Part shown: piece after piece, positions 1 through 64,000 of the stretch
How the letters are laid out: the number at the start of each line of letters is the position of its first letter
How positions within the stretch are numbered: the first letter of the stretch is position 1
The notes under the pieces: generated by a model
What the model was told of the DNA's origin: nothing
Databases searched by the model: none
The model's input: the letters and a program-made list of their open reading frames with translations, nothing else
Made by a program: the position numbers and the translations under genes
Assembly (NCBI GenBank): GCA_902605215.1
Contig: CACLBX010000003.1
Span: 4,378 to 68,377 of the forward strand
Origin: an uncultured Pelagibacteraceae bacterium
Lineage (GTDB): Bacteria; Pseudomonadota; Alphaproteobacteria; Pelagibacterales; AG-422-B15
Reading direction: 5' to 3'
DNA: 64,000 bases

Positions 1-443
1 CTATAACCAATGTAGCACATTCATGGATTGAAGCTTATTCTAAAAATTTAGGCTTTAAACTAAGCATCTTTTCACCTGACAGGTCGAAAGATTTATACTT
101 ATCAAAAATTAGTAAACACAAAGAAAACATAAATGTAGAAAGCATTATTCATAATCAAATTGATGATGAAATTTTATCTACAGCTGATGTGATTATGACA
201 GATACGTGGCAGTCTATGGGTGAAAAATCTGACGAAAACGTGATTAAAGAGCTAAACGGCTTCAGAGTTACAAAATCCTTAATGGATAAGGCAAAAGACG
301 ATTGTATATTCACGCATTGCTTACCTGCAAATAGGGGTCAAGAAGTTGAGGAGTCAGTAATTGATGGAGCAAACTCAAGAATTTGGGAAGAGGTGTCAAA
401 TAGACTCCATATCCAAAAGCAAATTCTTAGAACATTAATATAG
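1..443 (+). CDS. argF: Ornithine carbamoyltransferase, C-terminal part (5-prime end outside window)
   Basis: Frame 3 is open from base 3 (..NVAHSWIEA..). It contains MTDTWQSMG and HCLPANRGQEV, the DxWxSMG and HCLPxxRGxE carbamoyltransferase motifs. Stop at 443. Confidence 0.9.
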   Translation, partial: ITNVAHSWIEAYSKNLGFKLSIFSPDRSKDLYLSKISKHKENINVESIIHNQIDDEILSTADVIMTDTWQSMGEKSDENVIKELNGFRVTKSLMDKAKDDCIFTHCLPANRGQEVEESVIDGANSRIWEEVSNRLHIQKQILRTLI

Positions 444-1895
444 TTATTTTTTCCAGAAGGCGGGATGAAGAATTACGAGAACAGTCAGTATCTCAAGTCT
501 TCCTAATAACATTGAAAAAATTAATACCCATTTTGCAAATGTACTAATTTCATAAAAGGAATTCTCAGGACCAATCATTTCACCAAGACCAGGCCCAACA
601 TTTGCAAGTGATGTCGCAGCAGCCGACAAACTAGTAACAAAATCTAGCTCTGTTGTAGAAAGTAATAATGTAATAACAATGAAACTCAAAATAAAAATAA
701 AGAAAAAGCTCATTACTGAAGAAGTTACATCCTCTTCAATTTTTTTATGATTATAGTGAGGAACAAAAACTCCGTGAGGATGAAGTAGTTTTTGAATTTG
801 CATTTTTAATGTTTGAAATAAAATTTGAAATCTAAATACTTTTATTCCACATGTTGTTGAGCCGGCACAACCGCCTATGAACATTCCAAAAAATAAAAGA
901 TAAATTGGAAAAGGTCCCCATAAATTATAATTATCAGATGTATAACCAGTCCCAGTAATTATAGAAATAACATTAAATGCCCCACTTCTAATTGCTTCTT
1001 CAATATCTTTTATTTCCATGAACCATAGGTATAAAATTACCAATAGGGAGCTCAATAATATTATACCAAGAAAAGTAATTATCTGCGTATCTGAAATTAT
1101 TCTTTTTAATCCGTCTTTAAATGCTTCAAGATAAATTAATATTGGAAGACTACTCAGTACCATAAAAATTATTGCAACATATTCCAATGACTTGCTGTTA
1201 AAACTAGCAAATGAATTATTTTGAGTTGAAAATCCACCAGTTGCAATTGTGGTCATTGAGTGAACTAGTGCATCAAAGAAATTCATCCCTCCTAACCAAT
1301 ATGCAACCAAGCAAACGAATGTGAGTAGTAAATAAATCAAGATAACGGCAGAGGCTATCTGAGTTGTTCTAGGCAGAAGCTTATCTGTTGTGTCTGAGCT
1401 TTCTGTTCTGAACACCTGCATCCCCCCAACCCGAAGAACTGGCAAAATACTTACAGCCATTACGATAATCCCTATGCCACCCATCCATTGCAATAAACCT
1501 CTCCATATTAATATTCCTCCAGTTAATGACTCAACATTTTGAATTACACTTGATCCAGTTGTAGTAATTCCTGACATTGATTCAAATACCGAATTGGTAA
1601 TATTCAATCCGCTTTCAGAGAAGTAAAATGGTAAAGCACCAAATATACTGATTGATAACCAAGATAATGATGTAATTAGGAATGCATCCTGCATCAAAAT
1701 TTTATTATTTTCTTCGTTACGAGTAGAAATTAGGAATGTAACACCAAATCCAAATGTTATTATCGCACTAGTAATAAAAGATTTCCAAGTATCATTACCC
1801 ATTCCAAGATCAATTATCACTGGAATAAGCATTACGAGACTAAGGGCGATTAAAAGATACCCTAATACATTAAGTATTATCTTAAAATTTATCAT
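444..1895 (-). CDS. trkH: TrkH-family potassium uptake membrane protein
   Basis: 483-aa polytopic protein with repeated pore-loop-like segments (MSGITTTGSS, TIATGGFSTQN, ITGTGYTS, GGCAGSTTCGIKVFR) typical of TrkH/KtrB. Confidence 0.9.
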   Translation of the reverse strand: MINFKIILNVLGYLLIALSLVMLIPVIIDLGMGNDTWKSFITSAIITFGFGVTFLISTRNEENNKILMQDAFLITSLSWLSISIFGALPFYFSESGLNITNSVFESMSGITTTGSSVIQNVESLTGGILIWRGLLQWMGGIGIIVMAVSILPVLRVGGMQVFRTESSDTTDKLLPRTTQIASAVILIYLLLTFVCLVAYWLGGMNFFDALVHSMTTIATGGFSTQNNSFASFNSKSLEYVAIIFMVLSSLPILIYLEAFKDGLKRIISDTQIITFLGIILLSSLLVILYLWFMEIKDIEEAIRSGAFNVISIITGTGYTSDNYNLWGPFPIYLLFFGMFIGGCAGSTTCGIKVFRFQILFQTLKMQIQKLLHPHGVFVPHYNHKKIEEDVTSSVMSFFFIFILSFIVITLLLSTTELDFVTSLSAAATSLANVGPGLGEMIGPENSFYEISTFAKWVLIFSMLLGRLEILTVLVILHPAFWKK

Positions 1896-1907
1896 TAAAA
1901 TAATTTA

Positions 1908-2513
1908 TTAATTTTTTTTAAGAATAGATCCTTGATTGATCATACTATAAAACTCTCTTCTTGTAGAGGAGTCAGTTCTAAATTTACCTAAGAGTTGGCT
2001 GGTAACCATTGAAATACCAGGAGTGCCTATTCCTCTAGTCGTCATACATTGATGTTGTGCCTCAACTACCACTGCCACACCCTTCGGTTTAAGGACATCC
2101 TGAATACAATTAGCTATTTGAGCGGTAAGCTTTTCCTGAATTTGCATTCTTTTCATATAGATGCGAGTTATTCTTGCAAGCTTGCTTATTCCTACAACTC
2201 TTTTATTTGGAAGGTAGGCAACATGTGCGGAGCCGATAAAAGGGGCAATATGGTGCTCGCAGTGTGACTCAATCCTGATGTCTCGGAGCATAATAATTTC
2301 GTCATAACCCTCAAGTTCATCAAAAGTTTTTTTTAAAACTTCTTTAGGATCATCGTTGTAACCTGCAAACCAGTCTTCATAAGCCTTGACAACTCTCTTA
2401 GGGGTTTCTAATAAACCAGGCCTATTAGCGTCTTCTCCGACAAAAGATAATAAGGTTTTAACAGCAGCCTCTGCTTCTTGACGAGTTGGCTTTGTATTTT
2501 TCTTTTTTTTCAT
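1908..2513 (-). CDS. folE: GTP cyclohydrolase I
   Basis: 201 aa with ESHCEHHIAPFIG, RMQIQEKLT and HQCMTTRG, the FolE zinc and active-site motifs. Confidence 0.93.
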   Translation of the reverse strand: MKKKKNTKPTRQEAEAAVKTLLSFVGEDANRPGLLETPKRVVKAYEDWFAGYNDDPKEVLKKTFDELEGYDEIIMLRDIRIESHCEHHIAPFIGSAHVAYLPNKRVVGISKLARITRIYMKRMQIQEKLTAQIANCIQDVLKPKGVAVVVEAQHQCMTTRGIGTPGISMVTSQLLGKFRTDSSTRREFYSMINQGSILKKN

Positions 2514-2647
2514 GATTTTGAAGTCAGATTACTATATGAAAATTAATAAAATATATAGTTTAATTATTTGCTAAAAAAACAAATAAATTATCTAAATAGT
2601 CAAAAATAGATGAAATATGTTAATTTTTCAGTGATTTAAAGAATAAT

Positions 2648-4222
2648 ATGATAATGTCCATAGGTATGTCTTCCATAAGTGAAATCAGTAAAGATGCAAA
2701 AGCATGGCCTTTTATCGAGGCAAAAAAAATAATAAAAAAAGCTCAAGCAAATAATAAACAAAAAATTAGATTGCAAACTGGGTATGGTCCAAGTGGATTA
2801 CCACATATTGGAACATTTGGTGAGGTAGCCAGAACAACAATGATTTTAAATGCCATAAAGTCATTATCAGAAATTGAAGTGGAACTCGTAGCTTTCTCAG
2901 ATGATATGGATGGACTTAGAAAAGTTCCTGACAATGTTCCTAATAAAAATATATTAGAGGAACATCTTCATAAACCACTCACTTCAATTCCCGATCCATT
3001 TGAGACAAGTAAGAGTTTTGGAGATCACAATAATGAAATGTTGCAGCAGTTTTTAGATAACTTTGGTTTTAAGTACACATTTAAAAGTGCTACTGAACTT
3101 TATACTTCAGGGTATTTTGATGAACAATTAATCAATGTACTAAAAAATTATGAATCTATAAAAAATATTATTCTTCCAACATTAGGCGAGGAACGAAAAA
3201 AAACATATAGTCCATTTCTTCCAATATGCCCAGAGTCTGGACATGTTCTTGAAGTTGAAATTATTTCAATTAATCCTGATAAAAATACAATTACATATGT
3301 AAATAAAAATAAAGAAGTTGAGCAATCTATCTTAAAGGGAAAATGCAAACTTCAATGGAAAGTTGATTGGGCAATGCGGTGGGGCGCTCTTGATATTGAT
3401 TATGAGATGTACGGAAAAGATTTAATACCTACGTTTCAGCTTTCTGCAAAAGTAAGCCGAGCACTTGGTTACGCGCCTCCAGAAAATTATTTTTATGAAC
3501 TATTTCTTGATCAAAATGGAGAAAAAATATCTAAATCTAAAGGCAATGGACTCACTATAGAGGAATGGTTGTCATACGCACCTAAAGAAACATTAAGCTA
3601 TTTTATGTATCAAAACCCAAGAAGAGCTAAGAAACTCTTTCATGACATCATTCCAAAGTCATCTGATGAGTTCTTAGGCCATTTAAACAAATTTAATACG
3701 CAATCTGATCAAGAGCAGATTGAAAACCCAGTTTGGCACATCATGAATGGTGAAAACTCTATAGGAAATGTAAATGTAACATACAACCTTATATTAAATC
3801 TTGTTGCTGCGAGTGGAAAAAACGAGCCTGCAATTATTTTAGATTTTGTTAAGAAATATGATGAAAATATTAATAGTTCTAATAGGCAATTCATCAATGA
3901 CTTAATAAAAGGGGTAATTAATTTTGAAAGAGACATTACTTCAGAACAAATAAATTATAAGACCCCATCTAGCGAAGAAAGAAAAATCTTTGAGGATCTA
4001 ATAAATAGATTGCGTAGTCAGGCAGAAAGTGCAGATGCCGAAACCATTCAAACTGAGATATATCAAATAGGAAAAGATCATAATTTTGAAAACCTCAGGG
4101 ATTGGTTTAAACTTATTTATCAAGTTCTTTTTGGCAAAGAAGATGGACCCAGATTTGGAACTTTTATTGCGATATATGGAATAAAACAGACAATTGAGTT
4201 AATCGAAGAAAAGTTAAAATAA
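2648..4222 (+). CDS. lysK: Class I lysyl-tRNA synthetase
   Basis: 524 aa. HIGH-like GLPHIGTFGEV and KMSKS-like KISKSKGNG. Length and layout fit class I LysRS, as in Rickettsiales/Pelagibacterales. The exact start among three nearby ATGs is uncertain. Confidence 0.9.
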   Translation: MIMSIGMSSISEISKDAKAWPFIEAKKIIKKAQANNKQKIRLQTGYGPSGLPHIGTFGEVARTTMILNAIKSLSEIEVELVAFSDDMDGLRKVPDNVPNKNILEEHLHKPLTSIPDPFETSKSFGDHNNEMLQQFLDNFGFKYTFKSATELYTSGYFDEQLINVLKNYESIKNIILPTLGEERKKTYSPFLPICPESGHVLEVEIISINPDKNTITYVNKNKEVEQSILKGKCKLQWKVDWAMRWGALDIDYEMYGKDLIPTFQLSAKVSRALGYAPPENYFYELFLDQNGEKISKSKGNGLTIEEWLSYAPKETLSYFMYQNPRRAKKLFHDIIPKSSDEFLGHLNKFNTQSDQEQIENPVWHIMNGENSIGNVNVTYNLILNLVAASGKNEPAIILDFVKKYDENINSSNRQFINDLIKGVINFERDITSEQINYKTPSSEERKIFEDLINRLRSQAESADAETIQTEIYQIGKDHNFENLRDWFKLIYQVLFGKEDGPRFGTFIAIYGIKQTIELIEEKLK

Positions 4223-4230
4223 AAATTTAA

Positions 4231-5274
4231 ATGATAAGGATATTTTTTAATATACTTAAGAATCTTGACCCTGAAGTTGCTCACAAATTAACAATAAATG
4301 CACTTAAAATTCCAAATCCATTTATTGAAAGCAGTAATGATATCCCTATTTTAAGCAACGATATTAACGGACTCAGGTTTAAGAACCCCATAGGAATGGC
4401 TGCAGGATTTGATAAAAATGCTGAAGTTATAAATTCATTATTCAATTTAGGATTTGGTTTCACAGAATGTGGAACTGTCACACCAAGACCTCAATTTGGA
4501 AATGCTAAACCAAGGGTATTCCGGCTTGCTTCAGATAAAGCGATTATAAATAGACTAGGTTTTAATAATAATGGTATTGAAAAATTTTTGATGAATATGA
4601 GTAAATCAAATAAAAATGGAGTCCTTGGCGCAAATATTGGACCAAACAAAGACACAGAAAATTTCATCGATGATTATATTAATTTATACACTCAAGTAGT
4701 TGATTATTCAGACTACGTTACAGTAAATGTCTCTTCACCAAACACCGAAAATTTAAGAGAGATACAGGAACACGATACATTAAATACACTGCTTAGCGAG
4801 CTGTCTCAATTAAGAGAAACCATGAAGACACAAAAAAAGATCATCCTAAAAATTGATCCTGATAGTACGAAGCAGCATTACAGCATGGTACTTAATTTAG
4901 TTCAGAAATATAAAATTGATGGTATAATTGCTACTAATACAACCATTTCTCGCCCTCAAGATTTAATGAACGAGTATAAAGATGAAGAAGGAGGCATTTC
5001 AGGACAGCCACTTAAAGAATTATCCAATAAAGTGTTAAGTTTCCTTTCAAAAGAAACAAATAGAGAATTGCTTCTTATTGGCGTTGGAGGAATTTCTAAC
5101 GCGGAAGATGTTTATACTAAAATTAAGTTGGGCGCATCATTAGTTCAATTGTATACAGCCCTTACTTTCAACGGACCACAAATGATAAATAATATTAAAA
5201 AGGATTTATCATTACTTTTGCAGAATGATGGGTATAAAAATATTTCAGATGCAGTAGGGATTATTCATTCATGA
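4231..5274 (+). CDS. pyrD: Dihydroorotate dehydrogenase (quinone), class 2
   Basis: GMAAGFDKNAE, GFGFTECGTVTPRPQFGNAKPRVFRL and IINRLGFNNNG match class 2 PyrD. Confidence 0.93.
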   Translation: MIRIFFNILKNLDPEVAHKLTINALKIPNPFIESSNDIPILSNDINGLRFKNPIGMAAGFDKNAEVINSLFNLGFGFTECGTVTPRPQFGNAKPRVFRLASDKAIINRLGFNNNGIEKFLMNMSKSNKNGVLGANIGPNKDTENFIDDYINLYTQVVDYSDYVTVNVSSPNTENLREIQEHDTLNTLLSELSQLRETMKTQKKIILKIDPDSTKQHYSMVLNLVQKYKIDGIIATNTTISRPQDLMNEYKDEEGGISGQPLKELSNKVLSFLSKETNRELLLIGVGGISNAEDVYTKIKLGASLVQLYTALTFNGPQMINNIKKDLSLLLQNDGYKNISDAVGIIHS

Positions 5275-5885
5275 TCAAAATAATGGATATTCCATTTCAT
5301 CAAAGAAAAAGACAAATTAATAAAAAAAATAATCGAGAGTCCATAATAACTTCCTCAAGAAAGATTCTTACAGAAAAAGGTATCGATAATGCGAGTGTAC
5401 GAGAAATAGTATCAATCGCTAACCTTGGTTCTGGTACATTTTATAATTACTTTGATGATAAGAATGCAGTTTTTTTGATAATTATTGAAAGGTTAGTAAG
5501 TGAATTTAGCGATTACTTTATGAAAAGAGTAAATGAAGCTCAAACTTTTGATCAGATTGTTAAGATAGCCTTTAGTAGTTGGTTTAATTGGATTTTAGAT
5601 GAAGAAGAAAATTACTTATTCATAAAAAATAATAGAAAATACATATTAGACTTAAAATGGCTTTCCGCTCATTCAAAGGAGTATGCAAGATTTAATAATA
5701 ACTTATATGAATTTGTGATCGATATTTCAAAAAAAACAAAATTTCCTCAAAACGATATTTCTTTTATGATTACATCTGTCATGGCAGTTTGTATAAATCT
5801 TGGTGATGAAATGTTGACACGTAGCGATGTATCCCCTGATGATGCTTCAAACTTTGCGACCAAACTTTTTTTGAAGGGCTTATAA
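5271..5885 (+). CDS. TetR-family transcriptional regulator
   Basis: N-terminal HTH ASVREIVSIANLGSGTFYNYFDDK followed by an all-helical C-terminal part. Overlaps the pyrD stop by 4 nt. Confidence 0.8.
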   Translation: MIKIMDIPFHQRKRQINKKNNRESIITSSRKILTEKGIDNASVREIVSIANLGSGTFYNYFDDKNAVFLIIIERLVSEFSDYFMKRVNEAQTFDQIVKIAFSSWFNWILDEEENYLFIKNNRKYILDLKWLSAHSKEYARFNNNLYEFVIDISKKTKFPQNDISFMITSVMAVCINLGDEMLTRSDVSPDDASNFATKLFLKGL

Positions 5886-5888
5886 TTT

Positions 5889-6692
5889 TTGACAAAAAGT
5901 ATATTTATTACTGGGGCAGCCTCTGGGATTGGCAAAGCAACCGCAATATCATTTGCTAAACAAGGCTGGCATGTTGGTTTGTTTGATATCAATGAGGAAG
6001 GTCTCAAAGAAGTAGCTAATCTTATTGGACACAACAAATGTATGTATCAAAAGCTAGATGTGACCAGTATTCAGGAGTGGAAAGAAGCTGAAAAAAGTTT
6101 TTCAGAATACACATCTGGAAAATGTAATATTTTTTTTAATAATGCAGGTATAGCTAATTTTGCTGGAGCTTTTGAAGATGTACACATTAATGAAATTCAT
6201 AAAATTATAGATGTTAATTTTAAAGGTGTCGCAAATGGCTGTATTTCAATGCTGAATTTGTTAAAGAATACAGAGAACAGCCTTCTTTTGAATACCAGTT
6301 CTGTAGCAGGTTTAGTGCCTACGCCTGGTATCGCTATTTATGGGGCAACTAAACACGCCGTAACTTCATTAACTGAATCTTTGAGAATTGAATATGAAAG
6401 ATATGGCGTAAGAGTCTCAGAAATTAATCCCTGGTTTACAGAGACACCAATACTTGAGGCAAAAAATGTATCGTCTGACATGCAAAGTCAATGGGAAAGA
6501 GATTTTGTTGAACAAAGAACAAAAGTTCATCCAGTATCTAAAGTCGTTGATAAAGTATGGCTGGCTTATAAAAGCAAGAAAATACACCATCCTGTAGGAT
6601 TAGAAGCAAACCTTGCATCATTCTTTATGCGTTTTATACCTTCTTTTGTTCGAAGAATGAGCAAAAAACTTTTTAAAGATACTTTTATTTAA
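5889..6692 (+). CDS. Short-chain dehydrogenase/reductase (SDR)
   Basis: TTG start. TGAASGIGKA Rossmann motif, NNAG, and YGATKHA (YxxxK). Confidence 0.85.
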   Translation: MTKSIFITGAASGIGKATAISFAKQGWHVGLFDINEEGLKEVANLIGHNKCMYQKLDVTSIQEWKEAEKSFSEYTSGKCNIFFNNAGIANFAGAFEDVHINEIHKIIDVNFKGVANGCISMLNLLKNTENSLLLNTSSVAGLVPTPGIAIYGATKHAVTSLTESLRIEYERYGVRVSEINPWFTETPILEAKNVSSDMQSQWERDFVEQRTKVHPVSKVVDKVWLAYKSKKIHHPVGLEANLASFFMRFIPSFVRRMSKKLFKDTFI

Positions 6693-7582
6693 ACTGATCT
6701 TTTTGCTTTATCAGCGTCATTTGAGGATTTAATCATGTTTCTTAGCATTTCCCACTCTTGATCAGTTACATCTTTTAACATTTCATAGAAATTTCCCGCA
6801 TGGTTTAGCCATTGAGCACCATCTATCGCAACGATTTCACCTGTTAAATATTCACAGCCATCTGCCATTAAAAAGGTTGCGAGATTTGCTAATTCGCTTA
6901 ATTCACCAGTTCTCTTCATTGGAACTGAATTCATTAAGTCCACTCCCTTACCTCCAGGCGCCAATCGATCCCAAGCTCCCTTTGTAGGAAATGGTCCAGG
7001 AGCAATTCCATTTAGTCTTATTCCTCTATTTCCCCATTCAGCGGCAAGTGACCTTGTCATTGTTGCCAAGCCAGATTTCGACATCGCAGATGGAACCGTA
7101 TAAGGCCCACTGCTGTCAACCCAAGTAGTTAAAATAGAAATGATACTTCCTTTTAGATTTTCTTTTAGCCATCTTTTTCCAATTGTGTTAGTCATATAAA
7201 AAGTACCATTGAAAACTATATTTGAGATAGCAGTAAAAGCTCTTGGAGATAAATCTTCTGTTCTAGAGATAAAATTTCCAGCTGCATTGTTTAGAAGACC
7301 TGTAAGTGGTCCTTCACTCCAGATTTCATTTACCATATCTTCGATTGCTTCTGGGACTTTAATGTCACATGAAATAGCTTTTACAGATCCACCGTGCAAA
7401 TCCATTAGTTCTTTTGCAGCTTGATCTAAAACTGATTTCCTTCGACCACAAATATAAATATCTGCTCCAAGCTCTAAATATCTTGTAGCCATTGCTTTTC
7501 CAAGACCAGATCCTCCACCAGAAACTAAAATTCTTTTATCTTTTAATAAATCTTTTTGAAACATATTTACTCCTTTATCCAA
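6689..7582 (-). CDS. SDR, 2,4-dienoyl-CoA reductase-like
   Basis: VSGGGSGLGKA, NNAAGNF, PSAMSKSG. Overall similar to the DECR-type SDR subgroup. Substrate is inferred only from family and context. Confidence 0.7.
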   Translation of the reverse strand: MDKGVNMFQKDLLKDKRILVSGGGSGLGKAMATRYLELGADIYICGRRKSVLDQAAKELMDLHGGSVKAISCDIKVPEAIEDMVNEIWSEGPLTGLLNNAAGNFISRTEDLSPRAFTAISNIVFNGTFYMTNTIGKRWLKENLKGSIISILTTWVDSSGPYTVPSAMSKSGLATMTRSLAAEWGNRGIRLNGIAPGPFPTKGAWDRLAPGGKGVDLMNSVPMKRTGELSELANLATFLMADGCEYLTGEIVAIDGAQWLNHAGNFYEMLKDVTDQEWEMLRNMIKSSNDADKAKRSV

Positions 7583-8306
7583 ATTGTGTTAAGAATGGAA
7601 GATACTTTATAAAAAAGAAAGCCAATTCCTGAATTCTATTAGTTAGGATGAGAATACCAAATATTACAAGTAATACACCAGTAAAAATTTCTATAACTCT
7701 AATATAATTTCTTATTTTTATTAAAAATCTCATGAAGCCATTAATTGCATACGCGGCGAGTAGAAATGGAATACCAAGGCCTGCTGAGTAGAGCATTAAA
7801 AGAACAATTCCATAAGTAACTGTCTCTGAGCTTGCCGCAATTGATAGGACGCTGCCCAAAATTGGCCCTATACATGGCGTCCATCCGAAAGCAAAAGAGA
7901 GACCAATTACATAAGATCCAACTACTCCAGGTCTATAGCTTTCAATTTGGTACCTTGTGTCTCTATTTAGGAATGGAAGTTGGATAATTTGCATAAAATG
8001 AATACCAAAAATAATAATTATAATTCCACCAACAATTCTTAGAATATCTAAGTATTCATAAATTAAGCCACTTAATAAAGTTGCTGACGCGCCCAATAAA
8101 ATAAATACAGTAGAAAATCCAAAAACAAAACTTAAAGCAAAATAAAATACATTTCTCTCTTTTGAAGCATCCTCACCGGAGGCAATCTTATCTAAACTTG
8201 TGCCTGCTAAAAAACATAAGTAACCAGGCACAATAGGTAACACGCAAGGTGACAAAAAACTAAGTAGTCCCGCTAGGACAACATAAAAATATGATATTTC
8301 AGTCAT
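7575..8306 (-). CDS. ccdA: Cytochrome c biogenesis / thiol-disulfide electron transporter CcdA (DsbD transmembrane family)
   Basis: 243-aa polytopic protein with LSFLSPCVLPIVPGY and GWTPCIGPILG, the paired Cys motifs of CcdA. Confidence 0.85.
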   Translation of the reverse strand: MTEISYFYVVLAGLLSFLSPCVLPIVPGYLCFLAGTSLDKIASGEDASKERNVFYFALSFVFGFSTVFILLGASATLLSGLIYEYLDILRIVGGIIIIIFGIHFMQIIQLPFLNRDTRYQIESYRPGVVGSYVIGLSFAFGWTPCIGPILGSVLSIAASSETVTYGIVLLMLYSAGLGIPFLLAAYAINGFMRFLIKIRNYIRVIEIFTGVLLVIFGILILTNRIQELAFFFIKYLPFLTQFG

Positions 8307-9094
8307 TAAACTTTTCTAAATCTTTTAAATACTTCAGCGCCGCTCCAGCCTATAAGTATAGCGATTAGCAGGGAAATCAATCCATAAATTAAAGGATAGT
8401 TTTTTGAGAAGGAATAGATTGCCTCTTCAATACCTACTCTGGTTACTATAAAATTATAAGAATATTCATTTGAGATTTTATTATCTATAACCAGGTATAA
8501 ATTAACTTTATATTGACCAACAGGAACAGTGTTCGGTATCTCAATATAAGATCTAAATAAATTTCCATCAATTATATCAATTTCTCCATTAACCTTTCTG
8601 TATACATCTTCACTCTCTTTTGTTCTTATAAGAGCATCATAAAAAGATTCTTTATCCTTTTCATTTTTGATATTTCCCCAGTCAATATTTAATGCACTCC
8701 AGTCTATAAGCTGGGTATCTTTTTTATTTAATAGACCAATATTGTTTTCATTTAAAAATTCATTGGTTATCTCATTTGTACTTGAAAGATAATAAAATCC
8801 AGGTACATCGTAAAAACCAACACTTTTTGAATTCAGCCAGAAACCAAAGAAAGATTCCTTTTTTCTTACGACCACATCCTCTGATGGACCGACTACTTCA
8901 ATCAGAATATCACTCTTATCATCTCTTGATTGTGAGGGATCTGAATAAAAGGCCCCAAATACAAGAAGATTTTTTCCAGAAAAATTTGCATCAATGTATA
9001 TCTCCTCTTCATCAGATCCTATTACAAGCGCTGAGGCAGAAGAAATAAAAGCCAATACTAACAATTTAATAAAAAATAATATTCTCAAATTCAT
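8306..9094 (-). CDS. TIGR02186-like alphaproteobacterial membrane protein
   Basis: Signal peptide, large periplasmic domain and a single C-terminal TM. Sits directly downstream of a TauE/DUF81 gene, the usual partner of this family. Confidence 0.55.
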   Translation of the reverse strand: MNLRILFFIKLLVLAFISSASALVIGSDEEEIYIDANFSGKNLLVFGAFYSDPSQSRDDKSDILIEVVGPSEDVVVRKKESFFGFWLNSKSVGFYDVPGFYYLSSTNEITNEFLNENNIGLLNKKDTQLIDWSALNIDWGNIKNEKDKESFYDALIRTKESEDVYRKVNGEIDIIDGNLFRSYIEIPNTVPVGQYKVNLYLVIDNKISNEYSYNFIVTRVGIEEAIYSFSKNYPLIYGLISLLIAILIGWSGAEVFKRFRKV

Positions 9095-9095
9095 A

Positions 9096-10019
9096 TCAGA
9101 ATAAAGCCCTTATGACAGAAATATTGAAAACCTCACTTGGTTCTACTAGCAAGTCTAATGCTATTTTAGTTGCAACACCCAATACTATAATTGCAAGAAG
9201 CGCTCTAATTTCTTCACCTCGTAATTTATTAGCAGCCAAGACACCTACCTGAGCTCCGATTACTGATGAAATTATTAAAAAGAATGCTAGAACTGCATCA
9301 ACTGCAAATGTAGTAGTAGCGTGCAATAATGTGACAAGTGCAGTTACAAAAATAATTTGAAATAATGAAGTGCCAATTACTTTTGAGGTAGGCATTCCAA
9401 GAAAATAAATCATAGCAGGAATTAAAATAAATGTTCCTCCAATTCCCATTGTTGCTGATAAAATACCAATTACAAATCCAATGATGATAGGAGGTATTGC
9501 ACTAATATATAGTTTAGATTTATAGAATTTAATTTTGAAGGGTAGTTTATGTGCCCAGTTATGGTAATGAATTTTTCTCTTTACTGTTTTCCTTCTTACT
9601 CGATCCCTTATAACTTGAGAACTTTCAATGAGCATAATCAACCCAATCGAGGTAAGGAGGGAAAAATATAAAATTGATATAACAGTATCAATCTGACCTA
9701 ACGCTATTAATTTACTAAAAATCCATACTCCTAAAATAGATCCAAAAAATGAGCCAATCAGTAGTACCCCTCCCATTTTGAAATCAACCAACCCCTGGCG
9801 CCAGTAGCCTATTGTTCCCGAGATTGAAGAAGCTACAATTTGGTTAGCAGATGTGGCAACAGCTACATTTGTTGGAATACCCATAAAAATGAGGATTGGA
9901 GTCATTAAAAAACCTCCACCCAAACCAAACATCCCTGACAAAAAACCGACTACGCCGCCTAAAGATAGCAATAAAAATATATTTACTGAGAGCTCTGCAA
10001 TTGGCAGATAAATACTCAT
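9096..10019 (-). CDS. TauE/SafE (DUF81) family anion exporter
   Basis: 307-aa polytopic protein with an internally duplicated G-rich TM pattern (GGVVGFLSGMFGLGGGFLMTP / SATMGIGGTFILIP). Confidence 0.85.
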   Translation of the reverse strand: MSIYLPIAELSVNIFLLLSLGGVVGFLSGMFGLGGGFLMTPILIFMGIPTNVAVATSANQIVASSISGTIGYWRQGLVDFKMGGVLLIGSFFGSILGVWIFSKLIALGQIDTVISILYFSLLTSIGLIMLIESSQVIRDRVRRKTVKRKIHYHNWAHKLPFKIKFYKSKLYISAIPPIIIGFVIGILSATMGIGGTFILIPAMIYFLGMPTSKVIGTSLFQIIFVTALVTLLHATTTFAVDAVLAFFLIISSVIGAQVGVLAANKLRGEEIRALLAIIVLGVATKIALDLLVEPSEVFNISVIRALF

Positions 10020-10134
10020 ACCTTCACTCTTTTCAGACTTTCCCCTATGTTATGGATAGCAAAATTAGAAATTTGCAATTTATAAGACAATGGTTATATA
10101 TTTAAATTAAATTACAATAATTATTCATAAACCT

Positions 10135-11904
10135 ATGTCATACAAAAGTCCAATAGAAGATTTCAAATATAACCTAGCAATGCTCAATTATGACGAGATC
10201 ATTGCTGGCATAGATAAATTCAAGGATTATGACTCTGATACGCTAATGAGTGTAGTGAGTGAGATTGGACGCCTGAATGAATTGGAGGTTGTTGATAGCA
10301 ATAAAGTAGGTGACCGTGAAGGTCTTAAATATCTTCCAGACGGTCCTGAAGGCCCTGAAGTCCACACTCCAGAAGCTTTTAAAAAAATCTATGAAGTTGT
10401 TAAAGACTCTGGATACGTAGGTGCTACGATGCCAACTCAATATGGTGGAGGCGGAGCTCCGTTTACAACAGCGATCCTTGCAGGAGAAGTTGGAATTGCA
10501 TCCAACATGGCGTTCTACATGGGTCCTGGACTTAGTCATGGCGCAATGAAAACTATATTGAAAAAAGCTACAGAAGAATTGAAAGATAAGTATTTACCAA
10601 ACATGACTTCTGGTGAGTGGATGGGGACTATGTGCCTCACTGAGCCACAATGTGGAACTGATCTAGGATTAATAAAATCAACAGCAAAACCAGTTGATGA
10701 CCATTATGAATTAAATGGTCAAAAAATATGGATTTCATTTGGTGAACATGATCTTACAGAAAATATAATACACCTTGTTTTAGCTCGAACACCTGATGCA
10801 CCAGCGGGTATAAAAGGCATAAGTTTATTTTTAGTTCCAAAGAGACTAGATGATAATTCAAGAAACCCGATTTTTTGTGGCGGTTTAGAACATAAACTCG
10901 GTATCAATTCATCGCCAACATGCGTTATGAATCTTGATAATGCTAAGGGGTGGCTTGTAGGTGAAGAAAACAAAGGCATGGAAGCAATGTTTTTGATGAT
11001 GAATGATGCAAGACTTAAGGTTGGCTTACAAGCAATAGCTATGTCTGAAATTTCTTATCAAAATGCATTAGAGTTTGCAAAAGAACGGAAGCAAATGAGA
11101 TCTGTAGTAAAAGAAAAACAGGACCCAGATAGCAAAGCAGATAGTATCATTGTTCACCCTGACGTTAGACGAATGCTGATGAATGTTAAATCAACTACGG
11201 AAGCAATGAGAGCACTTTGTATATATACAGCAATGAAGATTGATCTTGCAGAAGATCATCCTGATGAGCAAGTGAGACAGGATGCTGACGACTTTGCTGC
11301 TTTAATGACACCAATAATAAAAGCTTATTGTACTGAAAAAGGCTTTATGAATTGTTCTGAAAGTCTTCAAGTTCTTGGCGGGAGTGGCTTTACACAGGAA
11401 TATCCTTTGGAACAATATTTAAGAGACGTCAGGATTACGATGATTTATGAAGGAACAAACGGCATTCAAGCATTAGATTTAGTGGGGAGAAAACTTACGA
11501 TGCACAAAGGCAGAATGCTGCAAAACTTTCAAAAAGAAGTTCAAAGTTTTTTAAATGAAAATAAAGATAATACAGAGATTGCAACCTTTATTAAGCCGCT
11601 CGAAAACGCTTTAAAAGAAGTAACAACTTCAACTATGTGGTTAATGCAAAATGGAATGCAGGATCCTGAAAATGCATTATCCTCTGCAACAGATTATCTT
11701 AATTTAATGGCTTTATCTTCTATGACTTATATGTGGGCAAGAATGGCTAAGTTTTCTATCGGTAAAAATGAGCCAATTCATAAAAACAAGATTAAAACTG
11801 GTACGTATTTTGTGGAAAAAATTATGCCTGAATTAGTAATGTATTCTAAAAAAGTTCAGGCAGGAAAATCATCTATGATGGATATGGAAGTAGCAGAGTT
11901 TTAA
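10135..11904 (+). CDS. Acyl-CoA dehydrogenase, long form with extra N- and C-terminal domains
   Basis: 589 aa. CLTEPQCGTDLG, IWISFGEHD and YEGTNGIQALDL are ACAD core motifs. Has extended termini. Confidence 0.88.
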   Translation: MSYKSPIEDFKYNLAMLNYDEIIAGIDKFKDYDSDTLMSVVSEIGRLNELEVVDSNKVGDREGLKYLPDGPEGPEVHTPEAFKKIYEVVKDSGYVGATMPTQYGGGGAPFTTAILAGEVGIASNMAFYMGPGLSHGAMKTILKKATEELKDKYLPNMTSGEWMGTMCLTEPQCGTDLGLIKSTAKPVDDHYELNGQKIWISFGEHDLTENIIHLVLARTPDAPAGIKGISLFLVPKRLDDNSRNPIFCGGLEHKLGINSSPTCVMNLDNAKGWLVGEENKGMEAMFLMMNDARLKVGLQAIAMSEISYQNALEFAKERKQMRSVVKEKQDPDSKADSIIVHPDVRRMLMNVKSTTEAMRALCIYTAMKIDLAEDHPDEQVRQDADDFAALMTPIIKAYCTEKGFMNCSESLQVLGGSGFTQEYPLEQYLRDVRITMIYEGTNGIQALDLVGRKLTMHKGRMLQNFQKEVQSFLNENKDNTEIATFIKPLENALKEVTTSTMWLMQNGMQDPENALSSATDYLNLMALSSMTYMWARMAKFSIGKNEPIHKNKIKTGTYFVEKIMPELVMYSKKVQAGKSSMMDMEVAEF

Positions 11905-13092
11905 TTAAGATCTGTATCCTAATTGCCTAGCAGCCAAGTCATACATAATTTCTTCTGAACCACCACCAATTGCATTAACTCTCACTTCTCTATAAATTCT
12001 CTCAACTTTACCAGGACCACTGTTAGCTCTCAGGTATCCTGCGCCGCCAAGTATTTGCATTGCTTCTCGTGCGCATAATTCCATAGCTTTACTTGCGTGA
12101 ACTTTTAGCATAGCTAAATCAGCAATAGGACTCTCACCATTCATGACTCTCCATGATAATAATTCAGTCCATGCTCTAGACGTTCTTACAACTCTATTCA
12201 TTTCAACGAGTTTATGCTTAATAACTTGATTATCGATGAGTGGCTTACCAAAAGTTTTTCTCTCTTTAGCCCATGCAACAGCTTCATCAATACAAATTTG
12301 TGAATAGGCGTTCATTCCTGCAGCCATACCTAATCTTTCTTGACTGAAGTTACCCATCACTCCAATCCAACCACTATTTTCGCCACCAATTAAATTTTCA
12401 ACAGGAACTTTGCAATCATCAAAATATAGAACAGCTGTATCAGAACTTAACCATCCCATTTTTTTAAGCGGAGTTTGAGTAAATCCAGGTGTACCTTTTT
12501 CAATTACAAGCACAGAAATTCCGGAGGCTCCTTCACCACCGGTTCTTACTCCAACAACAAAAGTGTCTGCTCTCATGCCACTTGTGATGAACATTTTTGA
12601 ACCGTTGACAACAAAATGGTCATCTTTTCTTACTGCTTTAGTTTTCAAGCTTGCAACATCAGAGCCACCTGAAGGTTCGGTCATTGCAAGGGCCGCTATT
12701 TTTTCTCCTTTAACAACAGGTGGAATAAATTTTTCTTTTTGCTCTTCATTTCCTAGAGACTGAATCAAAGGAATTGCAATATTGTGTGAAAGTAGACTCG
12801 CAGAAACACCGCCACACCCTTGAGCAAACTCTTCTGCGGTTACAATGCCGTGGAATATATCAATGCCTTCTGTAGTGCCACCGTATTTTTCATCATAACC
12901 CATGCCCATCAGACCAACCTCGGCGGCTTTTTTGTATAATTCGCGTGGAAATTTTCCTGCTTCCTCCCATTCCTCTACAAATGGGGCTATTTCTTTAGCT
13001 ACAAACTTTCTAACCTCATCTCTCCAAGCGTGATGAGAGTCATTATAAAATAAAGGTTCTTTTCCTTCTGCTATTCCAACTTTTGGTATCAT
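11905..13092 (-). CDS. Acyl-CoA dehydrogenase
   Basis: 395 aa. AMTEPSGGSDVASL, KMFITSG, QILGGAGY and a C-terminal IGGGSEEI-type segment. Confidence 0.9.
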   Translation of the reverse strand: MIPKVGIAEGKEPLFYNDSHHAWRDEVRKFVAKEIAPFVEEWEEAGKFPRELYKKAAEVGLMGMGYDEKYGGTTEGIDIFHGIVTAEEFAQGCGGVSASLLSHNIAIPLIQSLGNEEQKEKFIPPVVKGEKIAALAMTEPSGGSDVASLKTKAVRKDDHFVVNGSKMFITSGMRADTFVVGVRTGGEGASGISVLVIEKGTPGFTQTPLKKMGWLSSDTAVLYFDDCKVPVENLIGGENSGWIGVMGNFSQERLGMAAGMNAYSQICIDEAVAWAKERKTFGKPLIDNQVIKHKLVEMNRVVRTSRAWTELLSWRVMNGESPIADLAMLKVHASKAMELCAREAMQILGGAGYLRANSGPGKVERIYREVRVNAIGGGSEEIMYDLAARQLGYRS

Positions 13093-13937
13093 GTTATTTC
13101 ACTTACTCCATTTTTAATCACAATTTTATCTCTCTCTTTTACTTTAGATTGATAGTAAACCTTACCACCGTCCTTCCACATTTCAGTAACGATTGTTTCA
13201 CCAGGATATACAGGGGATGAAAAACGGCAATCAAATTTTTTTAACCTTTTAGCATCACCTTCACATACACTTTCCACAACTGAACGGCACGCTATACCAT
13301 AAGTGCACATGCCATGAAGGATAGGCTTTTCAAATCCTGCAGACTTTGCAAAATTAGGATCGGAGTGCAGCGGATTATAATCACCTGAAAGTCTAAAAAT
13401 TAAAGCTTGGTCAGGCTTAGTTTCAATTTCGTGAACAAAATCTGGATCACCTTCTGGTTTAAATATTTCATTCTTTGGAGACTCTGGGCCCCCAAACCCC
13501 CCGTCACCCCTTGCAAACGTTGTGCTTACAAGTTTACAGATTTCAGTATTATCTTTTTTTTGGCTTATTGTAGTCTCCACTTCTATAATTGCACCTTTGC
13601 CAGCGCCTTTATCATAGCATCCTATTACTTTTGCATTAGAAATAAAATCTCCATATACTGGCAGAGGATTTGTAAAAGATAATTTTTGCTCACCATGCAC
13701 TACTAAAATGAAATTTATGTTAGTTTTTAAAAGTAGAGGTGAATGATATTGGAAGTTTGTAGCCATTGAAGGTAAAGCAACTTGTGAGTTTTCATAAACA
13801 TATTTTAACTCTTTCATATTCATTGGATCATTACCTAGACCAACTCCAAGGCTATAGAGGATTGAATCCTTATCAGAGTAAGAAATTTCAACATTCTCAG
13901 ATGTCATAGACATTATTTCGTCGTAATTAATAGGCAT
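13089..13937 (-). CDS. MaoC-like (R)-specific enoyl-CoA hydratase, double hot-dog
   Basis: 282 aa. SGDYNPLHSDPNFAKSAGFEKPILHGMCTYG is the MaoC dehydratase motif. 4-nt overlap with the downstream ACAD gene. Confidence 0.8.
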   Translation of the reverse strand: MPINYDEIMSMTSENVEISYSDKDSILYSLGVGLGNDPMNMKELKYVYENSQVALPSMATNFQYHSPLLLKTNINFILVVHGEQKLSFTNPLPVYGDFISNAKVIGCYDKGAGKGAIIEVETTISQKKDNTEICKLVSTTFARGDGGFGGPESPKNEIFKPEGDPDFVHEIETKPDQALIFRLSGDYNPLHSDPNFAKSAGFEKPILHGMCTYGIACRSVVESVCEGDAKRLKKFDCRFSSPVYPGETIVTEMWKDGGKVYYQSKVKERDKIVIKNGVSEIT

Positions 13938-13996
13938 TTTTTATGTATTTTAGTACGTTTTAAATATATATATAGTTTATATAGTTCAAATATTTA

Positions 13997-14866
13997 ATGC
14001 GAGTAAAAAATATGTCTAAACCATTTGATGTCGAGATAAACAATTCAATAGCCCATATAAGGTTTAACAGGCCTGAGAAAAGAAACTCAATGAATGAGGA
14101 TTTTTGGAATTTATTTCCCAAAGAAGTTGAAGAATTAGATAGTAGTGGTGAAGTTAGAGCCTTGGTTGTTTCATCAACAGGTCCTCACTTTTCATCTGGC
14201 ATAGATTTGAATATGTTTAAGGATGATGTAGTTGAAAACCAGAGTGAAAATGAACTTGGAAGAAGCAGAGGTTACTTCTTACAACAATTACATTATTTGC
14301 AGAACGCAGCTACGTGCTTAGAAACAGCTCGTTTTCCAGTAATAGCAGCTGTTCAAGGAGGTTGCATTGGTGGAGGAATAGATTTAATAACTGCAGCTGA
14401 TATAAGATTATGTACAAAAGATGCTTTCTTTTTAATAGAAGAAATTAATGTTGGACTTGCTGCAGATATTGGCACTATTCAAAGACTCCCAAAAATCATC
14501 CCTGCTGGCATTGCAAGAGAATGGACAATGATGGGAGAAAAAGTTTCTGCCGAAAGAGCAAAAGAAGTAGGACTTGTGAGTTCTCTGCATGAAAATCATG
14601 AAGAAATGTTGGAAAGTGCATTTAAGATTGCTGAAAGACTTGCTTCTAAAACGCCTTTGGCCATGTGGGTTACTAAAGAAGTTCTAAATTACTCAAGAGA
14701 TCATTCAGTGAAAGAAGGGTTAGAAAATGTAGCTTTATGGAATGCGGCGACCCTTCACAAAGAAGATGTGATGAATACCATGATGGCAAAAATGCAAAAA
14801 AAAGATCCAGAATATAGAAACTTAAGAAATAAAAATTTTCTGAAACGTAAATCTGATAAACAGTAA
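13997..14866 (+). CDS. Enoyl-CoA hydratase/isomerase (crotonase), dienoyl-CoA isomerase-like
   Basis: RPEKRNSM, HFSSGIDL and GGCIGGGIDL are crotonase-fold oxyanion segments. Resembles ECH1-type isomerases. Confidence 0.82.
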   Translation: MRVKNMSKPFDVEINNSIAHIRFNRPEKRNSMNEDFWNLFPKEVEELDSSGEVRALVVSSTGPHFSSGIDLNMFKDDVVENQSENELGRSRGYFLQQLHYLQNAATCLETARFPVIAAVQGGCIGGGIDLITAADIRLCTKDAFFLIEEINVGLAADIGTIQRLPKIIPAGIAREWTMMGEKVSAERAKEVGLVSSLHENHEEMLESAFKIAERLASKTPLAMWVTKEVLNYSRDHSVKEGLENVALWNAATLHKEDVMNTMMAKMQKKDPEYRNLRNKNFLKRKSDKQ

Positions 14867-14885
14867 ATCAGATATAAAAAGTTAA

Positions 14886-15755
14886 ATGAGATTCAAAAAA
14901 GGAATTATTCTTGCCGCAGGTAAGGGAACTCGACTGTTTCCATCAACTGAAGCGACACCTAAGCCATTGCTGCCCTTATATGATAAGCCATCGCTTTATT
15001 ATGCGCTGTCAAATCTAATGAGTGCAGGCATTAAAGATATATTATTTATTTCACGTAAACAGGATATGCAGATTTTTAAAAAACTCTTTGGCACAGGAAA
15101 TCAGTTAGGCATGCGTTTTAAATATACCTTTCAGCCTAAGCCCAAGGGCATACCTGATGCAATAAATGTTGCCAATAAATTTATTGCCAAACAGCCATTT
15201 GTCTTAGCCTTGGCGGACAATCTTTTTATTGGGGACAGTTTTCAAAAAACACTAAAGCAAGTGCAATCAATCAAGTCGGGTGCAGCGGTCTTAGCTGTAA
15301 AAACTAAGTATCCATCAAAATCTGCTGTAATTGATCTGGAAAAAAAAGGGAAAATCAAATCAATTATCGAAAAACCAAAAAAACCTAAAAGCAATTTAAC
15401 GATACCAGGATTATATTTTTATGATTCAAAAACTAAAACGGTAGTTAGGAAACTCAAACCTTCTAAAAGAGGTGAATTGGAAATAGTTGACGTACATCTT
15501 GATTATTTAGAGAAACAACAACTCAAAGTATTCCCGCTCAAAAAAGATATAAAATGGTTTGATACAGGTGATGCTGAGGAAATGCTTGAGGCCTCTAATT
15601 ATGTTCAAAGATATCAAAAAAATAAGAAAACCCTAGTGGGTTCAATTGAATTAGTTGCCTTAAAAAATGGCTGGATCTCAAAAAAGAGATTCAATTTAAT
15701 AGTTAGTAAATATCCAAATTCGCAGTATAAAAAAAATCTTCAAAAATTCTGTTAA
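14886..15755 (+). CDS. Sugar-1-phosphate nucleotidylyltransferase (RmlA/RfbA-like)
   Basis: GIILAAGKGTRLFPST..PKPLLPLYDKPSLYYALSNLMSAGIKDILFIS matches the RmlA N-terminal signature. The C-terminal part is divergent. Confidence 0.72.
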   Translation: MRFKKGIILAAGKGTRLFPSTEATPKPLLPLYDKPSLYYALSNLMSAGIKDILFISRKQDMQIFKKLFGTGNQLGMRFKYTFQPKPKGIPDAINVANKFIAKQPFVLALADNLFIGDSFQKTLKQVQSIKSGAAVLAVKTKYPSKSAVIDLEKKGKIKSIIEKPKKPKSNLTIPGLYFYDSKTKTVVRKLKPSKRGELEIVDVHLDYLEKQQLKVFPLKKDIKWFDTGDAEEMLEASNYVQRYQKNKKTLVGSIELVALKNGWISKKRFNLIVSKYPNSQYKKNLQKFC

Positions 15756-15757
15756 TA

Positions 15758-16255
15758 ATGGATCGAGAAGGCTTGATAGACTTACTCAACACGAAATCTA
15801 TTCGATTTAACTTAACTGAACACAAACCGTTATTCACAGTTGAGGACTCAAAAAATTTAAGAGGTCAGATCGACGGAGCACATTCAAAGAATCTCTTCTT
15901 AAAGGATAAAAAAGATAATTTTTATTTAGTTAGCTTTATAGAAGATATAGTTGCAGATCTCAAAAAAGCTGCAATTCCACTAGGCTCAAAGAAACTATCA
16001 TTTGCAAGAGAAGAGTATCTTATGCAATATTTAGGCATTAAGCCAGGGTCTGTATCTCCATTTGGATTAATTAATGATCATGAAAAAAAAGTTAAATTCT
16101 TTTTTGACTCAGAATTTATGAATTTTGATATTGTAAATTTTCATCCGCTTGTCAACACAGCAACAGTTTCAATTGCACCAAGTGATCTAATCGATCTTAT
16201 CGAAGAGCATCATTCAAAAGTAGAATTTATTAATATGCGTCAATTTCAGAAATAA
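15758..16255 (+). CDS. YbaK/ProX-type aminoacyl-tRNA editing domain protein
   Basis: 165 aa. HSKNLFLKDKK, KLSFAREEYLMQYLGIKPGSVSPFGLIND and NFHPLVNTAT fit the prolyl-tRNA-synthetase-associated editing domain. Confidence 0.72.
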   Translation: MDREGLIDLLNTKSIRFNLTEHKPLFTVEDSKNLRGQIDGAHSKNLFLKDKKDNFYLVSFIEDIVADLKKAAIPLGSKKLSFAREEYLMQYLGIKPGSVSPFGLINDHEKKVKFFFDSEFMNFDIVNFHPLVNTATVSIAPSDLIDLIEEHHSKVEFINMRQFQK

Positions 16256-16256
16256 A

Positions 16257-16784
16257 ATGAAAAAAGCAAAATTTATTAAAACAAAAAAAAGTATTGATGC
16301 AAATGTATTTAAACTTCAATTGGACGAAGTCGTTTGGGTAAATGGCAAGAAAGCTATAAGAGATGTTATACGCCATAATGGGATAACTGCTATAGTCCCA
16401 ATTATAGAAAAGAAATATATTATCTTGATTAAGCAGTATAGGTATGGAGCTGACAGGATCATGTTAGAGGTACCAGCAGGAACCATTGACCCTGGTGAAA
16501 GACCTTTACAATGCGCAAAGCGTGAATTGATTGAGGAAACTGGTTATCATGGAAAGCAATGGAAACTTATAGGTAAATACTTTCCAACTCCAGCCTATAA
16601 CACATGTATTATTCATTCCTATCTAACACATTGCTATAAACAAACAGAAACAAATTATGATGAAGACGAAGTCTTAGAAACAAAAATTTTCTCAGTTAGT
16701 GAAATTAAAAAGATGCTGAGGAATAATAAGTTTTCTGATATGAAAACTTATATATGCCTTGAAAGATATCTTAGATATTATTGA
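16257..16784 (+). CDS. NUDIX hydrolase (ADP-ribose pyrophosphatase-like)
   Basis: Nudix box GTIDPGERPLQCAKRELIEETGY. Confidence 0.85.
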   Translation: MKKAKFIKTKKSIDANVFKLQLDEVVWVNGKKAIRDVIRHNGITAIVPIIEKKYIILIKQYRYGADRIMLEVPAGTIDPGERPLQCAKRELIEETGYHGKQWKLIGKYFPTPAYNTCIIHSYLTHCYKQTETNYDEDEVLETKIFSVSEIKKMLRNNKFSDMKTYICLERYLRYY

Positions 16785-17215
16785 TTAAGTATTTTCCAGA
16801 TCCCTGAAGCTGACAAAATAATTTTATCTTTTGAGATTAAGTTTCCCTCTACAAATACAAGAGATTTGGTTGTTTTTGTAACTTTTCCGTCGCATTGAAT
16901 AATGTCATCTTGAAGACCTGGGCTTACAAAATTGCAATTTAAAGAGATAGTGCTGCAAGGTTTCTTTCCACATGCAGTAAATACCATTGAGCCTAAAAAA
17001 ATATCTGCCAATGACATTGAGTATCCACCGTGTGCAATTCCATGAGCATTTAGATGCTTATCTAAAATTTTTGTAATAAATTTAAAGTTTCCGTCATCTT
17101 CTTTTTTGAAATACATAGGACCAATGAGTACATCGAAACCTGCATGCCACCCAAGTTTTTTATAACCTTCAGGAACCCAGTTTGGAAGAGACGTTTCTGT
17201 TTTAAGCATTACCAT
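16778..17215 (-). CDS. PaaI/hot-dog fold thioesterase
   Basis: 145 aa. NAHGIAHGGYSMSLADIFLG matches the PaaI-type thioesterase motif. Confidence 0.72.
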   Translation of the reverse strand: MVMLKTETSLPNWVPEGYKKLGWHAGFDVLIGPMYFKKEDDGNFKFITKILDKHLNAHGIAHGGYSMSLADIFLGSMVFTACGKKPCSTISLNCNFVSPGLQDDIIQCDGKVTKTTKSLVFVEGNLISKDKIILSASGIWKILNQ

Positions 17216-17407
17216 TTTAGAATCTTATGTTATTAAGAATGCGAGTTTTTTAGCCTCGTAATTAAATCTGGTCAAGCATAATAAAGAAATTTATATGCCA
17301 AAATTTGAGGGTATTTTTAACATCTTTAGATATATCCAATTTTAACTTTTTTTTTCATATAAAAAGTTTATGTTACACTTTTTAAATATTTTCAGGAAAA
17401 TAATCGT

Positions 17408-18589
17408 ATGAGAGAAGCTGCAATAATATCAACTGCTAGAACTGGGTTAGCAAAAGCTATGCGTGGAGGATTTAATAAAACTCATGGAATTACAATGGGT
17501 GGCCATACTGTAAAGCATGCAATTGAACGAGCAGGAATAGAGTCTGGTGAAGTTGAAGATATTATATTTGGCTGTGGGCAACCAGAAGCTGCAACTGGTC
17601 ATAACATTGGAAGAAATGTGGCGATAGCTGGCGGATGTCCTGTTACTGTTCCCGGTACAACAATCAATAGATTTTGCTCATCAGGGCTTCAAAGTATTGC
17701 TGTTGCAGCTCAAAGAATTATTGTTGATGGTATCAAAGTTGCAATAGGAGGTGGGGTTGAGTCGATTTCAATGACACAGCAGAACTTAAACATGAAACAC
17801 CTGATTGAGCCTGAATTGCAAAAAATCTGTCCTGCATTATGGATGCCAATGATTAATACAGCAGACATTGTTGCTGATAGATACAAAGTAAGCAGAGAAC
17901 AGCAGGATGAGTACTCACTTCAAAGTCAGCAGCGCACAGCAGAGGCACAAAGTGCTGGAAAATTTGCTGATGAAATCGTTCCTTTAAAAACAAAAATGGA
18001 CGTTATGAATAAAGAAACAAAGGAAGTTACTGAGCAAGAGGTAACAGTTGATAAGGATGAGTGCAATAGACCCCAGACAACATTGGAGAGTTTAGCTGGG
18101 TTAATGCCTGTTGTGGGGCCTGAGAAATATGTGACTGCAGGAAATGCAAGTCAGTTATCTGATGGAGCATCATCATGTGTCTTAATGGATTTGAAAGAAG
18201 CAGAAAAAAGAAACATTGAACCAATGGGAATTTTTAGAGGATTGTCCGTTGCAGCGTGCGAGCCTGATGAAATGGGAATTGGTCCAGTTTTTGCTGTACC
18301 GAAATTGTTAGAACAACACGGCTTATCTGTTGATGATATTGACATTTGGGAACTAAATGAAGCTTTTGCTGTTCAAGTCTTATATTGCCGTGATAAGCTT
18401 GGCATAGACAACGAAAAGTTGAATGTTAATGGTGGTTCAATTTCAATTGGACACCCATACGGTATGACAGGTTCACGTATGACAGGTCATATTTTAATAG
18501 AAGGTAAAAGAAGAAATGCAAAATACGGTGTCGTCACAATGTGCGTTGGTGGTGGAATGGGAGCAGCAGGACTTTTTGAGATTTTATGA
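17408..18589 (+). CDS. Acetyl-CoA C-acyltransferase (thiolase)
   Basis: 393 aa. NRFCSSGLQS (active Cys), NEAFA, GGSISIGHPYGMTG and MCVGGGMG. Confidence 0.93.
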   Translation: MREAAIISTARTGLAKAMRGGFNKTHGITMGGHTVKHAIERAGIESGEVEDIIFGCGQPEAATGHNIGRNVAIAGGCPVTVPGTTINRFCSSGLQSIAVAAQRIIVDGIKVAIGGGVESISMTQQNLNMKHLIEPELQKICPALWMPMINTADIVADRYKVSREQQDEYSLQSQQRTAEAQSAGKFADEIVPLKTKMDVMNKETKEVTEQEVTVDKDECNRPQTTLESLAGLMPVVGPEKYVTAGNASQLSDGASSCVLMDLKEAEKRNIEPMGIFRGLSVAACEPDEMGIGPVFAVPKLLEQHGLSVDDIDIWELNEAFAVQVLYCRDKLGIDNEKLNVNGGSISIGHPYGMTGSRMTGHILIEGKRRNAKYGVVTMCVGGGMGAAGLFEIL

Positions 18590-18957
18590 TTGATACTATT
18601 AAATATATTGAGAAAATTGCTTTAGTAATAATTATTATCGCGACGGTTATTGCTATTGGCTATGAGATTTTTGCAATGTATGAGAAATCACTTGTTGAGT
18701 TAGCAGATCTATTGTTACTTTTTATTTATTTAGAAGTTATTCAAATGATCAGAGAGTATTGGACGCTTAACAGAATTAGAATAAGTATTCCATTATTTAT
18801 TGCAATTACTGCCGTTGCTAGATTGATTATACTTCAGGGAAAGACAATGGATCCTAGCATGCTGCTATATGAGGGTGGCGCAATATTGCTTATAGCAATT
18901 GCAGTGCTTATTCTTAAAGCTAGAAAACTAAAGATGTTTTCTGATGTTGAAGAGTAA
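18586..18957 (+). CDS. Small integral membrane protein (possibly PsiE-like)
   Basis: 123 aa with about four hydrophobic helices. 4-nt overlap with the thiolase gene. Family assignment is weak. Confidence 0.45.
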   Translation: MIDTIKYIEKIALVIIIIATVIAIGYEIFAMYEKSLVELADLLLLFIYLEVIQMIREYWTLNRIRISIPLFIAITAVARLIILQGKTMDPSMLLYEGGAILLIAIAVLILKARKLKMFSDVEE

Positions 18958-19375
18958 ACTATATAATTATTTCCAAATATTAATTTTATTTCTCCTTATT
19001 CAAAATGGAGCGTACGCATTTACTGCTTCTGATGAAGAAGAAATAATATCAGTAGTAAGTGCACAACTTCAGGCATTTCAGAACGATGATTTTGAAAAAG
19101 CCTATTCATATGCTTCTCCAACAATTAAAACTATTTTTTCAGATTATAAAAAGTTTAGAGATATGGTGGTGGGTCAGTACCAAGCCGTTTACCGCCCTAA
19201 GAGTATAAATATAGGCAGTGTATCAACAGAGGGAGGCGTCCCTTTCCTTGAAGTATATTTAGTTGATCCAGATGGAATATTTGTGACAGCAATTTATTCA
19301 ATGCAACAACAAGAAAATGGTAGCTGGTTAATTAATGGCTGCTTTCTGAGCAAAGCGCAAAGTGATCAGGCCTAG
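18944..19375 (+). CDS. Secreted DUF4864-like protein
   Basis: Signal peptide, then VVSAQLQAFQNDDFEKAYSYASPTIKTIF..FRDMV, which resembles DUF4864. Confidence 0.5.
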   Translation: MLKSKLYNYFQILILFLLIQNGAYAFTASDEEEIISVVSAQLQAFQNDDFEKAYSYASPTIKTIFSDYKKFRDMVVGQYQAVYRPKSINIGSVSTEGGVPFLEVYLVDPDGIFVTAIYSMQQQENGSWLINGCFLSKAQSDQA

Positions 19376-20620
19376 TTAAGCTGAGTTCTTAATAATTTCT
19401 TGATAATATTTTAAACTTTTTTTGCTTTTTCTTTCTAGTGTTTCTCTATCAACTTCAATGAGGCCAAATCTTGGTTTATATCCATACAACCATTCAAAAT
19501 TATCAAGGAATGACCAATAGTAATAACCTCTGATATCGAGACCATCATCAATACAACGCTGAAGACCCTCTAATGCTGTTTTGACATAACTAATTCTTTG
19601 TTCATCATCATCAGTCCCAATTCCATTTTCAGTAACAATCATCGGACAGTTAATTTTTGGAGCTACATACCTCAACACATTCTCAAGTGATTCTGGATAA
19701 TACTCATATCCCATAACGAGCATAGTTGAATCATTTATATTAGGTTTTACAATTCCCTCTGGGCCATACGTATGACGTGTGTATGTTTGTATGCCTATAA
19801 AGTCATCATTTTTTACCTGATCTAGGCATATATCTACAGACTCAGCATGAGCCTTATCTCTCATTTCTTCTCCACCATCAATACATTGGTAATCCATAAT
19901 TGAAAGTGTGATGCCCACTGGCTGATTATGATCTAAATTACCTTTGATTACTGGAAAAGACTTTACATGAGCCTCCATCATGCAATCTCTTATTTTAAAT
20001 GGATGCCCAAATAAAAAAGGTCCAAAGTTCTCAATATTAGATCCGCATGATTTTGCTGCTTCACCAACAAACGGCATAATTGTTTTCATTCCACCCTCCG
20101 GGTAGCTTGGAAAACTATGAGCAAAACAAGCGGTTAGGTTTGCCTCATTAATTGTACATACTGTATCCATGTAATCGTTCAATTCTTTCGATACTTTTTC
20201 TGAGTACCTTACAAATAAATCAACATTATCCTGATTTTCCCAACCGCCTTTTGCAGTAAACCAAAGTGGGGATGTAAAGTGTTGAAAGGTTACACAAGTT
20301 TTCAAACCTTTCTTTCGACAATAATCTAGAACCTTTTTGTAGTGATCGATTGCTTCTTGAGAAAATTCACCTTCACTGGTTTCAATTCGAGCCCATTCAA
20401 CTGATAAGCGGTAAGCTTGGATGGAATGATCAGCCATAATATCGATATCTTCTTCATATCTATTCCATTGATCACAGGCAATACCTGAAGGTTCAGCAAA
20501 TGTTGTGTCTTTTGTATGCTCTAAGTGCCAAAAATCTGAATTAGTATTGTTTCCCTCAACTTGATGTGCTGCAGTTGCAGTACCCCATATAAAATCTTTG
20601 GGTAAATTCTTAAATATCAT
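19376..20620 (-). CDS. Glycoside hydrolase family 1 beta-glucosidase/galactosidase
   Basis: WGTATAAHQVEG, TINEAN (acid/base Glu), IVTENGIG (nucleophile Glu) and WSFLDNFEW. Confidence 0.9.
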   Translation of the reverse strand: MIFKNLPKDFIWGTATAAHQVEGNNTNSDFWHLEHTKDTTFAEPSGIACDQWNRYEEDIDIMADHSIQAYRLSVEWARIETSEGEFSQEAIDHYKKVLDYCRKKGLKTCVTFQHFTSPLWFTAKGGWENQDNVDLFVRYSEKVSKELNDYMDTVCTINEANLTACFAHSFPSYPEGGMKTIMPFVGEAAKSCGSNIENFGPFLFGHPFKIRDCMMEAHVKSFPVIKGNLDHNQPVGITLSIMDYQCIDGGEEMRDKAHAESVDICLDQVKNDDFIGIQTYTRHTYGPEGIVKPNINDSTMLVMGYEYYPESLENVLRYVAPKINCPMIVTENGIGTDDDEQRISYVKTALEGLQRCIDDGLDIRGYYYWSFLDNFEWLYGYKPRFGLIEVDRETLERKSKKSLKYYQEIIKNSA

Positions 20621-21651
20621 ATGAAGTTTGCCTTATTATAACTCTTTAATATATTTTTTTTGAACTCTTCTACTTTATCATTTTTTACCAGTGTTACAAC
20701 AGCACCACCAAAACCTGCTCCAGTGAGTTTAGCTCCATATGCACCAAATTCATTACACAATCTGACTATGGTATCTAGCTCATCAATTGAAACTTCAAAA
20801 TCCTTCGCTAAGGAATTATGACTCTGTGTCATAAGTTCACCAAAGTATTTTTCGTTATTGGTTAATAAGGCGTCTTTTCCATTTTTCGTTCTTATATTTT
20901 CTGCTACTACGTGTTTAGCCACTTTGTATTCATTATTGTTTAATAAATTTGAATCAATAATATTGATGTCAGAAATATTTGATAAAAAATCAACCTTTAA
21001 TTTTTTTTTAGCTGAAATACAAAAAGCTTTTTTCTTATTAAAGTCACTTTTTTCTAAAATACGTTTTATACCACTGTCTATGATGAGAAATGTTGAGGTA
21101 ACAAATAAAGGTATTTTTTCATAATCATTATTCAGAGTATTTAAATAAAGTACTTTGCTACTTTCTCCAAAGACTGATGCATATTGATCCATTATACCTC
21201 CACCAACTCCAACAAATTTATTCTCGACATCAAATGCAGCGTTTGCTAATTCAATTTCGCTCATTTCAATTTTAAAATATTTTACAAGAGATTTAAGGAT
21301 GCTCACACTCATTGCGGCAGAGGATGATAAGCCAATGCCTATAGGTAGATCGCTTGATATATCAATGCTTATATCTTTAATATCAATTTGATATTTATCT
21401 CTTATATATTTGCAAGATCCTAGTGCAAAATCTGACCAATGATGGTTTTTACTTTCCAAACGATTTGTTTCAAAAATATCATTATAGTCATTTGATCTTA
21501 TAGTTATTTTATTAGATTTTTTATTTTCAGAGATCTTTGTTTCGACTCCTAATTTTAGTTGAAGTGGCATTACAAAACCACCATTATAGTCTAAGTGCTC
21601 GCCTAATAGGTTAACTCTGCCAAAACTTTTACCAACAGCATTATTTTGCAT
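20617..21651 (-). CDS. galK: Galactokinase-like GHMP kinase
   Basis: GRVNLLGEHLDYNGG (galactokinase signature) and PIGIGLSSSAA (GHMP ATP motif). 4-nt overlap with the GH1 gene. Confidence 0.78.
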   Translation of the reverse strand: MQNNAVGKSFGRVNLLGEHLDYNGGFVMPLQLKLGVETKISENKKSNKITIRSNDYNDIFETNRLESKNHHWSDFALGSCKYIRDKYQIDIKDISIDISSDLPIGIGLSSSAAMSVSILKSLVKYFKIEMSEIELANAAFDVENKFVGVGGGIMDQYASVFGESSKVLYLNTLNNDYEKIPLFVTSTFLIIDSGIKRILEKSDFNKKKAFCISAKKKLKVDFLSNISDINIIDSNLLNNNEYKVAKHVVAENIRTKNGKDALLTNNEKYFGELMTQSHNSLAKDFEVSIDELDTIVRLCNEFGAYGAKLTGAGFGGAVVTLVKNDKVEEFKKNILKSYNKANFI

Positions 21652-21658
21652 TGACTAA

Positions 21659-22993
21659 CTAACTTTTTCTTTCTGATCTCAAGCTTGAAAATACTGTGTC
21701 GTAAAAACTACTGTCATACCTATGAAAAGCCATGATTAACATTGCAATTGTTCCAGCAACCGCAGGAAATATATATCCCATGATAAATAGTCCCTCTAAA
21801 GTTTCAGAGTTTTGTATTATTTCATTTGGTTGATAATTAGTACTTTCCAGAATTATTCCAGCTAACCAGCCACTAAAACCAATGCTAAGCTTAAAAATAC
21901 ACACAAACGAAGAATTAATTATCCCCTCAGATCTAAACCCTGATTTCCACTCTCCAAACTCAACTGAGTCTGCAAGCATTGACCATGTCGCTACACCTGC
22001 CATTCCAAATCCAATGAATCCAAATGATCCAACAAAAGCAAATAACCAAAAATTTTCATAACCAGTTATAAAATATATAATTAAATCAGTGACAACATAA
22101 AGAGCTGTACCAATTATAAAAATAATTTTCTTCTCAAACATATTTTTGATTAAATTTGTTGCTAAAGCGCCCAGCATTATTTGTAAAATGACACCTAATA
22201 AAATTAATCCAAAATAAGGTTCAAGTTGGAGATTATATTTAATGAAATAAATTACAGTTACTTGCTTTACATTATTTGCAATCCATGTTCCTAGTAGTGC
22301 AACAATTATAAACTGCAGTGCAAAGTTATTTGCCAGCATATTTATTATTTTTTTAAAGCTAATCCTTTTTTCATAGACCTTGGAATAAATCTCTTTTGTA
22401 TTAAAGAAACATAGAAAACAAAAGATAGATCCAAGTAAAGCAAAACAAGCAACAACAATTGGAAATCCTAATTGGGGACTTGCAAAGAGAGAAACTAATG
22501 GAAGAGTTAATGCAGCAACAACTACTGAGCCTGAGGATCCTCCAATGTATCTGAATGATGCTAACGACGTTCTTTCATTCATATCTTGAGTCATAGCTGC
22601 AGTCATTGAGCCAAATGGAATAGCCATAATTGTATATAAAGTAGTGAAAGAAATATAAGTGAATAGTGCCCAGTAAAATTTTCCTTCATCTGAAAGGTTA
22701 GGTGATGTAAAGCAAAGAATAATAGCTAGCAATGCTGGTATTGATCCAAAAAGTATGTACGGTCTAAATTTACCCCAACGTGTAGATGTATTATCTGCCA
22801 AGTATCCCATTAAAGGATCGGTGACGGCATCCCATGCTTTAGCTAAAAGAAAAACTAATCCAGCAGTTGAAGGTGATAGGCCAAATACATCTGTATAAAA
22901 AAAAAGGAGGTAAAATACAGTTAATTGCCACATAATATTTATAGCAAAGTCACCTCCACCATAAAAAAACTTTGTTCTAAAGCTTAGTTTCAT
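21659..22993 (-). CDS. Glycoside-pentoside-hexuronide (GPH):cation symporter, MelB/LacS-like
   Basis: 444 aa with about 12 TM. LAKAWDAVTDPLMGYLADNTSTRWGKFRPY is the GPH loop motif. Confidence 0.8.
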   Translation of the reverse strand: MKLSFRTKFFYGGGDFAINIMWQLTVFYLLFFYTDVFGLSPSTAGLVFLLAKAWDAVTDPLMGYLADNTSTRWGKFRPYILFGSIPALLAIILCFTSPNLSDEGKFYWALFTYISFTTLYTIMAIPFGSMTAAMTQDMNERTSLASFRYIGGSSGSVVVAALTLPLVSLFASPQLGFPIVVACFALLGSIFCFLCFFNTKEIYSKVYEKRISFKKIINMLANNFALQFIIVALLGTWIANNVKQVTVIYFIKYNLQLEPYFGLILLGVILQIMLGALATNLIKNMFEKKIIFIIGTALYVVTDLIIYFITGYENFWLFAFVGSFGFIGFGMAGVATWSMLADSVEFGEWKSGFRSEGIINSSFVCIFKLSIGFSGWLAGIILESTNYQPNEIIQNSETLEGLFIMGYIFPAVAGTIAMLIMAFHRYDSSFYDTVFSSLRSERKS

Positions 22994-24132
22994 AAATGTT
23001 TATAAGTTGTTTCTACTAACTTCAGAGCCCTTTGATCGCCCAGCATAGATCCTGTAAGTAAATTCATTGTGTAAGCAAAACTCACCCCATTTTCGGGATC
23101 ACCAAAAGCCATCGAACCACCCCAACCAGTGTGACCAAAAGCTTTGCTACTTTCCCCAAATAATTTGCCACCTCCAACGCTGTAACCTGCACAGCTCCAT
23201 TGCATTGGCGATTTCATAACATTGTCATCACCACTGACAGCTACCGCTGTTACTAATTTAAAAGTTTCATTTGATATGAAGTTATTTGATTGATGATTTA
23301 TAAAATGATCATAAATTTTAGCGATTGACCTTGAATTTCCATGACAATTCATGGCTGGTATTTCGGCTAGTCTCCATTCAGTAGTGTTTGCTGTTTTTGT
23401 TCTGTTAGCTGGATTGAGGAATGCAGTTACCATATAATTATCTACATTTTCTGGATTACTAAATGCTTTACGTAAACTTTCAGAACTTATTAACTCAGCA
23501 ATATTATTATGATATATTTCGGGAGTTCCAATAAAACATTTTGCTTCAAGGGGTTCACTAAGAAGTTCATGTAAATTTTCACCAACTGATTTTTTTGTAA
23601 TTCTTTTAATTAATTCTCCAACGAGAAAACCAATTGTTTTAGGATGATAGCAAATTTCTTTGTCTGGTGCATGGTAAGGTTTTTGTTTTGCAAGTAATTC
23701 ACAAATATAATCCCATTTATAAAAGTCTGTTTCATCAAGTGGCTCCCTCCAACCATAAAGACCTGCTCGATGAGATAATAGTGTCCTTACTTTAATATTT
23801 TCTTTCCCATTTTCAGAAAATTCTGGCCAATAATCACAAACTCTTTTATCTAATTCTAATTCACCTTTATCAATTAGTTTTGCAACTATCATGGCGACAA
23901 TTCCCTTACTCGTTGAATGAACATTGACCATTGTGTCTTTATTCCAGCTTATGCTTTTGTCACGATCTTGAAAGCCACCATAAAGATCTATAATAGGCTT
24001 GCCATCTTTGTATACAGCAAATGATGCACCAACTTCTTCATCACTTTCAATATTTCTCTTGAAAAGTTCATAGGTTTCTTGGAACTTTTCATCAAATTCT
24101 CCATACTCTGCAACAGAATTCATAGTACTCAT
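22990..24132 (-). CDS. Serine hydrolase, beta-lactamase/esterase (class C-like) family
   Basis: HSTSKG (SxxK), LLSHRAGL and HTGWGGS motifs. No signal peptide, so probably cytoplasmic. Confidence 0.8.
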   Translation of the reverse strand: MSTMNSVAEYGEFDEKFQETYELFKRNIESDEEVGASFAVYKDGKPIIDLYGGFQDRDKSISWNKDTMVNVHSTSKGIVAMIVAKLIDKGELELDKRVCDYWPEFSENGKENIKVRTLLSHRAGLYGWREPLDETDFYKWDYICELLAKQKPYHAPDKEICYHPKTIGFLVGELIKRITKKSVGENLHELLSEPLEAKCFIGTPEIYHNNIAELISSESLRKAFSNPENVDNYMVTAFLNPANRTKTANTTEWRLAEIPAMNCHGNSRSIAKIYDHFINHQSNNFISNETFKLVTAVAVSGDDNVMKSPMQWSCAGYSVGGGKLFGESSKAFGHTGWGGSMAFGDPENGVSFAYTMNLLTGSMLGDQRALKLVETTYKHL

Positions 24133-24178
24133 TTATAGTGTAATAAAATTAAATTTATATATTCTTCATTTAGATTAT

Positions 24179-25087
24179 ATGAGCGAAGTGAATAACAAAA
24201 CATATTTAATGGGTTTTATTCTTGCCTTATCTGCTGGGTTGATATGGAGTTTTGGTGCACCTACTGTTCGCTATATGGTTGATGCTGAAATTTATCAATG
24301 GCATTATCTGTTTTGTAGAGGCATTGTGGTAGCAACAATTCTTCTAATCTTTTTAATATATCAAGAAGGATTAGCGTTCAGACATAATTTTAAACGGGTA
24401 GGTATTTCAGGTTTAATTGGCGGTTTGGGTCTTGCCACAGCATTTATTTTTTTCATATTTGGGATGACTTTTACCTCTGCAGCGACAACTTTATTTATGA
24501 TTGGTACTCAACCCTTATTTGCGGGACTGTTTGCTTATATTTTTCTCAGAGAAAAAGTTGGAATAACTACAGCTATTGCATGTTTTGTATCACTATTTGG
24601 AATGTTTTTAATGGCATACAATGATTGGTATGCTGGCACATTTTTAGGTTGGACTTTTGGTTTGTTTTGCTCGATTGGTTTTGCGATATTTGCAACAACT
24701 TTAAGATGGCAACCTGATACACCAAAATTTACAACCATCATTATTGCTGGCATTGCATGTTCATTATTTTCAATGTGCATGATTATTTATCTTAATGATG
24801 GCTACACCATGCCGCTTAGAAATATACTATTGAGTATGATGCATGGCTCTTTTGTAGCAATAGGGCTAATATTATTAAGTATTGGCGCACGCTATTTGCC
24901 AGCAGCTGAATTCATGCTTCTTTCTCTTACTGAAGTAGTAGGTGGAGTTATATGGTGTTGGATACCTCTGTTTGGAGTCAACGAAGTACCTTCAACATTT
25001 ACTCTTATAGGAGGCATGATTATAATTTTTGCAATCAGCTTCTTTGCTTTAGGCTCAAAACAGAAAACATCACCACCAACTTTATGA
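24179..25087 (+). CDS. DMT superfamily (EamA-like) transporter
   Basis: 302 aa with ten predicted TM in a two-fold repeat typical of EamA domains. Confidence 0.78.
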   Translation: MSEVNNKTYLMGFILALSAGLIWSFGAPTVRYMVDAEIYQWHYLFCRGIVVATILLIFLIYQEGLAFRHNFKRVGISGLIGGLGLATAFIFFIFGMTFTSAATTLFMIGTQPLFAGLFAYIFLREKVGITTAIACFVSLFGMFLMAYNDWYAGTFLGWTFGLFCSIGFAIFATTLRWQPDTPKFTTIIIAGIACSLFSMCMIIYLNDGYTMPLRNILLSMMHGSFVAIGLILLSIGARYLPAAEFMLLSLTEVVGGVIWCWIPLFGVNEVPSTFTLIGGMIIIFAISFFALGSKQKTSPPTL

Positions 25088-25104
25088 GTAAAAGAGTTTG
25101 TTGA

Positions 25105-26268
25105 ATGAATGAAATAGTATCTACTAACTGGAATTATCCGACACCTATATGGTTTGGGCTTTCACGCAGACTTGAAATTATAGAAGCGCTCAATGAGTTA
25201 TCTATAACCAAACCAATGATTGTTACGGATCCAAATTTTGCAGAAAATGAAAAGTTTGTTGATATTCTTGCTATTCTTAAAAAGAATCAGATCGAATACT
25301 CAGTATTTTCAAATATAAAAGGCAATCCCACGGGTATGAATGTTATGGATGGTGTTGCTCAATTTAATTCAAGCAAAAGTAATGGTGTAATTATTATTGG
25401 TGGAGGAAGTTCCTTAGATGCTGGAAAAGCCATTGCTTTCATGTCTAAGCAGAGAGAGAACCTATGGTTTTTTGAAGATGTCAGCGACAATTGGAAACAA
25501 GCTGTTACTGACAATCTGCCACAAGTAATTGCAATGCCAACAACTTCAGGAACCGGTTCAGAGACAGGACGAGCCTCACTTATTGTGGATGAAGCGGATA
25601 TGACAAAAAAAATTATTTTCCATCCATCTTTCTTGCCCAATTTAGTCGTTCTTGATCCTGAGTTGACTTTGAGTTTACCTCCTCACTTAACTGCTGCGAC
25701 GGGAATGGACGCACTTGCACATTGCTTAGAAGCTTATTGTGCTCGAGGGTTTCATCCTATGGCAGATGGGATAGCTTTAGAGGGAATTAAAAATGTTAAG
25801 GATCAATTACTCACTGCTTATAACGAGCCAGACAATATTAATGCTAGAAGTAAGATGTTAGTAACTTCATCCATGGGTTCTACAGCTTTTCAAAAAGGAT
25901 TGGGAGTTATTCATTCATTGTCACATCCGATAAATGCAGTAAATGATATTCATCATGGGTTATCAAATGCTATTTTTATGCCTTATGTTCTTAACTTCAA
26001 TAAAGATGTAATTGAAGATAGAATTGTTTCTTTATCAAAATATCTAGATCTTAATAAGAAATCATTTGATGGTTTCATGGAATGGATCTTGGAATTAAGA
26101 AGTAATCTTGCTATACCTCATACACTTAAAGAGTTGAATGTTGATTTTGACTTTGACTTACTATCAGAAATGGCTTTAAAAGATCCATCTACTCAACCGA
26201 ATCCTAAAGATATATCTTTAGATCAAATGAAGAATCTTTATATAAATTCATACAAAGGTATTTTATAA
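25105..26268 (+). CDS. Iron-containing (group III) alcohol dehydrogenase
   Basis: GGGSSLDAGKAIA, PTTSGTGSE, GMDALAHCLEAY and HSLSHPI metal-binding motifs. Confidence 0.88.
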   Translation: MNEIVSTNWNYPTPIWFGLSRRLEIIEALNELSITKPMIVTDPNFAENEKFVDILAILKKNQIEYSVFSNIKGNPTGMNVMDGVAQFNSSKSNGVIIIGGGSSLDAGKAIAFMSKQRENLWFFEDVSDNWKQAVTDNLPQVIAMPTTSGTGSETGRASLIVDEADMTKKIIFHPSFLPNLVVLDPELTLSLPPHLTAATGMDALAHCLEAYCARGFHPMADGIALEGIKNVKDQLLTAYNEPDNINARSKMLVTSSMGSTAFQKGLGVIHSLSHPINAVNDIHHGLSNAIFMPYVLNFNKDVIEDRIVSLSKYLDLNKKSFDGFMEWILELRSNLAIPHTLKELNVDFDFDLLSEMALKDPSTQPNPKDISLDQMKNLYINSYKGIL

Positions 26269-26270
26269 AT

Positions 26271-27008
26271 ATGATTAAGACAGAAAAATTAATCTATGGT
26301 GCGCTTAATTCTGATCAAAAATTTGAGGGCTCAATCAGTTATGATGATAGTATAAGTACTCCTCGTCCCGGTATAATCGTTTGCCATGCATATGGCGGGC
26401 ATTCACCTTTTGATATTGGGAAATCTGAAAAATTGGCTGAATTAGGTTATTTCGCTTTTGCAATTGATCTCTATGGTCAGGGTAGACGAGGTTCCAACCC
26501 AGAAGAATCAATGGCACTTATGAATGAATTTAATTCTGACCGAGTGTTCCTTCAAGAACGCATGATAAATGCGTTTGATACTCTTAAAAACTTTGATCAA
26601 GTTGATAAGAATAAAACAGGGGCCATCGGGTTTTGTTTTGGTGGCAAGTGTGCTCTTGATCTTGCAAGATCTGGAGAAGATATCAAGGGGGTTGTTAGTT
26701 TCCATGGACTTTATGATGCTCCAACAGCGAGTACCGGAAAGCAATTAAAAGGTACCTTAAAAATTGATAGCTCGATACTAATTTTGCATGGCTATGATGA
26801 TCCTATGGCTACTCCAAAAAGTATGATTGAACTTGCTGATGAATTAAATTCAAAGAAAGCTAAATGGCAAATTCATGCATATGGTAATGTAGGCCATGCC
26901 TTTACTAATCCAGAAGCTAATCAGAAAGAAAGTGGATTATTTTATGACCAATACGCTGATGAGCATTCTTGGAATGAAATGAAAAATTTCTTTTCTAAAA
27001 TATTTTAG
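26271..27008 (+). CDS. Dienelactone hydrolase family protein
   Basis: GAIGFCFGG (nucleophile Cys elbow), LHGYDDP and a C-terminal GHAF segment. Confidence 0.85.
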   Translation: MIKTEKLIYGALNSDQKFEGSISYDDSISTPRPGIIVCHAYGGHSPFDIGKSEKLAELGYFAFAIDLYGQGRRGSNPEESMALMNEFNSDRVFLQERMINAFDTLKNFDQVDKNKTGAIGFCFGGKCALDLARSGEDIKGVVSFHGLYDAPTASTGKQLKGTLKIDSSILILHGYDDPMATPKSMIELADELNSKKAKWQIHAYGNVGHAFTNPEANQKESGLFYDQYADEHSWNEMKNFFSKIF

Positions 27009-28666
27009 TTATCCCAGTATAAATATTCATCGCCTTCAACATATTCTTGTCCTCCGTGTTTATCAATTAACACTGGGATTGACAGTGAACTTTGAAACAC
27101 AGGTGGTGACTGTTCCTTCATATGATTAAAGAGCATCAATTCAAGTTCTGTTACTCTTATGGGATTAGTTTCAGCAAGATTATTTCTCTCAGTAGGGTCA
27201 TTTGAAAGATTAAAGAGCCAATTTTTATTAATTTTTTCATCTTTAATGAGCTTCCATTCATTGTGCATTACAGTTTTGAGCCTTCCGGAGATCCAAAATA
27301 ATGTTTCGTGTGGAGGTATCTTAATTTCATTATTAATATACGGAATAAGGTTTTTTCCATCGATAATTCTATCATTGGGAATCTGTGCCCCAGCGGCTTT
27401 AGCAACTGTTGGTAAAATATCGTTTTGATGAATAGGATAATCATATATTGAGCCAGCTTCTATTTTATTCGGCCATTTAGCCATGAATGGTATGTGCATG
27501 CCTCCTTCAAAATGCGTTAGTTTCCAACCCCTATATGGCTTATTTATATTAGACAAATGTATATAATCGGCTCCTCCATTATCACTTGAGAAAATGATGA
27601 GTGTATTATCTGAAATACCAAGGTTCTCTAATACGTCCAAAATTTTTCCAATGCCTCTATCTAGAGATTTCAGCATTCCCGAGTATACCCTTAATTTGTG
27701 CTGATCATCTCCTTGAAGATGATGAAAATGATCGTAATCTTCTTTTAGTGATTGAAGTGGGTTATGAGGCGCAAAGTGACCCAAATACAAAAAAAATGGT
27801 CTGTTTCTATTTTTCTCAATTACTTTGATTGCTTCATCAGTGTAGTAATCAGTTAGATATCCACCAGGTTCAAATGCTTCACTATTATTAAATGAAACAG
27901 AAAATTGTGATGCAGACCATACCATATTATCAATAGCTTCATTTGTTTTTGCATTAATAACATTCGGATCATTTTTTGGAAGATAGAGACCGCTCAGCAT
28001 TTGAAGACTGTCATCAAAACCCTGGTCAGTTGGCGTGGTACCTTCAATCACTCCCAAATGCCATTTACCTATGTGTGCATTATAATAGCCTTCATTTTTT
28101 AAGACCTCGGCTATAGTTATTTCTTCTGGTGACATACCCGTACTGTACAAATCAACAAATTCCTCAGAAGCATTTCTATTTATTTCTGACTTTAACACTG
28201 GATCATCAATATCGTTTACCCATTGAGCAAAAGTTTGTGCAATTTTAAAGTATGGCGTGAACTCATAACCAAATCGGGTTGAATATCTTCCTGTCATTGT
28301 GGAAGCCCTTGAGGGAGAGCAGCTTGCACTAGCCGCATACCCTTTATTAAAAATAACTCCTTCTTTTCCAATTCGATCTATATTGGGAGTCATCAATGTT
28401 CCATCTCCAGCTCCTCCATTGTAGAGAGAAACATCATTGAAACCTAAATCGTCAGCTAGTATTAAAATAATATTGGGTTTATTTGTTACCATCCTTTCAT
28501 CGTCAGATGGCCCGTCTGGCCAAGTTATCTGCGTATTTTCAGCTACTGGTCTCGCTGCATCAACAACAAATGGTAATCCCCAAACAAGTAGATTTACACG
28601 ATTTATCCATAGGACAAGAGATAGGATAAGCAGCGAAATAAACACAATTGATAATTTTTTTATCAT
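27005..28666 (-). CDS. Arylsulfatase (formylglycine-dependent, Cys-type)
   Basis: N-terminal TM/signal, ILADDLGFNDV, SASCSPSRASTMTGR (CxPxR formylglycine motif), GKWHLG and SSDNGG. Confidence 0.9.
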   Translation of the reverse strand: MIKKLSIVFISLLILSLVLWINRVNLLVWGLPFVVDAARPVAENTQITWPDGPSDDERMVTNKPNIILILADDLGFNDVSLYNGGAGDGTLMTPNIDRIGKEGVIFNKGYAASASCSPSRASTMTGRYSTRFGYEFTPYFKIAQTFAQWVNDIDDPVLKSEINRNASEEFVDLYSTGMSPEEITIAEVLKNEGYYNAHIGKWHLGVIEGTTPTDQGFDDSLQMLSGLYLPKNDPNVINAKTNEAIDNMVWSASQFSVSFNNSEAFEPGGYLTDYYTDEAIKVIEKNRNRPFFLYLGHFAPHNPLQSLKEDYDHFHHLQGDDQHKLRVYSGMLKSLDRGIGKILDVLENLGISDNTLIIFSSDNGGADYIHLSNINKPYRGWKLTHFEGGMHIPFMAKWPNKIEAGSIYDYPIHQNDILPTVAKAAGAQIPNDRIIDGKNLIPYINNEIKIPPHETLFWISGRLKTVMHNEWKLIKDEKINKNWLFNLSNDPTERNNLAETNPIRVTELELMLFNHMKEQSPPVFQSSLSIPVLIDKHGGQEYVEGDEYLYWDN

Positions 28667-29736
28667 TAGTCAATGTTTGTAATTTTAATCTTATCAGAAT
28701 TAACAGGTAAAATTGCCATAGTACCATCGTCTGCTAATGTCCAGTTATCAGGTCGAACATCATTAACGCCTTCGACAAAAAGTATTTTAGCAATAAAACT
28801 CTGAGGTGCAGGTATCAAGTGATAAAAAATCAGCTCTTTTACATTTGCTTCATTGGCAGCTTGAGCAGCCTCAATGGGCGAGGCATGATATTCCTGAATA
28901 TCATAAAATATTCTTGATAACTGAGGTCGTTGTATATTGTCTGACAGTTCTTCAGCCCTTCCTATCATTTTATAAGATAATGCATCATGAAAAAGTAAAT
29001 CAGCATCTTTTGCTTGTTCAATTAAGTTTACGCTGTAATCCGTGTCACCACTGATAACAATTGATCTTCCCTTGTAATCAAATCTGAAACCCAATGAAGG
29101 TTCAACAGGTGGATGGTCAACTTCAAAAGCCGTGATTTTAAGTTTTTTATCATCAAAAATAACTGGATTATCTAAATCAATTATTGTTGTGTTAAATCCT
29201 GTTATATCTGAAGGAGCTACGTCTTCACCGTGATGTAATGTTCGATATTCCATATCAAGCTCATATGCTCTACTGATACCCTCAGTAACATATTGTGTCC
29301 CACGAGGTCCATATACGGGAAGTTTCTCTCCTCTGTTTTGAGCAACCCATGAATAGAGATGAAAGTCAGCCAAATCAGAGATATGATCAGAGTGTAGGTG
29401 CGTAAATAGCACTGCATCTAAGTTACCAAGGTTTATCCCCCAATTTATTAAGTTCTGTCTGCTGCCATCCCCAGTATCAACTACAAACATATGGTCAGGT
29501 GTTTTGATCATGATGCATGGTTCAGCCCTTCCTTCACCAGGCAAAGGTCCTCGTGATCCACAAACAAGTCCTATTATATAATCGCCCTCAAACGTTATAC
29601 GTTTATCCTGATTGTTTAATTGTGACTCAAAAATAAGGTCAATAAGAAAATTTTGAACTGACGCATTCCTTATTCCAAAAAATGCAATTACTAAAATTAG
29701 AATTCCTACAATAAGAAAATAATAAACTCTTTTCAC
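28666..29736 (-). CDS. MBL-fold metallo-hydrolase with N-terminal membrane anchor
   Basis: FTHLHSDHISD (HxHxDH), SGDTDY and a late YHL histidine. 1-nt overlap with the sulfatase gene. Confidence 0.8.
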   Translation of the reverse strand: MKRVYYFLIVGILILVIAFFGIRNASVQNFLIDLIFESQLNNQDKRITFEGDYIIGLVCGSRGPLPGEGRAEPCIMIKTPDHMFVVDTGDGSRQNLINWGINLGNLDAVLFTHLHSDHISDLADFHLYSWVAQNRGEKLPVYGPRGTQYVTEGISRAYELDMEYRTLHHGEDVAPSDITGFNTTIIDLDNPVIFDDKKLKITAFEVDHPPVEPSLGFRFDYKGRSIVISGDTDYSVNLIEQAKDADLLFHDALSYKMIGRAEELSDNIQRPQLSRIFYDIQEYHASPIEAAQAANEANVKELIFYHLIPAPQSFIAKILFVEGVNDVRPDNWTLADDGTMAILPVNSDKIKITNID

Positions 29737-29737
29737 T

Positions 29738-30115
29738 TTATTTTATTGATGTTCTCTGCGACGTAATTAGCAATAGAATTACAAGAAATATTTCGATAAC
29801 GATGAATTGTGTTGCAAAGGTTGCATCATGAATCCCCCACGAAAGTATTCTAAATAATGCGGTCACACCCAAAAGCATTGCTGGTGCATAAAACCAAATA
29901 TTTTTCAGCGTATAGGCTGCAAGTATCATCATTGTGCCAATACAAAAGAAGTAACTCCCTATATCTCCAATTAGACTACTCCGACCCAATCCTTCTGGTA
30001 TAACCAATATACCAAAGCTTGCTCCAGCATTGTAAGGGGATATTGCCCAGACAAGTCCAAGAATCAGAAATATAAATCCATTAATAGTTGTCAAAATAAT
30101 TAAAAATTTATTCAT
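29738..30115 (-). CDS. Small 4-TM membrane protein (DUF4345-like?)
   Basis: 125 aa, four hydrophobic helices, tightly packed between the MBL and DJ-1-like genes. Confidence 0.45.
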   Translation of the reverse strand: MNKFLIILTTINGFIFLILGLVWAISPYNAGASFGILVIPEGLGRSSLIGDIGSYFFCIGTMMILAAYTLKNIWFYAPAMLLGVTALFRILSWGIHDATFATQFIVIEIFLVILLLITSQRTSIK

Positions 30116-30987
30116 AATGTTTCCTCTATTATTTCCATAATTTTTTGTGCAATTTCATGCCCTGAATTTTGATTTTGCCCAGTTACAAATCTTTTTTCAT
30201 CATCTACAACAACATGATTGGCGAATAAATCTCTAAATCCTGTTTTAGCTTCAAATATTACACCTGCCTTTTTCAACTCTTCTTCTGGATGTTGTGGTGT
30301 CATTTGAATGCTAAGTTCTTTGACTTGTTTATCTGTAACACCTGTCATTTTTCTATTTGCAATTAGGATGTTTCCATTTTTATCTTTAGCATTGATTAGC
30401 CCTAATGGGCCGTGGCAAATAGCACCAATCATGCTACCTGAGTAATATGCTTCTGAAATTCCACTGGCTAAGACATCTGAGAAACCCAAGTCATATGCAG
30501 CACCCCATCCACCAGATAGAAACACGATATCATATTCCTTGAAATCTACTTCCTCTACATTCATAGAGTTGTTAAGTTTATCTATGGCCTTAGCATCTTT
30601 ATAAAATCTTTTGTCAGATGAAGATCTTATAAAATATGAAGTGGTTTGTGGATCTACCGGAATTTTACCTCCCTTAATACTTGCGATATCAACCTTTATG
30701 TTTGCATCAATAAATTCGTAATAAGGCGCTGTTAATTCTGAACTAGCTAAACCAGAGGGCTTTCCTGAGACTTCATCTGGATAATTTAAAATCCCGTGAC
30801 TTGTAGATACTATCAAGGCCTTTTTACCTTCAAAATTAAAAGATCTTCCCTCATAGTTAGGGTGTAGCCCCAAAGACTTTAATATGAATGGCATTAATAT
30901 AATTGTAATAACAACTAGTGAAGTTAAAGCGAAAAGTGTTCTGACAACGATTGATTGATACATGGATGGATCATAATAGATTGACAC
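30112..30987 (-). CDS. DJ-1/PfpI (type 1 glutamine amidotransferase-like) protein with N-terminal TM anchor
   Basis: YDIVFLSGGWGAAYD and GAICHGPLGL (nucleophile-elbow Cys-His). Confidence 0.75.
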   Translation of the reverse strand: MSIYYDPSMYQSIVVRTLFALTSLVVITIILMPFILKSLGLHPNYEGRSFNFEGKKALIVSTSHGILNYPDEVSGKPSGLASSELTAPYYEFIDANIKVDIASIKGGKIPVDPQTTSYFIRSSSDKRFYKDAKAIDKLNNSMNVEEVDFKEYDIVFLSGGWGAAYDLGFSDVLASGISEAYYSGSMIGAICHGPLGLINAKDKNGNILIANRKMTGVTDKQVKELSIQMTPQHPEEELKKAGVIFEAKTGFRDLFANHVVVDDEKRFVTGQNQNSGHEIAQKIMEIIEETL

Positions 30988-31014
30988 AATTTTTCAATTA
31001 CTTATGCTTTTCTG

Positions 31015-31497
31015 ATGTCGTATCTGTCAATATTACCTGACAAGGTTAGCAACACTTATGAAGGAAAAACATTATCTCTATGGGCAATGTACTTTTACCT
31101 AATCATTATGACTTTTCGTTCATTGGTACATACATTTGCTGATGACGCAGGGTTAAACTCAATTGCTTCCATTATAGTATTCCCACTCATTGATGAATTA
31201 GACCCAAATCGAATTATTTATTTGTTTGGTTCTCTTTGGGGTGGAGCTCAAATAGTATATTTAGCATTTTCAATTATTGTCATTTTGAAATATAAAAATT
31301 TACTTCCTTTAGTCTGGCTGTTTTTCGCTTTTGATAACATTTTAAAACTTGGTGTATTACAACTTCGTTACCCTGGTTCCGAGTACACAACATCAACGGC
31401 TCCAGGGGGAATAGCTGGTACATTTATTATGCTTTTATTTACACTTATTATGTTTTACCTTTCAATATTGAAAAAAAAGGAAATACATGGAAGTTAA
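31015..31497 (+). CDS. Hypothetical integral membrane protein
   Basis: 160 aa with about four TM helices. No recognised motif. Confidence 0.4.
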   Translation: MSYLSILPDKVSNTYEGKTLSLWAMYFYLIIMTFRSLVHTFADDAGLNSIASIIVFPLIDELDPNRIIYLFGSLWGGAQIVYLAFSIIVILKYKNLLPLVWLFFAFDNILKLGVLQLRYPGSEYTTSTAPGGIAGTFIMLLFTLIMFYLSILKKKEIHGS

Positions 31498-31927
31498 AAA
31501 TAAAATTTATCCTTCTAGGGAACAGATGAAGGGATTTTTTGAGGAAAAAAAAGATGAAGACATTGATGAGCCAATATTTATGGTAAATCTTTTGAAATTT
31601 AGAGAGAAAGCTGAATACAAAGATGGAAGAGAAACGAATCTATCAGGTATTGAAGCCTATAAAAAGTATGCAGACATCATTACCAAGCACATTGAAGAGC
31701 TTGGAGGTGAAATAACGTTCTCCTCTAAAGTTAAGAGAATAACAGTCGGTAAGGTTGAGCAGCTATGGGACGCGGTTGTAATTGCAAAGTGGCCTTCCAG
31801 GAAGATTATGGGTGAAAGCATGGCACCTACTGACCCACATTTATTAGAAGGCTATCAACATAGAGAAGCTGGACTAGAGGGACAGTTAAATATTGAATCT
31901 GTTGAAACAGACACGTTGATAGATTAA
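31487..31927 (+). CDS. DUF1330-like small soluble protein
   Basis: 146 aa. FMVNLLKFREKAEY...YKKYADIITKHIEELGGEI..VVIAKWPS resembles a DUF1330/dimeric alpha-beta barrel. Weak. Confidence 0.4.
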   Translation: MEVKNKIYPSREQMKGFFEEKKDEDIDEPIFMVNLLKFREKAEYKDGRETNLSGIEAYKKYADIITKHIEELGGEITFSSKVKRITVGKVEQLWDAVVIAKWPSRKIMGESMAPTDPHLLEGYQHREAGLEGQLNIESVETDTLID

Positions 31928-31929
31928 AA

Positions 31930-32616
31930 ATGATTGATCTTTATACATCACCCACACCCAACGGTTACAAAATTTCAGTTGCACTAGAAGAGTTAAATAT
32001 TCCTTACAATGTCCATGTTGTTAATCTTCAAGCTGGAGATCAAAAAAAAGAAGAGTTTCTAAAACTTAATCCAAATGGACGAATACCTGTGATTGTTGAC
32101 TCAGAGAATAATAATTTACCAATTATGGAGAGTGGAGCTCAATTGATATATTTGGCAGAAAAAGCAGGCAAACTTTTGCCAAGTGAAACGACAGCTCGAT
32201 CAAAAGTCATGCAATGGCTGATGTTTCAAATGGGTGGTATTGGCCCAATGATGGGACAAGCCAATGTTTTTTTTCGGTATTGGCCTGGTGATAAAATCCA
32301 AGCGGCTGTAGATCGTTATCAAAATGAAGGCCGACGATTATTTGAGGTAATGGAAACACGCTTAAAGGATAATGAATTTTTATCTGATGATTTTAGCATT
32401 GCTGATATTGCCAACTGGTGCTGGGTTAGAACATATAAGTGGTCAGGTATTAAAATCGACGGTTTAACAGGTCTCCAAAGATGGATGCAAATGATGGAAG
32501 ATCGTCCAGCATGTAAAAAAGGTGTAGCTGTCCCAATTGATATTATGGAAATGATGCGTAATATGAAAAAATCTGAAGATTTAACTGCCACTGGCTCAAA
32601 AATAATTCAAAAATAA
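31930..32616 (+). CDS. Glutathione S-transferase (YfcG/YghU-like)
   Basis: LYTSPTPNGYKISVALEEL, NPNGRIPVIVD and ESGAQLIYLAEK are the thioredoxin-fold GSH site. Helical C-terminal domain. Confidence 0.88.
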   Translation: MIDLYTSPTPNGYKISVALEELNIPYNVHVVNLQAGDQKKEEFLKLNPNGRIPVIVDSENNNLPIMESGAQLIYLAEKAGKLLPSETTARSKVMQWLMFQMGGIGPMMGQANVFFRYWPGDKIQAAVDRYQNEGRRLFEVMETRLKDNEFLSDDFSIADIANWCWVRTYKWSGIKIDGLTGLQRWMQMMEDRPACKKGVAVPIDIMEMMRNMKKSEDLTATGSKIIQK

Positions 32617-32630
32617 TATGATTAATAATA

Positions 32631-33668
32631 ATGAGCATTCCTAATCCATTGAAATTAATTGGCGGCGTAGGTTCACCTTACACCAGAAAAATGGTTTCTT
32701 ATTTAAGGTATAAGCGCATACCACATACAATCATCTGGGGAGATCCGGGAGCTTATTTGGATAAAGCTGGAATCGCAAAGCCTAAACCAGGACTACTTCC
32801 AACTTTCATTATGAATTCAGAAAGTGGGGACTTAGAAGCTGTCACAGATTCAACACCTATTATTAGAAAATTGGAAGAAGAAGTACCCGAAAGGAGTTCG
32901 ATCCCAACGGATCCTGCTTTAGCTTTCTTGAATTATCTATTGGAAGACTTTGCAGATGAGTGGGGCACCAAATATATGTTTCATTATCGTTGGCATGATA
33001 TTAAAGATGCAGAAAATGCAGGCACTGTTCTTCCTATCCAAACAATGGGAGTTCTACCTGATGAAATGTTAAGTAATCTCAAAACGATGATAAGCAAAAG
33101 ACAAATTGATCGGTTATGGGTAGTTGGATCAAATAATGATACAGCGCCAATTATTGATGCAAGTTATAGAAGATTGCTGACAGTCTTGGAAAAACATTTT
33201 GCACATTCACCTTATCTTTTAGGTAAGCGACCATCCTCGTCAGACTTTTCTTTGTTTGGACAACTATCACAACTTGTAAACTTTGATCCTACCCCAAGAG
33301 AAATTGCACATGAAGTATCATTAAGAACTGTTGCATGGGTAGGACTTATTGAGGATCAATCAGGAATTGAAGTTACAGACAATGATTGGGTAAGCATTGA
33401 AAGCATTCCGTCTACCATAAAAGAACTTTTATCTGAATTAGGTAAAGGATATGTGCCAGCATTAATTGCGAACGCAAGAGCTATTGAAAATGGAGACAAA
33501 GAATGGGAGACACAAATTGATAGTTGTTCATGGAAGCAAAAATCCTTTCCGTATCAAGCCAAATGTCTGAAGTGGATTAATGAAGAATATAATAAATTGT
33601 CGAATACTGATAAAGATAAGGTAGATAATCTTTTACAAGAAACAAGTTGTGATAAATTATTGAGCTAA
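32631..33668 (+). CDS. GST-like protein (thioredoxin-like N-domain, long C-domain)
   Basis: GSPYTRKMVSYLRYKRIPH N-terminal motif and SSSDFSLFGQL in the C-terminal domain. 345 aa. Confidence 0.6.
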   Translation: MSIPNPLKLIGGVGSPYTRKMVSYLRYKRIPHTIIWGDPGAYLDKAGIAKPKPGLLPTFIMNSESGDLEAVTDSTPIIRKLEEEVPERSSIPTDPALAFLNYLLEDFADEWGTKYMFHYRWHDIKDAENAGTVLPIQTMGVLPDEMLSNLKTMISKRQIDRLWVVGSNNDTAPIIDASYRRLLTVLEKHFAHSPYLLGKRPSSSDFSLFGQLSQLVNFDPTPREIAHEVSLRTVAWVGLIEDQSGIEVTDNDWVSIESIPSTIKELLSELGKGYVPALIANARAIENGDKEWETQIDSCSWKQKSFPYQAKCLKWINEEYNKLSNTDKDKVDNLLQETSCDKLLS

Positions 33669-33671
33669 ATT

Positions 33672-34313
33672 ATGAAAGTAGATTTATATTTTTCCTTTAG
33701 AAGCCCCTATTCGTATTTAATTTTGCCTCGCATGGTTAAATTGAGGGATAAACATGGGGTAGATGTTAACTTCAAGCAAGTTTATCCTCTCGCGATAAGG
33801 GAACCAGAATTTTTTAAAGGTAAAAATCTCTTTACTTACTTCTTAATAAGAAGAATTGATTATGTCAGACAGGCAAAAAAAAATAATATGGTTTTTGTCA
33901 AACCTAATCCTGATCCAATAAATCAAAATTTGGTGACTGGAAAAATTTCTGACCATCAGCCTTATATATTTAAATTGGCTCATTATTGTCAAGCTATTGA
34001 AAAAAGTAAACAACTTGACTTTGCTGTTGTAGTTTCAAATAAAATCTGGAGTGGTCTCAAGAACTGGAATACAGATGAGTCAATAGCCGATGCCACTTCA
34101 AAAGTTGGATTGAGCTTTGAGGATATTGAAAAAAGACGCATTGAAAATGAACAAGCGTTAATTGATGAAATAAAGTTAAATCAAAAAGAGCAACTTGAAG
34201 CAGGGCACCATGGTGTACCTCTATCTGTTTACAAAGATAAATTCTTTTTTGGACAAGATCGTTTTGATGATCTGGTTAGTGAATTAAAAAAAGATGGATT
34301 AGTGATTAGCTGA
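33672..34313 (+). CDS. 2-hydroxychromene-2-carboxylate isomerase / DsbA-like thioredoxin-fold protein
   Basis: VDLYFSFRSPYSYL start and C-terminal GVPLSVYKDKFFFGQDRFD match the HCCA isomerase family pattern. Confidence 0.75.
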   Translation: MKVDLYFSFRSPYSYLILPRMVKLRDKHGVDVNFKQVYPLAIREPEFFKGKNLFTYFLIRRIDYVRQAKKNNMVFVKPNPDPINQNLVTGKISDHQPYIFKLAHYCQAIEKSKQLDFAVVVSNKIWSGLKNWNTDESIADATSKVGLSFEDIEKRRIENEQALIDEIKLNQKEQLEAGHHGVPLSVYKDKFFFGQDRFDDLVSELKKDGLVIS

Positions 34314-34348
34314 TAAGAAACCAAGGATATCTTGAGCTACAATTTATA

Positions 34349-35221
34349 CTATTGTGCTGATATTCCTCTTATTCTCTCAGATCTTCTTCGTAGTAATTCT
34401 GTTACGATCAGAATTAACGTTGAAAGAACAATTAAGCATGTAGCCACGGCCATAATTGTTGGACTAAGTTGCTCTCTCAGTCCTGTCCACATTTGAAGAG
34501 GAATAGTTGTTAGGTTTCTGTCCCCTCCTGCAACAAATAAGATCACTACTATTTCATCAAACGACGTTACGAATGCAAAGAGCGCGCCTGAAATAATGCC
34601 TGGTGTAATAAGAGGCAGTGTAATTTTAAAAAATGTATTAGTGGGTGTGCTGCCAAGACTTGAAGCGGCTCTCGTAATACTGTCATCAAAACCACTTAAG
34701 GTTGCTGTTACCGTAATAACCACAAATGGAGTTCCTAGAATTATATGAGCTATGACGATGCCGGGAAAAGATGCAGCGAGACCTAATTTTGCAAGAGAAA
34801 AGAAGATAGCTGAGCCAGAAATGATAAGAGGGATAATCATCGGTGATATCAAAATACTCATGATTAATTGTTTGTAAGGCATATAGCGGCTACTTAGGCC
34901 AAGAGCGGCAACGGTCCCTAAAACTGTAGCACCAATAGTTGCAAAAAAAGCATAGTAGACGCTGTTTCTAGCAGCAATTCCCCATGGATTTTTTGTGCCA
35001 TAAACCATGTCTTCATACCATCTTAGAGAGAACGCCTCGGGTTGAAGAGCGAGCATTCCATCAGAAAAGTGAATGTATTGCTCTGCATTAAATGAAAGTG
35101 GGATAATTACAAATAGTGGGGCTATTAGAAAAAAGAATACTGCAGTACAAATGACAAGGTATGAGTAATGCCAAACCCTGTATCTAGTTTCTGTGTACTT
35201 TGGTAAAGCCATCTTATCCAA
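34349..35221 (-). CDS. ABC transporter permease (PotC/PotI-like)
   Basis: 290 aa with six TM and the EAA-type loop AASSLGSTPTNTFFKITLPL. Confidence 0.88.
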   Translation of the reverse strand: MDKMALPKYTETRYRVWHYSYLVICTAVFFFLIAPLFVIIPLSFNAEQYIHFSDGMLALQPEAFSLRWYEDMVYGTKNPWGIAARNSVYYAFFATIGATVLGTVAALGLSSRYMPYKQLIMSILISPMIIPLIISGSAIFFSLAKLGLAASFPGIVIAHIILGTPFVVITVTATLSGFDDSITRAASSLGSTPTNTFFKITLPLITPGIISGALFAFVTSFDEIVVILFVAGGDRNLTTIPLQMWTGLREQLSPTIMAVATCLIVLSTLILIVTELLRRRSERIRGISAQ

Positions 35222-36461
35222 GCCTCATGTTATCGATGCCAACAATCTTATTGTAGAGCCAATAAACTATTAACACAGCCACAAGCAGAACTGCTGCCAT
35301 TGCAGTCGCCAAAGACCAATCGAGAGATTGCTGCATATGATAAGCTATTCTGTTACTGATTAATGTACCCTTGGCGCCCCCAACTAGTGCTGGAGTAATA
35401 TAATATCCAATAGAGAGAACAAAAACCAAAATTGAACCTGCACTTATGCCAGCGTATGTAAGTGGGAAGTAAATTTTTCTGAAAGCAAGGAAAGGAGTGG
35501 CCCCCATCGAAGTTGCCGCTCTCATTAAACTTGGTGGAATAGTTTTCATTACGCTGTAAAGTGGGAGAACCATAAATGGTAATAATATTTGTGTCATCGC
35601 GATAAATGTACCAGTCATGTTGTACATTAATTCAAGCCTTCCTTCGTCCGCGACAATTCCTAAGGATACGAAAATATCATTTAACACTCCTTGTTTTTGC
35701 AATAGGACCATCCAACTAGATGTACGCACTAAAAGAGATGTCCAAAATGGAAGTAGAACGCAGATCATTAGTAAATTTGAGTAACGTGTAGGCAGAACAG
35801 AAAGTAAATGTGATATAGGATATGCAAGTAAGAAACAGCAGAACGTAACACCAGCAGCAACGAAAATAGTTCTTATCCAAAGTGTAACATTGATACGTTT
35901 TTTCTCTGGTATACGTTCAATCGAGCCATCAAATTTTTCTTCATAGTCAAACGTTGTTAAATATTTACGATAGTGATAAGCGTCTGTCCCTCTTTTTAAT
36001 GCTAGCCAATACTCGATATCACCCCACTTTTTATGAGTTTCTATGAACTGATCAAGAAAATTACCATTCTCATCAAAGTCATTCAGTTTTCTTGCAGTTT
36101 TTTTTATGAGACTTGTGAAGCCTCCTTTTTCATAATTTAGTCTTGTAGCTATTTTGCCGTGATTTTTTTCTTCCACTAATCCTTGAAGTTCATAAAAAAA
36201 AGTTGAAGTTATTTCTTCCCCAGGCATTTCAGTACCATCCCACTCTTGCATGACGTCATGGGTATTGCTTAAAAACTCATTCATCTGAACATTATCAATA
36301 CTTCTTCCAAGCATTTGAAATATTGGAATTACATAGGCGAAAACGATAAAGAAAAGTAATGGTGCCGCCAATAAAAAGGCAGTTGTTCTACGTCTTCGTT
36401 CAACCTTTTTGAGTTTTACGGAGAGAAGTTCTCCATCTGATGTTCTGATTTCTGATGTCAT
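35214..36461 (-). CDS. ABC transporter permease (PotB/PotH-like) with a long insertion between TM1 and TM2
   Basis: EAA loop AATSMGATPFLAFRKIYFPL. The ORF track begins at TTG 36497 inside a strong hairpin, so I prefer ATG 36461 (MTSEIR..). Confidence 0.82.
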   Translation of the reverse strand: MTSEIRTSDGELLSVKLKKVERRRRTTAFLLAAPLLFFIVFAYVIPIFQMLGRSIDNVQMNEFLSNTHDVMQEWDGTEMPGEEITSTFFYELQGLVEEKNHGKIATRLNYEKGGFTSLIKKTARKLNDFDENGNFLDQFIETHKKWGDIEYWLALKRGTDAYHYRKYLTTFDYEEKFDGSIERIPEKKRINVTLWIRTIFVAAGVTFCCFLLAYPISHLLSVLPTRYSNLLMICVLLPFWTSLLVRTSSWMVLLQKQGVLNDIFVSLGIVADEGRLELMYNMTGTFIAMTQILLPFMVLPLYSVMKTIPPSLMRAATSMGATPFLAFRKIYFPLTYAGISAGSILVFVLSIGYYITPALVGGAKGTLISNRIAYHMQQSLDWSLATAMAAVLLVAVLIVYWLYNKIVGIDNMRLG

Positions 36462-36487
36462 TAAGTAAAGGATACTTAATTTAAAGG

Positions 36488-36515
36488 ACTTGGGCAACCC
36501 ATAGGTTGCCCAAGT
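36488..36515 (-). terminator. Intercistronic GC-rich stem-loop between the binding-protein and permease genes (attenuator or mRNA stabiliser)
   Basis: Perfect 12-bp inverted repeat ACTTGGGCAACC / GGTTGCCCAAGT with a 4-nt loop (CATA), 9 nt after the binding-protein stop codon. Downstream on the minus strand is only moderately U-rich. Confidence 0.45.
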
Positions 36516-36524
36516 TTTAGTCTT

Positions 36525-37646
36525 TTATAAGTTAGCTTTCCAAGCTTCCCATGTGTCGTTGATATCAGTGTTGTTATCAGCGTACCACTCTGGGTTCATA
36601 AGAACATAGTTCTTAGTGTTTGCTGGAGCTGTAGGCATATGAGGCATAATCTCAACTGCACCTGCTGTAGGTGAATTAAACCAAGGCTCATCAGCCATGA
36701 TTATATCAAGAGATGAGATTCTGAAAGGTGCGTAAGCAATATGCTTTGCACTTCCAGCTAATCCTTCAGAACTTGTGAAGTATTTTAATGCTTCCATCGC
36801 TTCAGCTTCGTTCGGTCCACCTTTTACAAGTACAAAATACTCATAATCAAGAATTTGACCGTCCCAAACCATTTTCATCGGTGAACCTTCGTTCACGATG
36901 GCATTGAAGTGACGTCCATTCCATCCAGTAGCCATAATAGCTTCACCAGATACTAACTGTTCAGGTGGTTGTGCACCAGCTGACCAGAATATGCAACCAC
37001 CCTTAGGGTCGTTACAAAGTGCTGAAAGCTTATCAAGCGCTCTGTCGAGTCCATTTTCTTCCATGTAGTCGTACACGTCAGCTCCTGGAACACCATCTGC
37101 AACAAGAGCAAACTCTAGGTTTGACATTGCAGAGCTATACAGAGATCTTACTCCTGGATATTTGCTTGGATTGAAGAAGTCTTCCATTGATGAAGGGTAA
37201 CTTCCGTCAAAGTTTATGTTATCAGTGTTGTAAGCGTAGTTCCATGAGTAAAGAATGTTACCCACAGCACAGTCACTAGGCATTGGAGCAAAGAAGTCGT
37301 CACTTGCTTTCATACCGTTTACACCAGCTGGGAAGTCATTGTCGAAATCAAATTCTACAAACAATCCTTCGTCACAACCGATAATTGTATCACGTGCATA
37401 CACATCGATGATGTCCCAAGTAATTGCTCCAGACTCGACTTGAGCTTTAACTTCACTCAAACCTCCACTGTAGTCGATCCAGTTTACTTGAACGCCACTC
37501 TTCTCTTGATATGGGTCCCCGTAACCTAGTTTTTGACTTTCTGTATAAGCGCCTCCCCATGAAACTACATTTACTTCCGCAGCTGTAGCCATAGTAGGTG
37601 CCGCCAATAAAGCAGCCAAAGACATTATTTTTGTTAATCTTAACAT
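36525..37646 (-). CDS. ABC transporter periplasmic substrate-binding protein (PotD/PotF-type, family 1)
   Basis: Signal peptide MLRLTKIMSLAALLAAPTMATA. 373 aa. VVSWGGAY start typical of polyamine/amine-type binding proteins. GGAG Shine-Dalgarno 10 nt upstream. Confidence 0.85.
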   Translation of the reverse strand: MLRLTKIMSLAALLAAPTMATAAEVNVVSWGGAYTESQKLGYGDPYQEKSGVQVNWIDYSGGLSEVKAQVESGAITWDIIDVYARDTIIGCDEGLFVEFDFDNDFPAGVNGMKASDDFFAPMPSDCAVGNILYSWNYAYNTDNINFDGSYPSSMEDFFNPSKYPGVRSLYSSAMSNLEFALVADGVPGADVYDYMEENGLDRALDKLSALCNDPKGGCIFWSAGAQPPEQLVSGEAIMATGWNGRHFNAIVNEGSPMKMVWDGQILDYEYFVLVKGGPNEAEAMEALKYFTSSEGLAGSAKHIAYAPFRISSLDIIMADEPWFNSPTAGAVEIMPHMPTAPANTKNYVLMNPEWYADNNTDINDTWEAWKANL

Positions 37647-37767
37647 GATTAATCGTCTCCTTTTTTATATAAAGAAGATATTACATAGGGGCTTTAACAA
37701 AAACGCAACAAAAAAAAGCAAATTTTTTCAATATTTTAGGATTGAATCTATATTTAGTATCAAAGGT

Positions 37768-38856
37768 TTAGTAATCCAATGCTCGACAGTCTTGTGAAGA
37801 CCATCCCAAATTTAATTTGTCACCCAGATTAAGCTTAGAATTACTGCTCGCGTTTGGAACTTTTAAAATAAAATCATCGTTACCCAGCAAATTTACACGT
37901 ACTCTTGTGTGATCTCCGTGGTAAATAATTTCTTTGATTTCAGCTTCAAATCGATTTTCAATTTGCTCAGTTGGATTAATATTTACCCTTTCAGGTCTGA
38001 GAGAAATTCTTGATTTTTCACCAGTAGAAGATACTGCTATTGGGTTAGCTATTATTATCTCACCAGTACTAGTCTCAACTTTTGCAGAACCAGAAGCTAG
38101 TTCTTTTACAGTTCCAGTAAAAGTATTGTTTTCGCCAATAAAGCCAGCAACAAAAGAATTAACAGGTGTTTCATATAGTTCATTTGGACCAGAAAGCTGT
38201 TGAACCTTACCGTCATTAAAGACAGCAATTCTGTTTGACATTGTTAATGCTTCACCTTGATCATGGGTGACATATACGACCGTAACACCTAGTGTTTCAT
38301 GAATATGTTTTAATTCGTATTGCATACTCTCTCGCAAGTTTTTGTCTAACGCACCTAAAGGTTCATCCATTAAAACTAATTTAGGATCAAATACTAATGC
38401 TCTTGCAACAGCAACGCGTTGCTGTTGACCACCAGATAGTTGTGCAGGCATTCTGTTTTCAAAGCCTGTTAGTGAAACCATTTTTAAGGTCTTATTTATA
38501 CGTTCTTCAATTTCTGCCTTATCAATTTTTCTAACTTTTAATGGAAAAGCTAAATTTTCAAATACTGATAGGTGAGGAAAAAGTGCGTAGTTTTGAAAAA
38601 CCATGCCAATGCCTCTTTTGTGAGGAGGTATATTATTGATTGGATTTCCATCAAAATAGATCTCTCCATTAGTAGGCGTCTCAAAGCCTGCAAGCATCAT
38701 TAATGTAGTTGTTTTACCTGAACCTGAAGGCCCTAATAAAGTTAAAAACTCCCCTTCAGCAATATCAAGGTCTAGACCTTTTACGACCAGTTCTTTACCA
38801 TCGTAACTTTTGTCAACTTGTTCAAATTTAACGAAATCTGACTTTTCTCCACTCAT
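37768..38856 (-). CDS. ABC transporter ATP-binding protein (PotA-like, with C-terminal TOBE-like domain)
   Basis: Walker A GPSGSGKTT, signature LSGGQQQRVAVARAL, Walker B LVLMDEPLGALD, H-loop VTHDQ. Confidence 0.93.
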   Translation of the reverse strand: MSGEKSDFVKFEQVDKSYDGKELVVKGLDLDIAEGEFLTLLGPSGSGKTTTLMMLAGFETPTNGEIYFDGNPINNIPPHKRGIGMVFQNYALFPHLSVFENLAFPLKVRKIDKAEIEERINKTLKMVSLTGFENRMPAQLSGGQQQRVAVARALVFDPKLVLMDEPLGALDKNLRESMQYELKHIHETLGVTVVYVTHDQGEALTMSNRIAVFNDGKVQQLSGPNELYETPVNSFVAGFIGENNTFTGTVKELASGSAKVETSTGEIIIANPIAVSSTGEKSRISLRPERVNINPTEQIENRFEAEIKEIIYHGDHTRVRVNLLGNDDFILKVPNASSNSKLNLGDKLNLGWSSQDCRALDY

Positions 38857-38974
38857 GTTTTCAGACTAAGGTAAAAATAGTTGGGAATCTAGGGTTATTT
38901 AAACTAAATTAACTATAGATAAAAATTATAATAAAGTTCGTTAATTAGGCAAAACAAGATATTACAAAGTATAA

Positions 38975-40408
38975 ATGAAAAAATATCAACACTACATAAA
39001 TGGAGAGTGGATTGACTCCACAGGAAATGAACTTATTGCTGTTGTAAATCCTGCAACAGAAGAAGTAATTGGAGAAATTTCAGCTGCTAATAAAGATGAT
39101 ATTGGCCTTGCTGTTGCGGCGGCTAAAACAGCTTACGAGTCACGAGTGCTTGTCGACATGAATCCTATGGAGAGAGCAAAGTTGATGCGCAGTATCGCTG
39201 ATGAATTAAGAAAAATCAGCAAAGATGGCGGCAAACTATTATGTGAAGAAAATGGAAAATTATTGGGTGCATCTGAGTATGAATTTTTGGATGCGGCAAA
39301 CTATTTTGACTATTACAGTGGATTGACTGACAAAATTGAAGGCCAGACTATTCCAGTAAATAATCAAGTCATGGATTATACATTGTATGAACCATATGGT
39401 GTTTCAGGTCACATTGTTCCTTGGAACTTTCCGATTTCAATGTTGGCACGTTCACTTGCCTGTTCATTTGCTGCAGGAAATTCGACAGTTATAAAACCTG
39501 CTGAGCTAACTCCTCTGGCAACTACCTCATTTTTTGCACAGGCTATTCACAATGCAGGTGTACCGAAGGGACTTATTAATATAGTAACCGGATACGGCGT
39601 TGAAGCAGGAGCTGCATTGACATCAAATAATGATGTTGCTCAAATCACATTCACTGGCTCTGTGAAAACTGGAAAGGCAATTCTCCATGCTGCTGCAGAA
39701 AGAGCTGTGCCAGCAGTAGTAGAGCTAGGCGGTAAATCAGCTGCCGTTGTATTGCCAGATGCTGATATAGATAAAGTTGTTAACGCAACAAAAGTTGGAA
39801 TATTTAGTCAAGCTGGACAAATATGTTCAGCAATGTCACGCATGATTGTTCATAAATCTATTAAAGACGAGGTATTGGATAAGCTATCGGAATTAGCCAA
39901 ATCAATAAAAGTTGGTCCAGGAAATGAAGAAGGCGTTGACCTAACACCTGTAATTTCCGAAGAACAGCTTCAAAAAGTAGAAAACTTCGCAAGATCAGGT
40001 TTGCAAGCTGGAGCGACAGCAATATCAGGAGGTAATCGAGTTGATCGTAAAGGATATTTCTTTGAGCCAACAATTTATGCTGATGTGAAGCCGGATATGA
40101 CAATTGCTCAAGAAGAAATTTTTGGCCCATTCCTATCTGTGCTTGAATATGAAGATCATGAAGAAGCAATTCATATTGCAAATGATACAGACTACGGTTT
40201 AGCGGCAGGTGTATTTACAAAAGATGTTGATATGGCAACAAAGACAGCAGCGAAGCTTAACGGTGGACAAGTTTATGTGAATAGTTGGTTTACTGGCAGT
40301 GTTGCAACTCCTTTTGGTGGGTATAAACAATCAGGCTATAGTCGTGAAAAAGGTCAGCAAGCTATAAAAAGCTATTTACAATTAAAGAATGTTGGAATTC
40401 AACTTTAA
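38975..40408 (+). CDS. NAD(P)-dependent aldehyde dehydrogenase
   Basis: 477 aa. VPWNFP, FTGSVKTGK, ELGGKSA, GQICSAMSR (catalytic Cys) and EEIFGPF. Confidence 0.92.
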   Translation: MKKYQHYINGEWIDSTGNELIAVVNPATEEVIGEISAANKDDIGLAVAAAKTAYESRVLVDMNPMERAKLMRSIADELRKISKDGGKLLCEENGKLLGASEYEFLDAANYFDYYSGLTDKIEGQTIPVNNQVMDYTLYEPYGVSGHIVPWNFPISMLARSLACSFAAGNSTVIKPAELTPLATTSFFAQAIHNAGVPKGLINIVTGYGVEAGAALTSNNDVAQITFTGSVKTGKAILHAAAERAVPAVVELGGKSAAVVLPDADIDKVVNATKVGIFSQAGQICSAMSRMIVHKSIKDEVLDKLSELAKSIKVGPGNEEGVDLTPVISEEQLQKVENFARSGLQAGATAISGGNRVDRKGYFFEPTIYADVKPDMTIAQEEIFGPFLSVLEYEDHEEAIHIANDTDYGLAAGVFTKDVDMATKTAAKLNGGQVYVNSWFTGSVATPFGGYKQSGYSREKGQQAIKSYLQLKNVGIQL

Positions 40409-41023
40409 TTAATCATTATCTGCAAGACCAGCTCCGGCAGCTGTGCTCTTTAATTTTTCATTTTCTTCAACAAAGGTATCTGTTGATAATTCATACAACT
40501 CATCCCAAACTTCTTGAGAAAAGGAATCCTCATTTTCAAAAACCATTATTCTAATGTTTTTTGCATTTTCTAATATCAATGAATTAATATCATTATTACT
40601 AAACATGTACTTATCTAAATTAAATTTAAAATTGTACTCATCAATCTCAATGCTGACTCTTTTCCCAATAAGAAATGAAAGTCTACTTATGAAAGGAATC
40701 ATAAGAAGAGGGAAGCTAACATTATAAAAATTAATTTCTTTTAATATTTCTATATTCTTAAAATCATCTATCAGACTGACTCCTGTTAGAATAGGGCAAA
40801 GATTTTCATTATCTATTTTGTTTTGGGACTCGATGACATTAGGACCAATTGGTGTTTTAGTTTTTATATCACTTAAGTAGGATTTTAAATTCTCAATACC
40901 AGCAATTCCTATTAATTCTAATACATCAATATTTTTTCCAACTTCTTCAGCTATGCCCCACGAGTATCCTGCAGCTTTAGTAGCTCTTTTAGAAACTGTA
41001 ATGATTTCACTCGAGGACCTCAT
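40409..41023 (-). CDS. Hypothetical protein, DUF3726-like
   Basis: 204 aa. The N-terminal AAGYSWGIAEEVGKN segment resembles DUF3726 from memory. Last gene of a tightly packed three-gene operon. Confidence 0.4.
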   Translation of the reverse strand: MRSSSEIITVSKRATKAAGYSWGIAEEVGKNIDVLELIGIAGIENLKSYLSDIKTKTPIGPNVIESQNKIDNENLCPILTGVSLIDDFKNIEILKEINFYNVSFPLLMIPFISRLSFLIGKRVSIEIDEYNFKFNLDKYMFSNNDINSLILENAKNIRIMVFENEDSFSQEVWDELYELSTDTFVEENEKLKSTAAGAGLADND

Positions 41024-41027
41024 GGAA

Positions 41028-42686
41028 TTATGAATAGATCCATCTATCGTTGGTTTGACTTATTTCATTCATAAGAGGAGCTCCTTGATACATACATATT
41101 CTCAACCATTTATCAGAACGAGGGTCAAATTTTTGTGCCCCAAAAAAAGATAACTTTAATCGCAGCATATCAATGGGCATTAAATTTGATCCGATCGAAT
41201 TATCTTGAATTTCCGAATATGGTAACTTCTCAGCTATAAAGCATCTTCTTACCACATGTCTTAAATCGCTATTGTTCCCTAAAAACTCAGACAAAATTTG
41301 GTCTTCAGGAACATCCAAAAGACGATAATACAGATCATTTATATCACGAGCGATGGCAAGAGGCTGTTCCAACTCAGATCCATCGTCATCAAATCTGTTT
41401 GCTAACCTTGGCTCCTCTTTATTTTTTGAGATAAACCAGAATTTTTCGTTTGGCTCATTTTTTGAGAAATCAATCTCTATAATATCTCTGTAACCTTTAG
41501 AAATTATATTCTTTAATTCACTTACTTTTTTATACGTTGGTATATTGAAATATAAATCTTCATTGGAACTCATATTTGATATCAAAGGGTTAATAATAGA
41601 GTCGTAAGGTTCCATCATCAGTGAAATAATAAATTCAATACCTTCAAAACTTAAGTGTTTTTCAATCCATGTATAAAGATGATCCCAAAGATTATCTTTA
41701 TCTACAGACAAGGTTGAAAGATATTCACTTTCAAATTTTTTAATATCATTCCTTAAATCTTTTATTTTTTTTATTTGATAGGCACTTTCTGTTTCCCAAG
41801 TACTAATCATATTTTTAGAAAGCTTGAGACATTCCTTAAATATGCTTAGGTCACTTTCCTTTACTTTACTTATTTCTCTAATCTGTTTTAACGCTTCTTC
41901 TTTAGCAAAAATCCACTGATGCAACAGAGATGGATGATTAATAATAAAAGGAGCCATGCCAAGTCCTGTAGAATTTCCTATTCCAAGTTTACGCGCTATT
42001 GACTGATCAAGTTTAACAGCCAATTTAGGATTCTTCTTTTTAGCAATGTGATTAACCTGGTCAAATGTAAACTGACGCACTAAATAAACCAACATCATTT
42101 CAAGTCGAAAGGGACCATTAATTTCTTTACGGTCTTTAATTCTATATCGATCAGCTAATCCAAATTTACCAGATCCATAAACCGCCGTGGTTCTATAGAG
42201 GTAGCCAACTTTTTTTATTAAAGATAAATCAGGTTGAATTCCATTTGAAAGTTTTTCAACAACATGATTAAAAATTCTTACAGACTTATTTGCTCTCGAT
42301 AATGTTAATTCTTTATAACTGCATCGGCCAACTTCCTGCTTAGGAACATTCAATTTTAATCTTTGAATATCTTTTTCTGTTGGTATTCCATCGTGAAGAA
42401 CAAATGCTGCATCCCACTTCGTAGCAATTACTCTGTCAGACCTTTCTGAGGCATCAAGTTCATTAGCAAAGCAAATCAATGAATAGGTGCGACTATCTTT
42501 ACTAACTGAATAAACTGCAGTACCGAACCCTTGGTTATCAAGATCAAATAAATCACATTTAAATGTCCAACTTTTAAATTCTCTCACAAAACTTCTCAGA
42601 AAAGATAGCTTTGTCTGATGAAAGGAGCCCAATCGCTTTAGTGTCATGACTTCATGAGGATCGCGGTGCTTAATTTGATTATGCAT
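41028..42686 (-). CDS. Conserved-looking hypothetical protein, 552 aa, no recognised domain
   Basis: Long uninterrupted ORF with typical composition. 1-nt overlap with the upstream M19-like gene and a 4-nt gap to the downstream gene. Confidence 0.6.
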   Translation of the reverse strand: MHNQIKHRDPHEVMTLKRLGSFHQTKLSFLRSFVREFKSWTFKCDLFDLDNQGFGTAVYSVSKDSRTYSLICFANELDASERSDRVIATKWDAAFVLHDGIPTEKDIQRLKLNVPKQEVGRCSYKELTLSRANKSVRIFNHVVEKLSNGIQPDLSLIKKVGYLYRTTAVYGSGKFGLADRYRIKDRKEINGPFRLEMMLVYLVRQFTFDQVNHIAKKKNPKLAVKLDQSIARKLGIGNSTGLGMAPFIINHPSLLHQWIFAKEEALKQIREISKVKESDLSIFKECLKLSKNMISTWETESAYQIKKIKDLRNDIKKFESEYLSTLSVDKDNLWDHLYTWIEKHLSFEGIEFIISLMMEPYDSIINPLISNMSSNEDLYFNIPTYKKVSELKNIISKGYRDIIEIDFSKNEPNEKFWFISKNKEEPRLANRFDDDGSELEQPLAIARDINDLYYRLLDVPEDQILSEFLGNNSDLRHVVRRCFIAEKLPYSEIQDNSIGSNLMPIDMLRLKLSFFGAQKFDPRSDKWLRICMYQGAPLMNEISQTNDRWIYS

Positions 42687-43657
42687 TAATGAATATTCTC
42701 TCTATAAAAATTAAACCAGTTGTCGCCTAATATTGAATCTACTTCTGTATCATCAAAGCCAACTTCTTTTAAGCCTAATTCAAGATTATTAAATCCTAAA
42801 GTATTTTCAAACCATTCTGGCTGTGTAGGGAATGCTGCATCACTTTTAGATCCTTCTCCATAATCCTTAGTTTTTGTCCAGGTCCCATTTCTCATCCACT
42901 CAACAACAGAGTCAGGTTGACCAAGACATAAATCTGATCCAATACCAACATGATCAATTCCCATTAGGTCTACAGTCCTTGCTGTCATTTCACAAAAACT
43001 TTTAAGAGTACAATTAGTTCCTCCAAGAAGATGGTGAGGATAAAGTGAGAGACCTATTATGCCCTTTGACTGACTAAGTGCTTTTAATATTTCATTTGAT
43101 TTGTTTCTTCTAGCTGGATGCCAAAAGGAGGGATTAGCATGGGTAATAGCAATGGGCTTTTCTGAAATCGTTATTGCATCTAGCGTTGATTGCTCAGCTG
43201 AGTGCGACATATCCACAACGATTCCAACTTTATTCATTTCCTTAATTACCTCTCTACCCATTCGGGTTACCCCACTATCGTTATCTTCATAACAACCTGT
43301 TGCAAGTAAAGATTGATTATTATAGGTAAGCTGCATAAAGACTGCTCCTAAATCATGAACAGATTTAACGAGATTAATATCGTCTTCAATGGGTGAGCAG
43401 TTTTGAAAACCAAAAAAGACAGCAGTTTTATTTTCCTCTTTTGCTTTTTCTATATCTTTGTAGGTCCTTCCATGTATCAATAAATTATCAAATTCTTCAA
43501 AATAAGTATTCCACTGCTCTACATTATTTTTTACTTCATCAAAATCTTCATGATAAGCGATGGTTACATGAATTGCATTTAAACCAGCTTCATTGTTGGT
43601 TTTAAAAATTTCTTCTGACCAATTACAATATTGTAAATTATCGATTCTATAGGTCAT
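42686..43657 (-). CDS. Peptidase M19 (renal/membrane dipeptidase) family homologue, atypical metal site
   Basis: MQLTYNNQS, GVTRMGREVIKEMNKVGIVVDMSHS, PIAITHANP and HVGIGSDL match the M19 TIM-barrel. The DGHND-type and EGG-type motifs are replaced (IDNLQY, GFQNC). Confidence 0.78.
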   Translation of the reverse strand: MTYRIDNLQYCNWSEEIFKTNNEAGLNAIHVTIAYHEDFDEVKNNVEQWNTYFEEFDNLLIHGRTYKDIEKAKEENKTAVFFGFQNCSPIEDDINLVKSVHDLGAVFMQLTYNNQSLLATGCYEDNDSGVTRMGREVIKEMNKVGIVVDMSHSAEQSTLDAITISEKPIAITHANPSFWHPARRNKSNEILKALSQSKGIIGLSLYPHHLLGGTNCTLKSFCEMTARTVDLMGIDHVGIGSDLCLGQPDSVVEWMRNGTWTKTKDYGEGSKSDAAFPTQPEWFENTLGFNNLELGLKEVGFDDTEVDSILGDNWFNFYRENIH

Positions 43658-43865
43658 ATAATTCTAATTCGTTGATCATTGTGTCTACTCATATACTATG
43701 AAAGCGTTGAGAGGGAAACAATGCTAAGAAAATCAATTTTTGAGCTATTCTAATGATTTTTTGACGAAACTGCGACAATTTTGGCCCTAATTCTTATACT
43801 GAAGTTCTTTCTTTCTTTTTTTAAGATATTATATTTAAGCTGATACTAATTTTAATAGCTACATT

Positions 43866-44465
43866 ATGTACACACCCATTAACCAATATATCGAAAGACT
43901 GGAGAATATCTCCTTTAATGTTGATGAACTTAATAAAGCTGTATCAGACCTCATAAAGATCAGACCTTTTGAAAATGATAACTTAAAAAATGGTATGCTA
44001 AAATCTAATGCCATCTGCTTAAACTATGATGAGAAAGAACTTGATGAGTGGTTTGGTGGAAATATAAGAGGCAAATACTGGACGAAGCCTGACTCTTCTT
44101 TTGAGGAAATGGAGCGCGAACCATATATTGACGAGACGAGATATACATTATTTAACCCAAAGTTAGACAATACCTACTTTAAATTTGTTTATGAAAAAAT
44201 TAATGAGTACTTCGAAGTTGGAAGGTGCAGAGTAATCAAAATGCCTCCAAGAACTACACTAAGCTGGCATCGTGATCCTGAGAAACGCATACACGTTGCG
44301 ATTAAAACAAATTATGGAGCTAGGATGTTTATTGAGCATACAGGTCATCATATTCCTGCTGATGGAAATATTTATCTAACCGACAATACTAAGTACCACA
44401 CAGCAATCAATGGTGGTGAGGAAGATCGAATTCATCTAGTCGCAACTGTGTTGGGCACAAAATAG
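43866..44465 (+). CDS. Cupin-fold, aspartyl/asparaginyl beta-hydroxylase-like 2OG/Fe(II) oxygenase (putative)
   Basis: 199 aa. LSWHRDPEKRIHVAIKTN .. KYHTAINGGEEDRIHLV gives an HxD...H arrangement as in the Asp/Asn beta-hydroxylase family. Confidence 0.5.
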   Translation: MYTPINQYIERLENISFNVDELNKAVSDLIKIRPFENDNLKNGMLKSNAICLNYDEKELDEWFGGNIRGKYWTKPDSSFEEMEREPYIDETRYTLFNPKLDNTYFKFVYEKINEYFEVGRCRVIKMPPRTTLSWHRDPEKRIHVAIKTNYGARMFIEHTGHHIPADGNIYLTDNTKYHTAINGGEEDRIHLVATVLGTK

Positions 44466-44467
44466 TT

Positions 44468-45808
44468 TTAGCAATCAATAATATTTTTTCTTTCCCAATC
44501 TTTTTTATTTTCATCACTAACTTTATTGTGTTCTGCGATTTCCCTTTTTTTAAGTTTTAAGTATTGTGAGACAACTTTTGAGCTTATGGATTTTCTTACA
44601 ACTTCACTGGCTTTAAATTTATTAAGTGACTCTATTAGAGACTGAGGTAACTTTTTAATTCTCTTTAACTTATGTCCTTGTGAATACATATTCACATCTA
44701 CCCTCTTGCCAGGATTTCTTTTATTTTTTATTCCATCCAATCCCATAGCAATCAGCCCAGCTTGCAAGAGATATGGATTAACTGCACCATCGGCGGGTCT
44801 AAATTCTATCCTTCCAGCATCTGGTATTCTGATCATATGGGTTCGGTTATTTCCTGAATAGGTTACAGCAGTAGGTGAGTATGTTGATCCTGAATTAGTT
44901 GTTCTCGCATTCAAACGATCATAACTATTTAATGATGGGTTGAACCAAGCAGAAAATGAATCAACAGATTTCATTATCCCGCCAATAAAGTGGTAGCCCA
45001 TTTTGGACAATCCAAGCTCATTATCCTGATTAAGAAAATGATTTTTTTTCTTTTTTAAATCCCATAAAGATGCATGCGCATGACAACCATTTCCAGTTAA
45101 ATCATCAAAAGGCTTGGGCATAAAAGTAGCCCTTAAGCCGTGTTTCTCAGCAATAGATTTTACCATAAATTTAAAAAAAACATGTCGGTCTGCAGTCGTA
45201 AGTGAGTCAGTGTAGTCCCAATTCATTTCATATTGGCCATTTGCATCTTCGTGATCGTTTTGATAGGGCTTCCACCCAAGCTTGATCATAGAGTCACAAA
45301 TTTCCTTTAAAATATCATAGCGCCTCATCAATGCCGCGACGTCGTAGCAAGGCTTTTGAGCATCGTCCCTTGAATCAGCAACCTCAGTTCCAGCTTCATT
45401 AAGTATGAAAAATTCACATTCTACACCCGTCATCATTTTAAAATTGAGATCTGTCATTTGTCTAATTTGTTTTTTGAGAATGACACGTGGGCATTGATCC
45501 ATAGGCGCATTGTTAATCACCAGATCACTGGCCAACCAACCGACATCAGGTTGCCATGGTAATTGTATGAGACTGTCAGGGTCTGGAACGGCAAACATAT
45601 CTGGGGCTGCAAAATCAAGGTCCAAGTAAGTTGCAAAACCGCCAAATCCAGCACCAGTTTTTTGCATTTCAGAAATAGCGCGGGCTGGCACTAATTTTGC
45701 ACGCTGTATACCAAACAAATCGACAAAACTGATTAAGAAGTATTTGATTTTCTTTTGTTGAGCGATCTTAGCTAAACTGCTTTTCATAATTAGAATTATG
45801 ACTTCCAA
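44468..45808 (-). CDS. Glutamine synthetase family ligase (gamma-glutamyl-amine synthetase type: GmaS/PuuA-like)
   Basis: FVDLFGIQRAKLVP beta-grasp start, GVECEFF, HEDANGQYEMNW, GNGCHAHASLW and NSYDRL. The true start may be ATG 45787. Confidence 0.85.
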   Translation of the reverse strand: MEVIILIMKSSLAKIAQQKKIKYFLISFVDLFGIQRAKLVPARAISEMQKTGAGFGGFATYLDLDFAAPDMFAVPDPDSLIQLPWQPDVGWLASDLVINNAPMDQCPRVILKKQIRQMTDLNFKMMTGVECEFFILNEAGTEVADSRDDAQKPCYDVAALMRRYDILKEICDSMIKLGWKPYQNDHEDANGQYEMNWDYTDSLTTADRHVFFKFMVKSIAEKHGLRATFMPKPFDDLTGNGCHAHASLWDLKKKKNHFLNQDNELGLSKMGYHFIGGIMKSVDSFSAWFNPSLNSYDRLNARTTNSGSTYSPTAVTYSGNNRTHMIRIPDAGRIEFRPADGAVNPYLLQAGLIAMGLDGIKNKRNPGKRVDVNMYSQGHKLKRIKKLPQSLIESLNKFKASEVVRKSISSKVVSQYLKLKKREIAEHNKVSDENKKDWERKNIIDC

Positions 45809-45882
45809 AATATTAAATTCAATAATGAATTATAAGCTATATTTATGTTACATAAAACCCAATTTGGGCATACTATCGTATT

Positions 45883-46947
45883 ATGGATCCACACTTAGTA
45901 GCAAAAAAAAACAAAGTTATTGATCTCATTAACAATCTAGAAGATGGCAACTTTGCATTGTTGCTCTTAATTCATATCTCTCGGTATCAAAATTTATTTT
46001 TGCATACAGAACCTGATTGGGAAAACAGCCCAAATAATTGGATAACCAAAGACAGACGACTCCAAGATGAGTCTATCGGAGTTCTTTCGTTCATCATTTT
46101 ATATTCTCTCACCAATGCGCATGTGGATGAAAATCTTTTTCCTGAATATAGAAAGCAAATTAAGGCAATGAAAATTGAAGATTTCTTGGATAATAATTTT
46201 TTTATTTCTCCATTCACAAATTTTATTGGAAAAAAAATATCTCTGAAAGTTCTTGAGTCATTTTTTTCTATTCCCCGAGAAAATATAAGACGATATATAA
46301 AGTCGTTGATAGAGGCTGGGTTTATTAGTAAAAACAAAAAGTATGGTTACCTTGTAAACATGGAGGCGTATGTTCAATACATATTTACAGACTCTCTTAG
46401 TAAAATTATGAAGTCACTCATGAGAACATTCGATGATATTATCGTTAATCTTGAAGAAAAGTATCAACTAAAATTAAATTTAAAACCAATCTCAGTTATA
46501 AATTTAGAAAAGACAAAACCCGATGTATGGAATCGAATTAGATTGCCCATGTATCACTTTTGGGTAAGAGTTCTAACACTAGAAGGCAATGATCACCTTT
46601 TAAGCCCCAATGATCGAGTTGTCTTATCTGCATCGATCTATTTTAGGAAACGTAAAGGAATATTAAATTTCACTAAAATTTCTGAGCTTTACGAAAATGA
46701 TTATCTCTTACCAACAAATATTTCATCAATTGCAGAGGCATCTAAAATGCCACGAGAAACTGTGAGGAGGTGTAGTAATAAATTAATAAAGATGAGACAT
46801 TTTGAAAAAAAAGGACGTCAACTGTATAGAATTAATTACGCTCATAAAGATGGAGAAATAGAAAATTTTATCAAGAATAAGAAAGTTACAACTCGCGATA
46901 TGATGAATTTTTATTTTAGAATTTACGATGATTTAGTTCAGATTTAA
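45883..46947 (+). CDS. Hypothetical protein with two winged-helix-like segments (possible regulator)
   Basis: 354 aa. IPRENIRRYIKSLIEAGFISK and ASKMPRETVRRCSNKLIKMRHFEKKGR look like recognition helices of MarR/Rrf2-like wHTH domains. Confidence 0.45.
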   Translation: MDPHLVAKKNKVIDLINNLEDGNFALLLLIHISRYQNLFLHTEPDWENSPNNWITKDRRLQDESIGVLSFIILYSLTNAHVDENLFPEYRKQIKAMKIEDFLDNNFFISPFTNFIGKKISLKVLESFFSIPRENIRRYIKSLIEAGFISKNKKYGYLVNMEAYVQYIFTDSLSKIMKSLMRTFDDIIVNLEEKYQLKLNLKPISVINLEKTKPDVWNRIRLPMYHFWVRVLTLEGNDHLLSPNDRVVLSASIYFRKRKGILNFTKISELYENDYLLPTNISSIAEASKMPRETVRRCSNKLIKMRHFEKKGRQLYRINYAHKDGEIENFIKNKKVTTRDMMNFYFRIYDDLVQI

Positions 46948-49721
46948 ATTGAGCACATTAAAATAATTTCTTCATTACAGACTAACTCAGCTTCAACAAT
47001 GGAACTATTTTGAGCACTTAATTGTGTATCAAGGGCTTCAAGCATAGATTTTGCTTCATTCATTGGTACTGGGCCTACAATAATGGAATAGTCATTTTTA
47101 TCTAATTTATCGACATTAATATCATATTTGAGAAATCTACTGTCAAATCCCATTACATCGTAAATATAATTCATAAAACTGAATGCAGAATTGCCACGTG
47201 TATACGATCCAATTTTTATATAAACATATTCAGCGTCACTGGTATCAATTGTTAATTCAGTTTCTTCAATATCGCTTGCTTGGGCACTAAATGCATTTGA
47301 TACAACTTCTGTAGGTTCTTCGATGAGTTGAGCGAGATCTTCTAATGCTTGGGTTGCTTCTTCAGCTAATTTATTTTCTAATTCAGTTGTGTTGTTGAGT
47401 TCTGTAAGTAAATCTCTCGCAGCATTGGCTTCCTCAACAAGGCTATTTTCATCAACAGCATTTAAAATTTTCTTTTTTGGTAAAACGCTAACCAATTCTA
47501 ATGTTTCTTCAGTATTATCAATTGTAGTTTCATCATTCGGCAATAGAGATGTATCTACCTGGTTCTCAATTGCATCAACCTCTGGAATCGCTTCTTCATC
47601 ACTATCGATTGCAGCTTCGTCGAGTATGTTTTGGGCTTTTTTAAGAGTACTATCAACAGAGTCTAACAAGTCATTCAGGCTATCTGCATCATTAATAATC
47701 ATTTCATTGGACACAGCATATTCATCCAAATCAATTTTTGGTTCATCAACAACTTCAGTAACTTCCGAAACTTCTTCATTAGTTTCCATGATTTCCTCAA
47801 CGGTCTCAATGCCTTGTTCTATGCTAATCTTATCCTCTTCAACTTGATTGAAACCTAACTGAATAAGTTCTTCTCTTGCGTTTTTACTTTCTTGGGCAAG
47901 GAATTCACCCTCATCCAAAAATTGAAGTGTGAAGTTATCCTCAACAGATACCAGTGCATTTGCAACAGAAACTTTTAATTTTATTCCAGATACGTCACTA
48001 GGAGGATTGCCCACAAATGACAAATCAGAAGTTAAAAAAGCAAGCCATCTTGGTAAAGCAGTTCCATCCTCTTGTGATGCTTCAAAACGCAGCTTGCCTG
48101 GTCCACTGATATTGAACGTATTGTCAGAAATTTGGAATTTATTACTGGTTTGTTGCGTATTGATTGGATCATTTATAATTAGAAGCATCGGATCCTGGTC
48201 ACTAATAGGAACATTTACCGCTGCTTGATAAACTTCTCCCCATTCAGAAAGATTAGTTTCAATATTTTTGCTCACATCCTCAATCGATAAATTCTGATGG
48301 TTTTCAGGCAGAATATCTTTTCCAAGTGATGCGTAAATTTGTCCAATACTGTGCTGCATTTCAGAGAAGGCTAAATCGCGTCGAAGTTCGGCAACCAATA
48401 AACTTGCTTCTTCCCGAATAACTTCAAGTTCGCCGAAGCGCGAGACTTTTTGTGCATTTTGTACTTGCTTACTGATCCTTTGAGCCACATCCAGGTATCT
48501 CTGCGCAGTATCATATTCTTCTATTGCTAAGGCATAATTCATATTTGAAAGATGGACTTGAGACAAAACTGTCATAGCAATAGCTAGATGACGTTCTGCA
48601 ATTAAATCTTTACTGGCTTTAGAAGATTTTTTTACAGCCCCTAATGAAAACACGTTAAAAAGGTTAGCTCCAATAGATGCGCCGTATTCTGTTGAGTCTT
48701 GGTTCAACAAATATTGATTGCTTGAATAACCGTAAGTCGCATTAAATTTTATACTTGGAATCAGCCCTAAAATAGCGGCTCTAGTATCCTTGCCAGTAAT
48801 CCTTTTTTGATAGCGACTTTCCATTAACTCAGGTCTTGAAACAAGTGCGATTTCTTCCATCTTTTCAATGTTCATATTTATATTAGTGAGGTAAGCATCA
48901 TCTCTTGACAGGCTAAACTTTTGACCAGGCAGTAATCCCATGAGTATCGCAAGTTCATTTTTGGAATTTATTAATGCTCGTTGTTGAGTTTGCAGCGTTC
49001 TTTGAACATCAAGTAATTCTTTTTGATAAAGTAATGAATCCATAGGTGCAGATATGAGAAGTTCTTCAATATACTTCGAGTCTGCAAGAGCTGTTTCAAC
49101 TCTCTCAAGAAGTGGATTTAATTTTTTTAAAAGATTTTCTGACGCCTGTGCTTTCCAGTAAGCGCGAATGATATCACGAGTAATGTTTTGTGTTGCTTTT
49201 CTCTCAAGTTCTTTAGCAATTAGATAACGATCCGCTTGTTGACCTGCTCGAATGTAGGACAAGCCAAAATCAAGAGCGTTCCATGTGAACTCAATATTTC
49301 TAGTTCTTAGACCTCTATCACGAGAAACAGTATAAGACTCAGTTCCATCAAGATCTGATGGTGGCTCACTATCATTTTCAACTGTAATACTCGTTGATGG
49401 CTGTAATTCATTAAATTCAGAGTAACCCGCATTGAGGGCAATATCTGGAAGCATATCAAAACGTTGAAGATCACTTTGCCTCTGCGCCAATGCAGACTCC
49501 ATTACGCTGATACGTAAGTCACGGTTGTTTTTAATGGCAATAGCAATTGCTGTATGGAGGTCTATGTTTTCTAGAGGAGCCTCAACTGTGAGCGACGATA
49601 AATCTTTTTGAATACTTATACTTAACTTTTCTGCGTCGATAACATTGGGTGTCCGAGCGCAGGCGCTAAGTGCAATCAATAGGAAGAGAGCTATTATTTT
49701 TGTAGTAATTTTTCTCATCAA
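46944..49721 (-). CDS. TolC/OEP-family outer-membrane lipoprotein fused to an Ig-like (dystroglycan/cadherin-type) domain, a long acidic linker and a SPOR-like C-terminal domain
   Basis: Lipobox LIALSAC (Cys21). About 430 aa of two-fold OEP-type helix/strand repeats. ALPRWLAFLTSDLSFVGNPP..IKLKVSV segment near 47930-48150. D/E-rich region 47236-47930. C-terminal YVYIKIGSY..YSIIVGPVPMNEAKSMLEAL. Confidence 0.8.
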   Translation of the reverse strand: MMRKITTKIIALFLLIALSACARTPNVIDAEKLSISIQKDLSSLTVEAPLENIDLHTAIAIAIKNNRDLRISVMESALAQRQSDLQRFDMLPDIALNAGYSEFNELQPSTSITVENDSEPPSDLDGTESYTVSRDRGLRTRNIEFTWNALDFGLSYIRAGQQADRYLIAKELERKATQNITRDIIRAYWKAQASENLLKKLNPLLERVETALADSKYIEELLISAPMDSLLYQKELLDVQRTLQTQQRALINSKNELAILMGLLPGQKFSLSRDDAYLTNINMNIEKMEEIALVSRPELMESRYQKRITGKDTRAAILGLIPSIKFNATYGYSSNQYLLNQDSTEYGASIGANLFNVFSLGAVKKSSKASKDLIAERHLAIAMTVLSQVHLSNMNYALAIEEYDTAQRYLDVAQRISKQVQNAQKVSRFGELEVIREEASLLVAELRRDLAFSEMQHSIGQIYASLGKDILPENHQNLSIEDVSKNIETNLSEWGEVYQAAVNVPISDQDPMLLIINDPINTQQTSNKFQISDNTFNISGPGKLRFEASQEDGTALPRWLAFLTSDLSFVGNPPSDVSGIKLKVSVANALVSVEDNFTLQFLDEGEFLAQESKNAREELIQLGFNQVEEDKISIEQGIETVEEIMETNEEVSEVTEVVDEPKIDLDEYAVSNEMIINDADSLNDLLDSVDSTLKKAQNILDEAAIDSDEEAIPEVDAIENQVDTSLLPNDETTIDNTEETLELVSVLPKKKILNAVDENSLVEEANAARDLLTELNNTTELENKLAEEATQALEDLAQLIEEPTEVVSNAFSAQASDIEETELTIDTSDAEYVYIKIGSYTRGNSAFSFMNYIYDVMGFDSRFLKYDINVDKLDKNDYSIIVGPVPMNEAKSMLEALDTQLSAQNSSIVEAELVCNEEIILMCSI

Positions 49722-49902
49722 TCTAGGATTTCTGTTTTGTCACAGATTCAATATGGAATTATAGACAAATGGGGTAAAACCAAAAAAATAATATACCCAA
49801 TATGAGTTGTTTAGGCTTATGTGAGTACCTTTCCAACTTTAGTGATGTATAAATAAAGTGCCGAAACCCAATATTTACATTGGCTAGAGAACATATAATT
49901 AA

Positions 49903-52900
49903 ATGAGCAATAAACTTATTCAGGCTTTGGAACCCCGTCTCATGCTGGACGGTGCAGCAGTAGCAACGGCAATTGATGCGGTTGATGATTTAGCTCAGTT
50001 TCAAAAATCCGAGAGTGATAAGTCATTTAAAGCAGATCACTTCAAAGTTGATAAAGATACGAAACTCCCTTTCGTAAATGTAGACGCATCAGCTCAAAAT
50101 GCAAAATCAAGACAGATTGTATTTATCGATAGCACAGTAGAAGATATTGAAACGCTGATTAATAGTTTTGATAAAAATACTGAGGTGCATGTCATACAAA
50201 GTGATCAAGACGGATTTGTTACCATGCAAAATATTTTATCATCTCAAGAAAATATAGATGCGGTTCACGTCATTGGTCACGGTAGTGTTGGACAGATTGC
50301 ATTCGGTACAGCTGTATTAAACAGCGATACATTAAATGCTTATGAAAATATTCTTCAAGAGATTGGAACAAGTCTTTCAGTAAATGGAGATATTTTATTT
50401 TATGGTTGCAACGTAGCCGCAGATCAAAGTGGTGAGATCTTAATCAAACAAATTGCAGACATCACGGATGCTGATGTAGCGGCATCAGATGATATTACTG
50501 GTAAAGGCGGTGATTGGGACTTAGAGAAACATACAGGCATTATTGAAACTGAAAATGTTTCAGTTGTAGGTTACCAATATGCTCTAAGTAATGGCGTAAC
50601 AGCAACCCAAAATGCTGTTGAATTACATACTTCAGGTATGAATTTCATGGCAGGCGGCGGAACCTATAAAAATAACACTGGAGGTCAAACAGACTCAGGT
50701 GGAACCAGATACATCGTCACGCTTGAAAGAGGGAATGTAACAACTGGAGATACTTTAGATTTTGATTACGATGTAGCTTCAGCAACTCACGACCCTGATA
50801 CTCAAGGTGCTGTTAATGTTTATATGGTCTTCCTAAATGACTATGTAAACAGAAGAGCCGAAGATGATAGAGGTATTATAACTTTTGATAATGAAATTCT
50901 TGGTATTTTTACCACCCCAGAGAACACGATAGCAAAATCTGGATATGACATGAGTGATGGTATCTATCCTCTAACAACCAATTCGAAAAAAGTGCAGATG
51001 AGGGATTTAGAGTATCTGGATCCTCCTGCTACTCCTCCTGGTACTATGGGTAGCCAAGATGCCTTTACTGTAACAGGATCCAATAAAGTTTTAACCATGG
51101 CTACAGACAATGGACTAAAAGGAGACTTTGTCAGGGTGGTTACCAGAGTAGCTTCTGATCCCGTAGTGGGCAATAATGATTCTGGTTATATTAATGAAAA
51201 CTTAACATTAGGTGTCTCTAATGGCGCAAGCGCAAATGATAGCACACCAGATACATCAGGAGAACACACAGGTGATGTTTTGCTTAATGACACTGGTGGT
51301 GATGGATCTGATTTAATTGTGAGTGCAATAAATGGAGGGTCCCTCGGATCGCCAGTTGATGGCACTTATGGTCAATTAACACTCTTTTCAAATGGTTCAT
51401 ACAGTTACTCAGCTAATAAAGATGCTGCGAATGAATTAGATGCAAGTGATACAGAAACTGATACCTTTACTTATACGGTTTCTGATGGAAGCGATACTGC
51501 TACTGCAACAATCACAATTACTGTTGCAGGTGTGAATGATGCGCCCGTTGGAGCAGCTGATACAGGCTACATCAAAGAAGATGGAACGTTGTCTGTATCT
51601 AATGGTGGCTCTGCTGTTACAGGAACAGATAGCAACAATAATAATGAAAGTGGTGATACTACGGGTGATGTTTTGCTCAATGATACTGACCCAGATGCGA
51701 GTGCAAGCTTAGTAGTATCAGCAGTGCAAGGACAGGCTAGTAATGTTGATTCAAATGTTACAGGCACTTACGGTACATTAAATTTAGATGCAAATGGCTC
51801 ATATACCTATATAGCCAATCAAAGTGCTGCAGACGGACTCGCTGCTGGAGCAACGGCAACAGACACATTTTCTTATACTGTTAGTGACGGCACTGCAACA
51901 AGCACAGTAAATTTGGTCATCACGGTTATAGGGGTAGGGCCTGAAGCGGTCGCTGATACAGCTTCAGTTAATGAAAATGTTTTGCTTAATGCCAACAATG
52001 CATCGTCTACCGGTTTACTGGCTAATGATGACGACAATGCTGCTTATGATAGTGAGAGCTTAGCTGTTACGAACGTTAGTTCTAACTCTACAGGAAACAG
52101 TGGTAGTGCTACACAGGGAGTTCTCGGTACGTATGGTACGCTCACTGTGGCAGCTGATGGTACTTATACATATACGCCAAATACAGCAGCAGCTGAAGCA
52201 TTGGATGCAAATGACACTGAAACAGATGTCTTCACTTACACAGTAAAAGATGATGATGATAAAAATTCAAGTACTGCAACGCTTACAATCACAGTAACAG
52301 GTGTTGACGACAACCCGGTTGCTGTCAGTGATACAGGTTATATCAATGAGGATGGAACACTGGCTGTAGCAGATGGTGGCTCTGCTGTTACAGGAACAGA
52401 TAGCAACAATAATAATGAAAGCGGTGATACCACAGGCGATGTTTTACTCAATGACACTGACGCAGATGCGAGTGCAACTCTTGTTGTTTCTGCAATACAA
52501 GGTGGATCTTTAGGATCAGGTGTGAATGGAACCTATGGTACCCTCACTTTATATTCAACCGGTAGATATACATATGTTGCAGATAAGAGTGGCGCGGATG
52601 GACTTGCAGCAGATGCAGTTCAAACTGATGTCTTTACATATACTGTAAGTGATGGAGCTGGCGATACGAGTAACGCTACTCTTACAATTACAGTAAAGGG
52701 TATTGGTCCCCAAGGCGTAGCGGACACAGCGTCTGTAGCTGAAAATGCAACGGTAACCAACAACAATGCTGCCACAAACGGAGTGCTCGCAAACGATGAT
52801 GATAACGCATCATTTGACCAAGAAAGTCTTGCTGTAACGGCAATAACAGGTGCATCAGCAGGAACAGTTGATGGTGACACAACAGGAACTCATGGAACAC

Positions 52901-55900
52901 TTTCAATGAATGAAGATGGTACTTATTCTTATGCGGCGACTAATGATGCTCTTGATCCTAATGAGCAAGTTACAGATATATTTACTTACACTGTAAAAGA
53001 CGATGCGAATAAAAATGCAAGTACTGCGACATTAACAATAACAGTAACTGGAGCAAATGACCCAATTACTGCTGTTGCTGACACGGATGCTGTAAATGCT
53101 GGATCTACAATTTCTCGAAGTGAAACTGATACAGAAGAACTTGATCATGACGATACTGACCCTGATGGTGATGATGTATCAGGCAGCTTTACTATTACTA
53201 ATATCAGACATGGTTCTGATGATTATAACCCTGGTCAAGAAATTACGACATCAAAAGGTAGATTAACAGTCGATGCAAATGGTTCTTATACTTATGTAGC
53301 TGATCAAAGCGGTTCAACAGGCTTAGGAAACGGTGTTCAAGCAACTGATGTCTTCACTTATACAGTAAGAGATCACAGTGGAGGTGATACAGACACCGCA
53401 ACACTTACGATCACAATTACAGGAACTAACAATACAGCACCAGTTGCCAATACCGATGCAGGTTATATTCTGGAGGATGGTCGTCTTGAAGTAACAGATG
53501 GTGCGACGGCAAATGATGCTACTCCGGATGCAACAGGAGAACATACAGGGGATGTCTTATTAGATGATACTGATGCAAACAGTGACACACTTACTGTTTC
53601 AGCAATATCAGGAGGATCAGTGGGCTCTAATGCAAATGGGACTTACGGAACATTAGTAATTCAAAGTAATGGTAGCTATGTCTATACAGCGGATAAGACT
53701 GCAGCAGATGCATTGGATGCTGATGATGTGGTTACTGATCAATTTATCTATACAATTAGTGATGGCAATGGAGGAACTGCGACTTCAACACTTACCTTCA
53801 CCGTAAAAGGGATTGATGATGATCCTGTTGGTGTAGCCGATACAGGAGCAGTTGATGAAGACGCTCAACTTCAAGTAAATGCTGTAAGTGGAGTATTATC
53901 AAATGATACTGATGCTGATGCGAGTTCAAGTCTGTCCGTGACCACAGTTAGTTCCAATAACACAAGTCAAAGTGGAAGTGCTGGTTCAGAAATTACAGGC
54001 GAATTCGGGTCCCTCACACTAGATTCAGATGGAAAATATACATACACAGCCAATACTGCAGCTGCTGATAATTTAGCCCATAATGCAACGGCCACTGACG
54101 TGTTTACCTATACCGTCAGCGATGGCGCTGGAACGACCAGCAATACTACTCTTACAATTACAGTTACAGGGAAAGGCCCTGTTGGTTCTGCTGATTCTGC
54201 TGCAGTAAATGAAAATGTGTTACTCAGCAAGGATGAAGCAAGTGGTGTTCTAACAAATGATACTGGTGGAGATCAAGAAAGTCTTGCAGTTACTAATATT
54301 TCCTCAAATGATACCAGCGCAACAGGTACTGCTGGTCAGGGAGTGTTAGGAACCTACGGGACTTTAACTATGGCTGCAGATGGAAGTTATACATATACGC
54401 CTAATACAGCCGCCGCAGAGGCTCTAGATGGTGGTGACTCGGTTTCAGAAAAGTTTACCTATACAGTAAAAGATGATGAGGATAAAAATTCTTCAACCGC
54501 TGAACTTACAATTAATATTACAGGTGTTAATGATGCCATCGTTGCAGTTGATGATACGGATGCTGTTGATGAGGATGGTAGAGTAGACAGGTTAATTAGT
54601 GATGATCAAGAACTTGATCATGACGATACAGATGTGGATACGGATGATGTAAGCGGAAGTCTCACGATTACTGATATAAGAACAGGTCCTAAAGATGGAA
54701 CCGGAACTGATGGCACGGTAGGTGTGGCGCTAACAGGAGAATATGGAACACTGACAGTGAATGATGATGGATCATACACTTATATCGCTGATCAAGATAA
54801 ATCAGATCAACTTCCCACAGGTCAAACAGGAACAGATACATTTACCTACACTGTGAGTGATGGTACTGAAACTTCGACCGCACAACTGACTTTCAAAGTC
54901 ACTGGTATCAATGATAACGATCCAGTTGCTGTAGACGACACTGATACTGTAAATAGAGATGCATCCATAGATAGAACAAATGGATCTACATTTGATCTAG
55001 CTATTGATGATACAGATGCAGACTCGGATACATTAACCATTACTGAAATAAGAAAAGGCAACACTAAAGGTGGAGGTGATGCTGGAACTATAGGACAACC
55101 ACTAGTTGGTGAATACGGAACATTAACGTTACAAGCAGACGGCAGTTATAAATATGCTGCTGATCAAGACTCGATCAATAACCTTGGTCGTGGACAAAGT
55201 GTAATTGAGTATTTTAATTATACCGTATCTGATGGCTCAAGAACTACAACAGGACTACTTTCAATTACTGTAAATGGTATTAGTGATCCGCCTGTTCCAG
55301 TGGATGATACACTAGACATTGACGCTGGTGCACAAACAGAAAAAGGTGCAAATCAAGGGGTATTGATAAATGATACTGACCCTGATGGAGATCCTTTATC
55401 CGTGGAAAGCATTAGAACTGGTCAAGAAAATAAAACGGGGACATCAGGTACCATTGGAACAGCCTTACCAGGAACATATGGCGATTTAACTATGAATTCT
55501 GACGGAAGCTACATCTATCAAGCTAACAATGCAAAAGCACTAAATCCTGGTGAAACTGCTACAGAATACTTTACTTATACAGCAACCGACGGTGAGTCCT
55601 CAGTAGAAGCTCAAATTGCTATTACCGTGACAGGTCAAAATGATCCACCTGTAGCTTTATACCCTGTTCGAGATCCAAATGTAGTTACAGGTGAAAAATT
55701 TATTATCAGGCACAAACAAATTTTTGATGATCCAGACACAGGTATTTATGACATCGCAGAATACAAAATTATTGATCCTGAAGATGGTACAGAAGTAAGT
55801 CTTCCTGATGGACTAAGACTAAAACAAAATAAAATTCATGGATCCATTAGTACACCTGGGACATACAGTATTACAATCAGAGCAATTGATGGAGCAGGCC

Positions 55901-57027
55901 TCTATGCTGATCATACTTTTACAATCACAGTTAAGCCTGCATCAGGGTATATCGCTGAAAAGGATACTATTGATGAAGAAGCATCATCTACTTATGAAAC
56001 GGTTGTGATCAAACCAAAGAAAGATTATTTATCTGCAATTAAAGAAACAGTTAATGAGGGGTCCTTAGGTATCACTGATGAAGGCTTTACGTTGGATACA
56101 GTATCAATCGCTGATACCGCATCTCTTTCAAAACCTCTAAAATTCAATGGCGGTTTGCGATTGATGGATGCCGTTGCAAATGAAGTATCAGGCAATGAAG
56201 AGTCTGATTTATCAGTTGGTGTTAAATTGAATGATGATAATCAGAAAAATGTTGAACTGTATTCAGGAAAACTCTCTGACGGGAAAGCCTTACCCGAGTG
56301 GATACAAGTCAATCCTGAAACAGGCGAAACAACAGCCAATATGCCTGAAGGTGTGCAAGAAGTTGAAGTACAGCTTGTTGCCTTGGACAAAGACGGTAAC
56401 ACAAGAGATATCAACATTGTTCTGGATAAAGCAAAAATTAAAAACGACCAAGAATTTACTCGAGGTAACGTTGGTCAAACACAGGTTGTGGTTGATAATG
56501 ATGCCAATGTAAATCTAATTCGTAAAAGTGATGGCAAGACTGATCAAGTAGCATCAAACAATTTAAATGCTGAAACGGACTTCCTAGGCACCATGAAGCT
56601 TAGCGATGTCCAAATGGATGCGGGCAAATATACTCTGGATATGATCGATGACAATCAATCAAATGTAAAAATGTATAAAGCCGAGATGAAAGATGGGGGC
56701 TCTTTACCTGAATGGATTACTATTGATTCAGATACAGGATCAATCTCGCTAGACCCATCAATAGCTCGAACAGGTTCTGCAGCCTCAGTATTTTTAACGG
56801 ACAGTCTTCAAGTGCTTGAGTTTAAAATTATTGCTGAGGATGAAGATGGCAAAGAGAGAATAATCGAAGTTGAAATTAATCTTGATGAAATCGCTACGCC
56901 ATCTGAAACTGAAGAGCAAGCTGAGGAAACTGATGAAGTTTCGTTTATTCCTCTTGATGAACAACTTAAGGTACAGTCTCAGAAAATAGATAATTATGGC
57001 GAAAAAATTATTAGTCTTGTAAGCTAA
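49903..57027 (+). CDS. Giant (2374 aa) surface adhesin-like protein: N-terminal LEPRLMLDGAA motif + DUF4347, 12 VCBS/cadherin-like repeats, C-terminal Ig-like (He_PIG/dystroglycan-type) domains
   Basis: No hydrophobic signal peptide. DUF4347-like block QIVFIDSTVED..VHVIGHGSVGQIAFG..ILFYGCNVA (about 50110-50550). Twelve units ending (F/Y)TYTVSDG/KDD...ATLTITVTG(V/I)(N/D)D. SLPDGL..GSISTPGTYSITIRAIDGAG and two LPEWI..D..TG domains at the C-terminus. Confidence 0.9.
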   Translation: MSNKLIQALEPRLMLDGAAVATAIDAVDDLAQFQKSESDKSFKADHFKVDKDTKLPFVNVDASAQNAKSRQIVFIDSTVEDIETLINSFDKNTEVHVIQSDQDGFVTMQNILSSQENIDAVHVIGHGSVGQIAFGTAVLNSDTLNAYENILQEIGTSLSVNGDILFYGCNVAADQSGEILIKQIADITDADVAASDDITGKGGDWDLEKHTGIIETENVSVVGYQYALSNGVTATQNAVELHTSGMNFMAGGGTYKNNTGGQTDSGGTRYIVTLERGNVTTGDTLDFDYDVASATHDPDTQGAVNVYMVFLNDYVNRRAEDDRGIITFDNEILGIFTTPENTIAKSGYDMSDGIYPLTTNSKKVQMRDLEYLDPPATPPGTMGSQDAFTVTGSNKVLTMATDNGLKGDFVRVVTRVASDPVVGNNDSGYINENLTLGVSNGASANDSTPDTSGEHTGDVLLNDTGGDGSDLIVSAINGGSLGSPVDGTYGQLTLFSNGSYSYSANKDAANELDASDTETDTFTYTVSDGSDTATATITITVAGVNDAPVGAADTGYIKEDGTLSVSNGGSAVTGTDSNNNNESGDTTGDVLLNDTDPDASASLVVSAVQGQASNVDSNVTGTYGTLNLDANGSYTYIANQSAADGLAAGATATDTFSYTVSDGTATSTVNLVITVIGVGPEAVADTASVNENVLLNANNASSTGLLANDDDNAAYDSESLAVTNVSSNSTGNSGSATQGVLGTYGTLTVAADGTYTYTPNTAAAEALDANDTETDVFTYTVKDDDDKNSSTATLTITVTGVDDNPVAVSDTGYINEDGTLAVADGGSAVTGTDSNNNNESGDTTGDVLLNDTDADASATLVVSAIQGGSLGSGVNGTYGTLTLYSTGRYTYVADKSGADGLAADAVQTDVFTYTVSDGAGDTSNATLTITVKGIGPQGVADTASVAENATVTNNNAATNGVLANDDDNASFDQESLAVTAITGASAGTVDGDTTGTHGTLSMNEDGTYSYAATNDALDPNEQVTDIFTYTVKDDANKNASTATLTITVTGANDPITAVADTDAVNAGSTISRSETDTEELDHDDTDPDGDDVSGSFTITNIRHGSDDYNPGQEITTSKGRLTVDANGSYTYVADQSGSTGLGNGVQATDVFTYTVRDHSGGDTDTATLTITITGTNNTAPVANTDAGYILEDGRLEVTDGATANDATPDATGEHTGDVLLDDTDANSDTLTVSAISGGSVGSNANGTYGTLVIQSNGSYVYTADKTAADALDADDVVTDQFIYTISDGNGGTATSTLTFTVKGIDDDPVGVADTGAVDEDAQLQVNAVSGVLSNDTDADASSSLSVTTVSSNNTSQSGSAGSEITGEFGSLTLDSDGKYTYTANTAAADNLAHNATATDVFTYTVSDGAGTTSNTTLTITVTGKGPVGSADSAAVNENVLLSKDEASGVLTNDTGGDQESLAVTNISSNDTSATGTAGQGVLGTYGTLTMAADGSYTYTPNTAAAEALDGGDSVSEKFTYTVKDDEDKNSSTAELTINITGVNDAIVAVDDTDAVDEDGRVDRLISDDQELDHDDTDVDTDDVSGSLTITDIRTGPKDGTGTDGTVGVALTGEYGTLTVNDDGSYTYIADQDKSDQLPTGQTGTDTFTYTVSDGTETSTAQLTFKVTGINDNDPVAVDDTDTVNRDASIDRTNGSTFDLAIDDTDADSDTLTITEIRKGNTKGGGDAGTIGQPLVGEYGTLTLQADGSYKYAADQDSINNLGRGQSVIEYFNYTVSDGSRTTTGLLSITVNGISDPPVPVDDTLDIDAGAQTEKGANQGVLINDTDPDGDPLSVESIRTGQENKTGTSGTIGTALPGTYGDLTMNSDGSYIYQANNAKALNPGETATEYFTYTATDGESSVEAQIAITVTGQNDPPVALYPVRDPNVVTGEKFIIRHKQIFDDPDTGIYDIAEYKIIDPEDGTEVSLPDGLRLKQNKIHGSISTPGTYSITIRAIDGAGLYADHTFTITVKPASGYIAEKDTIDEEASSTYETVVIKPKKDYLSAIKETVNEGSLGITDEGFTLDTVSIADTASLSKPLKFNGGLRLMDAVANEVSGNEESDLSVGVKLNDDNQKNVELYSGKLSDGKALPEWIQVNPETGETTANMPEGVQEVEVQLVALDKDGNTRDINIVLDKAKIKNDQEFTRGNVGQTQVVVDNDANVNLIRKSDGKTDQVASNNLNAETDFLGTMKLSDVQMDAGKYTLDMIDDNQSNVKMYKAEMKDGGSLPEWITIDSDTGSISLDPSIARTGSAASVFLTDSLQVLEFKIIAEDEDGKERIIEVEINLDEIATPSETEEQAEETDEVSFIPLDEQLKVQSQKIDNYGEKIISLVS
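51150..55650 (+). repeat. Tandem array of about 12 coding repeats (about 100-130 codons each) inside the adhesin gene, with an about 257-codon higher-order period
   Basis: Recurrent FTYTV(S/K)D(G/D) .. TLTITVTG.(N/D)D unit boundaries. A 47-nt tract at 51604-51650 is identical to 52375-52421 (offset 771 nt). Confidence 0.85.
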
Positions 57028-57039
57028 TTCTGTAAATAA

Positions 57040-57759
57040 ATGAATAAAGTTAAAACATCGTTAGCAGCGTTTTGCTTTCTTTTTATATCTTTTGGGGCAC
57101 TAGCTGAAGAAAGAACAACACGTATTTTAGTTACTGCAACTGAAGAGGCGACTTTATCAAGTGAAATTTCAGCAAAAATAATTTCTATTCCTGTAAAAGC
57201 AGGAAATAACTTTAGTAAATCAGATATTTTAATTGAATTTGACTGTTCCTTTTTTGAAGCTCAAAAAGATGTCGTACAAGCAGAACTAGATAGTGCCAGA
57301 GTAACTCTAAAAAGTAACCAAGAGCTTGCTGCGATGAGATCTATTGGAGAGTACGAAGTTCAACTATCTCGAATAGCAGTTGATCGAGCACAATCAGAAT
57401 TAAATATTGCAGAACTCAACACTGATCGTTGTATTATTCAAGCGCCCTATGACGGAGTCATGTCCAAAGTCTTTGTAAATGAGTACGAAAGTATTGAAAG
57501 GCAACAGCCATTGATTGAAATTATTGGTTCAGGCACATTAGAGGCAAAACTTATGATATCAAGTAAATGGCTATCATGGTTATCTGAAGGATATCCTCTA
57601 AGTATAGTTATTGATGAGAATGGCTTAGAGTATAGTGCACAAATACATTCTTTAGGTGCAGATATAGATCCGGTAAGTCAGACGATTGATGCTACCGCAC
57701 AATTTGATAAAAATTATGAGACATTACTTCCAGGAATGAGTGGGACAGCAACGTTTTGA
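57040..57759 (+). CDS. Short periplasmic HlyD/MFP-type adaptor (secreted, 239 aa)
   Basis: Signal peptide ..FISFGALA/EE. Barrel-sandwich segments ISAKIISIPVKAGNNFSKSDILIEF and IIQAPYDGVMSKVFVNEYE flank a short coiled coil. Confidence 0.75.
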   Translation: MNKVKTSLAAFCFLFISFGALAEERTTRILVTATEEATLSSEISAKIISIPVKAGNNFSKSDILIEFDCSFFEAQKDVVQAELDSARVTLKSNQELAAMRSIGEYEVQLSRIAVDRAQSELNIAELNTDRCIIQAPYDGVMSKVFVNEYESIERQQPLIEIIGSGTLEAKLMISSKWLSWLSEGYPLSIVIDENGLEYSAQIHSLGADIDPVSQTIDATAQFDKNYETLLPGMSGTATF

Positions 57760-59099
57760 ATGATAATTCTTCAATAAAAATTGCACGACTAATTACACTT
57801 GAAAAAAAGTTTCGTAACGCTGAAAGTGAAACAGAACTTGGTTTTATTTGTGCTAACGAATTACGGAGTATAGTTGACTATAATTTCTTATTTATTCTCA
57901 ACAGATCAAGCATAAACCGACTTAAAGTGAATACTATTTCTGATTTATCAGTCATTGATAGAACAGCTCCAACCGTTACCTTTATTGAGGGATTGCTCAA
58001 TAAGAAAGGAATGATCAAAAGTGATGAAGTATCTGCAATTAGTCTTCAAAGCCTTGATTTAGATAAAGTAAATCTAAATATCCCTGAAAATTTTCCAAAT
58101 CATTTAGTCTTTGTTCCTTTGTCTTCACGAATAGAAAAAAATATTGGTTACTTAGTTCTTGTAAGAACAGAACCAGTTACAAGTTCAGAAAAAGATTTAT
58201 TATTACACATCTCTGAAAGCTTTAGCCATGCGCTCACTGCTTTTGGCTCAAAAAAAACGGTTTTAACAAGTATCAGTCGTATATTTACAGGGTGGGTAAA
58301 GTGGCTAGTGATTGCATCCATAACTGTGGTGATGTTCTTTCCTATTAGCATGTCAGCTTTGGCGCCTGTAGAGGTGGTTGCAAAAGATCCAACTATAGTT
58401 ACATCACCTGTGAACGGTGTTGTTGAAAAAGTTTTAATTAAGACCAACGAAAATGTAAAACCAGGTACAGAACTAGTTAAACTGGACGATTTAAATTTTA
58501 AAAATCAGTATGAAATTGCACTTCAGAAACTTGAAGTAGCTGAAGCCGAGCTGTTAAGAGTTAAGCAGTCATCATTTTCAAATGAAGATGATAAAGCACG
58601 CCTGGTTGAACTTTCAACTGAAGTAGGTTTAAGGAAAAAAGAAGCCACCTACGCAGAAGAACAATTGAAATACTCAATCATTTCTGCTGAGCGAGAGGGT
58701 ATAGCGGTGGTTGAAGACTTTACTGATTGGCAAGGGAGACCTGTTACCATTGGCGAAAAAATATTAACTATAGCTGATCCTCAACGCATTGAATTTCAAA
58801 TCTTTTTACCCACTAAAGATTCTCTTTTGATTAAAAAAGAAGCCAGAGTAAAAGTGTTTTTAGATAGTGACCCTCTTAATTCTCTTGAAGGAGAAGTCTT
58901 GCGTACTTCTTATAAGCCTGCTCTTACGGCTGAGAATATTTTAGCATATCAGATTTTTGCAAAATTAGATGAAAACCAAGGAGAAGTTCCAAGAATAGGT
59001 TTACGAGGTACAGCAAAAATTTACGGAGAAAAAACAAGTATTTTTTACTACATATTCCGTGTTCCTATAAATCTTACGAGACAATTTTTAGGTTTTTAG
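57756..59099 (+). CDS. HlyD-family adaptor with an about 170-aa cytoplasmic N-terminal domain and a single TM
   Basis: TM WLVIASITVVMFFPISMSAL, then IVTSPVNGVVEKVLIKTNENVKPGTELVKLDD, a coiled coil, and IISAEREGIAVV. 4-nt overlap upstream and no gap downstream. Confidence 0.75.
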   Translation: MNDNSSIKIARLITLEKKFRNAESETELGFICANELRSIVDYNFLFILNRSSINRLKVNTISDLSVIDRTAPTVTFIEGLLNKKGMIKSDEVSAISLQSLDLDKVNLNIPENFPNHLVFVPLSSRIEKNIGYLVLVRTEPVTSSEKDLLLHISESFSHALTAFGSKKTVLTSISRIFTGWVKWLVIASITVVMFFPISMSALAPVEVVAKDPTIVTSPVNGVVEKVLIKTNENVKPGTELVKLDDLNFKNQYEIALQKLEVAEAELLRVKQSSFSNEDDKARLVELSTEVGLRKKEATYAEEQLKYSIISAEREGIAVVEDFTDWQGRPVTIGEKILTIADPQRIEFQIFLPTKDSLLIKKEARVKVFLDSDPLNSLEGEVLRTSYKPALTAENILAYQIFAKLDENQGEVPRIGLRGTAKIYGEKTSIFYYIFRVPINLTRQFLGF

Positions 59100-61205
59100 A
59101 TGACTGTTCCATACTTAAGACAAGATTTGAAATTGAGTGAGGGTCCCAAAAAAGAGGATGGCTCTTCATCGTGGCTGCTTTATGACTCTTTAAGAAATAA
59201 ATATTTTTCGATCAATAAAAATGCTTTTGATCTCTTAAACAACTGGTCAAGTGGATCTCAATTAGATGATTTCATTAAAAAAATTAATGAAGTTAACTTA
59301 TTAGTAAGTGAAGAAGAAATAAATGAATTTATCAATTTTCTAGATCAAAATAATTTGACGATCAAAAAGACCAGTGAAGAAGTAAAGTCTTTAGTGGTTC
59401 AAAAAAACAAAACGAACAAACATTGGCTACTTAAACTCATTCATAACTATCTATTTTTCAAAATACCTTTAGTAAGACCTGGGACTTGGCTTCAAACAAG
59501 TTTACCCATTGCCTTGTTCTTGAGCTCATTAACAGTCAGACGCATAATTTATGGTTTTGGAATAATTGGAATATTTCTGACAATAACTAATTATGAGAAA
59601 TTTCTCTCAACCTTTTCATATTTCTACAATATTAATGGTCTGATCTTATTTGGAATTACAATTGTTTTTGTAAAGGCTTTACATGAGTTGGGTCATGCGT
59701 ACGTAGCTACATACTATAAGTGTAAAGTTTCATCAATTGGCTTAGCCATGTTGGTTTTCTTTCCATTCTTATATACGGATACATCCGATGCCTGGAAACT
59801 CACTGATCACAGAAAACGTTTACTAATAAATTTTGCAGGCATGTTAACTGAACTACACCTAGCCTTGATTGCTACATTTGCATGGGCTGTATTTCCTGAG
59901 GGCATCATGAAAAGTGCAGCATTTTTTATTGCAACATCAAGCTGGATCTCATCATTGTTAATAAATATAAGTCCCTTTATGCGGTTTGATGGCTATTATG
60001 TTCTCTCTGATTTTCTTAAAGCTGAAAATTTGCAACTGCGTTCATTTGCTTTAGGTCGATGGCAGATAAGAGAGTGGCTCTTTGGTTTTAAATTTCAGCC
60101 ACCTGAACAGTTGATCGCTAACAGAAGGTGGACTTTTATAATTTATGCATGGGCTACGTGGATTTATCGTTTCTTCATTTTTATTGGTATTGCATTATTG
60201 GTTTATTATTTAACATTTAAAATATTAGGGATTATTTTATTTGTAATAGAAATTGTATGGTTCATTTTATTGCCGATTGCTAGAGAAGTTATTCAATGGT
60301 GGAAGCTTAGAAAGTCGATGAAATTCAATAGATCTTCTATGAGGTCTATCGTCTTGTTCACAGCATTTATGATTGCCATGCTTGTTCCATGGCGTACATC
60401 TCTAAGTTTGCCAGCTGTTATTGAAGAAGGTGTTGTTCTTGATATTTTTGCATCGGAGGACTCAAAGATAAGAAAAGTTAATGTTTTGCATAATCAGTAT
60501 GTAGCTGAGGGAGACTTGCTAGTTGTTATGACTAGTCCTTTGATCTCTAATAAAGTTGAAAAAGCAATAGATCGTGTAAAAATGATACAGCAAAAACTTG
60601 ATCGTAGAGTGGGATCAAAGCTTGATCTTAGTAATCTATTAATACTAGAGAATGAGTTACAAAAAGAGATTGAAATTCTGAATTCATTGAAAGAAGAAAA
60701 TAAAGCTTTATCAATTTATGCACCATCAGATGGCATAATAAAAGATTTGATAAGTCTCAGCGCTAATCAATGGGTAAATAAAAAAGATAAGCTATTTTCA
60801 ATTGTTCAGTCAGAAGAGGTACAAGTGATAGCTTTTGTTAGCGAGACGGATCTTGATAAAATAAAAAAAGTTTCAAGCGGTTATTTTTATGCAAAAAATA
60901 ATGAATTTGCGAAAGTCAAAGTCGAATTAGTATCATCAAATGAAACTTCAACCGAAGAGTTGCCGTATTTAGCTTTGACCTCAACTTATGGAGGCACAAT
61001 TGCATCAAGAGAAATACTTGGAAAGAAAAAAGTTCAGAGACCTGAAAATGCTCTTTATCAACTAAATTTCACTTCTTCAGAGAGTCTAAAAGATTTACAG
61101 TGGCAGACAGCTGGATCTGTTAAAATAGATTCAGAAAATTATAATATTTTTCAAAATATATTTAACGCCACGACTTCAATACTCATTCAGGAAAGTGGGT
61201 TCTAG
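59100..61205 (+). CDS. Tri-domain protein: PqqD/RRE-like N-domain + site-2 protease (peptidase M50) membrane core + HlyD-like periplasmic C-domain
   Basis: HELGH at 59682-59696. NISPFMRFDG (NxxPxxxxDG) at 59964-59993. Several TM helices. C-terminal LDIFASEDSKIRKVNVLHNQYVAEGDLLVV, a coiled coil, then IYAPSDGIIKDL. N-terminal WLLYDSLRNKYFSINKNAFDLLNNW..EEINEFINFLDQNNL. Confidence 0.8.
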   Translation: MTVPYLRQDLKLSEGPKKEDGSSSWLLYDSLRNKYFSINKNAFDLLNNWSSGSQLDDFIKKINEVNLLVSEEEINEFINFLDQNNLTIKKTSEEVKSLVVQKNKTNKHWLLKLIHNYLFFKIPLVRPGTWLQTSLPIALFLSSLTVRRIIYGFGIIGIFLTITNYEKFLSTFSYFYNINGLILFGITIVFVKALHELGHAYVATYYKCKVSSIGLAMLVFFPFLYTDTSDAWKLTDHRKRLLINFAGMLTELHLALIATFAWAVFPEGIMKSAAFFIATSSWISSLLINISPFMRFDGYYVLSDFLKAENLQLRSFALGRWQIREWLFGFKFQPPEQLIANRRWTFIIYAWATWIYRFFIFIGIALLVYYLTFKILGIILFVIEIVWFILLPIAREVIQWWKLRKSMKFNRSSMRSIVLFTAFMIAMLVPWRTSLSLPAVIEEGVVLDIFASEDSKIRKVNVLHNQYVAEGDLLVVMTSPLISNKVEKAIDRVKMIQQKLDRRVGSKLDLSNLLILENELQKEIEILNSLKEENKALSIYAPSDGIIKDLISLSANQWVNKKDKLFSIVQSEEVQVIAFVSETDLDKIKKVSSGYFYAKNNEFAKVKVELVSSNETSTEELPYLALTSTYGGTIASREILGKKKVQRPENALYQLNFTSSESLKDLQWQTAGSVKIDSENYNIFQNIFNATTSILIQESGF

Positions 61206-61211
61206 TATAAT

Positions 61212-63254
61212 CTAATTTTTATATTTTTCTAAGCATAGCAAGAAAGCATTATCCAACGAGCTTTCTTCCAAAGCATTTAATCGTCCACTTTTTCCAGCAT
61301 GACCACCTACTAAATTCATCTTCATTAATATTGGATTATCTGAAGTACTATTTTCTCTGAGTTTTGGGACATATTTGGCTGGTTCGTAATACTGAACTTG
61401 AGAGTCATAAAGACTGGATGTGACTAATACAGCGGGATAATTTGAAGGCTTAATGTTATCGTAGGGCGAATAACTCTTAATATAATTATACTCATCTTCA
61501 TTTGCTGGATTACCCCATTCTTTATATTCAAAAGTAGTTAGGGGAATTGTTTCATCTGACATTGTAGTCACTACATCCACAAAAGGAACTGCTGAAATAA
61601 TACCTGTATATAATTCTGGCTCCATATTAATGATTGCTCCCATTAAAAGACCACCAGCACTTCCACCCATTGCATATACATTTTTAGAATTGCCATACCC
61701 TTGATTGATTAGTGATTTTGTTGCATCAATAAAATCATAAAATGTATTCTTTTTATTAAAGATTTTGCCATCATCGTACCACTGTCGACCCATCTCAGAG
61801 CCACCTCTGATATTGGCGATAGCAAAAACGAAACCCCGATTGAGTAGGGGTAAGATGGACGTTCTAAAAGCTGCATCAATTATAATGCCATAAGACCCAT
61901 AGCCATAAATAAGGATAGGAGCTTGAGATAAGTCAGTTCCTTTTTTATATACTAGTGATACAGGAACTTTTGTATCATCACGGGCAGTAATTTTAAGTCT
62001 TTCCACCTCATATAGATTTTCATCGTAATTGTTTACAGGCTGCTGCCATGCCAGTTTAATCTTACCTGACTCTATATCCTCTTTGAATATTGAACTAGGT
62101 TTCTTTGGACTCGAATACCCATAGTAAAATTCAGTATCAAGGTACTCATTATTGGTTGCTAAATAACAAGAAAAGGCAGGGTCACTAAATTCAATATAAG
62201 TCCTATCGAGTGTTTCTCTGTTAATTTTTACTATCTTGGGCAGACCGTCCTCTCTTATCTCTAAATAAAGATATTGAGGAAAAGTGACAAAATCTTCAAT
62301 TAAAATGGCATCATTATGCTCAACAACAGTTTGCCAACTATTAAAATTATTAATTTGATCTATGGTAAATTTTAAAATTGAGAAATTTTTTTTATTTTCT
62401 GCATTACTGCTGACATAGAAACACTCTGGTGTGTCTTCAATGGAATAAAGATGCTTATCGGAACGTTTGAGTACACAAAACGGTTGACCGAGTTCATCAT
62501 CTAGATCAAGTAACCATGTCTCTGAAGACTCAGTTTTACTAGTATAGATATTTAAATATTTTTTTGTACGTGACTCATAAATATGAAGATGAAACTCTGA
62601 GTCATTTTCTTCATATATTAAAACATCTTCTTCAGGATCAGTTCCGATCTTGTGCTTAAAAACTTTATTTTCTATTAAAGTTACAGAATCTTTTTGAGCA
62701 TAATAAAATGAAGTATTTTTCTTATCCCATACAATACTTCCAGAACTTCTCTCAATACTACTATCTATTATTTTTCCCGTTTCTAGTTCTTTTATTTTTA
62801 TATTATATTCGCGGCGACCTGATAAATCTTCGGCATATGCAATGAAAAGATTATTTGGTGAGGGAGTTATTGAAGTAACATTTATATAATCCAAACCCTC
62901 GGCCAGTGCATTTACATCTATAACTAATTCTTTATTACCATTTTGTTCGCGGTAGTATGTTTTGTATTGTTGATCAGAGTTGATTTCGGAATAATAGAGA
63001 TAGTCTCCGTATTTAATTTTCATTGAAACTTCATTCGGCGGTATGAAGCTGACTAATTCTTCATATATTTCTTTACGGCTATCATTATTATTCGCAAACC
63101 AATCCTCTAAGTATTTATTTTCTTCTTCTAAATAGGAGATTATTTCTTTATTTTTACGAGTATCATCCCTCAACCAATAATAATCATCAATTCGTTCATC
63201 GCCATGTGCAATATGAATTTTAGGAATTTTTTTTGGTCGTGGAGGTCTCATCAT
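61212..63254 (-). CDS. ptrB: Oligopeptidase B / prolyl oligopeptidase family S9A serine protease
   Basis: HGDERIDDYYWLRD N-terminus, beta-propeller region, GGSAGGLLMG (catalytic Ser) and a C-terminal GGHAG. The ORF-track TTG at 63287 is probably not the start; I use ATG 63254. Confidence 0.88.
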   Translation of the reverse strand: MMRPPRPKKIPKIHIAHGDERIDDYYWLRDDTRKNKEIISYLEEENKYLEDWFANNNDSRKEIYEELVSFIPPNEVSMKIKYGDYLYYSEINSDQQYKTYYREQNGNKELVIDVNALAEGLDYINVTSITPSPNNLFIAYAEDLSGRREYNIKIKELETGKIIDSSIERSSGSIVWDKKNTSFYYAQKDSVTLIENKVFKHKIGTDPEEDVLIYEENDSEFHLHIYESRTKKYLNIYTSKTESSETWLLDLDDELGQPFCVLKRSDKHLYSIEDTPECFYVSSNAENKKNFSILKFTIDQINNFNSWQTVVEHNDAILIEDFVTFPQYLYLEIREDGLPKIVKINRETLDRTYIEFSDPAFSCYLATNNEYLDTEFYYGYSSPKKPSSIFKEDIESGKIKLAWQQPVNNYDENLYEVERLKITARDDTKVPVSLVYKKGTDLSQAPILIYGYGSYGIIIDAAFRTSILPLLNRGFVFAIANIRGGSEMGRQWYDDGKIFNKKNTFYDFIDATKSLINQGYGNSKNVYAMGGSAGGLLMGAIINMEPELYTGIISAVPFVDVVTTMSDETIPLTTFEYKEWGNPANEDEYNYIKSYSPYDNIKPSNYPAVLVTSSLYDSQVQYYEPAKYVPKLRENSTSDNPILMKMNLVGGHAGKSGRLNALEESSLDNAFLLCLEKYKN

Positions 63255-63292
63255 TGTCTTATATATTACCGATATTTTTTTCTTCAATCTTG

Positions 63293-63366
63293 TGGTGCCC
63301 CATACCGGTTACGCTCCGGTGGCTGACCATTACCAATGGCCTGCTTTACTATTAAGCGAATGGGGC
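63293..63366 (-). tRNA. tRNA-Thr(GGU)-like gene with non-canonical D and T loops
   Basis: 74-nt minus-strand cloverleaf. Acceptor GCCCCAU/AUGGGGC, D stem GCUU/AAGC, anticodon stem GGCCA/UGGUC with loop UUGGUAA, T stem ACCGG/CCGGU, discriminator A and encoded CCA. 41 of 74 nt are G/C, in AT-rich surroundings. T loop is AGCGUAA rather than UUCRAnn, and the D loop AAUAGUA lacks GG. Confidence 0.6.
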
Positions 63367-63556
63367 CGAGTTTTTACACTTCATATCAATAACTTATAAA
63401 GTAGATTTTGTAAATTTTTTGGAGAATACCATGAGGTCTAATTGCTTTTTAATCGGGGACAATTGTTTTCACAAAATATACTATGGTAGTTGCTATTTGA
63501 TAACTTAAGTGACTATATTTTCATGTATAATAAACAATATTTAAGCGAGAGATAAT

Positions 63557-64000
63557 TTGAAAAAATATTCAGTATTTAGTCTTTTTAAGAATGCTCTTAA
63601 TCATCATAAGGATTGGGATGTGGCATGGAGAGATCCTGAGCCCAAGAAAGAATATGAAGCCGTTATTATTGGTGGAGGTGGCCATGGTTTAGCGACAGCT
63701 TATTATTTGGCAAAATATTACAACCTTAGAAATATCGCTATCCTTGAAAAAGGTTGGATTGGTGGAGGAAACGTTGGAAGAAACACAACAATTTTAAGAT
63801 CAAATTACATGCACGATGCAAATAATTTGTTTTATGAAAAAGGTATGCAGATGTGGAGAGACTTAAGTCAGGAACTGAATTACAACGTCATGTATTCACC
63901 AAGGGGAATCTTAAACCTTGCCCATTCAGACGCTCAGCTAAATGCATACGCTAGGAGAGGTAACTCAATGAAGTTGAATGGTATTGATGCATCTCTATTG
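63557..64000 (+). CDS. soxB: Sarcosine oxidase beta subunit family flavoprotein, N-terminal part (continues beyond window)
   Basis: Not in the ORF track. TTG 63557 opens a frame that runs to base 64000: PEPKKEYEAVIIGGGGHGLATAYYLAK..LEKGWIGGGNVGRNTTILRSNY matches the SoxB FAD-binding N-terminus. Confidence 0.85.
   Translation, partial: MKKYSVFSLFKNALNHHKDWDVAWRDPEPKKEYEAVIIGGGGHGLATAYYLAKYYNLRNIAILEKGWIGGGNVGRNTTILRSNYMHDANNLFYEKGMQMWRDLSQELNYNVMYSPRGILNLAHSDAQLNAYARRGNSMKLNGIDASLL

Follow-up and report, generated by a model that had tools for sequence, protein, structure and literature searches.

The analysed window, a 64-kb stretch of DNA from a marine bacterium of the Pelagibacterales (SAR11), carries at positions 46944-61205 a five-gene locus which, on balance, we read as a leader-guided, TolC-linked apparatus for processing or exporting one giant surface protein without an ABC, RND or MFS pump. 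Judged from its predicted components, the apparatus is assembled like type I secretion or tripartite efflux, minus the pump. The evidence strongly indicates that the giant combines a leader, a variable linker, DUF4347 with its His/Cys dyad, calcium-type adhesin repeats and a conserved tail, that an inner-membrane fusion joins a cytoplasmic RiPP recognition element (RRE, of PqqD fold), an M50 protease catalytically intact by its motifs and a periplasmic MacA/MexA-type adaptor, and that a GAF-HlyD adaptor, a soluble adaptor and a TolC-family channel accompany giants of this kind in different phyla. What connects the fusion to the adhesin is probably the conserved N-terminal leader, read by the RRE domain. 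The combination of a giant with this motor-less module occurs in hundreds of Gram-negative species.

Concerning gene layout, the five adjacent ORFs described in an earlier reading of the window (the sequence-only reading) were recovered with exactly the same coordinates and spacings. The channel and adhesin genes diverge from a 181-nt intergenic region (49722..49902), in which promoter-like matches were no more frequent than expected from shuffled sequence; the adhesin gene is followed by that of a 239-aa adaptor after 12 nt, which overlaps the gene of a 447-aa adaptor by 4 nt, and the fusion gene follows with a gap of 0 nt. The locus has the look of an operon with an outer-membrane gene transcribed away from it, a divergent layout also present in the related loci L006-L010 and L013, and it is syntenic across SAR11, where the giants measure 2274 to 9101 aa. 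Its flanking genes encode a double winged-helix protein and oligopeptidase B, in agreement with the sequence-only reading and with profile searches. The former (354 aa, 45883..46947, plus strand) gives weak HTH matches only, and its gene lies tail-to-tail with the channel gene with a 4-nt overlap and adjoins it in L006 and L007 too. It was not found in the non-SAR11 loci (the search gave 2 matches), and could be a SAR11-specific regulator whose membership of the system is uncertain.

The channel protein is a TolC-family (OEP) lipoprotein of 925 aa (46944..49721, minus strand), with a Pfam OEP match (1.2e-34) composed of two stretches within aa 55-~430 and a lipobox, LIALSAC, at aa 15-21; it falls under the cut-offs of the NCBIfam subfamily models TIGR01844 and TIGR01845. 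Homologues with 65-91% identity are found all across the Pelagibacterales, and their gene is always divergent from that of the giant. The TolC-family and lipoprotein assignments made earlier stand, but a C-terminal periplasmic extension of ~430 residues had been missed. This extension consists of a He_PIG (Ig-like) domain at aa 516-600 (47922..48176, minus strand; PF05345, 25.7 bits against a cut-off of 24), an acidic linker and a tentative SPOR-like end at aa ~830-925 (46947..47234, minus strand), where Pfam gives no match in the protein of the window and where the alignment to the PF05036 SPOR-bearing region of the homologue P0240 is weak (24% identity, E 0.019). He_PIG is also found in the C-terminal part of the adhesin.

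The giant itself (2374 aa, 49903..57027, plus strand; DUF4347, Cadherin_4/VCBS and He_PIG) has a net charge of -274, a single Cys (C169) and one GGxGxD match. As the sequence-only reading had stated, it shows no Sec signal, with zero hydrophobic segments along its whole length. As a group, the giants are very acidic, contain 0-3 Cys and essentially no RTX repeats. The N-terminal leader lies at aa 5-25 (LIQALEPRLMLDGAAVATAID, 49915..49977, plus strand), with the core LEPRLMLDGA (aa 9-18) at 49927-49956. The LEPR-XLL model NF012209 scores 16.3 bits (cut-off 17), the LEPRLMLDGA core being plainly visible; an alignment of 33 giants spanning several phyla shows no variation at L9, E10, R12 or D16. 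The motif is matched only once in the window, and occurs in 36 of 38 neighbouring DUF4347 giants. By alignment, an N-terminal leader of the form xLEPRxxFDGA is common to the giants, a feature that is new here.

The DUF4347 domain (aa 72-218, 50116..50556, plus strand; Pfam PF14252, 2e-48, 164.7 bits against a cut-off of 24.6) contains HG and YGC motifs that are nearly invariant among the aligned giants, with the His and the Cys ~43 residues apart. In the giant of the window they would form a putative dyad of His126 (codon 50278-50280) and Cys169 (50407-50409, both on the plus strand). A solved DUF4347 protein, Tce1 (PA0256, PDB 9qpe), has been described as similar to the TcdB/MARTX cysteine protease domain, with a His/Cys dyad, and its structure reportedly superposes on that of the TcdB protease (PMC13323088). 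Our profile matches 9qpe_G weakly (E 5.7e-4). The domain appears to retain a dyad of the clostridial-toxin/MARTX cysteine-protease type, and we newly propose it as a putative protease. Downstream lie ~12 VCBS/bacterial cadherin-like repeats (51160..55602, plus strand), matched by Cadherin_4 (2.1e-119, 11 stretches), TIGR01965 VCBS (1.1e-130, 12 stretches) and Big_9. The protein ends in a tail (aa 2348-2374, FIPLDEQLKVQSQKIDNYGEKIISLVS, 56944..57024, plus strand) bearing the motif [STPAG][LF]xx[QK][LFV]. Of 38 giants, 20, spread over many taxa, carry this motif 24-40 residues before their C-terminus, against a background of 0.13% of interior 50-aa windows. A conserved C-terminal tail thus seems common to the giants, also a new feature. 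The C-terminus is where classical type I signals are located.

All three HlyD-type proteins of the locus match HlyD_3 and HlyD_D23 in Pfam. The 239-aa protein (57040..57759, plus strand; HlyD_3 1.6e-14) is a soluble periplasmic adaptor with a Sec signal peptide (hydrophobic aa 4-22, then ALA-EE), which exceeds the cut-off of 94.9 of TIGR01730, the RND-type periplasmic adaptor subfamily, with 101.1 bits, the 447-aa adaptor (61.8) and the fusion (34.3) both lying below it; its gene is present in 63 of 80 related loci. The 447-aa protein (57756..59099, plus strand; HlyD_3 3.1e-13) is an inner-membrane adaptor that comprises, on the same strand, a cytoplasmic GAF-like domain (57756-58265), a single TM helix (aa 176-202, 58281-58361) and a periplasmic HlyD part (58362-59096). 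Profile matches in its family, with Pfam GAF in 8 of 30 N-terminal domains (best 3.4e-7) and GAF_2 in 7, identify a cytoplasmic GAF-like domain, which is likewise new. In 75 of 80 loci its gene is the one immediately preceding that of the M50 fusion.

The 701-aa fusion (59100..61205, plus strand) is composed of an RRE (59100-59429), a membrane domain with the M50 intramembrane metalloprotease (59481-60389) and a HlyD part (60390-61202). It matches Peptidase_M50 (PF02163) with 36.7 bits (cut-off 27.2), and both Peptidase_M50 and HlyD_3 are found in 26 of 26 diverse family members. In these 26 sequences, at 31-43% identity, the zinc-binding and catalytic motif HELGH (aa 195, 59682..59696, plus strand) has H195, E196 and H199 invariant, and the second M50 motif, NISPFMRFDG, which provides the third zinc ligand (aa 289, 59964..59993, plus strand), has N289, D297 and G298 invariant. 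A peptide pattern of the NISPFMRFDG type retrieved 571 relatives in species-representative genomes, and the family, with a full length of ~700 aa, counts 2459 representatives of 50%-identity clusters at E<=1e-30. The daptide_HExxH model NF041824 matches aa 23-390 with 125 bits (E 4e-36), below its equivalog cut-off of 300 bits; by this measure the RRE-M50 part is a homologue, not a member, of the daptide leader peptidase family.

A PqqD-type N-terminus, raised by the sequence-only reading, was unmatched by Pfam PqqD in the 26 members scanned, but is supported by weak matches to NCBIfam PqqD-type models in 5 of the 26 and by a confident structure model. The model of aa 1-112 has a pLDDT of 87.9 and the order b-b-b-a-a-a, and its Foldseek matches at ranks 1-10 are all RREs (probability 0.8-1.0), the top ones being TbiB1 with its leader peptide, CteB, lasso B1, TglI and PqqD (0.96-1.0), with modest E-values (0.02-0.1) and target-normalised TM-scores of 0.5-0.65 to stand-alone RREs. 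Hence, as modelled, the N-terminal domain folds as an RRE, that is, as a predicted leader-peptide binder, which is new here. For the C-terminal part, the structure model finds its counterparts in MacA, EmrA and MexA (E 1e-11). Since the full-length model is poor (pLDDT 65.5), the topology, RRE inside and HlyD outside, is based on the positive-inside rule and analogy.

As claimed in the sequence-only reading, the locus contains no ABC, RND or MFS protein, and neither Walker A nor LSGGQ is found in it. In the whole window a single ORF combines Walker A and LSGGQ, at 37768..38856 on the minus strand; its product (ABC_tran plus TOBE_2) is an importer-type ATPase and the sole ABC ATPase of the window. 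None of the locus components contains a recognisable energy-coupling module and, to our knowledge, M50 proteases do not translocate proteins. Pfam and NCBIfam scans of the locus proteins gave no LapG or LapD domains.

The association was then examined across taxa in both directions. In the forward test, 80 fusion-family loci were taken from species-representative genomes, 38 of them with at least 9 kb on both sides. Among these 38, the GAF-HlyD gene lies directly upstream of the fusion in 37, the small adaptor is present in 32 and OEP in 23, and a giant ORF or DUF4347 protein is found in 35; the loci that lack an OEP gene nearby must use an unlinked channel. An exporter-type ABC appears in one, within a separate OEP-ABC-HlyD operon that a sister Pseudomonas locus does not have. 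In the reverse test, 80 metagenome loci were seeded by leader plus DUF4347; a module gene is present in 28 of the 38 with at least 6 kb upstream, and a T1SS-type ABC in none of these 38, the single ABC match having two nucleotide-binding domains and no membrane domain. Overall, a single one of the 160 related loci has an exporter-type (T1SS) ABC gene no more than 10 kb away. The fusion, the giant LEPR/DUF4347 protein, adaptors and TolC are found together, in differing gene orders, in at least five phyla; the taxa include Pelagibacterales, Nitrospira, Pseudomonas, Halomonas, Hyphomicrobium, Scalindua and Desulfobacterota. The neighbourhoods show no further conserved gene family. Profile searches agree with the domains named earlier (OEP, HlyD, M50, DUF4347 and VCBS), and the predicted co-occurrence of M50-HlyD fusions, giants and TolC was positive in both tests. 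The observation made by the sequence-only reading is confirmed as a whole and its interpretation is supported in part; our literature search found no paper on a TolC/HlyD/M50-giant arrangement, in line with its statement that no function had been described for it.

Compared with type I secretion (HlyBD-TolC; LapBCE/LapA), the locus has in common a TolC-family channel, HlyD-type adaptors with an alpha-hairpin and a huge, acidic, Cys-poor repeat cargo without Sec signal encoded beside the machinery. It differs in that the ABC motor is missing here and in 159 of the 160 related loci, that three different adaptors are present, that the polytopic inner-membrane partner is an RRE-M50 protease, and that the cargo bears an N-terminal leader besides its C-terminal tail, with a single GGxGxD in 2374 aa in place of RTX nonapeptides. 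In PCAT exporters, such as colicin V CvaAB-TolC, a leader is cut by a protease fused to the inner-membrane exporter, which works with an adaptor and TolC. That design resembles ours, yet in PCATs a cytoplasmic cysteine peptidase of the C39 type is joined to an ABC pump, the leaders belong to the double-glycine class and small peptides are carried, as opposed to a protein of 2000-9000 aa here. RiPP leader peptidases (daptide NF041824; YydH-type) share the RRE and M50 homology with HExxH and NxxPxxxxDG intact; here, however, a HlyD adaptor is fused to the C-terminus, the neighbours are TolC and adaptors instead of modification enzymes, and the leader belongs to a giant adhesin. TriABC-OpmH and similar pumps also use more than one adaptor species per assembly, and a sequence search of the PDB with the 447-aa adaptor ranks the TriA-TriB fusion 6vej first, but TriABC contains an RND pump and its substrates are small molecules. 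LapD/LapG, which controls retention and release of LapA, combines an inner-membrane sensor with a protease whose target is the N-terminal region of a giant adhesin retained in a channel of the TolC type. The concept of an inner-membrane protein with a cytoplasmic sensor domain and a protease serving a giant adhesin is alike; LapG (C93) and LapD (HAMP-GGDEF-EAL) domains are, in contrast, missing, and here an intramembrane protease and a GAF-like sensor are each fused to an adaptor. Finally, the conserved His...Cys dyad of DUF4347 recalls the C80-type domains of MARTX and large clostridial toxins and Tce1, although here the domain belongs to an adhesin, at whose N-terminus it comes right after a secretion-type leader.

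In the mechanism that we propose, the RRE would capture the leader on the cytoplasmic side, the M50 domain would remove or hold it, and the mixed adaptors would make the connection to the TolC-type channel, the route by which the polypeptide would arrive at the surface, with the GAF domain as the predicted gate of this step. More speculatively, export might proceed N-terminus first and perhaps co-translationally, driven by the membrane potential acting on the polyanionic chain, by a proton relay through the invariant membrane-embedded Glu/Arg of the M50 domain, and by calcium-dependent folding outside the cell. Of the two roles offered by the sequence-only reading, processing and a new export route, the former is the better founded because the closest characterised RRE-M50 relatives are RiPP leader peptidases; a protease that stands in for the energised transporter is the more tentative proposal.

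The main competing explanation, which we consider possible but distinctly less probable, is that an unlinked ABC type I system exports the giant C-terminus first and that the module retains it, M50 and/or DUF4347 self-cleavage bringing about release. The RRE would hold the leader at the inner membrane with DUF4347 or the linker sitting in the adaptor/TolC conduit, a retention comparable to that of the LapA module in LapE, and release would be GAF-controlled, in analogy to LapD/LapG. The tail motif 24-40 residues from the end of 20 of 38 giants, the cargo traits typical of type I (acidic, Cys-poor, no Sec signal) and the lack of a visible energy source in the module agree with it, and two proteolytic functions plus a cytoplasmic sensor domain fit regulated release. 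However, the ABC/MFP genes of giant adhesins normally adjoin their substrate, and here the exporter ABC is near in only one of the 160 loci; RTX repeats are absent and LapG- or LapD-type domains unmatched. Moreover, the giant is accompanied by a full TolC and adaptor set of its own, and an outer-membrane channel with three adaptors would be needless for mere release.

It is improbable that the module instead matures or exports a RiPP-like peptide or the cleaved leader, with the giant as bystander or donor, even though its nearest characterised RRE-M50 relatives have small ribosomal peptides as substrates, RRE domains occur in pathways for peptide natural products, and small molecules are a common cargo of TolC-adaptor assemblies. 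It is the giant that bears the leader, with four positions invariant across phyla, module and giant are associated in both directions, and the neighbourhoods contain neither conserved modifying enzymes nor a small precursor gene family; even the 3 of 38 full-flank loci without a visible giant show no alternative conserved partner. Most improbable is a TolC/adaptor efflux operon lying by accident beside an adhesin gene in a variable region. The length variation of the SAR11 giants (2274 to 9101 aa) is typical of flexible regions, yet the pairing recurs in at least five phyla with differing gene orders, and we take chance adjacency as ruled out because the gene set recurs beside giants in most of the 160 independently retrieved loci. 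Returning to the leader-guided apparatus, the locus suggests that giant proteins are processed or exported by a route not described so far.

Five genes, proposed by the sequence-only reading and recovered at the same positions in the six-frame ORF list, make up the locus. The channel gene, on the minus strand (46944..49721), encodes a 925-aa protein of the OEP/TolC family (1.2e-34 in a profile search) with the lipobox LSAC, and is separated by a divergent region of 181 nt from four densely packed plus-strand genes, whose successive spacings are 12 nt, a 4-nt overlap and 0 nt. These encode the giant adhesin (49903..57027, 2374 aa; DUF4347 at 2e-48, 11-12 bacterial cadherin/VCBS repeats and He_PIG), a small adaptor (57040..57759, 239 aa; HlyD-type, above the TIGR01730 cut-off, with a Sec-type signal peptide), a GAF adaptor (57756..59099, 447 aa; one transmembrane helix and an HlyD-type part) and a fusion protein (59100..61205, 701 aa; Peptidase_M50 at 36.7 bits for a cut-off of 27.2, plus HlyD_3). 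A double winged-helix protein and oligopeptidase B flank the locus, and no promoter or terminator signal in the divergent region rose above shuffles. The claim that the locus holds no pump is upheld: in the whole 64-kb window a single ORF carries both Walker A and LSGGQ, and it is an importer ATPase (37768..38856, minus strand; ABC_tran and TOBE_2) adjoining a solute-binding protein gene. A type-I-secretion ABC query against the window returned nothing besides this ATPase, and the ABC component that defines type I secretion was not encountered in the locus.

The adhesin is devoid of any hydrophobic segment and begins with MSNKLIQALEPRLMLDGAAVATAID; its LEPR leader motif is the sole one of its kind in the window, and the NCBIfam model LEPR-XLL scores 16.3 bits, below its 17-bit cut-off. 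Among 33 giants from related loci, leader residues L9, E10, R12 and D16 never vary and F15 and A18 hardly do; next come a linker, variable and frequently acidic, of roughly 30 to >60 residues, and then DUF4347. The motif is found in 36 of the 38 neighbouring DUF4347 giants, and also in two giants with no detected DUF4347 (at loci L058 and L082). DUF4347 keeps its HG and YGC motifs, and in the adhesin His126 (50278-50280) lies 43 residues from Cys169 (50407-50409), the only cysteine in 2374 residues (related giants have 0-3). A DUF4347 protein of known structure (9qpe chain G, Tce1) is reported to superpose on the TcdB cysteine protease domain and to align with the MARTX protease, displaying a His/Cys dyad (PMC13323088). 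Taken together, the His/Cys pair and this likeness point to DUF4347 as a putative self-processing protease located directly behind the leader. A protein search with the N-terminal 230 aa of the adhesin retrieved only short fragments named 'DUF4347 domain-containing protein'.

Concerning the rest of the polypeptide, giants are strongly acidic, with a net charge of -5 to -16 per 100 residues, and RTX nonapeptides are almost absent from them. They share a C-terminal tail ('PLDEQL...NYGEKIISLVS'), the window copy of which is FIPLDEQLKVQSQKIDNYGEKIISLVS (56944-57024, aa 2348-2374). Its core, [STPAG][LF]xx[QK][LFV], is located 24-40 residues before the C-terminus in 20 of the 38 giants (loci L008-L085) and occurs in 0.13% of interior windows. 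This tail could act as an additional signal or as an anchor.

The inner-membrane partner had been proposed to be an M50/HlyD fusion, and both domains are indeed matched, with intact M50 motifs HELGH (195) and NISPFMRFDG (289) and with H195, E196, H199, N289 and D297 invariant across the family. Its N-terminus had been labelled PqqD-like, a label that Pfam does not bear out, PqqD having no match in 26 family members. A model of residues 1-112 built from 26 diverse sequences (pLDDT 87.9) shows three strands followed by three helices, and its best PDB fold matches are all RiPP recognition elements (RREs), namely TbiB1 with leader, the RRE of the sactipeptide enzyme CteB, lasso B1 with leader, TglI and PqqD, with probabilities of 0.96-1.0 and target-normalised TM-scores around 0.6 for the stand-alone RREs. 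Judged from this model, the domain has an RRE fold and would be a leader reader. Searched against the PDB by sequence and by profile, neither the fusion nor its N-terminus had a significant match. The full-length AlphaFold model (pLDDT 65.5) is too poor for the membrane domain and the N-terminus; a fold search with it retrieved adaptors only, with no structural confirmation of the S2P fold, and the last 270 residues match MacA, EmrA and MexA. Residues 23-390 match the daptide RRE-M50 leader peptidase (E 4e-36), with a score well under the equivalog cut-off.

Within the predicted membrane helices of the fusion, the charged residues R240, E251, R357, E384 and E396 are invariant in an alignment of 26 diverse homologues, E384 lying midway along the helix of highest hydrophobicity; they may relay protons or ions. 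Stretches rich in Lys/Arg border the membrane domain where it adjoins the RRE and also immediately precede the last helix. This distribution of charge fits an RRE in the cytoplasm and an adaptor part in the periplasm, a topology that we only infer. The 447-aa adaptor contains 170 GAF-like cytoplasmic residues, with Pfam GAF detected in 8 of 30 family members (best 3.4e-7) and weak PDB matches to GAF domains.

As for the channel protein, its earlier assignment to the TolC family stands, and to this we add some 430 extra C-terminal residues (46944-48200) comprising He_PIG, a long acidic stretch and an end that is only tentatively SPOR-like, a SPOR domain having been sought and not confirmed. The OEP genes of most other taxa encode about 510-580 aa, as against the 925 aa of the SAR11 protein, and He_PIG-type 'LPEWI' domains of the same kind are present in the channel protein and in the C-terminal part of the adhesin. 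The 3' end of the channel gene overlaps tail-to-tail by 4 nt the gene for a 354-aa protein (45883-46947) with two weak winged-helix regions; this adjacency is kept in SAR11 (loci L006 and L007) and absent elsewhere, and the protein may be a lineage-specific regulator.

The nearest relatives of the fusion and the channel protein are found in Pelagibacteraceae single-cell genomes and Candidatus Pelagibacter, which marks the window, at about 34% G+C, as SAR11-type DNA. SAR11 contigs are syntenic, with the winged-helix gene, the channel gene, the divergent giant and then the 239-aa, 447-aa and 701-aa genes. The three genes downstream of the giant keep their sizes (237, 444 and 700 aa), and the giant ranges from 2274 aa up to 6339 and 9101 aa, the latter two in Pelagibacter proper (L001, L002). 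Genes beyond the module vary among lineages, with oligopeptidase B in the window and photolyase or urease genes elsewhere. Upstream of the locus there is a further conserved SAR11 block (40409-45808), unrelated to the present finding and syntenic in L006 and L007, with glutamine-synthetase-like, 199-aa Asp/Arg-hydroxylase-like, M19 dipeptidase, 552-aa (no Pfam hits) and DUF3726 proteins.

The spread of the fusion family was determined by a full scan of 1.84 billion representative proteins, in which 2459 cluster representatives reached E<=1e-30; nearly all of the top 150 are full-length, about 700 aa, with 32-43% identity, and Peptidase_M50 and HlyD_3 are both present in 26/26 sampled members. 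For the forward test, one genome per species was scanned with the pattern NPFMRFDGY, yielding at least 571 confirmed relatives, of which 80 loci were kept and annotated using the window proteins as queries. Some of these belong to Pelagibacterales, Rhodospirillales, Hyphomicrobiales and Caulobacterales; others come from Colwellia, Marinobacterium, Halomonas, Marinomonas, Pseudomonas, Methylococcaceae, Burkholderiales, Azonexus and Zetaproteobacteria, and further ones from Nitrospira (including the complete N. defluvii genome), Sulfurimonas, Desulfobacterota and the planctomycete Scalindua. Where 9 kb or more was available on each side (38 loci), a 447-aa-type gene lies directly upstream of the fusion in 37, a 239-aa-type adaptor is present in 32, an OEP gene in 23, an ORF of at least 1000 aa or a DUF4347 protein in 35, and an exporter-sized ABC in one (Pseudomonas fluorescens, L084). 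Outside SAR11 the usual order is OEP, small adaptor, GAF adaptor, fusion and giant, and a minimal form consists of giant, GAF adaptor and fusion (e.g. Colwellia L015).

The reverse test used 80 metagenome loci seeded with the giant's N-terminus. A module gene was found in 53 of them within the sequence available; where 6 kb or more lay upstream, the figure was 28 of 38. The majority of those with no module gene end inside the giant gene. The co-occurrence of M50-HlyD fusions with giants and TolC genes is seen in both directions. All-against-all clustering of neighbourhood ORFs revealed no further conserved accessory gene or motor, the remaining clusters being shadow ORFs and importer-type ABC ATPases. 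From the two tests and the clustering it follows that the adjacency in the window is not coincidental and that no motor travels with the module in the examined neighbourhoods.

Two ABC candidates were discarded. The ABC and HlyD genes 5 kb upstream in L084, considered as a hidden motor, form a separate, complete OEP-ABC-HlyD operon that is missing from the sister locus L080, and the single ABC match of the reverse test (L144) has two nucleotide-binding domains and no membrane domain. The Pseudomonas loci (L066, L080, L084 and others) show further genes: an 811-859-aa PPDK_N/PEP-utilizers protein, with the architecture of rifampin-phosphotransferase-type phosphotransferases, precedes the module and is followed by a GNAT acetyltransferase, the gene immediately upstream of the giant encodes a 281-aa sulfotransferase, and in L084 a PAAR protein separates module and giant. 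Such genes may serve lineage-specific modification. In a Pseudomonas MAG (L060, 3-4697) a classical RTX protein with 32 GGxGxD in its visible 1565 aa is located upstream of the module and an LEPR/DUF4347 giant downstream, so both kinds of large secreted protein can coexist at one locus.

The module has the same architecture as tripartite TolC systems. The giants look like type I cargo. The locus is without the ABC component. With the PCAT/CvaAB bacteriocin exporters the module shares the logic of leader, fused protease, adaptor and TolC, but in these the protease is a C39 domain carried by an ABC pump, and they move small cargo. The RRE-M50 part of the fusion is a homologue of RiPP leader peptidases, outside family membership. 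In a literature search no description of the arrangement or of an LEPR leader function was found: apparent 'M50' matches were residue numbers or DOIs, and mentions of DUF4347 were confined to protein lists and to its role as a T6SS effector domain.

The analysis establishes the gene set with its domains and conservation, its linkage to leader-bearing giants and the lack of a linked pump. On these grounds we lean towards the module being a dedicated, leader-guided processing/export apparatus for giants. Homology strongly suggests that the RRE would bind the LEPR leader at the cytoplasmic face, that the M50 domain would be an active protease acting on the leader, as its RiPP relatives do, and that the fusion (through its adaptor part), the GAF adaptor and the soluble adaptor would all dock to the TolC-type channel. 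The giant would then reach the surface through this conduit, presumably regulated by the GAF domain. More speculatively, threading might be N-first, perhaps co-translational, as suggested by the N-terminal position of the signal in proteins of up to 9101 residues, and energy might be provided by the membrane potential acting on a polyanion, a proton relay via the invariant membrane Glu/Arg and Ca-dependent folding outside.

A stronger proposal, which we advance tentatively and hold to be somewhat doubtful, is that of a distinct motor-less secretion pathway of diderm bacteria, in which the leader-binding intramembrane protease-adaptor fusion replaces the ABC motor. The fusion would capture the LEPR leader, possibly on the nascent chain, and then cut it, and a polypeptide of up to 9000 residues would pass N-terminus first through the hetero-adaptor/TolC conduit with no ATP, driven by membrane potential or a proton relay (E251, E384, E396, R357) and by folding outside the cell. 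The missing energy source and the conserved C-terminal tail of giants would suit an unlinked ABC system that exports the giant via that tail, the module anchoring and later releasing the N-terminus in a LapD/LapG-like manner; we judge this unlikely, as the module has its own channel and three adaptors and ABC genes are near-totally absent nearby in 160 loci. A small-peptide exporter fits the data poorly and is quite improbable, and chance adjacency, which fits them poorly as well, is scarcely credible.

By the accepted rule, giant Gram-negative surface proteins depend on an ABC-driven type I system. This rule may have an exception, in which giants are paired with TolC, adaptors and a leader-binding intramembrane protease and no pump, in a conserved gene set present in hundreds of species-representative genomes. 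If the module is an exporter, it would represent a new solution for moving megadalton proteins across two membranes, and would give site-2 proteases and RiPP-type leader recognition a new role; should it instead process or release the giants, it would offer a new means of controlling surface display. The same module is present in culturable, genetically tractable Pseudomonas, Halomonas and Marinomonas, which makes these readings testable. A motor-less pathway, if true, would operate in SAR11, Nitrospira, Pseudomonas and many others. SAR11 are the most abundant bacteria of the ocean, and the giant gene is the largest of their genomes, its product probably shaping the surface that phages and grazers see.

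Follow-up and report, generated by a model that had tools for sequence, protein, structure and literature searches.

A TolC-type outer-membrane lipoprotein of SAR11 bacteria, encoded in a giant-adhesin gene cluster, with a tail of Ig-like, acidic and diverged SPOR-like parts

Textbooks present the outer-membrane factors of the TolC family as ducts that stand alone. Other envelope-spanning machines have peptidoglycan-anchoring accessories, such as SiiA (the giant-adhesin T1SS of Salmonella SPI4), TsaP (type IV pili), TagL (T6SS) and MotB; these are separate proteins that carry OmpA/MotB-like or LysM domains, and most of them have their anchor in the inner membrane. A precedent for another arrangement is RlpA, a lipoprotein of the outer membrane whose C-terminal domain is of the SPOR family (PMC6895207), and the same study describes canonical SPOR domains as binding denuded glycan strands, which are enriched at the septum. 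The SAR11 channel protein analyzed here resembles several of these systems. It shares its pair of OEP repeats and its N-terminal lipobox with TolC/OprM (NodT-type) factors, and, as in LapE/LapA- or SiiC/SiiE-type systems, its gene has those for a giant repetitive adhesin and for adaptors of the HlyD family as direct neighbors. Unlike TolC/OprM factors, it continues into a C-terminal tail of ∼450 aa, and it scores far below the cut-offs of the NCBIfam families for NodT (TIGR01845, 39.1 vs 210 bits) and type I secretion TolC (TIGR01844, 31.7 vs 225 bits). The order of membrane anchor, long low-complexity linker and terminal SPOR-type domain is also that of RlpA, FtsN, DamX and DedD, but the anchor is here a TolC-type channel. 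As with SiiA, an envelope-spanning giant-adhesin exporter would be coupled to the sacculus, whereas, in contrast with SiiA, TsaP, TagL and MotB, the outer-membrane channel here carries the SPOR-type domain as a fusion. A duct that includes both an Ig-like module and a tether of the peptidoglycan type would represent a different way of coupling an exporter to the wall. We found no published description of a TolC channel with an Ig-like/acidic/SPOR-type tail.

The gene lies in an open frame of 925 codons (46944..49721, minus strand) within the window, that is, the whole 64,000-nucleotide stretch analyzed. The frame opens with TTG (49721), and the start is likely the ATG one codon further on, at 49718, which is equivalent to the position where orthologues begin; the protein would then have 924 aa, and all residue numbers below follow the ATG. 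An initial annotation, made from the sequence alone, had recognized this frame and given it 925 aa and a lipobox Cys21. The frame stands and is on the minus strand, with a likely length of 924 aa, and the cysteine becomes C20. The latter, in the lipobox L-S-A-C, is invariant across the orthologue alignment and is one of three cysteines in the protein (C20, C914 and C922); the stop codon is at 46944-46946. The lipoprotein gene is intact and its four-part anatomy is real and far beyond chance (Table 1).

Table 1. Features of the channel protein and of its gene cluster, with positions in the window
Feature	Residues or size	Position	Strand	Basis
Signal peptide and lipobox (LIALSA-C20)	1-20	49659..49718	-	Translation, hydrophobic segment 3-21
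TolC/OEP outer-membrane-factor core	21-470	48309..49658	-	Pfam OEP, two repeats
Conserved connector	471-510	48189..48308	-	Orthologue alignments
He_PIG-type Ig-like domain	511-605	47904..48188	-	Pfam He_PIG
Acidic spacer	606-826	47241..47903	-	Composition, alignment
Diverged SPOR-like domain (YIKIGSY, YSIIVGP)	827-899	47022..47240	-	hhalign, AF2, Foldseek
Clade-specific C-terminal extension	900-924	46947..47021	-	C914/C922, hairpin prediction
Adhesin-like substrate, divergent to channel gene	2374 aa	49903..57027	+	Domain searches, motif scan
Periplasmic adaptor-like protein (HlyD_3/RND_mfp), Sec signal peptide	239 aa	57040..57759	+	Profile searches
HlyD-family protein	447 aa	57756..59099	+	Profile searches, synteny
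PqqD-like, M50 (site-2-type) intramembrane metalloprotease and HlyD-like periplasmic domain	701 aa	59100..61205	+	Profile searches

The restriction of the OEP core to the first half of the protein, up to about residue 470, had been noted before and agrees with the match to Pfam PF02321 (120.2 bits against a cut-off of 22; E 1.2e-34), which covers residues ∼54-470 in two repeats. In the full-length AF2 model (pLDDT 44), the long-helix pattern alone fits a TolC architecture. An HMM of the core matched the TolC proteins that this cluster encodes in Azospirillum, Kosakonia and E. coli with E-values of 1e-113 to 1e-90; by this measure the core forms a separate TolC subfamily dedicated to the adhesin-export cluster and common to Azospirillum, Kosakonia and E. 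coli plasmids. The connector that follows, with W493, Y497, P504, Q508 and P510 conserved in orthologue alignments, is probably the C-terminal segment of the equatorial domain, as judged from TolC-family topology (PMC8277102).

Beyond the connector, the tail begins with the Ig-like domain, which matches He_PIG (PF05345; cut-off 24) at 25.7 bits in the full protein and at 30.5 bits in isolation, and the same match was obtained for 11 of 14 diverse orthologous domains. The LPxW(L/I) signature that had pointed to an Ig-type segment is LPRWL (residues 555-559) and falls inside this match. The D/E-rich stretch, previously put at ∼230 residues, has ∼220; over residues 610-825, D makes up 9.7% and E 19% (29% D+E) and the net charge is -51. 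AF2 predicted, with low confidence, helices broken by disordered stretches for this spacer. Across 33 loci of the same type it measures 210-293 aa with a net charge of -39 to -69, and its identity among orthologues is 29-79%, compared with 81-96% for the core and 55-99% for the terminal domain. The acidic spacer is, on these alignments, fast-evolving, and the higher identity of the terminal domain indicates that the latter is under selection.

The last 100 aa of the protein are conserved, and the assignment of the terminal domain within them rests on orthology together with weak profile and fold evidence. Even with E-values up to 10 allowed, Pfam PF05036 (SPOR, cut-off 21 bits) matched neither the window protein nor any of the C-terminal domains of type A. 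However, the sister-clade orthologues encoded in this cluster have a Pfam SPOR domain at their end (21.8-27.5 bits vs the cut-off of 21). About 32 such loci were found, with the divergent adhesin upstream as in the window and with the adaptor genes present wherever the sampled DNA reaches them. FIQIGAF and YRILVGP in these orthologues are the in-register counterparts of YIKIGSY and YSIIVGP, and hhalign of the window-clade against the sister-clade SPOR profile gave E 6.6e-4 over 65 columns, in register, with a probability of 27%. The sister-clade profile matches the SPOR structures of RlpA (7e-4), CwlC and DedD; the window-clade profile searched against the PDB found the FtsN SPOR domain as its sole match (E 0.91). 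Structure prediction of the tail, which had been proposed earlier, gave for the terminal domain a SPOR-compatible beta-alpha-beta-beta-alpha core at pLDDT 62.6, with the final strand in a tail below pLDDT 50, and left the Ig-like beta-strands at low confidence (pLDDT 44, full protein). Foldseek ranked RlpA SPOR (6i09, 6i05) second and ninth (probability 0.99, TM 0.62-0.69), with weak E-values of 0.04-0.08 amid many generic ferredoxin-like folds. The predicted core (last strand at low confidence), the GP motif after strand 3 and an aromatic at the F274 position are shared with RlpA. Taken together, these comparisons indicate that the terminal domain descends from a SPOR domain.

On the other hand, part of the expected ligand-binding surface has changed. 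The glycan-contact Gln (Q270 of RlpA) is K835 in the window clade, and two of the three basic-patch arginines (R302/R309/R311) are lost, R309 being replaced by S878 and R311 by I880, whereas the Gln and the R309 equivalent are retained in sister clades. S838 and Y839 are conservative replacements of A273 and F274, and the strand-1 glycan-face equivalents Y833, K835, G837 and Y839 are invariant within the window clade. In addition to these replacements and the lack of a Pfam SPOR match, the protein differs from RlpA, FtsN, DamX and DedD by an extra Cys-pair hairpin. The hairpin is a low-confidence AF2 prediction and the extension is missing from sister-clade SPOR tails; C914 and C922 are nearly invariant across orthologues, both are invariant in seven type-A C-terminal sequences, and a disulfide between them is possible. 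With the Gln and two Arg replaced, peptidoglycan binding by the window-clade domain is plausible, not proven. The SPOR-like module of the initial annotation is borne out in its two motifs and its ancestry, with the correction that Pfam does not detect SPOR in this protein and that the glycan-contact Gln and two Arg are replaced.

Since the C-terminus of TolC-family proteins sits at the periplasmic equatorial domain (PMC8277102), we infer that the whole tail lies in the periplasm and not on the cell surface. Docking of the surface-exposed part of the adhesin, a role proposed earlier for this protein, would then not be possible, and a surface platform is unlikely. In the reading that we favor by a modest degree, the gene encodes the dedicated outer-membrane channel of the giant-adhesin cluster, and its periplasmic tail holds peptidoglycan through the SPOR-derived end. 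The TolC-type core would form the exit duct, and its C-terminus at the equatorial belt would run on into the tail, in the order connector, He_PIG Ig-like domain, acidic flexible spacer, SPOR-derived domain and Cys-pair hairpin cap. The terminal domain would grip the sacculus, the canonical SPOR ligand being peptide-stripped glycan strands, which are enriched at division sites and new poles, and the spacer would serve as a leash. In this way the cell wall may give mechanical hold, and possibly a position, to the export machine and the 2374-aa adhesin threaded through it. The functions of the spacer and the Ig-like domain are presumptive; the latter most likely touches the unusual periplasmic adaptors of the cluster or the passing substrate.

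A rather unlikely alternative is that the SPOR-derived domain has lost glycan binding and been reused as a protein-protein module, so that the tail docks or gates the adaptors or holds an end of the adhesin within the periplasm, in effect the retention platform suggested earlier, but on the periplasmic side. The residues now K, S and I at the positions of Q270 and R309/R311 would fit such a change, as would the conserved Cys-pair hairpin gained in the clade and missing from true SPOR tails, and a spacer that has double the length of its counterpart in the SPOR(Q) orthologues and is far more acidic. Moreover, the Ig-like domain and the C-terminal domains of the adhesin share the He_PIG/LPxW type (E 0.001), and C-terminal tails of outer-membrane factors influence adaptor pairing (PMC8277102). 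However, the glycan-face aromatic, Gly and Ser/Ala are retained (Y839, G837 and S838), pairing of a Lys with the MurNAc lactyl carboxylate would still be possible, the SPOR ancestry is clear, and the co-variation of adaptor and adhesin sequences extends to every tail type, with no partner tied specifically to the window-type tail. It is less probable still that the tail serves mainly localization and not load, the SPOR-type domain targeting the channel to septal or new-pole peptidoglycan and placing the adhesin at one pole. FtsN, DamX, DedD and RlpA would be the models, given the septum-enriched denuded glycans described in PMC6895207, and canonical SPOR domains occur in sister-clade and Azospirillum orthologues; yet an outer-membrane beta-barrel limits lateral mobility, the relevant residues have diverged in the window clade, and such targeting is compatible with tethering and not exclusive of it. 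Finally, the idea that a frameshift or an assembly error joined a TolC gene to a gene downstream has a negligible probability and was rejected on comparative data, since the continuous frame with the same domain order is found in >100 proteins and 33 independent contigs, equivalent fusions occur in sister clades and nothing was found in its favor.

Examination of orthologues, a check proposed with the first description, showed the same extension to be conserved: >100 full-length homologues (61-91% identity) from independent SAR11 genomes share the architecture, and 33 complete genomic loci of the window type come from single-cell or MAG contigs. Within Pelagibacterales, four tail variants could be distinguished, namely the diverged SPOR, the canonical SPOR, no sequence past the Ig-like domain (5 loci) and a K/E-rich helical tail (6 loci), and the Ig-like domain is kept in all four. 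The existence of orthologues without SPOR indicates that a wall tether is dispensable for the export system, and the four natural variants make the tether reading testable.

The channel is part of a five-gene cluster composed of the giant adhesin, the TolC-type channel, two HlyD-like adaptors and a PqqD-M50 protease-HlyD fusion. The link to the divergent adhesin, already suspected in the initial annotation, is strongly supported by synteny across SAR11 clades and other Proteobacteria. Counterparts of the cluster are present in Azospirillum, Kosakonia and E. coli IncHI1B plasmids, the gene of the 239-aa adaptor is syntenic in SAR11 loci, Azospirillum, Kosakonia and E. coli, and homologues of the fusion protein were found in 81 plasmid records (62 full-length). 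In the 447-aa HlyD protein, one transmembrane helix separates a cytoplasmic N-domain of ∼175 aa from the HlyD part in the periplasm. At its N-terminus the adhesin carries ALEPRLMLDGA, an LEPR-XLL-type motif conserved from SAR11 to Azospirillum and Kosakonia, followed by DUF4347, 12 cadherin-like/VCBS repeats and C-terminal He_PIG/LPEW domains. No Sec signal was detected in it and no RTX repeats at its C-terminus; GGxGxD matches once, at residue 465, and nowhere near the C-terminus. Thus, unlike in classical RTX T1SS, the substrate has an N-terminal LEPR-type motif and no C-terminal RTX signal, and, unlike in tripartite efflux systems and T1SS, the cluster has a PqqD-M50-HlyD fusion instead of an ABC, RND or MFS gene. 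An ATPase/ABC gene was absent from the cluster in the window, Azospirillum, Kosakonia and E. coli alike, and an ABC transporter might still be encoded elsewhere in the genome. The sole ABC-type ATPase frame in the window (37768-38856) lies outside the cluster.

We also propose, tentatively, that the channel is the outer-membrane part of an uncharacterized secretion route for giant proteins that works without a dedicated ATPase; no description of such a five-gene adhesin-export cluster was found in the literature searched. The PqqD-like domain would recognize the ALEPRxMxDGA leader and the fused M50 intramembrane protease would cut it, the adhesin would then cross a cage of three HlyD-type proteins to the dedicated TolC, and in Alphaproteobacteria this TolC would be leashed to peptidoglycan by the SPOR-type tail. 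If so, SAR11 keeps an investment of ∼14 kb across clades despite streamlining, which would imply that attachment or cell-surface architecture matters in the ocean's most abundant bacteria. Conserved adhesin export in supposedly free-living, streamlined SAR11 raises the question of what the cells attach to, and the finding draws attention to a widespread ATPase-less cluster for giant substrates with a conserved N-terminal motif.

Many Azospirillum proteins of the same TolC subfamily, encoded in the same five-gene cluster, also end in a linker and a Pfam SPOR domain; they differ by the absence of an Ig-like domain, by shorter non-acidic linkers and by a canonical SPOR. The design first described as unusual is unusual but, in view of these tails and the four Pelagibacterales variants, not unique: marine and soil Alphaproteobacteria alike have kept the tailed channel, and the pairing of channel and wall-binding-type tail recurs in this subfamily. 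SPOR profiles from SAR11 did not detect the Azospirillum SPOR domains, so the two sets of tails may share an origin or may have been gained independently. The Azospirillum proteins are annotated merely as 'TolC family protein'.

The channel ORF, as listed, opens with TTG and has ATG as its very next codon; the ATG start was adopted, giving a protein of 924 aa, because all orthologues start there. Every element of the anatomy described in the initial annotation (OEP core, LPxW Ig-like domain, acidic linker and C-terminal motifs) could be found in this protein. A lipoprotein signal peptide closed by the lipobox L-S-A-C20 precedes two OEP repeats (Pfam PF02321; residues about 54-470, 120 bits, E 1.2e-34) and, at residues 515-599, a He_PIG Ig-like domain, which scored 25.7 bits in the full protein (cut-off 24) and 30.5 bits when the Ig region was searched alone. 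He_PIG was also matched by 11 of 14 diverse orthologous Ig domains, and the LPxW motif reads LPRWL (residues 555-559). The spacer (residues 610-825) consists of 9.7% Asp and 19% Glu with a net charge of -51, and the final 100 residues hold both YIKIGSY and YSIIVGP as well as C914 and C922, the only cysteines besides that of the lipobox. Searches of PDB sequences returned nothing beyond a weak match to the KIT Ig domain for the Ig profile (E 0.46), and only weak and spurious matches to Csa3 and AcrIIC4 for the 454-aa extension (phmmer). A promoter and terminator scan of the region gave no signal exceeding the shuffled background.

The extension proved to be widely shared, which answers the question raised in the initial annotation of whether orthologues carry it or whether it marks a gene fusion. 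A collection of 5.8 billion proteins contained more than 100 homologues of full length (910-978 aa) at 61-91% identity, all with identical domain order; few bear a source name, and those that do belong to Pelagibacteraceae or Pelagibacterales (SAR11). In addition, a scan with one genome per species yielded 80 channel loci from single-cell and metagenome-assembled genomes, 33 of which were complete and laid out as in the window ORF (OEP, Ig, acidic linker and terminal domain; type A). Within this group, identity to the window protein was 81-96% for the OEP core, 67-95% for the Ig-like domain, 55-99% for the terminal domain and 29-79% for the spacer, which nevertheless maintained its length (210-293 aa) and charge (-39 to -69). 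Thus, selection acts on the composition of the spacer and on the sequence of the terminal domain.

The initial annotation had also described the terminal domain as an SPOR-like module, a claim that held for its ancestry but not for direct recognition: OEP and He_PIG scored above cut-off in the HMM searches of the channel, but Pfam SPOR gave no match in the window protein even at E 10. With a profile of the terminal domain, the sole match among PDB sequences was the SPOR domain of FtsN (E 0.91), and when 1.8 billion cluster representatives were searched exhaustively with HMMER, five matches emerged, apparently all of the same family or its fragments, with no bridge to canonical SPOR. AlphaFold2 modelled the final 100 residues (pLDDT 62.6) as beta-alpha-(alpha)-beta-beta-alpha, with both cysteines in the low-confidence hairpin that comes next. 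Foldseek placed RlpA SPOR at ranks 2 and 9 (probability 0.99, TM 0.62-0.69), but with E-values of only 0.04-0.08, and the remaining matches were generic ferredoxin-like folds. The full-length model (18-sequence alignment, pLDDT 44) was too poor for domain packing; at this low confidence it suggested beta-strands over residues 499-602 and a spacer of three helical segments with disordered stretches between them. The strongest support came from sister clades (other Pelagibacterales and single-cell genomes labelled uncultured Alphaproteobacteria), in which about 32 orthologous loci each carry a gene for an OEP-Ig protein (about 800-822 aa) and, upstream, that of the same divergent adhesin, together with the adaptor genes wherever the sampled DNA runs past the adhesin gene. 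These channels end in Pfam SPOR (21.8-24 bits, and 27.5 in the orthologue P0120; gathering score 21), and their SPOR profile matched the SPOR structures of RlpA (7e-4) and, more weakly, those of CwlC and DedD. In a profile-profile comparison, the window-clade terminal domain aligned with the sister SPOR tails at E 6.6e-4 over 65 columns, with YIKIGSY opposite FIQIGAF and IIVGP opposite ILVGP. On the basis of these comparisons, we conclude that the terminal domain of the window clade is derived from an SPOR domain.

Coordinates of the channel gene, its cluster and flanking features (window positions unless a locus is named)
Feature	Position	Strand	Remark
Channel ORF	46944-49721	minus	stop-rich when read on the plus strand
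Channel Ig-like domain	47904-48188	minus
Adhesin, 2374 aa	49903 onward	+	divergent from the channel gene
LEPR motif, adhesin residues 1-19	49903-49960	+	not a Sec signal
LPEW He_PIG-like domains, adhesin residues about 2130-2270	56290-56700	+	two copies
Five-gene cluster	49903-61205 (+) plus channel gene; L081 (Azospirillum) 3259-17127; L082 (Kosakonia) 1283-14097; L083 (E. coli IncHI1B plasmid) 1-16073; L084 1-14160		no ATPase gene
TolC-family protein of L083, 639 aa	L083 9778-11697
'Tail fiber protein' flanks	L081 1-1853; L082 14131-16238
ABC-type ATPase ORF	37768-38856		unrelated to the cluster
Type III glutamine synthetase (TIGR03105, 600 bits)	44468-45808	minus	flanks the cluster
354-aa protein	45883-46947	+	two weak sub-threshold winged-helix matches; convergent with the channel gene
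Prolyl oligopeptidase (S9)	61212-63287	minus	flanks the cluster

The proposed link between the channel and the divergently encoded adhesin was strongly supported by gene order, as the two genes lie side by side in all SAR11 groups. The adhesin carries no Sec signal; it begins with ALEPRLMLDGA (NCBIfam LEPR-XLL, 16.3 bits, under the cut-off of 17), and continues with DUF4347 and twelve cadherin-like/VCBS repeats. LPEW motifs mark the He_PIG-type domains of its C-terminal part, and no RTX repeats were found near its C-terminus. The LPEW domains are of the same type as the channel Ig domain (pairwise BLASTP E 0.001 for this region), a likeness that could reflect homotypic recognition or merely a shared domain family. 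Three genes follow, wherever the fetched DNA of SAR11 loci passes the adhesin gene: in the window they encode an adaptor-like protein of 239 aa that bears a signal peptide, an HlyD-family protein of 447 aa that has a cytoplasmic N-domain and a single transmembrane helix, and a 701-aa fusion of PqqD-like, M50 intramembrane metalloprotease and HlyD-like parts. No gene for an ABC transporter or other ATPase was found within the five-gene cluster, and the sole ABC-type ATPase ORF of the window lies elsewhere.

The cluster gene order could also be identified on the 934-kb plasmid of Azospirillum argentinense, a plasmid of Azospirillum sp. TSA2s, a Kosakonia plasmid and E. coli IncHI1B plasmids, where a giant DUF4347 or Ig-like protein is followed by a TolC-family protein, an adaptor (about 260 aa), an HlyD protein (about 450 aa) and a PqqD-M50-HlyD fusion (about 700 aa); the signal-peptide adaptor measures about 240-290 aa across SAR11, Azospirillum, Kosakonia and E. 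coli. In Azospirillum and Kosakonia, but not in SAR11, the cluster is bordered by genes annotated as 'tail fiber protein' (about 225 aa; Pfam phage tail collar domain). The N-terminal motif is kept in the substrates (MALEPRFMFDAAGA in Azospirillum, SLEPRMLFDGA in Kosakonia), and LEPR(L/I/F/M)M(L/F)DGA is nearly invariant in the substrates from every SAR11 group as well as in those of Azospirillum (the DUF4347 protein) and Kosakonia (the Ig-like protein). This motif may be what the PqqD-like domain of the M50 fusion recognises. The TolC cores of the Azospirillum, Kosakonia and E. coli clusters matched the SAR11 core HMM at 1e-113 to 1e-90, and all cluster cores fell far under the NCBIfam NodT and T1SS-TolC cut-offs; the cluster channels form a dedicated TolC subfamily. 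Conceivably, though with less than an even chance, the cluster represents an uncharacterised secretion route for giant proteins that would rely on a protease and an N-terminal leader and have no dedicated ATPase, an unlinked energising transporter being possible.

The tails of these channels are diverse. Pelagibacterales channels fall into four variants: A, the window type, with an Ig-like domain, a long acidic spacer and the diverged SPOR-like domain (33 loci); B, with an Ig-like domain, a 96-135-aa spacer and canonical SPOR (about 32 loci); C, of 611-618 aa, ending right after the Ig-like domain (five loci: L059, L061, L062, L064 and L069); and D, with an Ig-like domain and a 214-273-aa K/E-rich, probably helical tail without SPOR (six loci, including Candidatus Pelagibacter). 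The variant D tail (L073, L075, L076 and L078-L080, Pelagibacteraceae or Candidatus Pelagibacter) recalls TolA domain II. Elsewhere, the Kosakonia TolC is almost tailless, the E. coli IncHI1B protein has a C-terminal domain of about 150 aa, and the A. argentinense TolC ends in a Pro/Ala/Lys-rich low-complexity tail; the SAR11 Ig-domain HMM matched none of the tails that the TolC proteins of Azospirillum, Kosakonia and E. coli carry at their C-termini. Among the matches listed, 33 of 120 homologues of the Azospirillum protein carried a precomputed SPOR domain; OEP with C-terminal SPOR (26-32 bits) was confirmed in five of these 33, and also inside the cluster of Azospirillum sp. TSA2s. Thus, a peptidoglycan-type tail on the channel is recurrent in Alphaproteobacteria, and the elaborations specific to SAR11 are its Ig-like domain, highly acidic spacer and remodelled SPOR. 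Since the SAR11 SPOR profiles did not detect the Azospirillum SPOR domains, the tail could have been either inherited or gained twice.

In the TolC family, the C-terminus ends in the equatorial domain, a belt round the periplasmic alpha-barrel at which C-terminal tails influence adaptor pairing (review PMC8277102). Given this topology, we infer that the 450-aa extension is periplasmic, and a surface-exposed tail was rejected as unlikely. The docking platform suggested in the initial annotation is therefore unlikely at the cell surface, as such a tail would make no contact with the surface-exposed part of the adhesin; the accompanying idea of a retention platform could work only by holding a periplasmic end of the adhesin. 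The reading we favour, by a little more than an even chance, is that the tail acts as a periplasmic leash: both the exit channel and the very long adhesin that passes through it would be coupled to the sacculus. The tail might also favour placement of the channel near the denuded glycans of division sites. The cluster's unusual adaptors, or the substrate, would make contact at the invariant Ig-like domain.

Glycan contacts of RlpA involve the highly conserved Q270, the A273 backbone, stacking by F274 and a basic patch formed by R302, R309 and R311 (PMC6895207). By alignment, the window protein has K835, S838 and Y839 in place of Q270, A273 and F274, and S878 and I880 in place of R309 and R311; the Gln and the R309-equivalent Arg are retained in the sister clades, and a 25-residue extension with the Cys pair was found only in the window clade. 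The window-clade domain has diverged at the functional positions, and its binding of denuded peptidoglycan cannot be assumed. It is conceivable, though we consider it doubtful, that this SPOR-derived domain no longer binds glycan and instead makes protein-protein contacts, maybe holding a periplasmic end of the adhesin; this is the main rival to the leash. The strand-1 face (Y833, K835, G837 and Y839) is invariant across the window clade, so some ligand surface is maintained. A role of the tail in localisation only is improbable, and would be compatible with either a sacculus leash or protein contacts. Finally, a frameshift or fusion artefact was refuted by the comparative evidence.

Among known proteins, the closest to the channel are outer-membrane factors of the TolC/OprM type, RlpA (an outer-membrane lipoprotein with C-terminal SPOR), and FtsN, DamX and DedD, which share the pattern of a linker followed by SPOR. 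Other machines have separate peptidoglycan-binding accessories, such as SiiA of the SPI4 giant-adhesin T1SS, TsaP and TagL. Our literature search found no paper on a TolC-SPOR fusion or on TolC fused to a peptidoglycan-binding domain, and nothing on LEPR-XLL or DUF4347 substrates, on a cluster of M50/site-2 protease and HlyD, or on Pelagibacter with TolC/VCBS. In RefSeq, the SPOR-tailed Azospirillum channels go under the plain name 'TolC family protein'; Pfam recognises their SPOR domain.

With regard to the neighbourhood, the ORF for the 354-aa protein shares its final 4 bases (TTAA) with the 3' end of the channel ORF. This protein, which may be a local regulator, lies beside the channel only in type-A loci (55-93% identity), across which the glutamine synthetase gene also remains syntenic with the channel. 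Local GC content was about 36-37% in type-A loci versus about 30% in Candidatus Pelagibacter-type loci.

Follow-up and report, generated by a model that had tools for sequence, protein, structure and literature searches.

A conserved N-terminal tag on a giant SAR11 adhesin as candidate address label of an RRE-like/M50/HlyD-TolC machine

The question raised by this locus is whether the short motif LEPRLMLDGAA near the start of a giant adhesin is a leader that is recognised, and cut, by a membrane protease encoded in the same operon. An earlier note had proposed this, pointing to a leader-binding-like domain in a 701-aa protein whose gene lies three genes downstream; in the window (the whole 64-kb stretch of DNA that was analysed) the M50-HlyD gene is indeed the third one after the adhesin (Table 1). 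SAR11 bacteria are among the most abundant in the ocean, and the operon is conserved across SAR11.

Table 1. Features of the adhesin locus, in window coordinates.
Feature	Position	Strand	Remarks
TolC-family outer-membrane channel	46944..49721	-	divergent; C-terminal extension
Giant adhesin gene	49903..57027	+	2374-aa ORF; VCBS/cadherin-like repeats; no Sec signal; no RTX block
Candidate adhesin leader, residues 1-26	49903..49980	+	MSNKLIQALEPRLMLDGAAVATAIDA
LEPRLMLDGAA core motif	49927..49959	+	class-A variant of LEPR-XLL; exact translation
Linker, residues 27-71	49981..50115	+	variable, acidic/polar; joins leader to DUF4347
DUF4347 domain (PF14252), residues 72-218	50116..50556	+	E = 2e-48
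C-terminal element VSFIPLDEQL...NYGEKIISLVS	56938..57024	+	BLAST links among C-termini
HlyD-type adaptor, small, secreted, 239 aa	57040..57759	+	conserved in module across 80 loci
447-aa adaptor	57756..59099	+	cytoplasmic N-domain, one TM segment, HlyD part
701-aa fusion	59100..61205	+	PqqD/RRE-like domain, M50 site-2 protease, HlyD adaptor; AF2 pLDDT 86.5
RRE-like N-domain of the fusion, residues 1-100	59100..59399	+	three strands then three helices; proposed leader reader
HELGH zinc-binding motif of M50	59682..59696	+	H195, E196, H199

The N-terminal tag of the adhesin

The N-terminal residues of the adhesin ORF are MSNKLIQALEPRLMLDGAAVATAID. Exact translation confirms the motif where the earlier note had placed it (49927-49959), beginning at residue 9 of 2374, i.e., eight residues after the start codon. 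Because an in-frame TAA (49900-49902) abuts the adhesin ATG, an upstream extension of this N-terminus is impossible. The leader segment consists of a short polar/basic start, the LEPRxMxD core and a GAAVAT tail. The motif had been called conserved-looking, and this is borne out by an alignment of 32 N-termini spanning Alpha- and Gammaproteobacteria, Nitrospirota and Campylobacterota: the four core residues L9, E10, R12 and D16 never vary, and conservation reaches at least 90% at A18 and T22. The linker that follows is unconserved in the alignment and ranges from about 25 to 150 residues. In the AF2 model of the adhesin the pLDDT stays below 50 for the tag and onward to about residue 65, so that the tag segment is predicted to be disordered; tag and linker are not packed on DUF4347 and make no contact with it.

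Judged by profile matches, the motif belongs to the catalogued family NF012209 ('LEPR-XLL', NCBIfam), which is related to Pfam PF07595. The NF012209 profile aligns to adhesin residues 6-25, at 23.1 bits with residues 1-40 alone (curated cut-off 17 bits) and at 16.3 bits, just below the cut-off, with the entire repetitive adhesin; several other class-A members fall below the cut-off as well. The motif also sits where LEPR-XLL does, right at the N-terminus of a repetitive protein of very large size. The 'Planctomycete extracellular' motif PF07595 goes back to a 2004 proposal of a novel export signal peptide (Studholme, Fuerst & Bateman, quoted in PMC8567305). In the T. immobilis dataset PXD022559, which goes with PMC8567305, 20 proteins with the motif were detected. 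The adhesin shares with these families a short N-terminal LExRxLL-type motif on a very large surface-type protein without a Sec signal. It differs in carrying the class-A form, LEPRxM(F/L)DGAAxAT, which is invisible to PF07595: the profile (Planc_extracel, gathering score 25.5 bits) gives no match to the adhesin or to other class-A N-termini, even at E = 10, and one class-B relative exceeds the gathering score at 30.3 bits. In the material consulted on NF012209 and PF07595, neither a receptor nor a machine is named for the motif, and our literature search on DUF4347, LEPR-XLL, giant adhesins with a site-2 protease/M50 and HlyD, and the Pelagibacter giant protein found no link between tag and machine.

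Could a second, smaller protein of the locus carry the same motif? With a motif HMM built without SAR11 sequences and run over six frames of the 64-kb window, the adhesin N-terminus scores 30.1 bits and the runner-up 4.3 bits, and there is no second LEPR motif. No ORF but the 2374-aa adhesin bears the motif, and the gaps in the operon are at most 12 nt; the earlier note's failure to find a small precursor-peptide gene therefore holds for the window as a whole. The small intergenic ORFs (22-39 aa) that separate the TolC gene from the adhesin gene start with TTG and lack the motif.

Association of the tag with the M50-HlyD module

The next question is whether the tag follows DUF4347 or the genes around the adhesin. 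The earlier note took a LEPR-type start to be common in DUF4347 proteins. This is right where the protein is linked to the module (of the 30 top DUF4347 matches, in 30 genomes, 25 have such a start) and wrong for DUF4347 in general. Among 301 Pseudomonadota genomes, M50-HlyD and DUF4347 occur together in 78, M50-HlyD only in 10, DUF4347 only in 11 and neither in 202. For the neighbourhoods we use 80 loci, drawn from many lineages and each built around an M50-HlyD gene, a sample in which related genomes make the counts look more independent than they are. The motif HMM gives 42 matches of at least 18 bits in these loci, all of them near the N-termini of giant ORFs adjoining the module, over a background of at most 8 bits (1.38 Mb, six frames).

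The correlation between the motif and an M50-HlyD neighbour, suggested as a check of the proposal, is found: the tag is present in all 40 DUF4347 genes whose contig also has an M50-HlyD gene. Had the motif been equally conserved in genomes lacking an M50-HlyD gene, the proposal would have been in difficulty; it is present in none of the nine evaluable DUF4347 proteins from seven genomes (98-100% complete) that have no M50-HlyD match. One genome (G050) encodes 10 DUF4347 proteins, and the tag is confined to the two that are module-linked; untagged DUF4347 proteins are always encoded away from modules. Tagged giant proteins that lack DUF4347 adjoin the module in G123, G292 and Halomonas. As tag and DUF4347 are each found without the other, the motif is no DUF4347 feature as such, and it is the tag, rather than DUF4347, that is genomically tied to the machine. 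This linkage is seen in several gene orders and extends across phyla. Two genomes (G074 and G274) have modules with no tagged gene within 20 kb.

The tag and the machine each come in two classes, and the classes match. Class A, that of the window, is without a dedicated ATPase, and its modules are also present in Stutzerimonas stutzeri, Pseudomonas nitroreducens and a Marinobacter strain. The class-B tag, LEPRxLLS(A/G)(D/E), adjoins a divergent class of M50-HlyD genes (in G258, G006, G228 and G280), and G006 holds class-A modules besides. In this genome every class-B M50-HlyD gene is directly flanked by a shortened SecA with the preprotein cross-linking domain; genomes with class A only have a single housekeeping SecA. 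The class-B counterpart of the 447-aa adaptor carries a GAF domain. These class-B loci are the module described by Kamneva, Poudel & Ward in 2015 (PMC4452313), a type-I-secretion-related module of unknown role with secondary SecA_DEAD proteins, which its authors proposed as the motor; the paper names neither a substrate nor a tag and never uses the word 'giant'. The window's class-A module has in common with it the M50-like HlyD protein, GAF-HlyD, HlyD and OEP/TolC families, whereas a SecA_DEAD gene is present in class-B loci and absent from the window's operon.

A TolC gene is found in most of the 80 module loci. With respect to type I secretion, the locus encodes HlyD-type adaptors and a TolC-type channel and no dedicated ABC exporter in the adhesin operon. 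ABC-like ORFs occur in 9 of the 80 loci and are unconserved, and a search of a complete Pelagibacter genome for type I secretion ABC proteins gave no match that exceeds the family cut-off.

The 701-aa fusion and known systems

The leader-binding-like character attributed to the N-domain of the 701-aa protein is upheld as PqqD/RRE-like by three lines of comparison. Against 16 PqqD proteins, hhalign gives a probability of 94.3% and E = 1e-7; NF050069 matches at E = 3e-4; and the AF2 topology (strands 11-14, 24-29 and 34-39, helices 40-47, 55-64 and 71-83) is the three strands plus three helices of the PqqD-like RRE that partners carry in RRE systems. As far as sequence goes, the case for an RRE is indirect: the clear PqqD answer is due to profile-profile comparison, since single-sequence Pfam searches are weak: Pfam PqqD matches 3 of 53 single N-domains, at E 0.013 or worse. 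One class-B member lies above the Pfam PqqD cut-off. The N-domain profile finds nothing below E = 0.8 among PDB sequences, and Foldseek matches to the whole 701-aa model are dominated by adaptors and uninformative on the N-domain. Within the RRE-like domain, R7, D29, W49 and L86 are invariant in both module classes.

The M50 domain has the features of a site-2 protease, with HExxH and the Asp of the NxxPxxxxDG motif, and PF02163 scores 36.7 bits (cut-off 27.2). Sets of 27 and of 54 homologues show no variation at H195, E196, H199, N289, D297 and G298. The C-terminal part of the protein resembles MacA, EmrA and MexA (Foldseek).

Does the motif co-vary with any of these domains? Over 80 tag/M50-HlyD pairs, the partial Mantel r of motif distance is 0.08 for the RRE, 0.19 for the M50 and 0.13 for the HlyD domain; motif distance is weakly tied to all three, and least to the RRE, which lends no RRE-specific support. 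Neither the distance-matrix test nor the mutual-information test finds RRE-specific co-variation with the motif, and in the mutual-information scan of the motif against the RRE, high-entropy columns dominate. An apparent charge swap between R/K at motif position +2 and Q at RRE position 34 was rejected, as it is seen in one clade only and Q34 also goes with Pro.

Among known systems, the 701-aa protein can be compared with the daptide protease MpaP, whose profile NF041824 matches its residues 23-390 (4e-36, 125 bits). MpaP belongs to daptide biosynthesis; it is an intramembrane site-2 protease that depends on its RRE, and its assigned task is to take off an N-terminal leader in which an acidic-Leu-x-Pro/Met motif (ELExMEAP) is conserved (10.1101/2023.03.08.531785). 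In both proteins an RRE or RRE-like domain is fused N-terminally to an M50 protease, over the homologous residues 23-390; with 125 bits, below the 300-bit cut-off, the 701-aa protein is no MpaP orthologue. The substrate of MpaP is a peptide of about 40 aa, whereas the candidate substrate here has 2374 aa. The cluster also encodes no modifying enzymes, only TolC and three adaptor-type proteins, one of which is the protease fusion with its own HlyD adaptor. Two hallmarks of a RiPP system, a substrate that is a short, ribosomally made precursor peptide with leader and core, and modifying enzymes encoded in the cluster, are thus missing from the locus.

Two export systems offer further comparison. 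In peptidase-containing ABC transporters (colicin V/double-glycine-leader type I export), an inner-membrane protease component reads and cuts an N-terminal leader and works with an adaptor and TolC. The proposed machine would resemble them in its N-terminal leader, inner-membrane export protease, adaptor and TolC. Unlike them, the system here has neither an ABC transporter nor a C39 peptidase; its protease is of the zinc site-2 type, fused to an adaptor, and the cargo is of megadalton scale. A double-glycine-type leader, suggested by the conserved DGA/DAA, was rejected since the spacing of hydrophobic positions does not fit and the C39 peptidase is absent. The second system is LapA, a giant adhesin that passes through a TolC-type channel and whose N-terminus governs surface retention and proteolytic release (LapG/LapD). 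Export of LapA is by an ABC-driven type I system with a C-terminal signal, and LapG is a periplasmic cysteine protease; neither such a system nor LapG is encoded here.

A proposed pathway and its alternatives

Because the tag is seen across bacteria beside one TolC-linked membrane machine only, it is most likely the address label of this machine. In the pathway that we propose, a short unstructured tag on a flexible linker would commit the adhesin to the machine encoded around it, which would be built from the TolC-type channel, two HlyD-type adaptors and the RRE-like/M50-protease/HlyD fusion. The PqqD/RRE-like N-domain of the fusion would read the tag in the cytoplasm in the fashion of a RiPP leader, the adhesin would be threaded outward via the adaptor-TolC conduit, and the intramembrane M50 protease would clip the tag, during export or for release. 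Our inference covers the identity of the receptor, the cutting of the tag, the direction in which the adhesin is threaded and the source of energy. We lean, with modest confidence, to the overall reading that adhesin residues 1 to about 25 are a leader read and clipped by this RRE-like/M50/HlyD-adaptor-TolC machine. The role of the RRE-like domain as tag receptor has about an even chance of being right, and cleavage of the tag by the M50 domain is put forward more tentatively. It is conceivable, though we would not yet bet on it, that the LEPR tag and the RRE-M50-HlyD/adaptor/TolC set form an undescribed secretion route for megadalton surface proteins, in which a RiPP-type domain reads the leader and a leader-clipping intramembrane protease takes the place of the ABC transporter; the SAR11 class-A form would then operate without a dedicated ATPase.

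Alternatively, the tag may be a retention handle. Export would then depend on another signal, the RRE-like domain would hold the N-terminus at the inner membrane, and M50 cleavage would free the adhesin as LapG does LapA. A signal of this kind could be the C-terminal element (FxPLxEQL...helix), which BLAST finds to be common to SAR11, Colwellia, Marinobacter, Arcobacter and others, and which is possibly a second signal of a subset of LEPR proteins. The long disordered linker after the tag and the intact protease site suit this reading, and the tag-module linkage fits it equally well. The element is present, however, in 10 of 35 complete LEPR proteins, and the C-termini of the other tagged lineages are quite different, whereas the N-terminal tag is universal. 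No ABC exporter was found that could drive a C-first type I export. The signals on which SecA acts in the Sec pathway are N-terminal, so that the SecA-type partner of class B would also be expected to call for one. We consider the retention handle rather unlikely.

A further possibility, which we hold to be improbable, is that the tag does address the machine and is read by another part of it, be it the 447-aa adaptor with its cytoplasmic N-domain (a GAF domain in class B), the core of the M50 protease, or SecA (dedicated in class B, housekeeping in class A), with the RRE-like domain binding something else or being regulatory. The missing RRE-specific co-variation is consistent with this, as are the shortened SecA with its preprotein-binding domain beside the class-B M50-HlyD genes of G006 and the SecA_DEAD motor proposed by Kamneva et al. 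2015 (PMC4452313). Against it, both classes conserve the RRE-like domain with its four invariant residues, one class-B member passes the Pfam PqqD cut-off, no alternative ligand is encoded nearby, and leader recognition is assigned to the RRE in the homologous daptide protease (10.1101/2023.03.08.531785).

Finally, we turn to DUF4347 itself, which in the AF2 model (pLDDT about 97) and by Foldseek has a caspase-like (clan CD) alpha/beta fold. Its top Foldseek match is Tce1/PA0256 (9qpe_G, E = 6e-6), a putative cysteine protease (PMC13323088), and caspases and legumain follow at about 1e-3. In the alignment of N-termini C169 is invariant, and conservation of H122 is 90% or more; with the modelled caspase-like fold, this His-Cys pair makes the domain a putative Tce1-like clan CD protease. 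That this domain cuts or uses the tag, the M50-HlyD link being inherited gene order, is nevertheless very hard to credit: the dissociation of tag and DUF4347 described above largely refutes it, and the AF2 model's missing contact between the two and the persistence of the linkage across phyla and gene orders also speak against it.

If the tag is an address label, the 'planctomycete export signal' of 2004, the 'type-I-like module of unknown role' of 2015 and the export of giant adhesins without Sec or RTX signals would come together in one testable secretion pathway, whose cargo would be predictable from sequence by a simple rule.

As to their distribution, the tag and the machine occur in Nitrospira, Pseudomonas, Marinobacter, relatives of Azospirillum, Arcobacter and others, often in several copies, and serve the largest proteins of the genomes that carry them.

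The N-terminal tag and the genes around it

We consider the first ~25 residues of the giant adhesin, whose LEPRLMLDGAA motif the earlier note proposed as a candidate leader for the 701-aa protein encoded three genes downstream. The core LEPRLMLDGAA lies eight residues from an unambiguous start because a stop codon directly precedes the ATG. The NCBIfam LEPR-XLL family (NF012209, cut-off 17 bits) matches residues 6-25, at 16.3 bits when the whole protein is scored and at 23.1 bits for the isolated first 40 residues. An HMM of the motif, trained on homologues from outside SAR11, gives this N-terminus 30.1 bits, against 4.3 bits for the runner-up in the window read in six frames. The motif described in the earlier note is therefore real; it is the window's sole copy and much too strong for a chance match.

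In the AlphaFold2 model of residues 1-235 (32 homologues), residues 1 to ~65, the tag and the region following it, have pLDDT below 50, and the tag is predicted to be a disordered N-terminal segment. The linker to DUF4347 is acidic or polar and ~25 to 150 residues long among homologues. DUF4347 itself (residues 72-218, Pfam) is modeled with pLDDT ~97 and makes no contact with the tag in this model; outside it, the adhesin consists of VCBS/cadherin-like repeats. The top structural match of the domain is Tce1 (PA0256), followed by caspases and legumain. Tce1, of the Pseudomonas type VI system, is itself a DUF4347 protein; it has a His/Cys pair and is described as a putative cysteine protease (PMC8262886, PMC13323088). 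Since the adhesin domain keeps this fold, the matching histidine and the invariant cysteine, it may be a self-processing cysteine protease directly behind the leader, and thus a second candidate processing enzyme.

In the 701-aa protein, the N-domain is followed by the M50 site-2 protease core (HELGH at residues 195-199, protease site intact) and by a C-terminal adaptor that matches MacA, EmrA and MexA (Foldseek). In NCBIfam it is best matched by NF041824, the intramembrane metalloprotease of daptide systems (4e-36, residues 23-390, under the family cut-off), and a PqqD-family match at residues 23-86 is weak. The nearest relatives are Pelagibacter "site-2 protease family proteins", from genomes that share this four-gene order downstream of giant genes (6339 and 9101 codons). 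No small precursor-peptide gene is found in the window; the earlier note had found no convincing one in the locus.

Positions of the features discussed (window coordinates unless a locus or genome handle is given)
Feature	Position	Strand	Remarks
TolC-family gene	upstream of adhesin		divergent
In-frame stop TAA	49900-49902	+	immediately 5' of adhesin ATG
Giant adhesin ORF	49903-57027	+	2374-aa product, N-terminus MSNKLIQALEPRLMLDGAAVATAID
LEPRLMLDGAA core motif	49927-49959	+	read directly from bases
DUF4347 domain	50116-50556	+	Tce1/caspase/legumain-like fold, H122 and C169
239-aa HlyD-type adaptor	first gene 3' of adhesin		12-nt gap after adhesin
447-aa adaptor	second gene 3' of adhesin		4-nt overlap; cytoplasmic N-domain
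701-aa protein	third gene 3' of adhesin		zero gap to 447-aa adaptor gene
Class-B shortened SecA with M50-HlyD	locus L232, 6646-8811	-	
Class-B shortened SecA with M50-HlyD	genome G006:C1:2681482-2682624 and 2800201-2801379		

Association of the tag with the module

Does the tag travel with the module, that is, with the TolC-type channel, the two HlyD-type adaptors and the M50-HlyD fusion? Of 301 Pseudomonadota genomes searched, 88 encode full-length M50-HlyD relatives and 89 encode DUF4347 (both in 78, M50-HlyD alone in 10, DUF4347 alone in 11, neither in 202). Because related genomes are not independent in such counts, neighbourhoods and exceptions are given more weight. We use 80 loci, each an M50-HlyD gene with its 10-kb flanks, from SAR11, Colwellia, Marinobacter, Marinomonas, Halomonas, Pseudomonas, Stutzerimonas, Hyphomicrobium, Azospirillum relatives, Nitrospira, Arcobacter, Sulfurimonas, Zetaproteobacteria and Desulfonema. 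The row TolC-adaptor-adaptor-M50-HlyD is conserved across them. Motif-HMM scores are cleanly bimodal, with 42 matches of at least 18 bits and noise of at most 8 bits, and every one of the 42 falls in the first ~150 codons of a giant ORF adjoining the module. Tag variants are recognised only by eye in two further loci, the start of the giant ORF is unseen in 19 because it runs past the locus edge, and for a few modules no tagged gene is seen nearby.

The proposed correlation of motif and M50-HlyD gene holds, and the refuting case named in the earlier note, equal conservation of the motif where M50-HlyD is absent, is not observed in these genomes. The tag is present in 40 of 40 DUF4347 genes on one contig with an M50-HlyD gene (the motif HMM detects 39; the fortieth sequence is MEPLEPRCLFDGA), against none of the 9 evaluable DUF4347 proteins in seven genomes, 98-100% complete, with no M50-HlyD match; those nine open either with the domain itself or with a Sec-type signal. 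Only two genomes lacking an M50-HlyD match carry the tag, and both are incomplete (57% and 69% complete). Where one genome (G050) encodes ten DUF4347 proteins, the module-linked pair is tagged and the other eight have a common, different N-terminal pattern. Conversely, tagged ORFs of 4385 and 3939 codons adjoin the module in two genomes with M50-HlyD but without DUF4347, as does a tagged giant ORF without DUF4347 in a Halomonas locus. Tag and DUF4347 are separable features, and DUF4347 is ruled out as the explanation of the link between tag and module.

The untagged DUF4347 proteins of G050 and a second genome, G174 (L263-L270, L036, L037), are not near M50-HlyD genes. Their N-terminal pattern is roughly T..TDGS(I/L)V(I/L)P.P..W, which may serve as a different type of address that leads to another route.

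Tags and modules of two classes
Property	Class A (the window's class)	Class B
Tag	xALEPR(I/L)M(F/L)DGAAxAT	(F/V)E(A/P)(L/M)EPRxLLS(A/G)(D/E), then prolines
Database matches	NF012209 from 23.1 bits to under cut-off; PF07595 no match	NF012209 29-35 bits; one case over Pfam PF07595 cut-off
M50-HlyD partner	canonical	divergent, matching the window's protein at just 1e-35 to 1e-52
Dedicated ATPase	none	722-aa SecA_DEAD protein with preprotein cross-linking domain, plus GAF-HlyD adaptor

The divergent M50-HlyD adjoins class-B tagged proteins in genomes G258, G228, G280 and G006. The last of these also has class-A modules; its class-B neighbour gene spans 14,920 codons, and both of its class-B M50-HlyD genes directly adjoin a shortened SecA. 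Such SecA proteins are 665-722 aa long, with DEAD, preprotein cross-linking and P-loop domains. Where class A is the sole module class, as in four complete genomes that include a Pelagibacter, housekeeping SecA is the only SecA. Sequence comparison shows an exclusive genomic association of the tag with the machine, class by class, and this match of classes argues for a specific functional link, one compatible with any part as the reader of the tag.

The RRE-like domain and other readings of the tag

The N-domain of the 701-aa protein was described in the earlier note as leader-binding-like. In the AlphaFold2 model (54 homologues, mean pLDDT 86.5, a good confidence), strands at residues 11-14, 24-29 and 34-39 are followed by helices at 40-47, 55-64 and 71-83. 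Single N-domain sequences give weak matches in Pfam and PDB searches, but a profile of 53 N-domains aligns with a profile of 16 genuine PqqD proteins over 68 columns (94.3% probability, E = 1e-7), and one class-B member of the family passes the Pfam PqqD cut-off. Topology and alignment support an RRE-like domain, RRE being the leader-binding (PqqD-like) domain of RiPP systems. In daptide systems, RRE domains are fused N-terminally to a site-2 protease, to which removal of the leader, with motif ELExMEAP, is assigned (10.1101/2023.03.08.531785). Homology with the daptide protease, together with the periplasmic location required of the HlyD part, would place the RRE-like domain in the cytoplasm. 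Tests for RRE-specific co-variation with the tag are negative or uninformative.

We infer that the RRE-like domain would bind the tag in the cytoplasm, that export would run through the adaptor-TolC conduit and that the M50 protease would clip the tag, recognition and cleavage being the hypothetical steps. No conserved ABC gene is found near the module in the loci examined, and no type I ABC protein exceeds the cut-off in a complete Pelagibacter genome. A rival reader is the SecA-type motor of class B, which suits N-first threading of a tagged preprotein. A C-terminal element common to a subset of LEPR proteins also leaves some probability to a tether-and-release model. The proposed tie of motif to M50-HlyD machine is strong, and the interpretation of the motif as an RRE-S2P leader is partly supported.

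The tag family and the module have each been described on their own. Studholme et al. 2004, as quoted in PMC8567305, describe RRLxxExLExRxLLA (PF07595) from surface proteins of Rhodopirellula and judge it to be probably a new export signal at the N-terminus; the motif is on 52 Tuwongella immobilis proteins, including 8 of the 10 longest (PMC8567305). Kamneva, Poudel and Ward 2015 list an M50-like HlyD protein, GAF-HlyD, SecA_DEAD, HlyD and OEP as the module and suggest the M50 protein as a possible pore, naming no cargo (PMC4452313). In the literature searched, no publication ties the tag to the module or an RRE; the pairing of tag and module, the class-A form and the interpretation by an RRE are, as far as could be found, undescribed.

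C-termini and possible remnants of tagged proteins

The last ~29 adhesin residues (56938-57024, VSFIPLDEQL...NYGEKIISLVS) are conserved in LEPR proteins of SAR11, Colwellia, Marinobacter and Arcobacter (other loci: L075, L084, L101, L073, L127, L195 and L204); C-termini in other lineages are unrelated. Nitrospira LEPR proteins (L088, L092, L117, L137) end in a hydrophobic stretch and basic tail, …LLTALLSTVPAWQFVNPL…KKNKR, which looks like a membrane anchor or sorting signal, and the SAR11 protein has none. A gammaproteobacterial group (L177, L184, L185, L187, L193) has the common C-terminal domain GSEGHSIFAYNLIKALK…PQTPQYGAV.SAGHE.GGDF.

A module-linked LEPR/DUF4347 N-terminus is present a second time (L225, G024:C1:962700-964200), ~1 Mb from the module; an in-frame TAG interrupts this copy, which is probably a decaying duplicate. 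In the Nitrospirales locus L088 (12966-13518), the stretch from the module to the nearest intact LEPR gene contains DUF4347 pieces and short ORF fragments in which the tag is degraded, LEERIMFDCVPLANGAEV; they resemble what is left of an earlier cargo gene.
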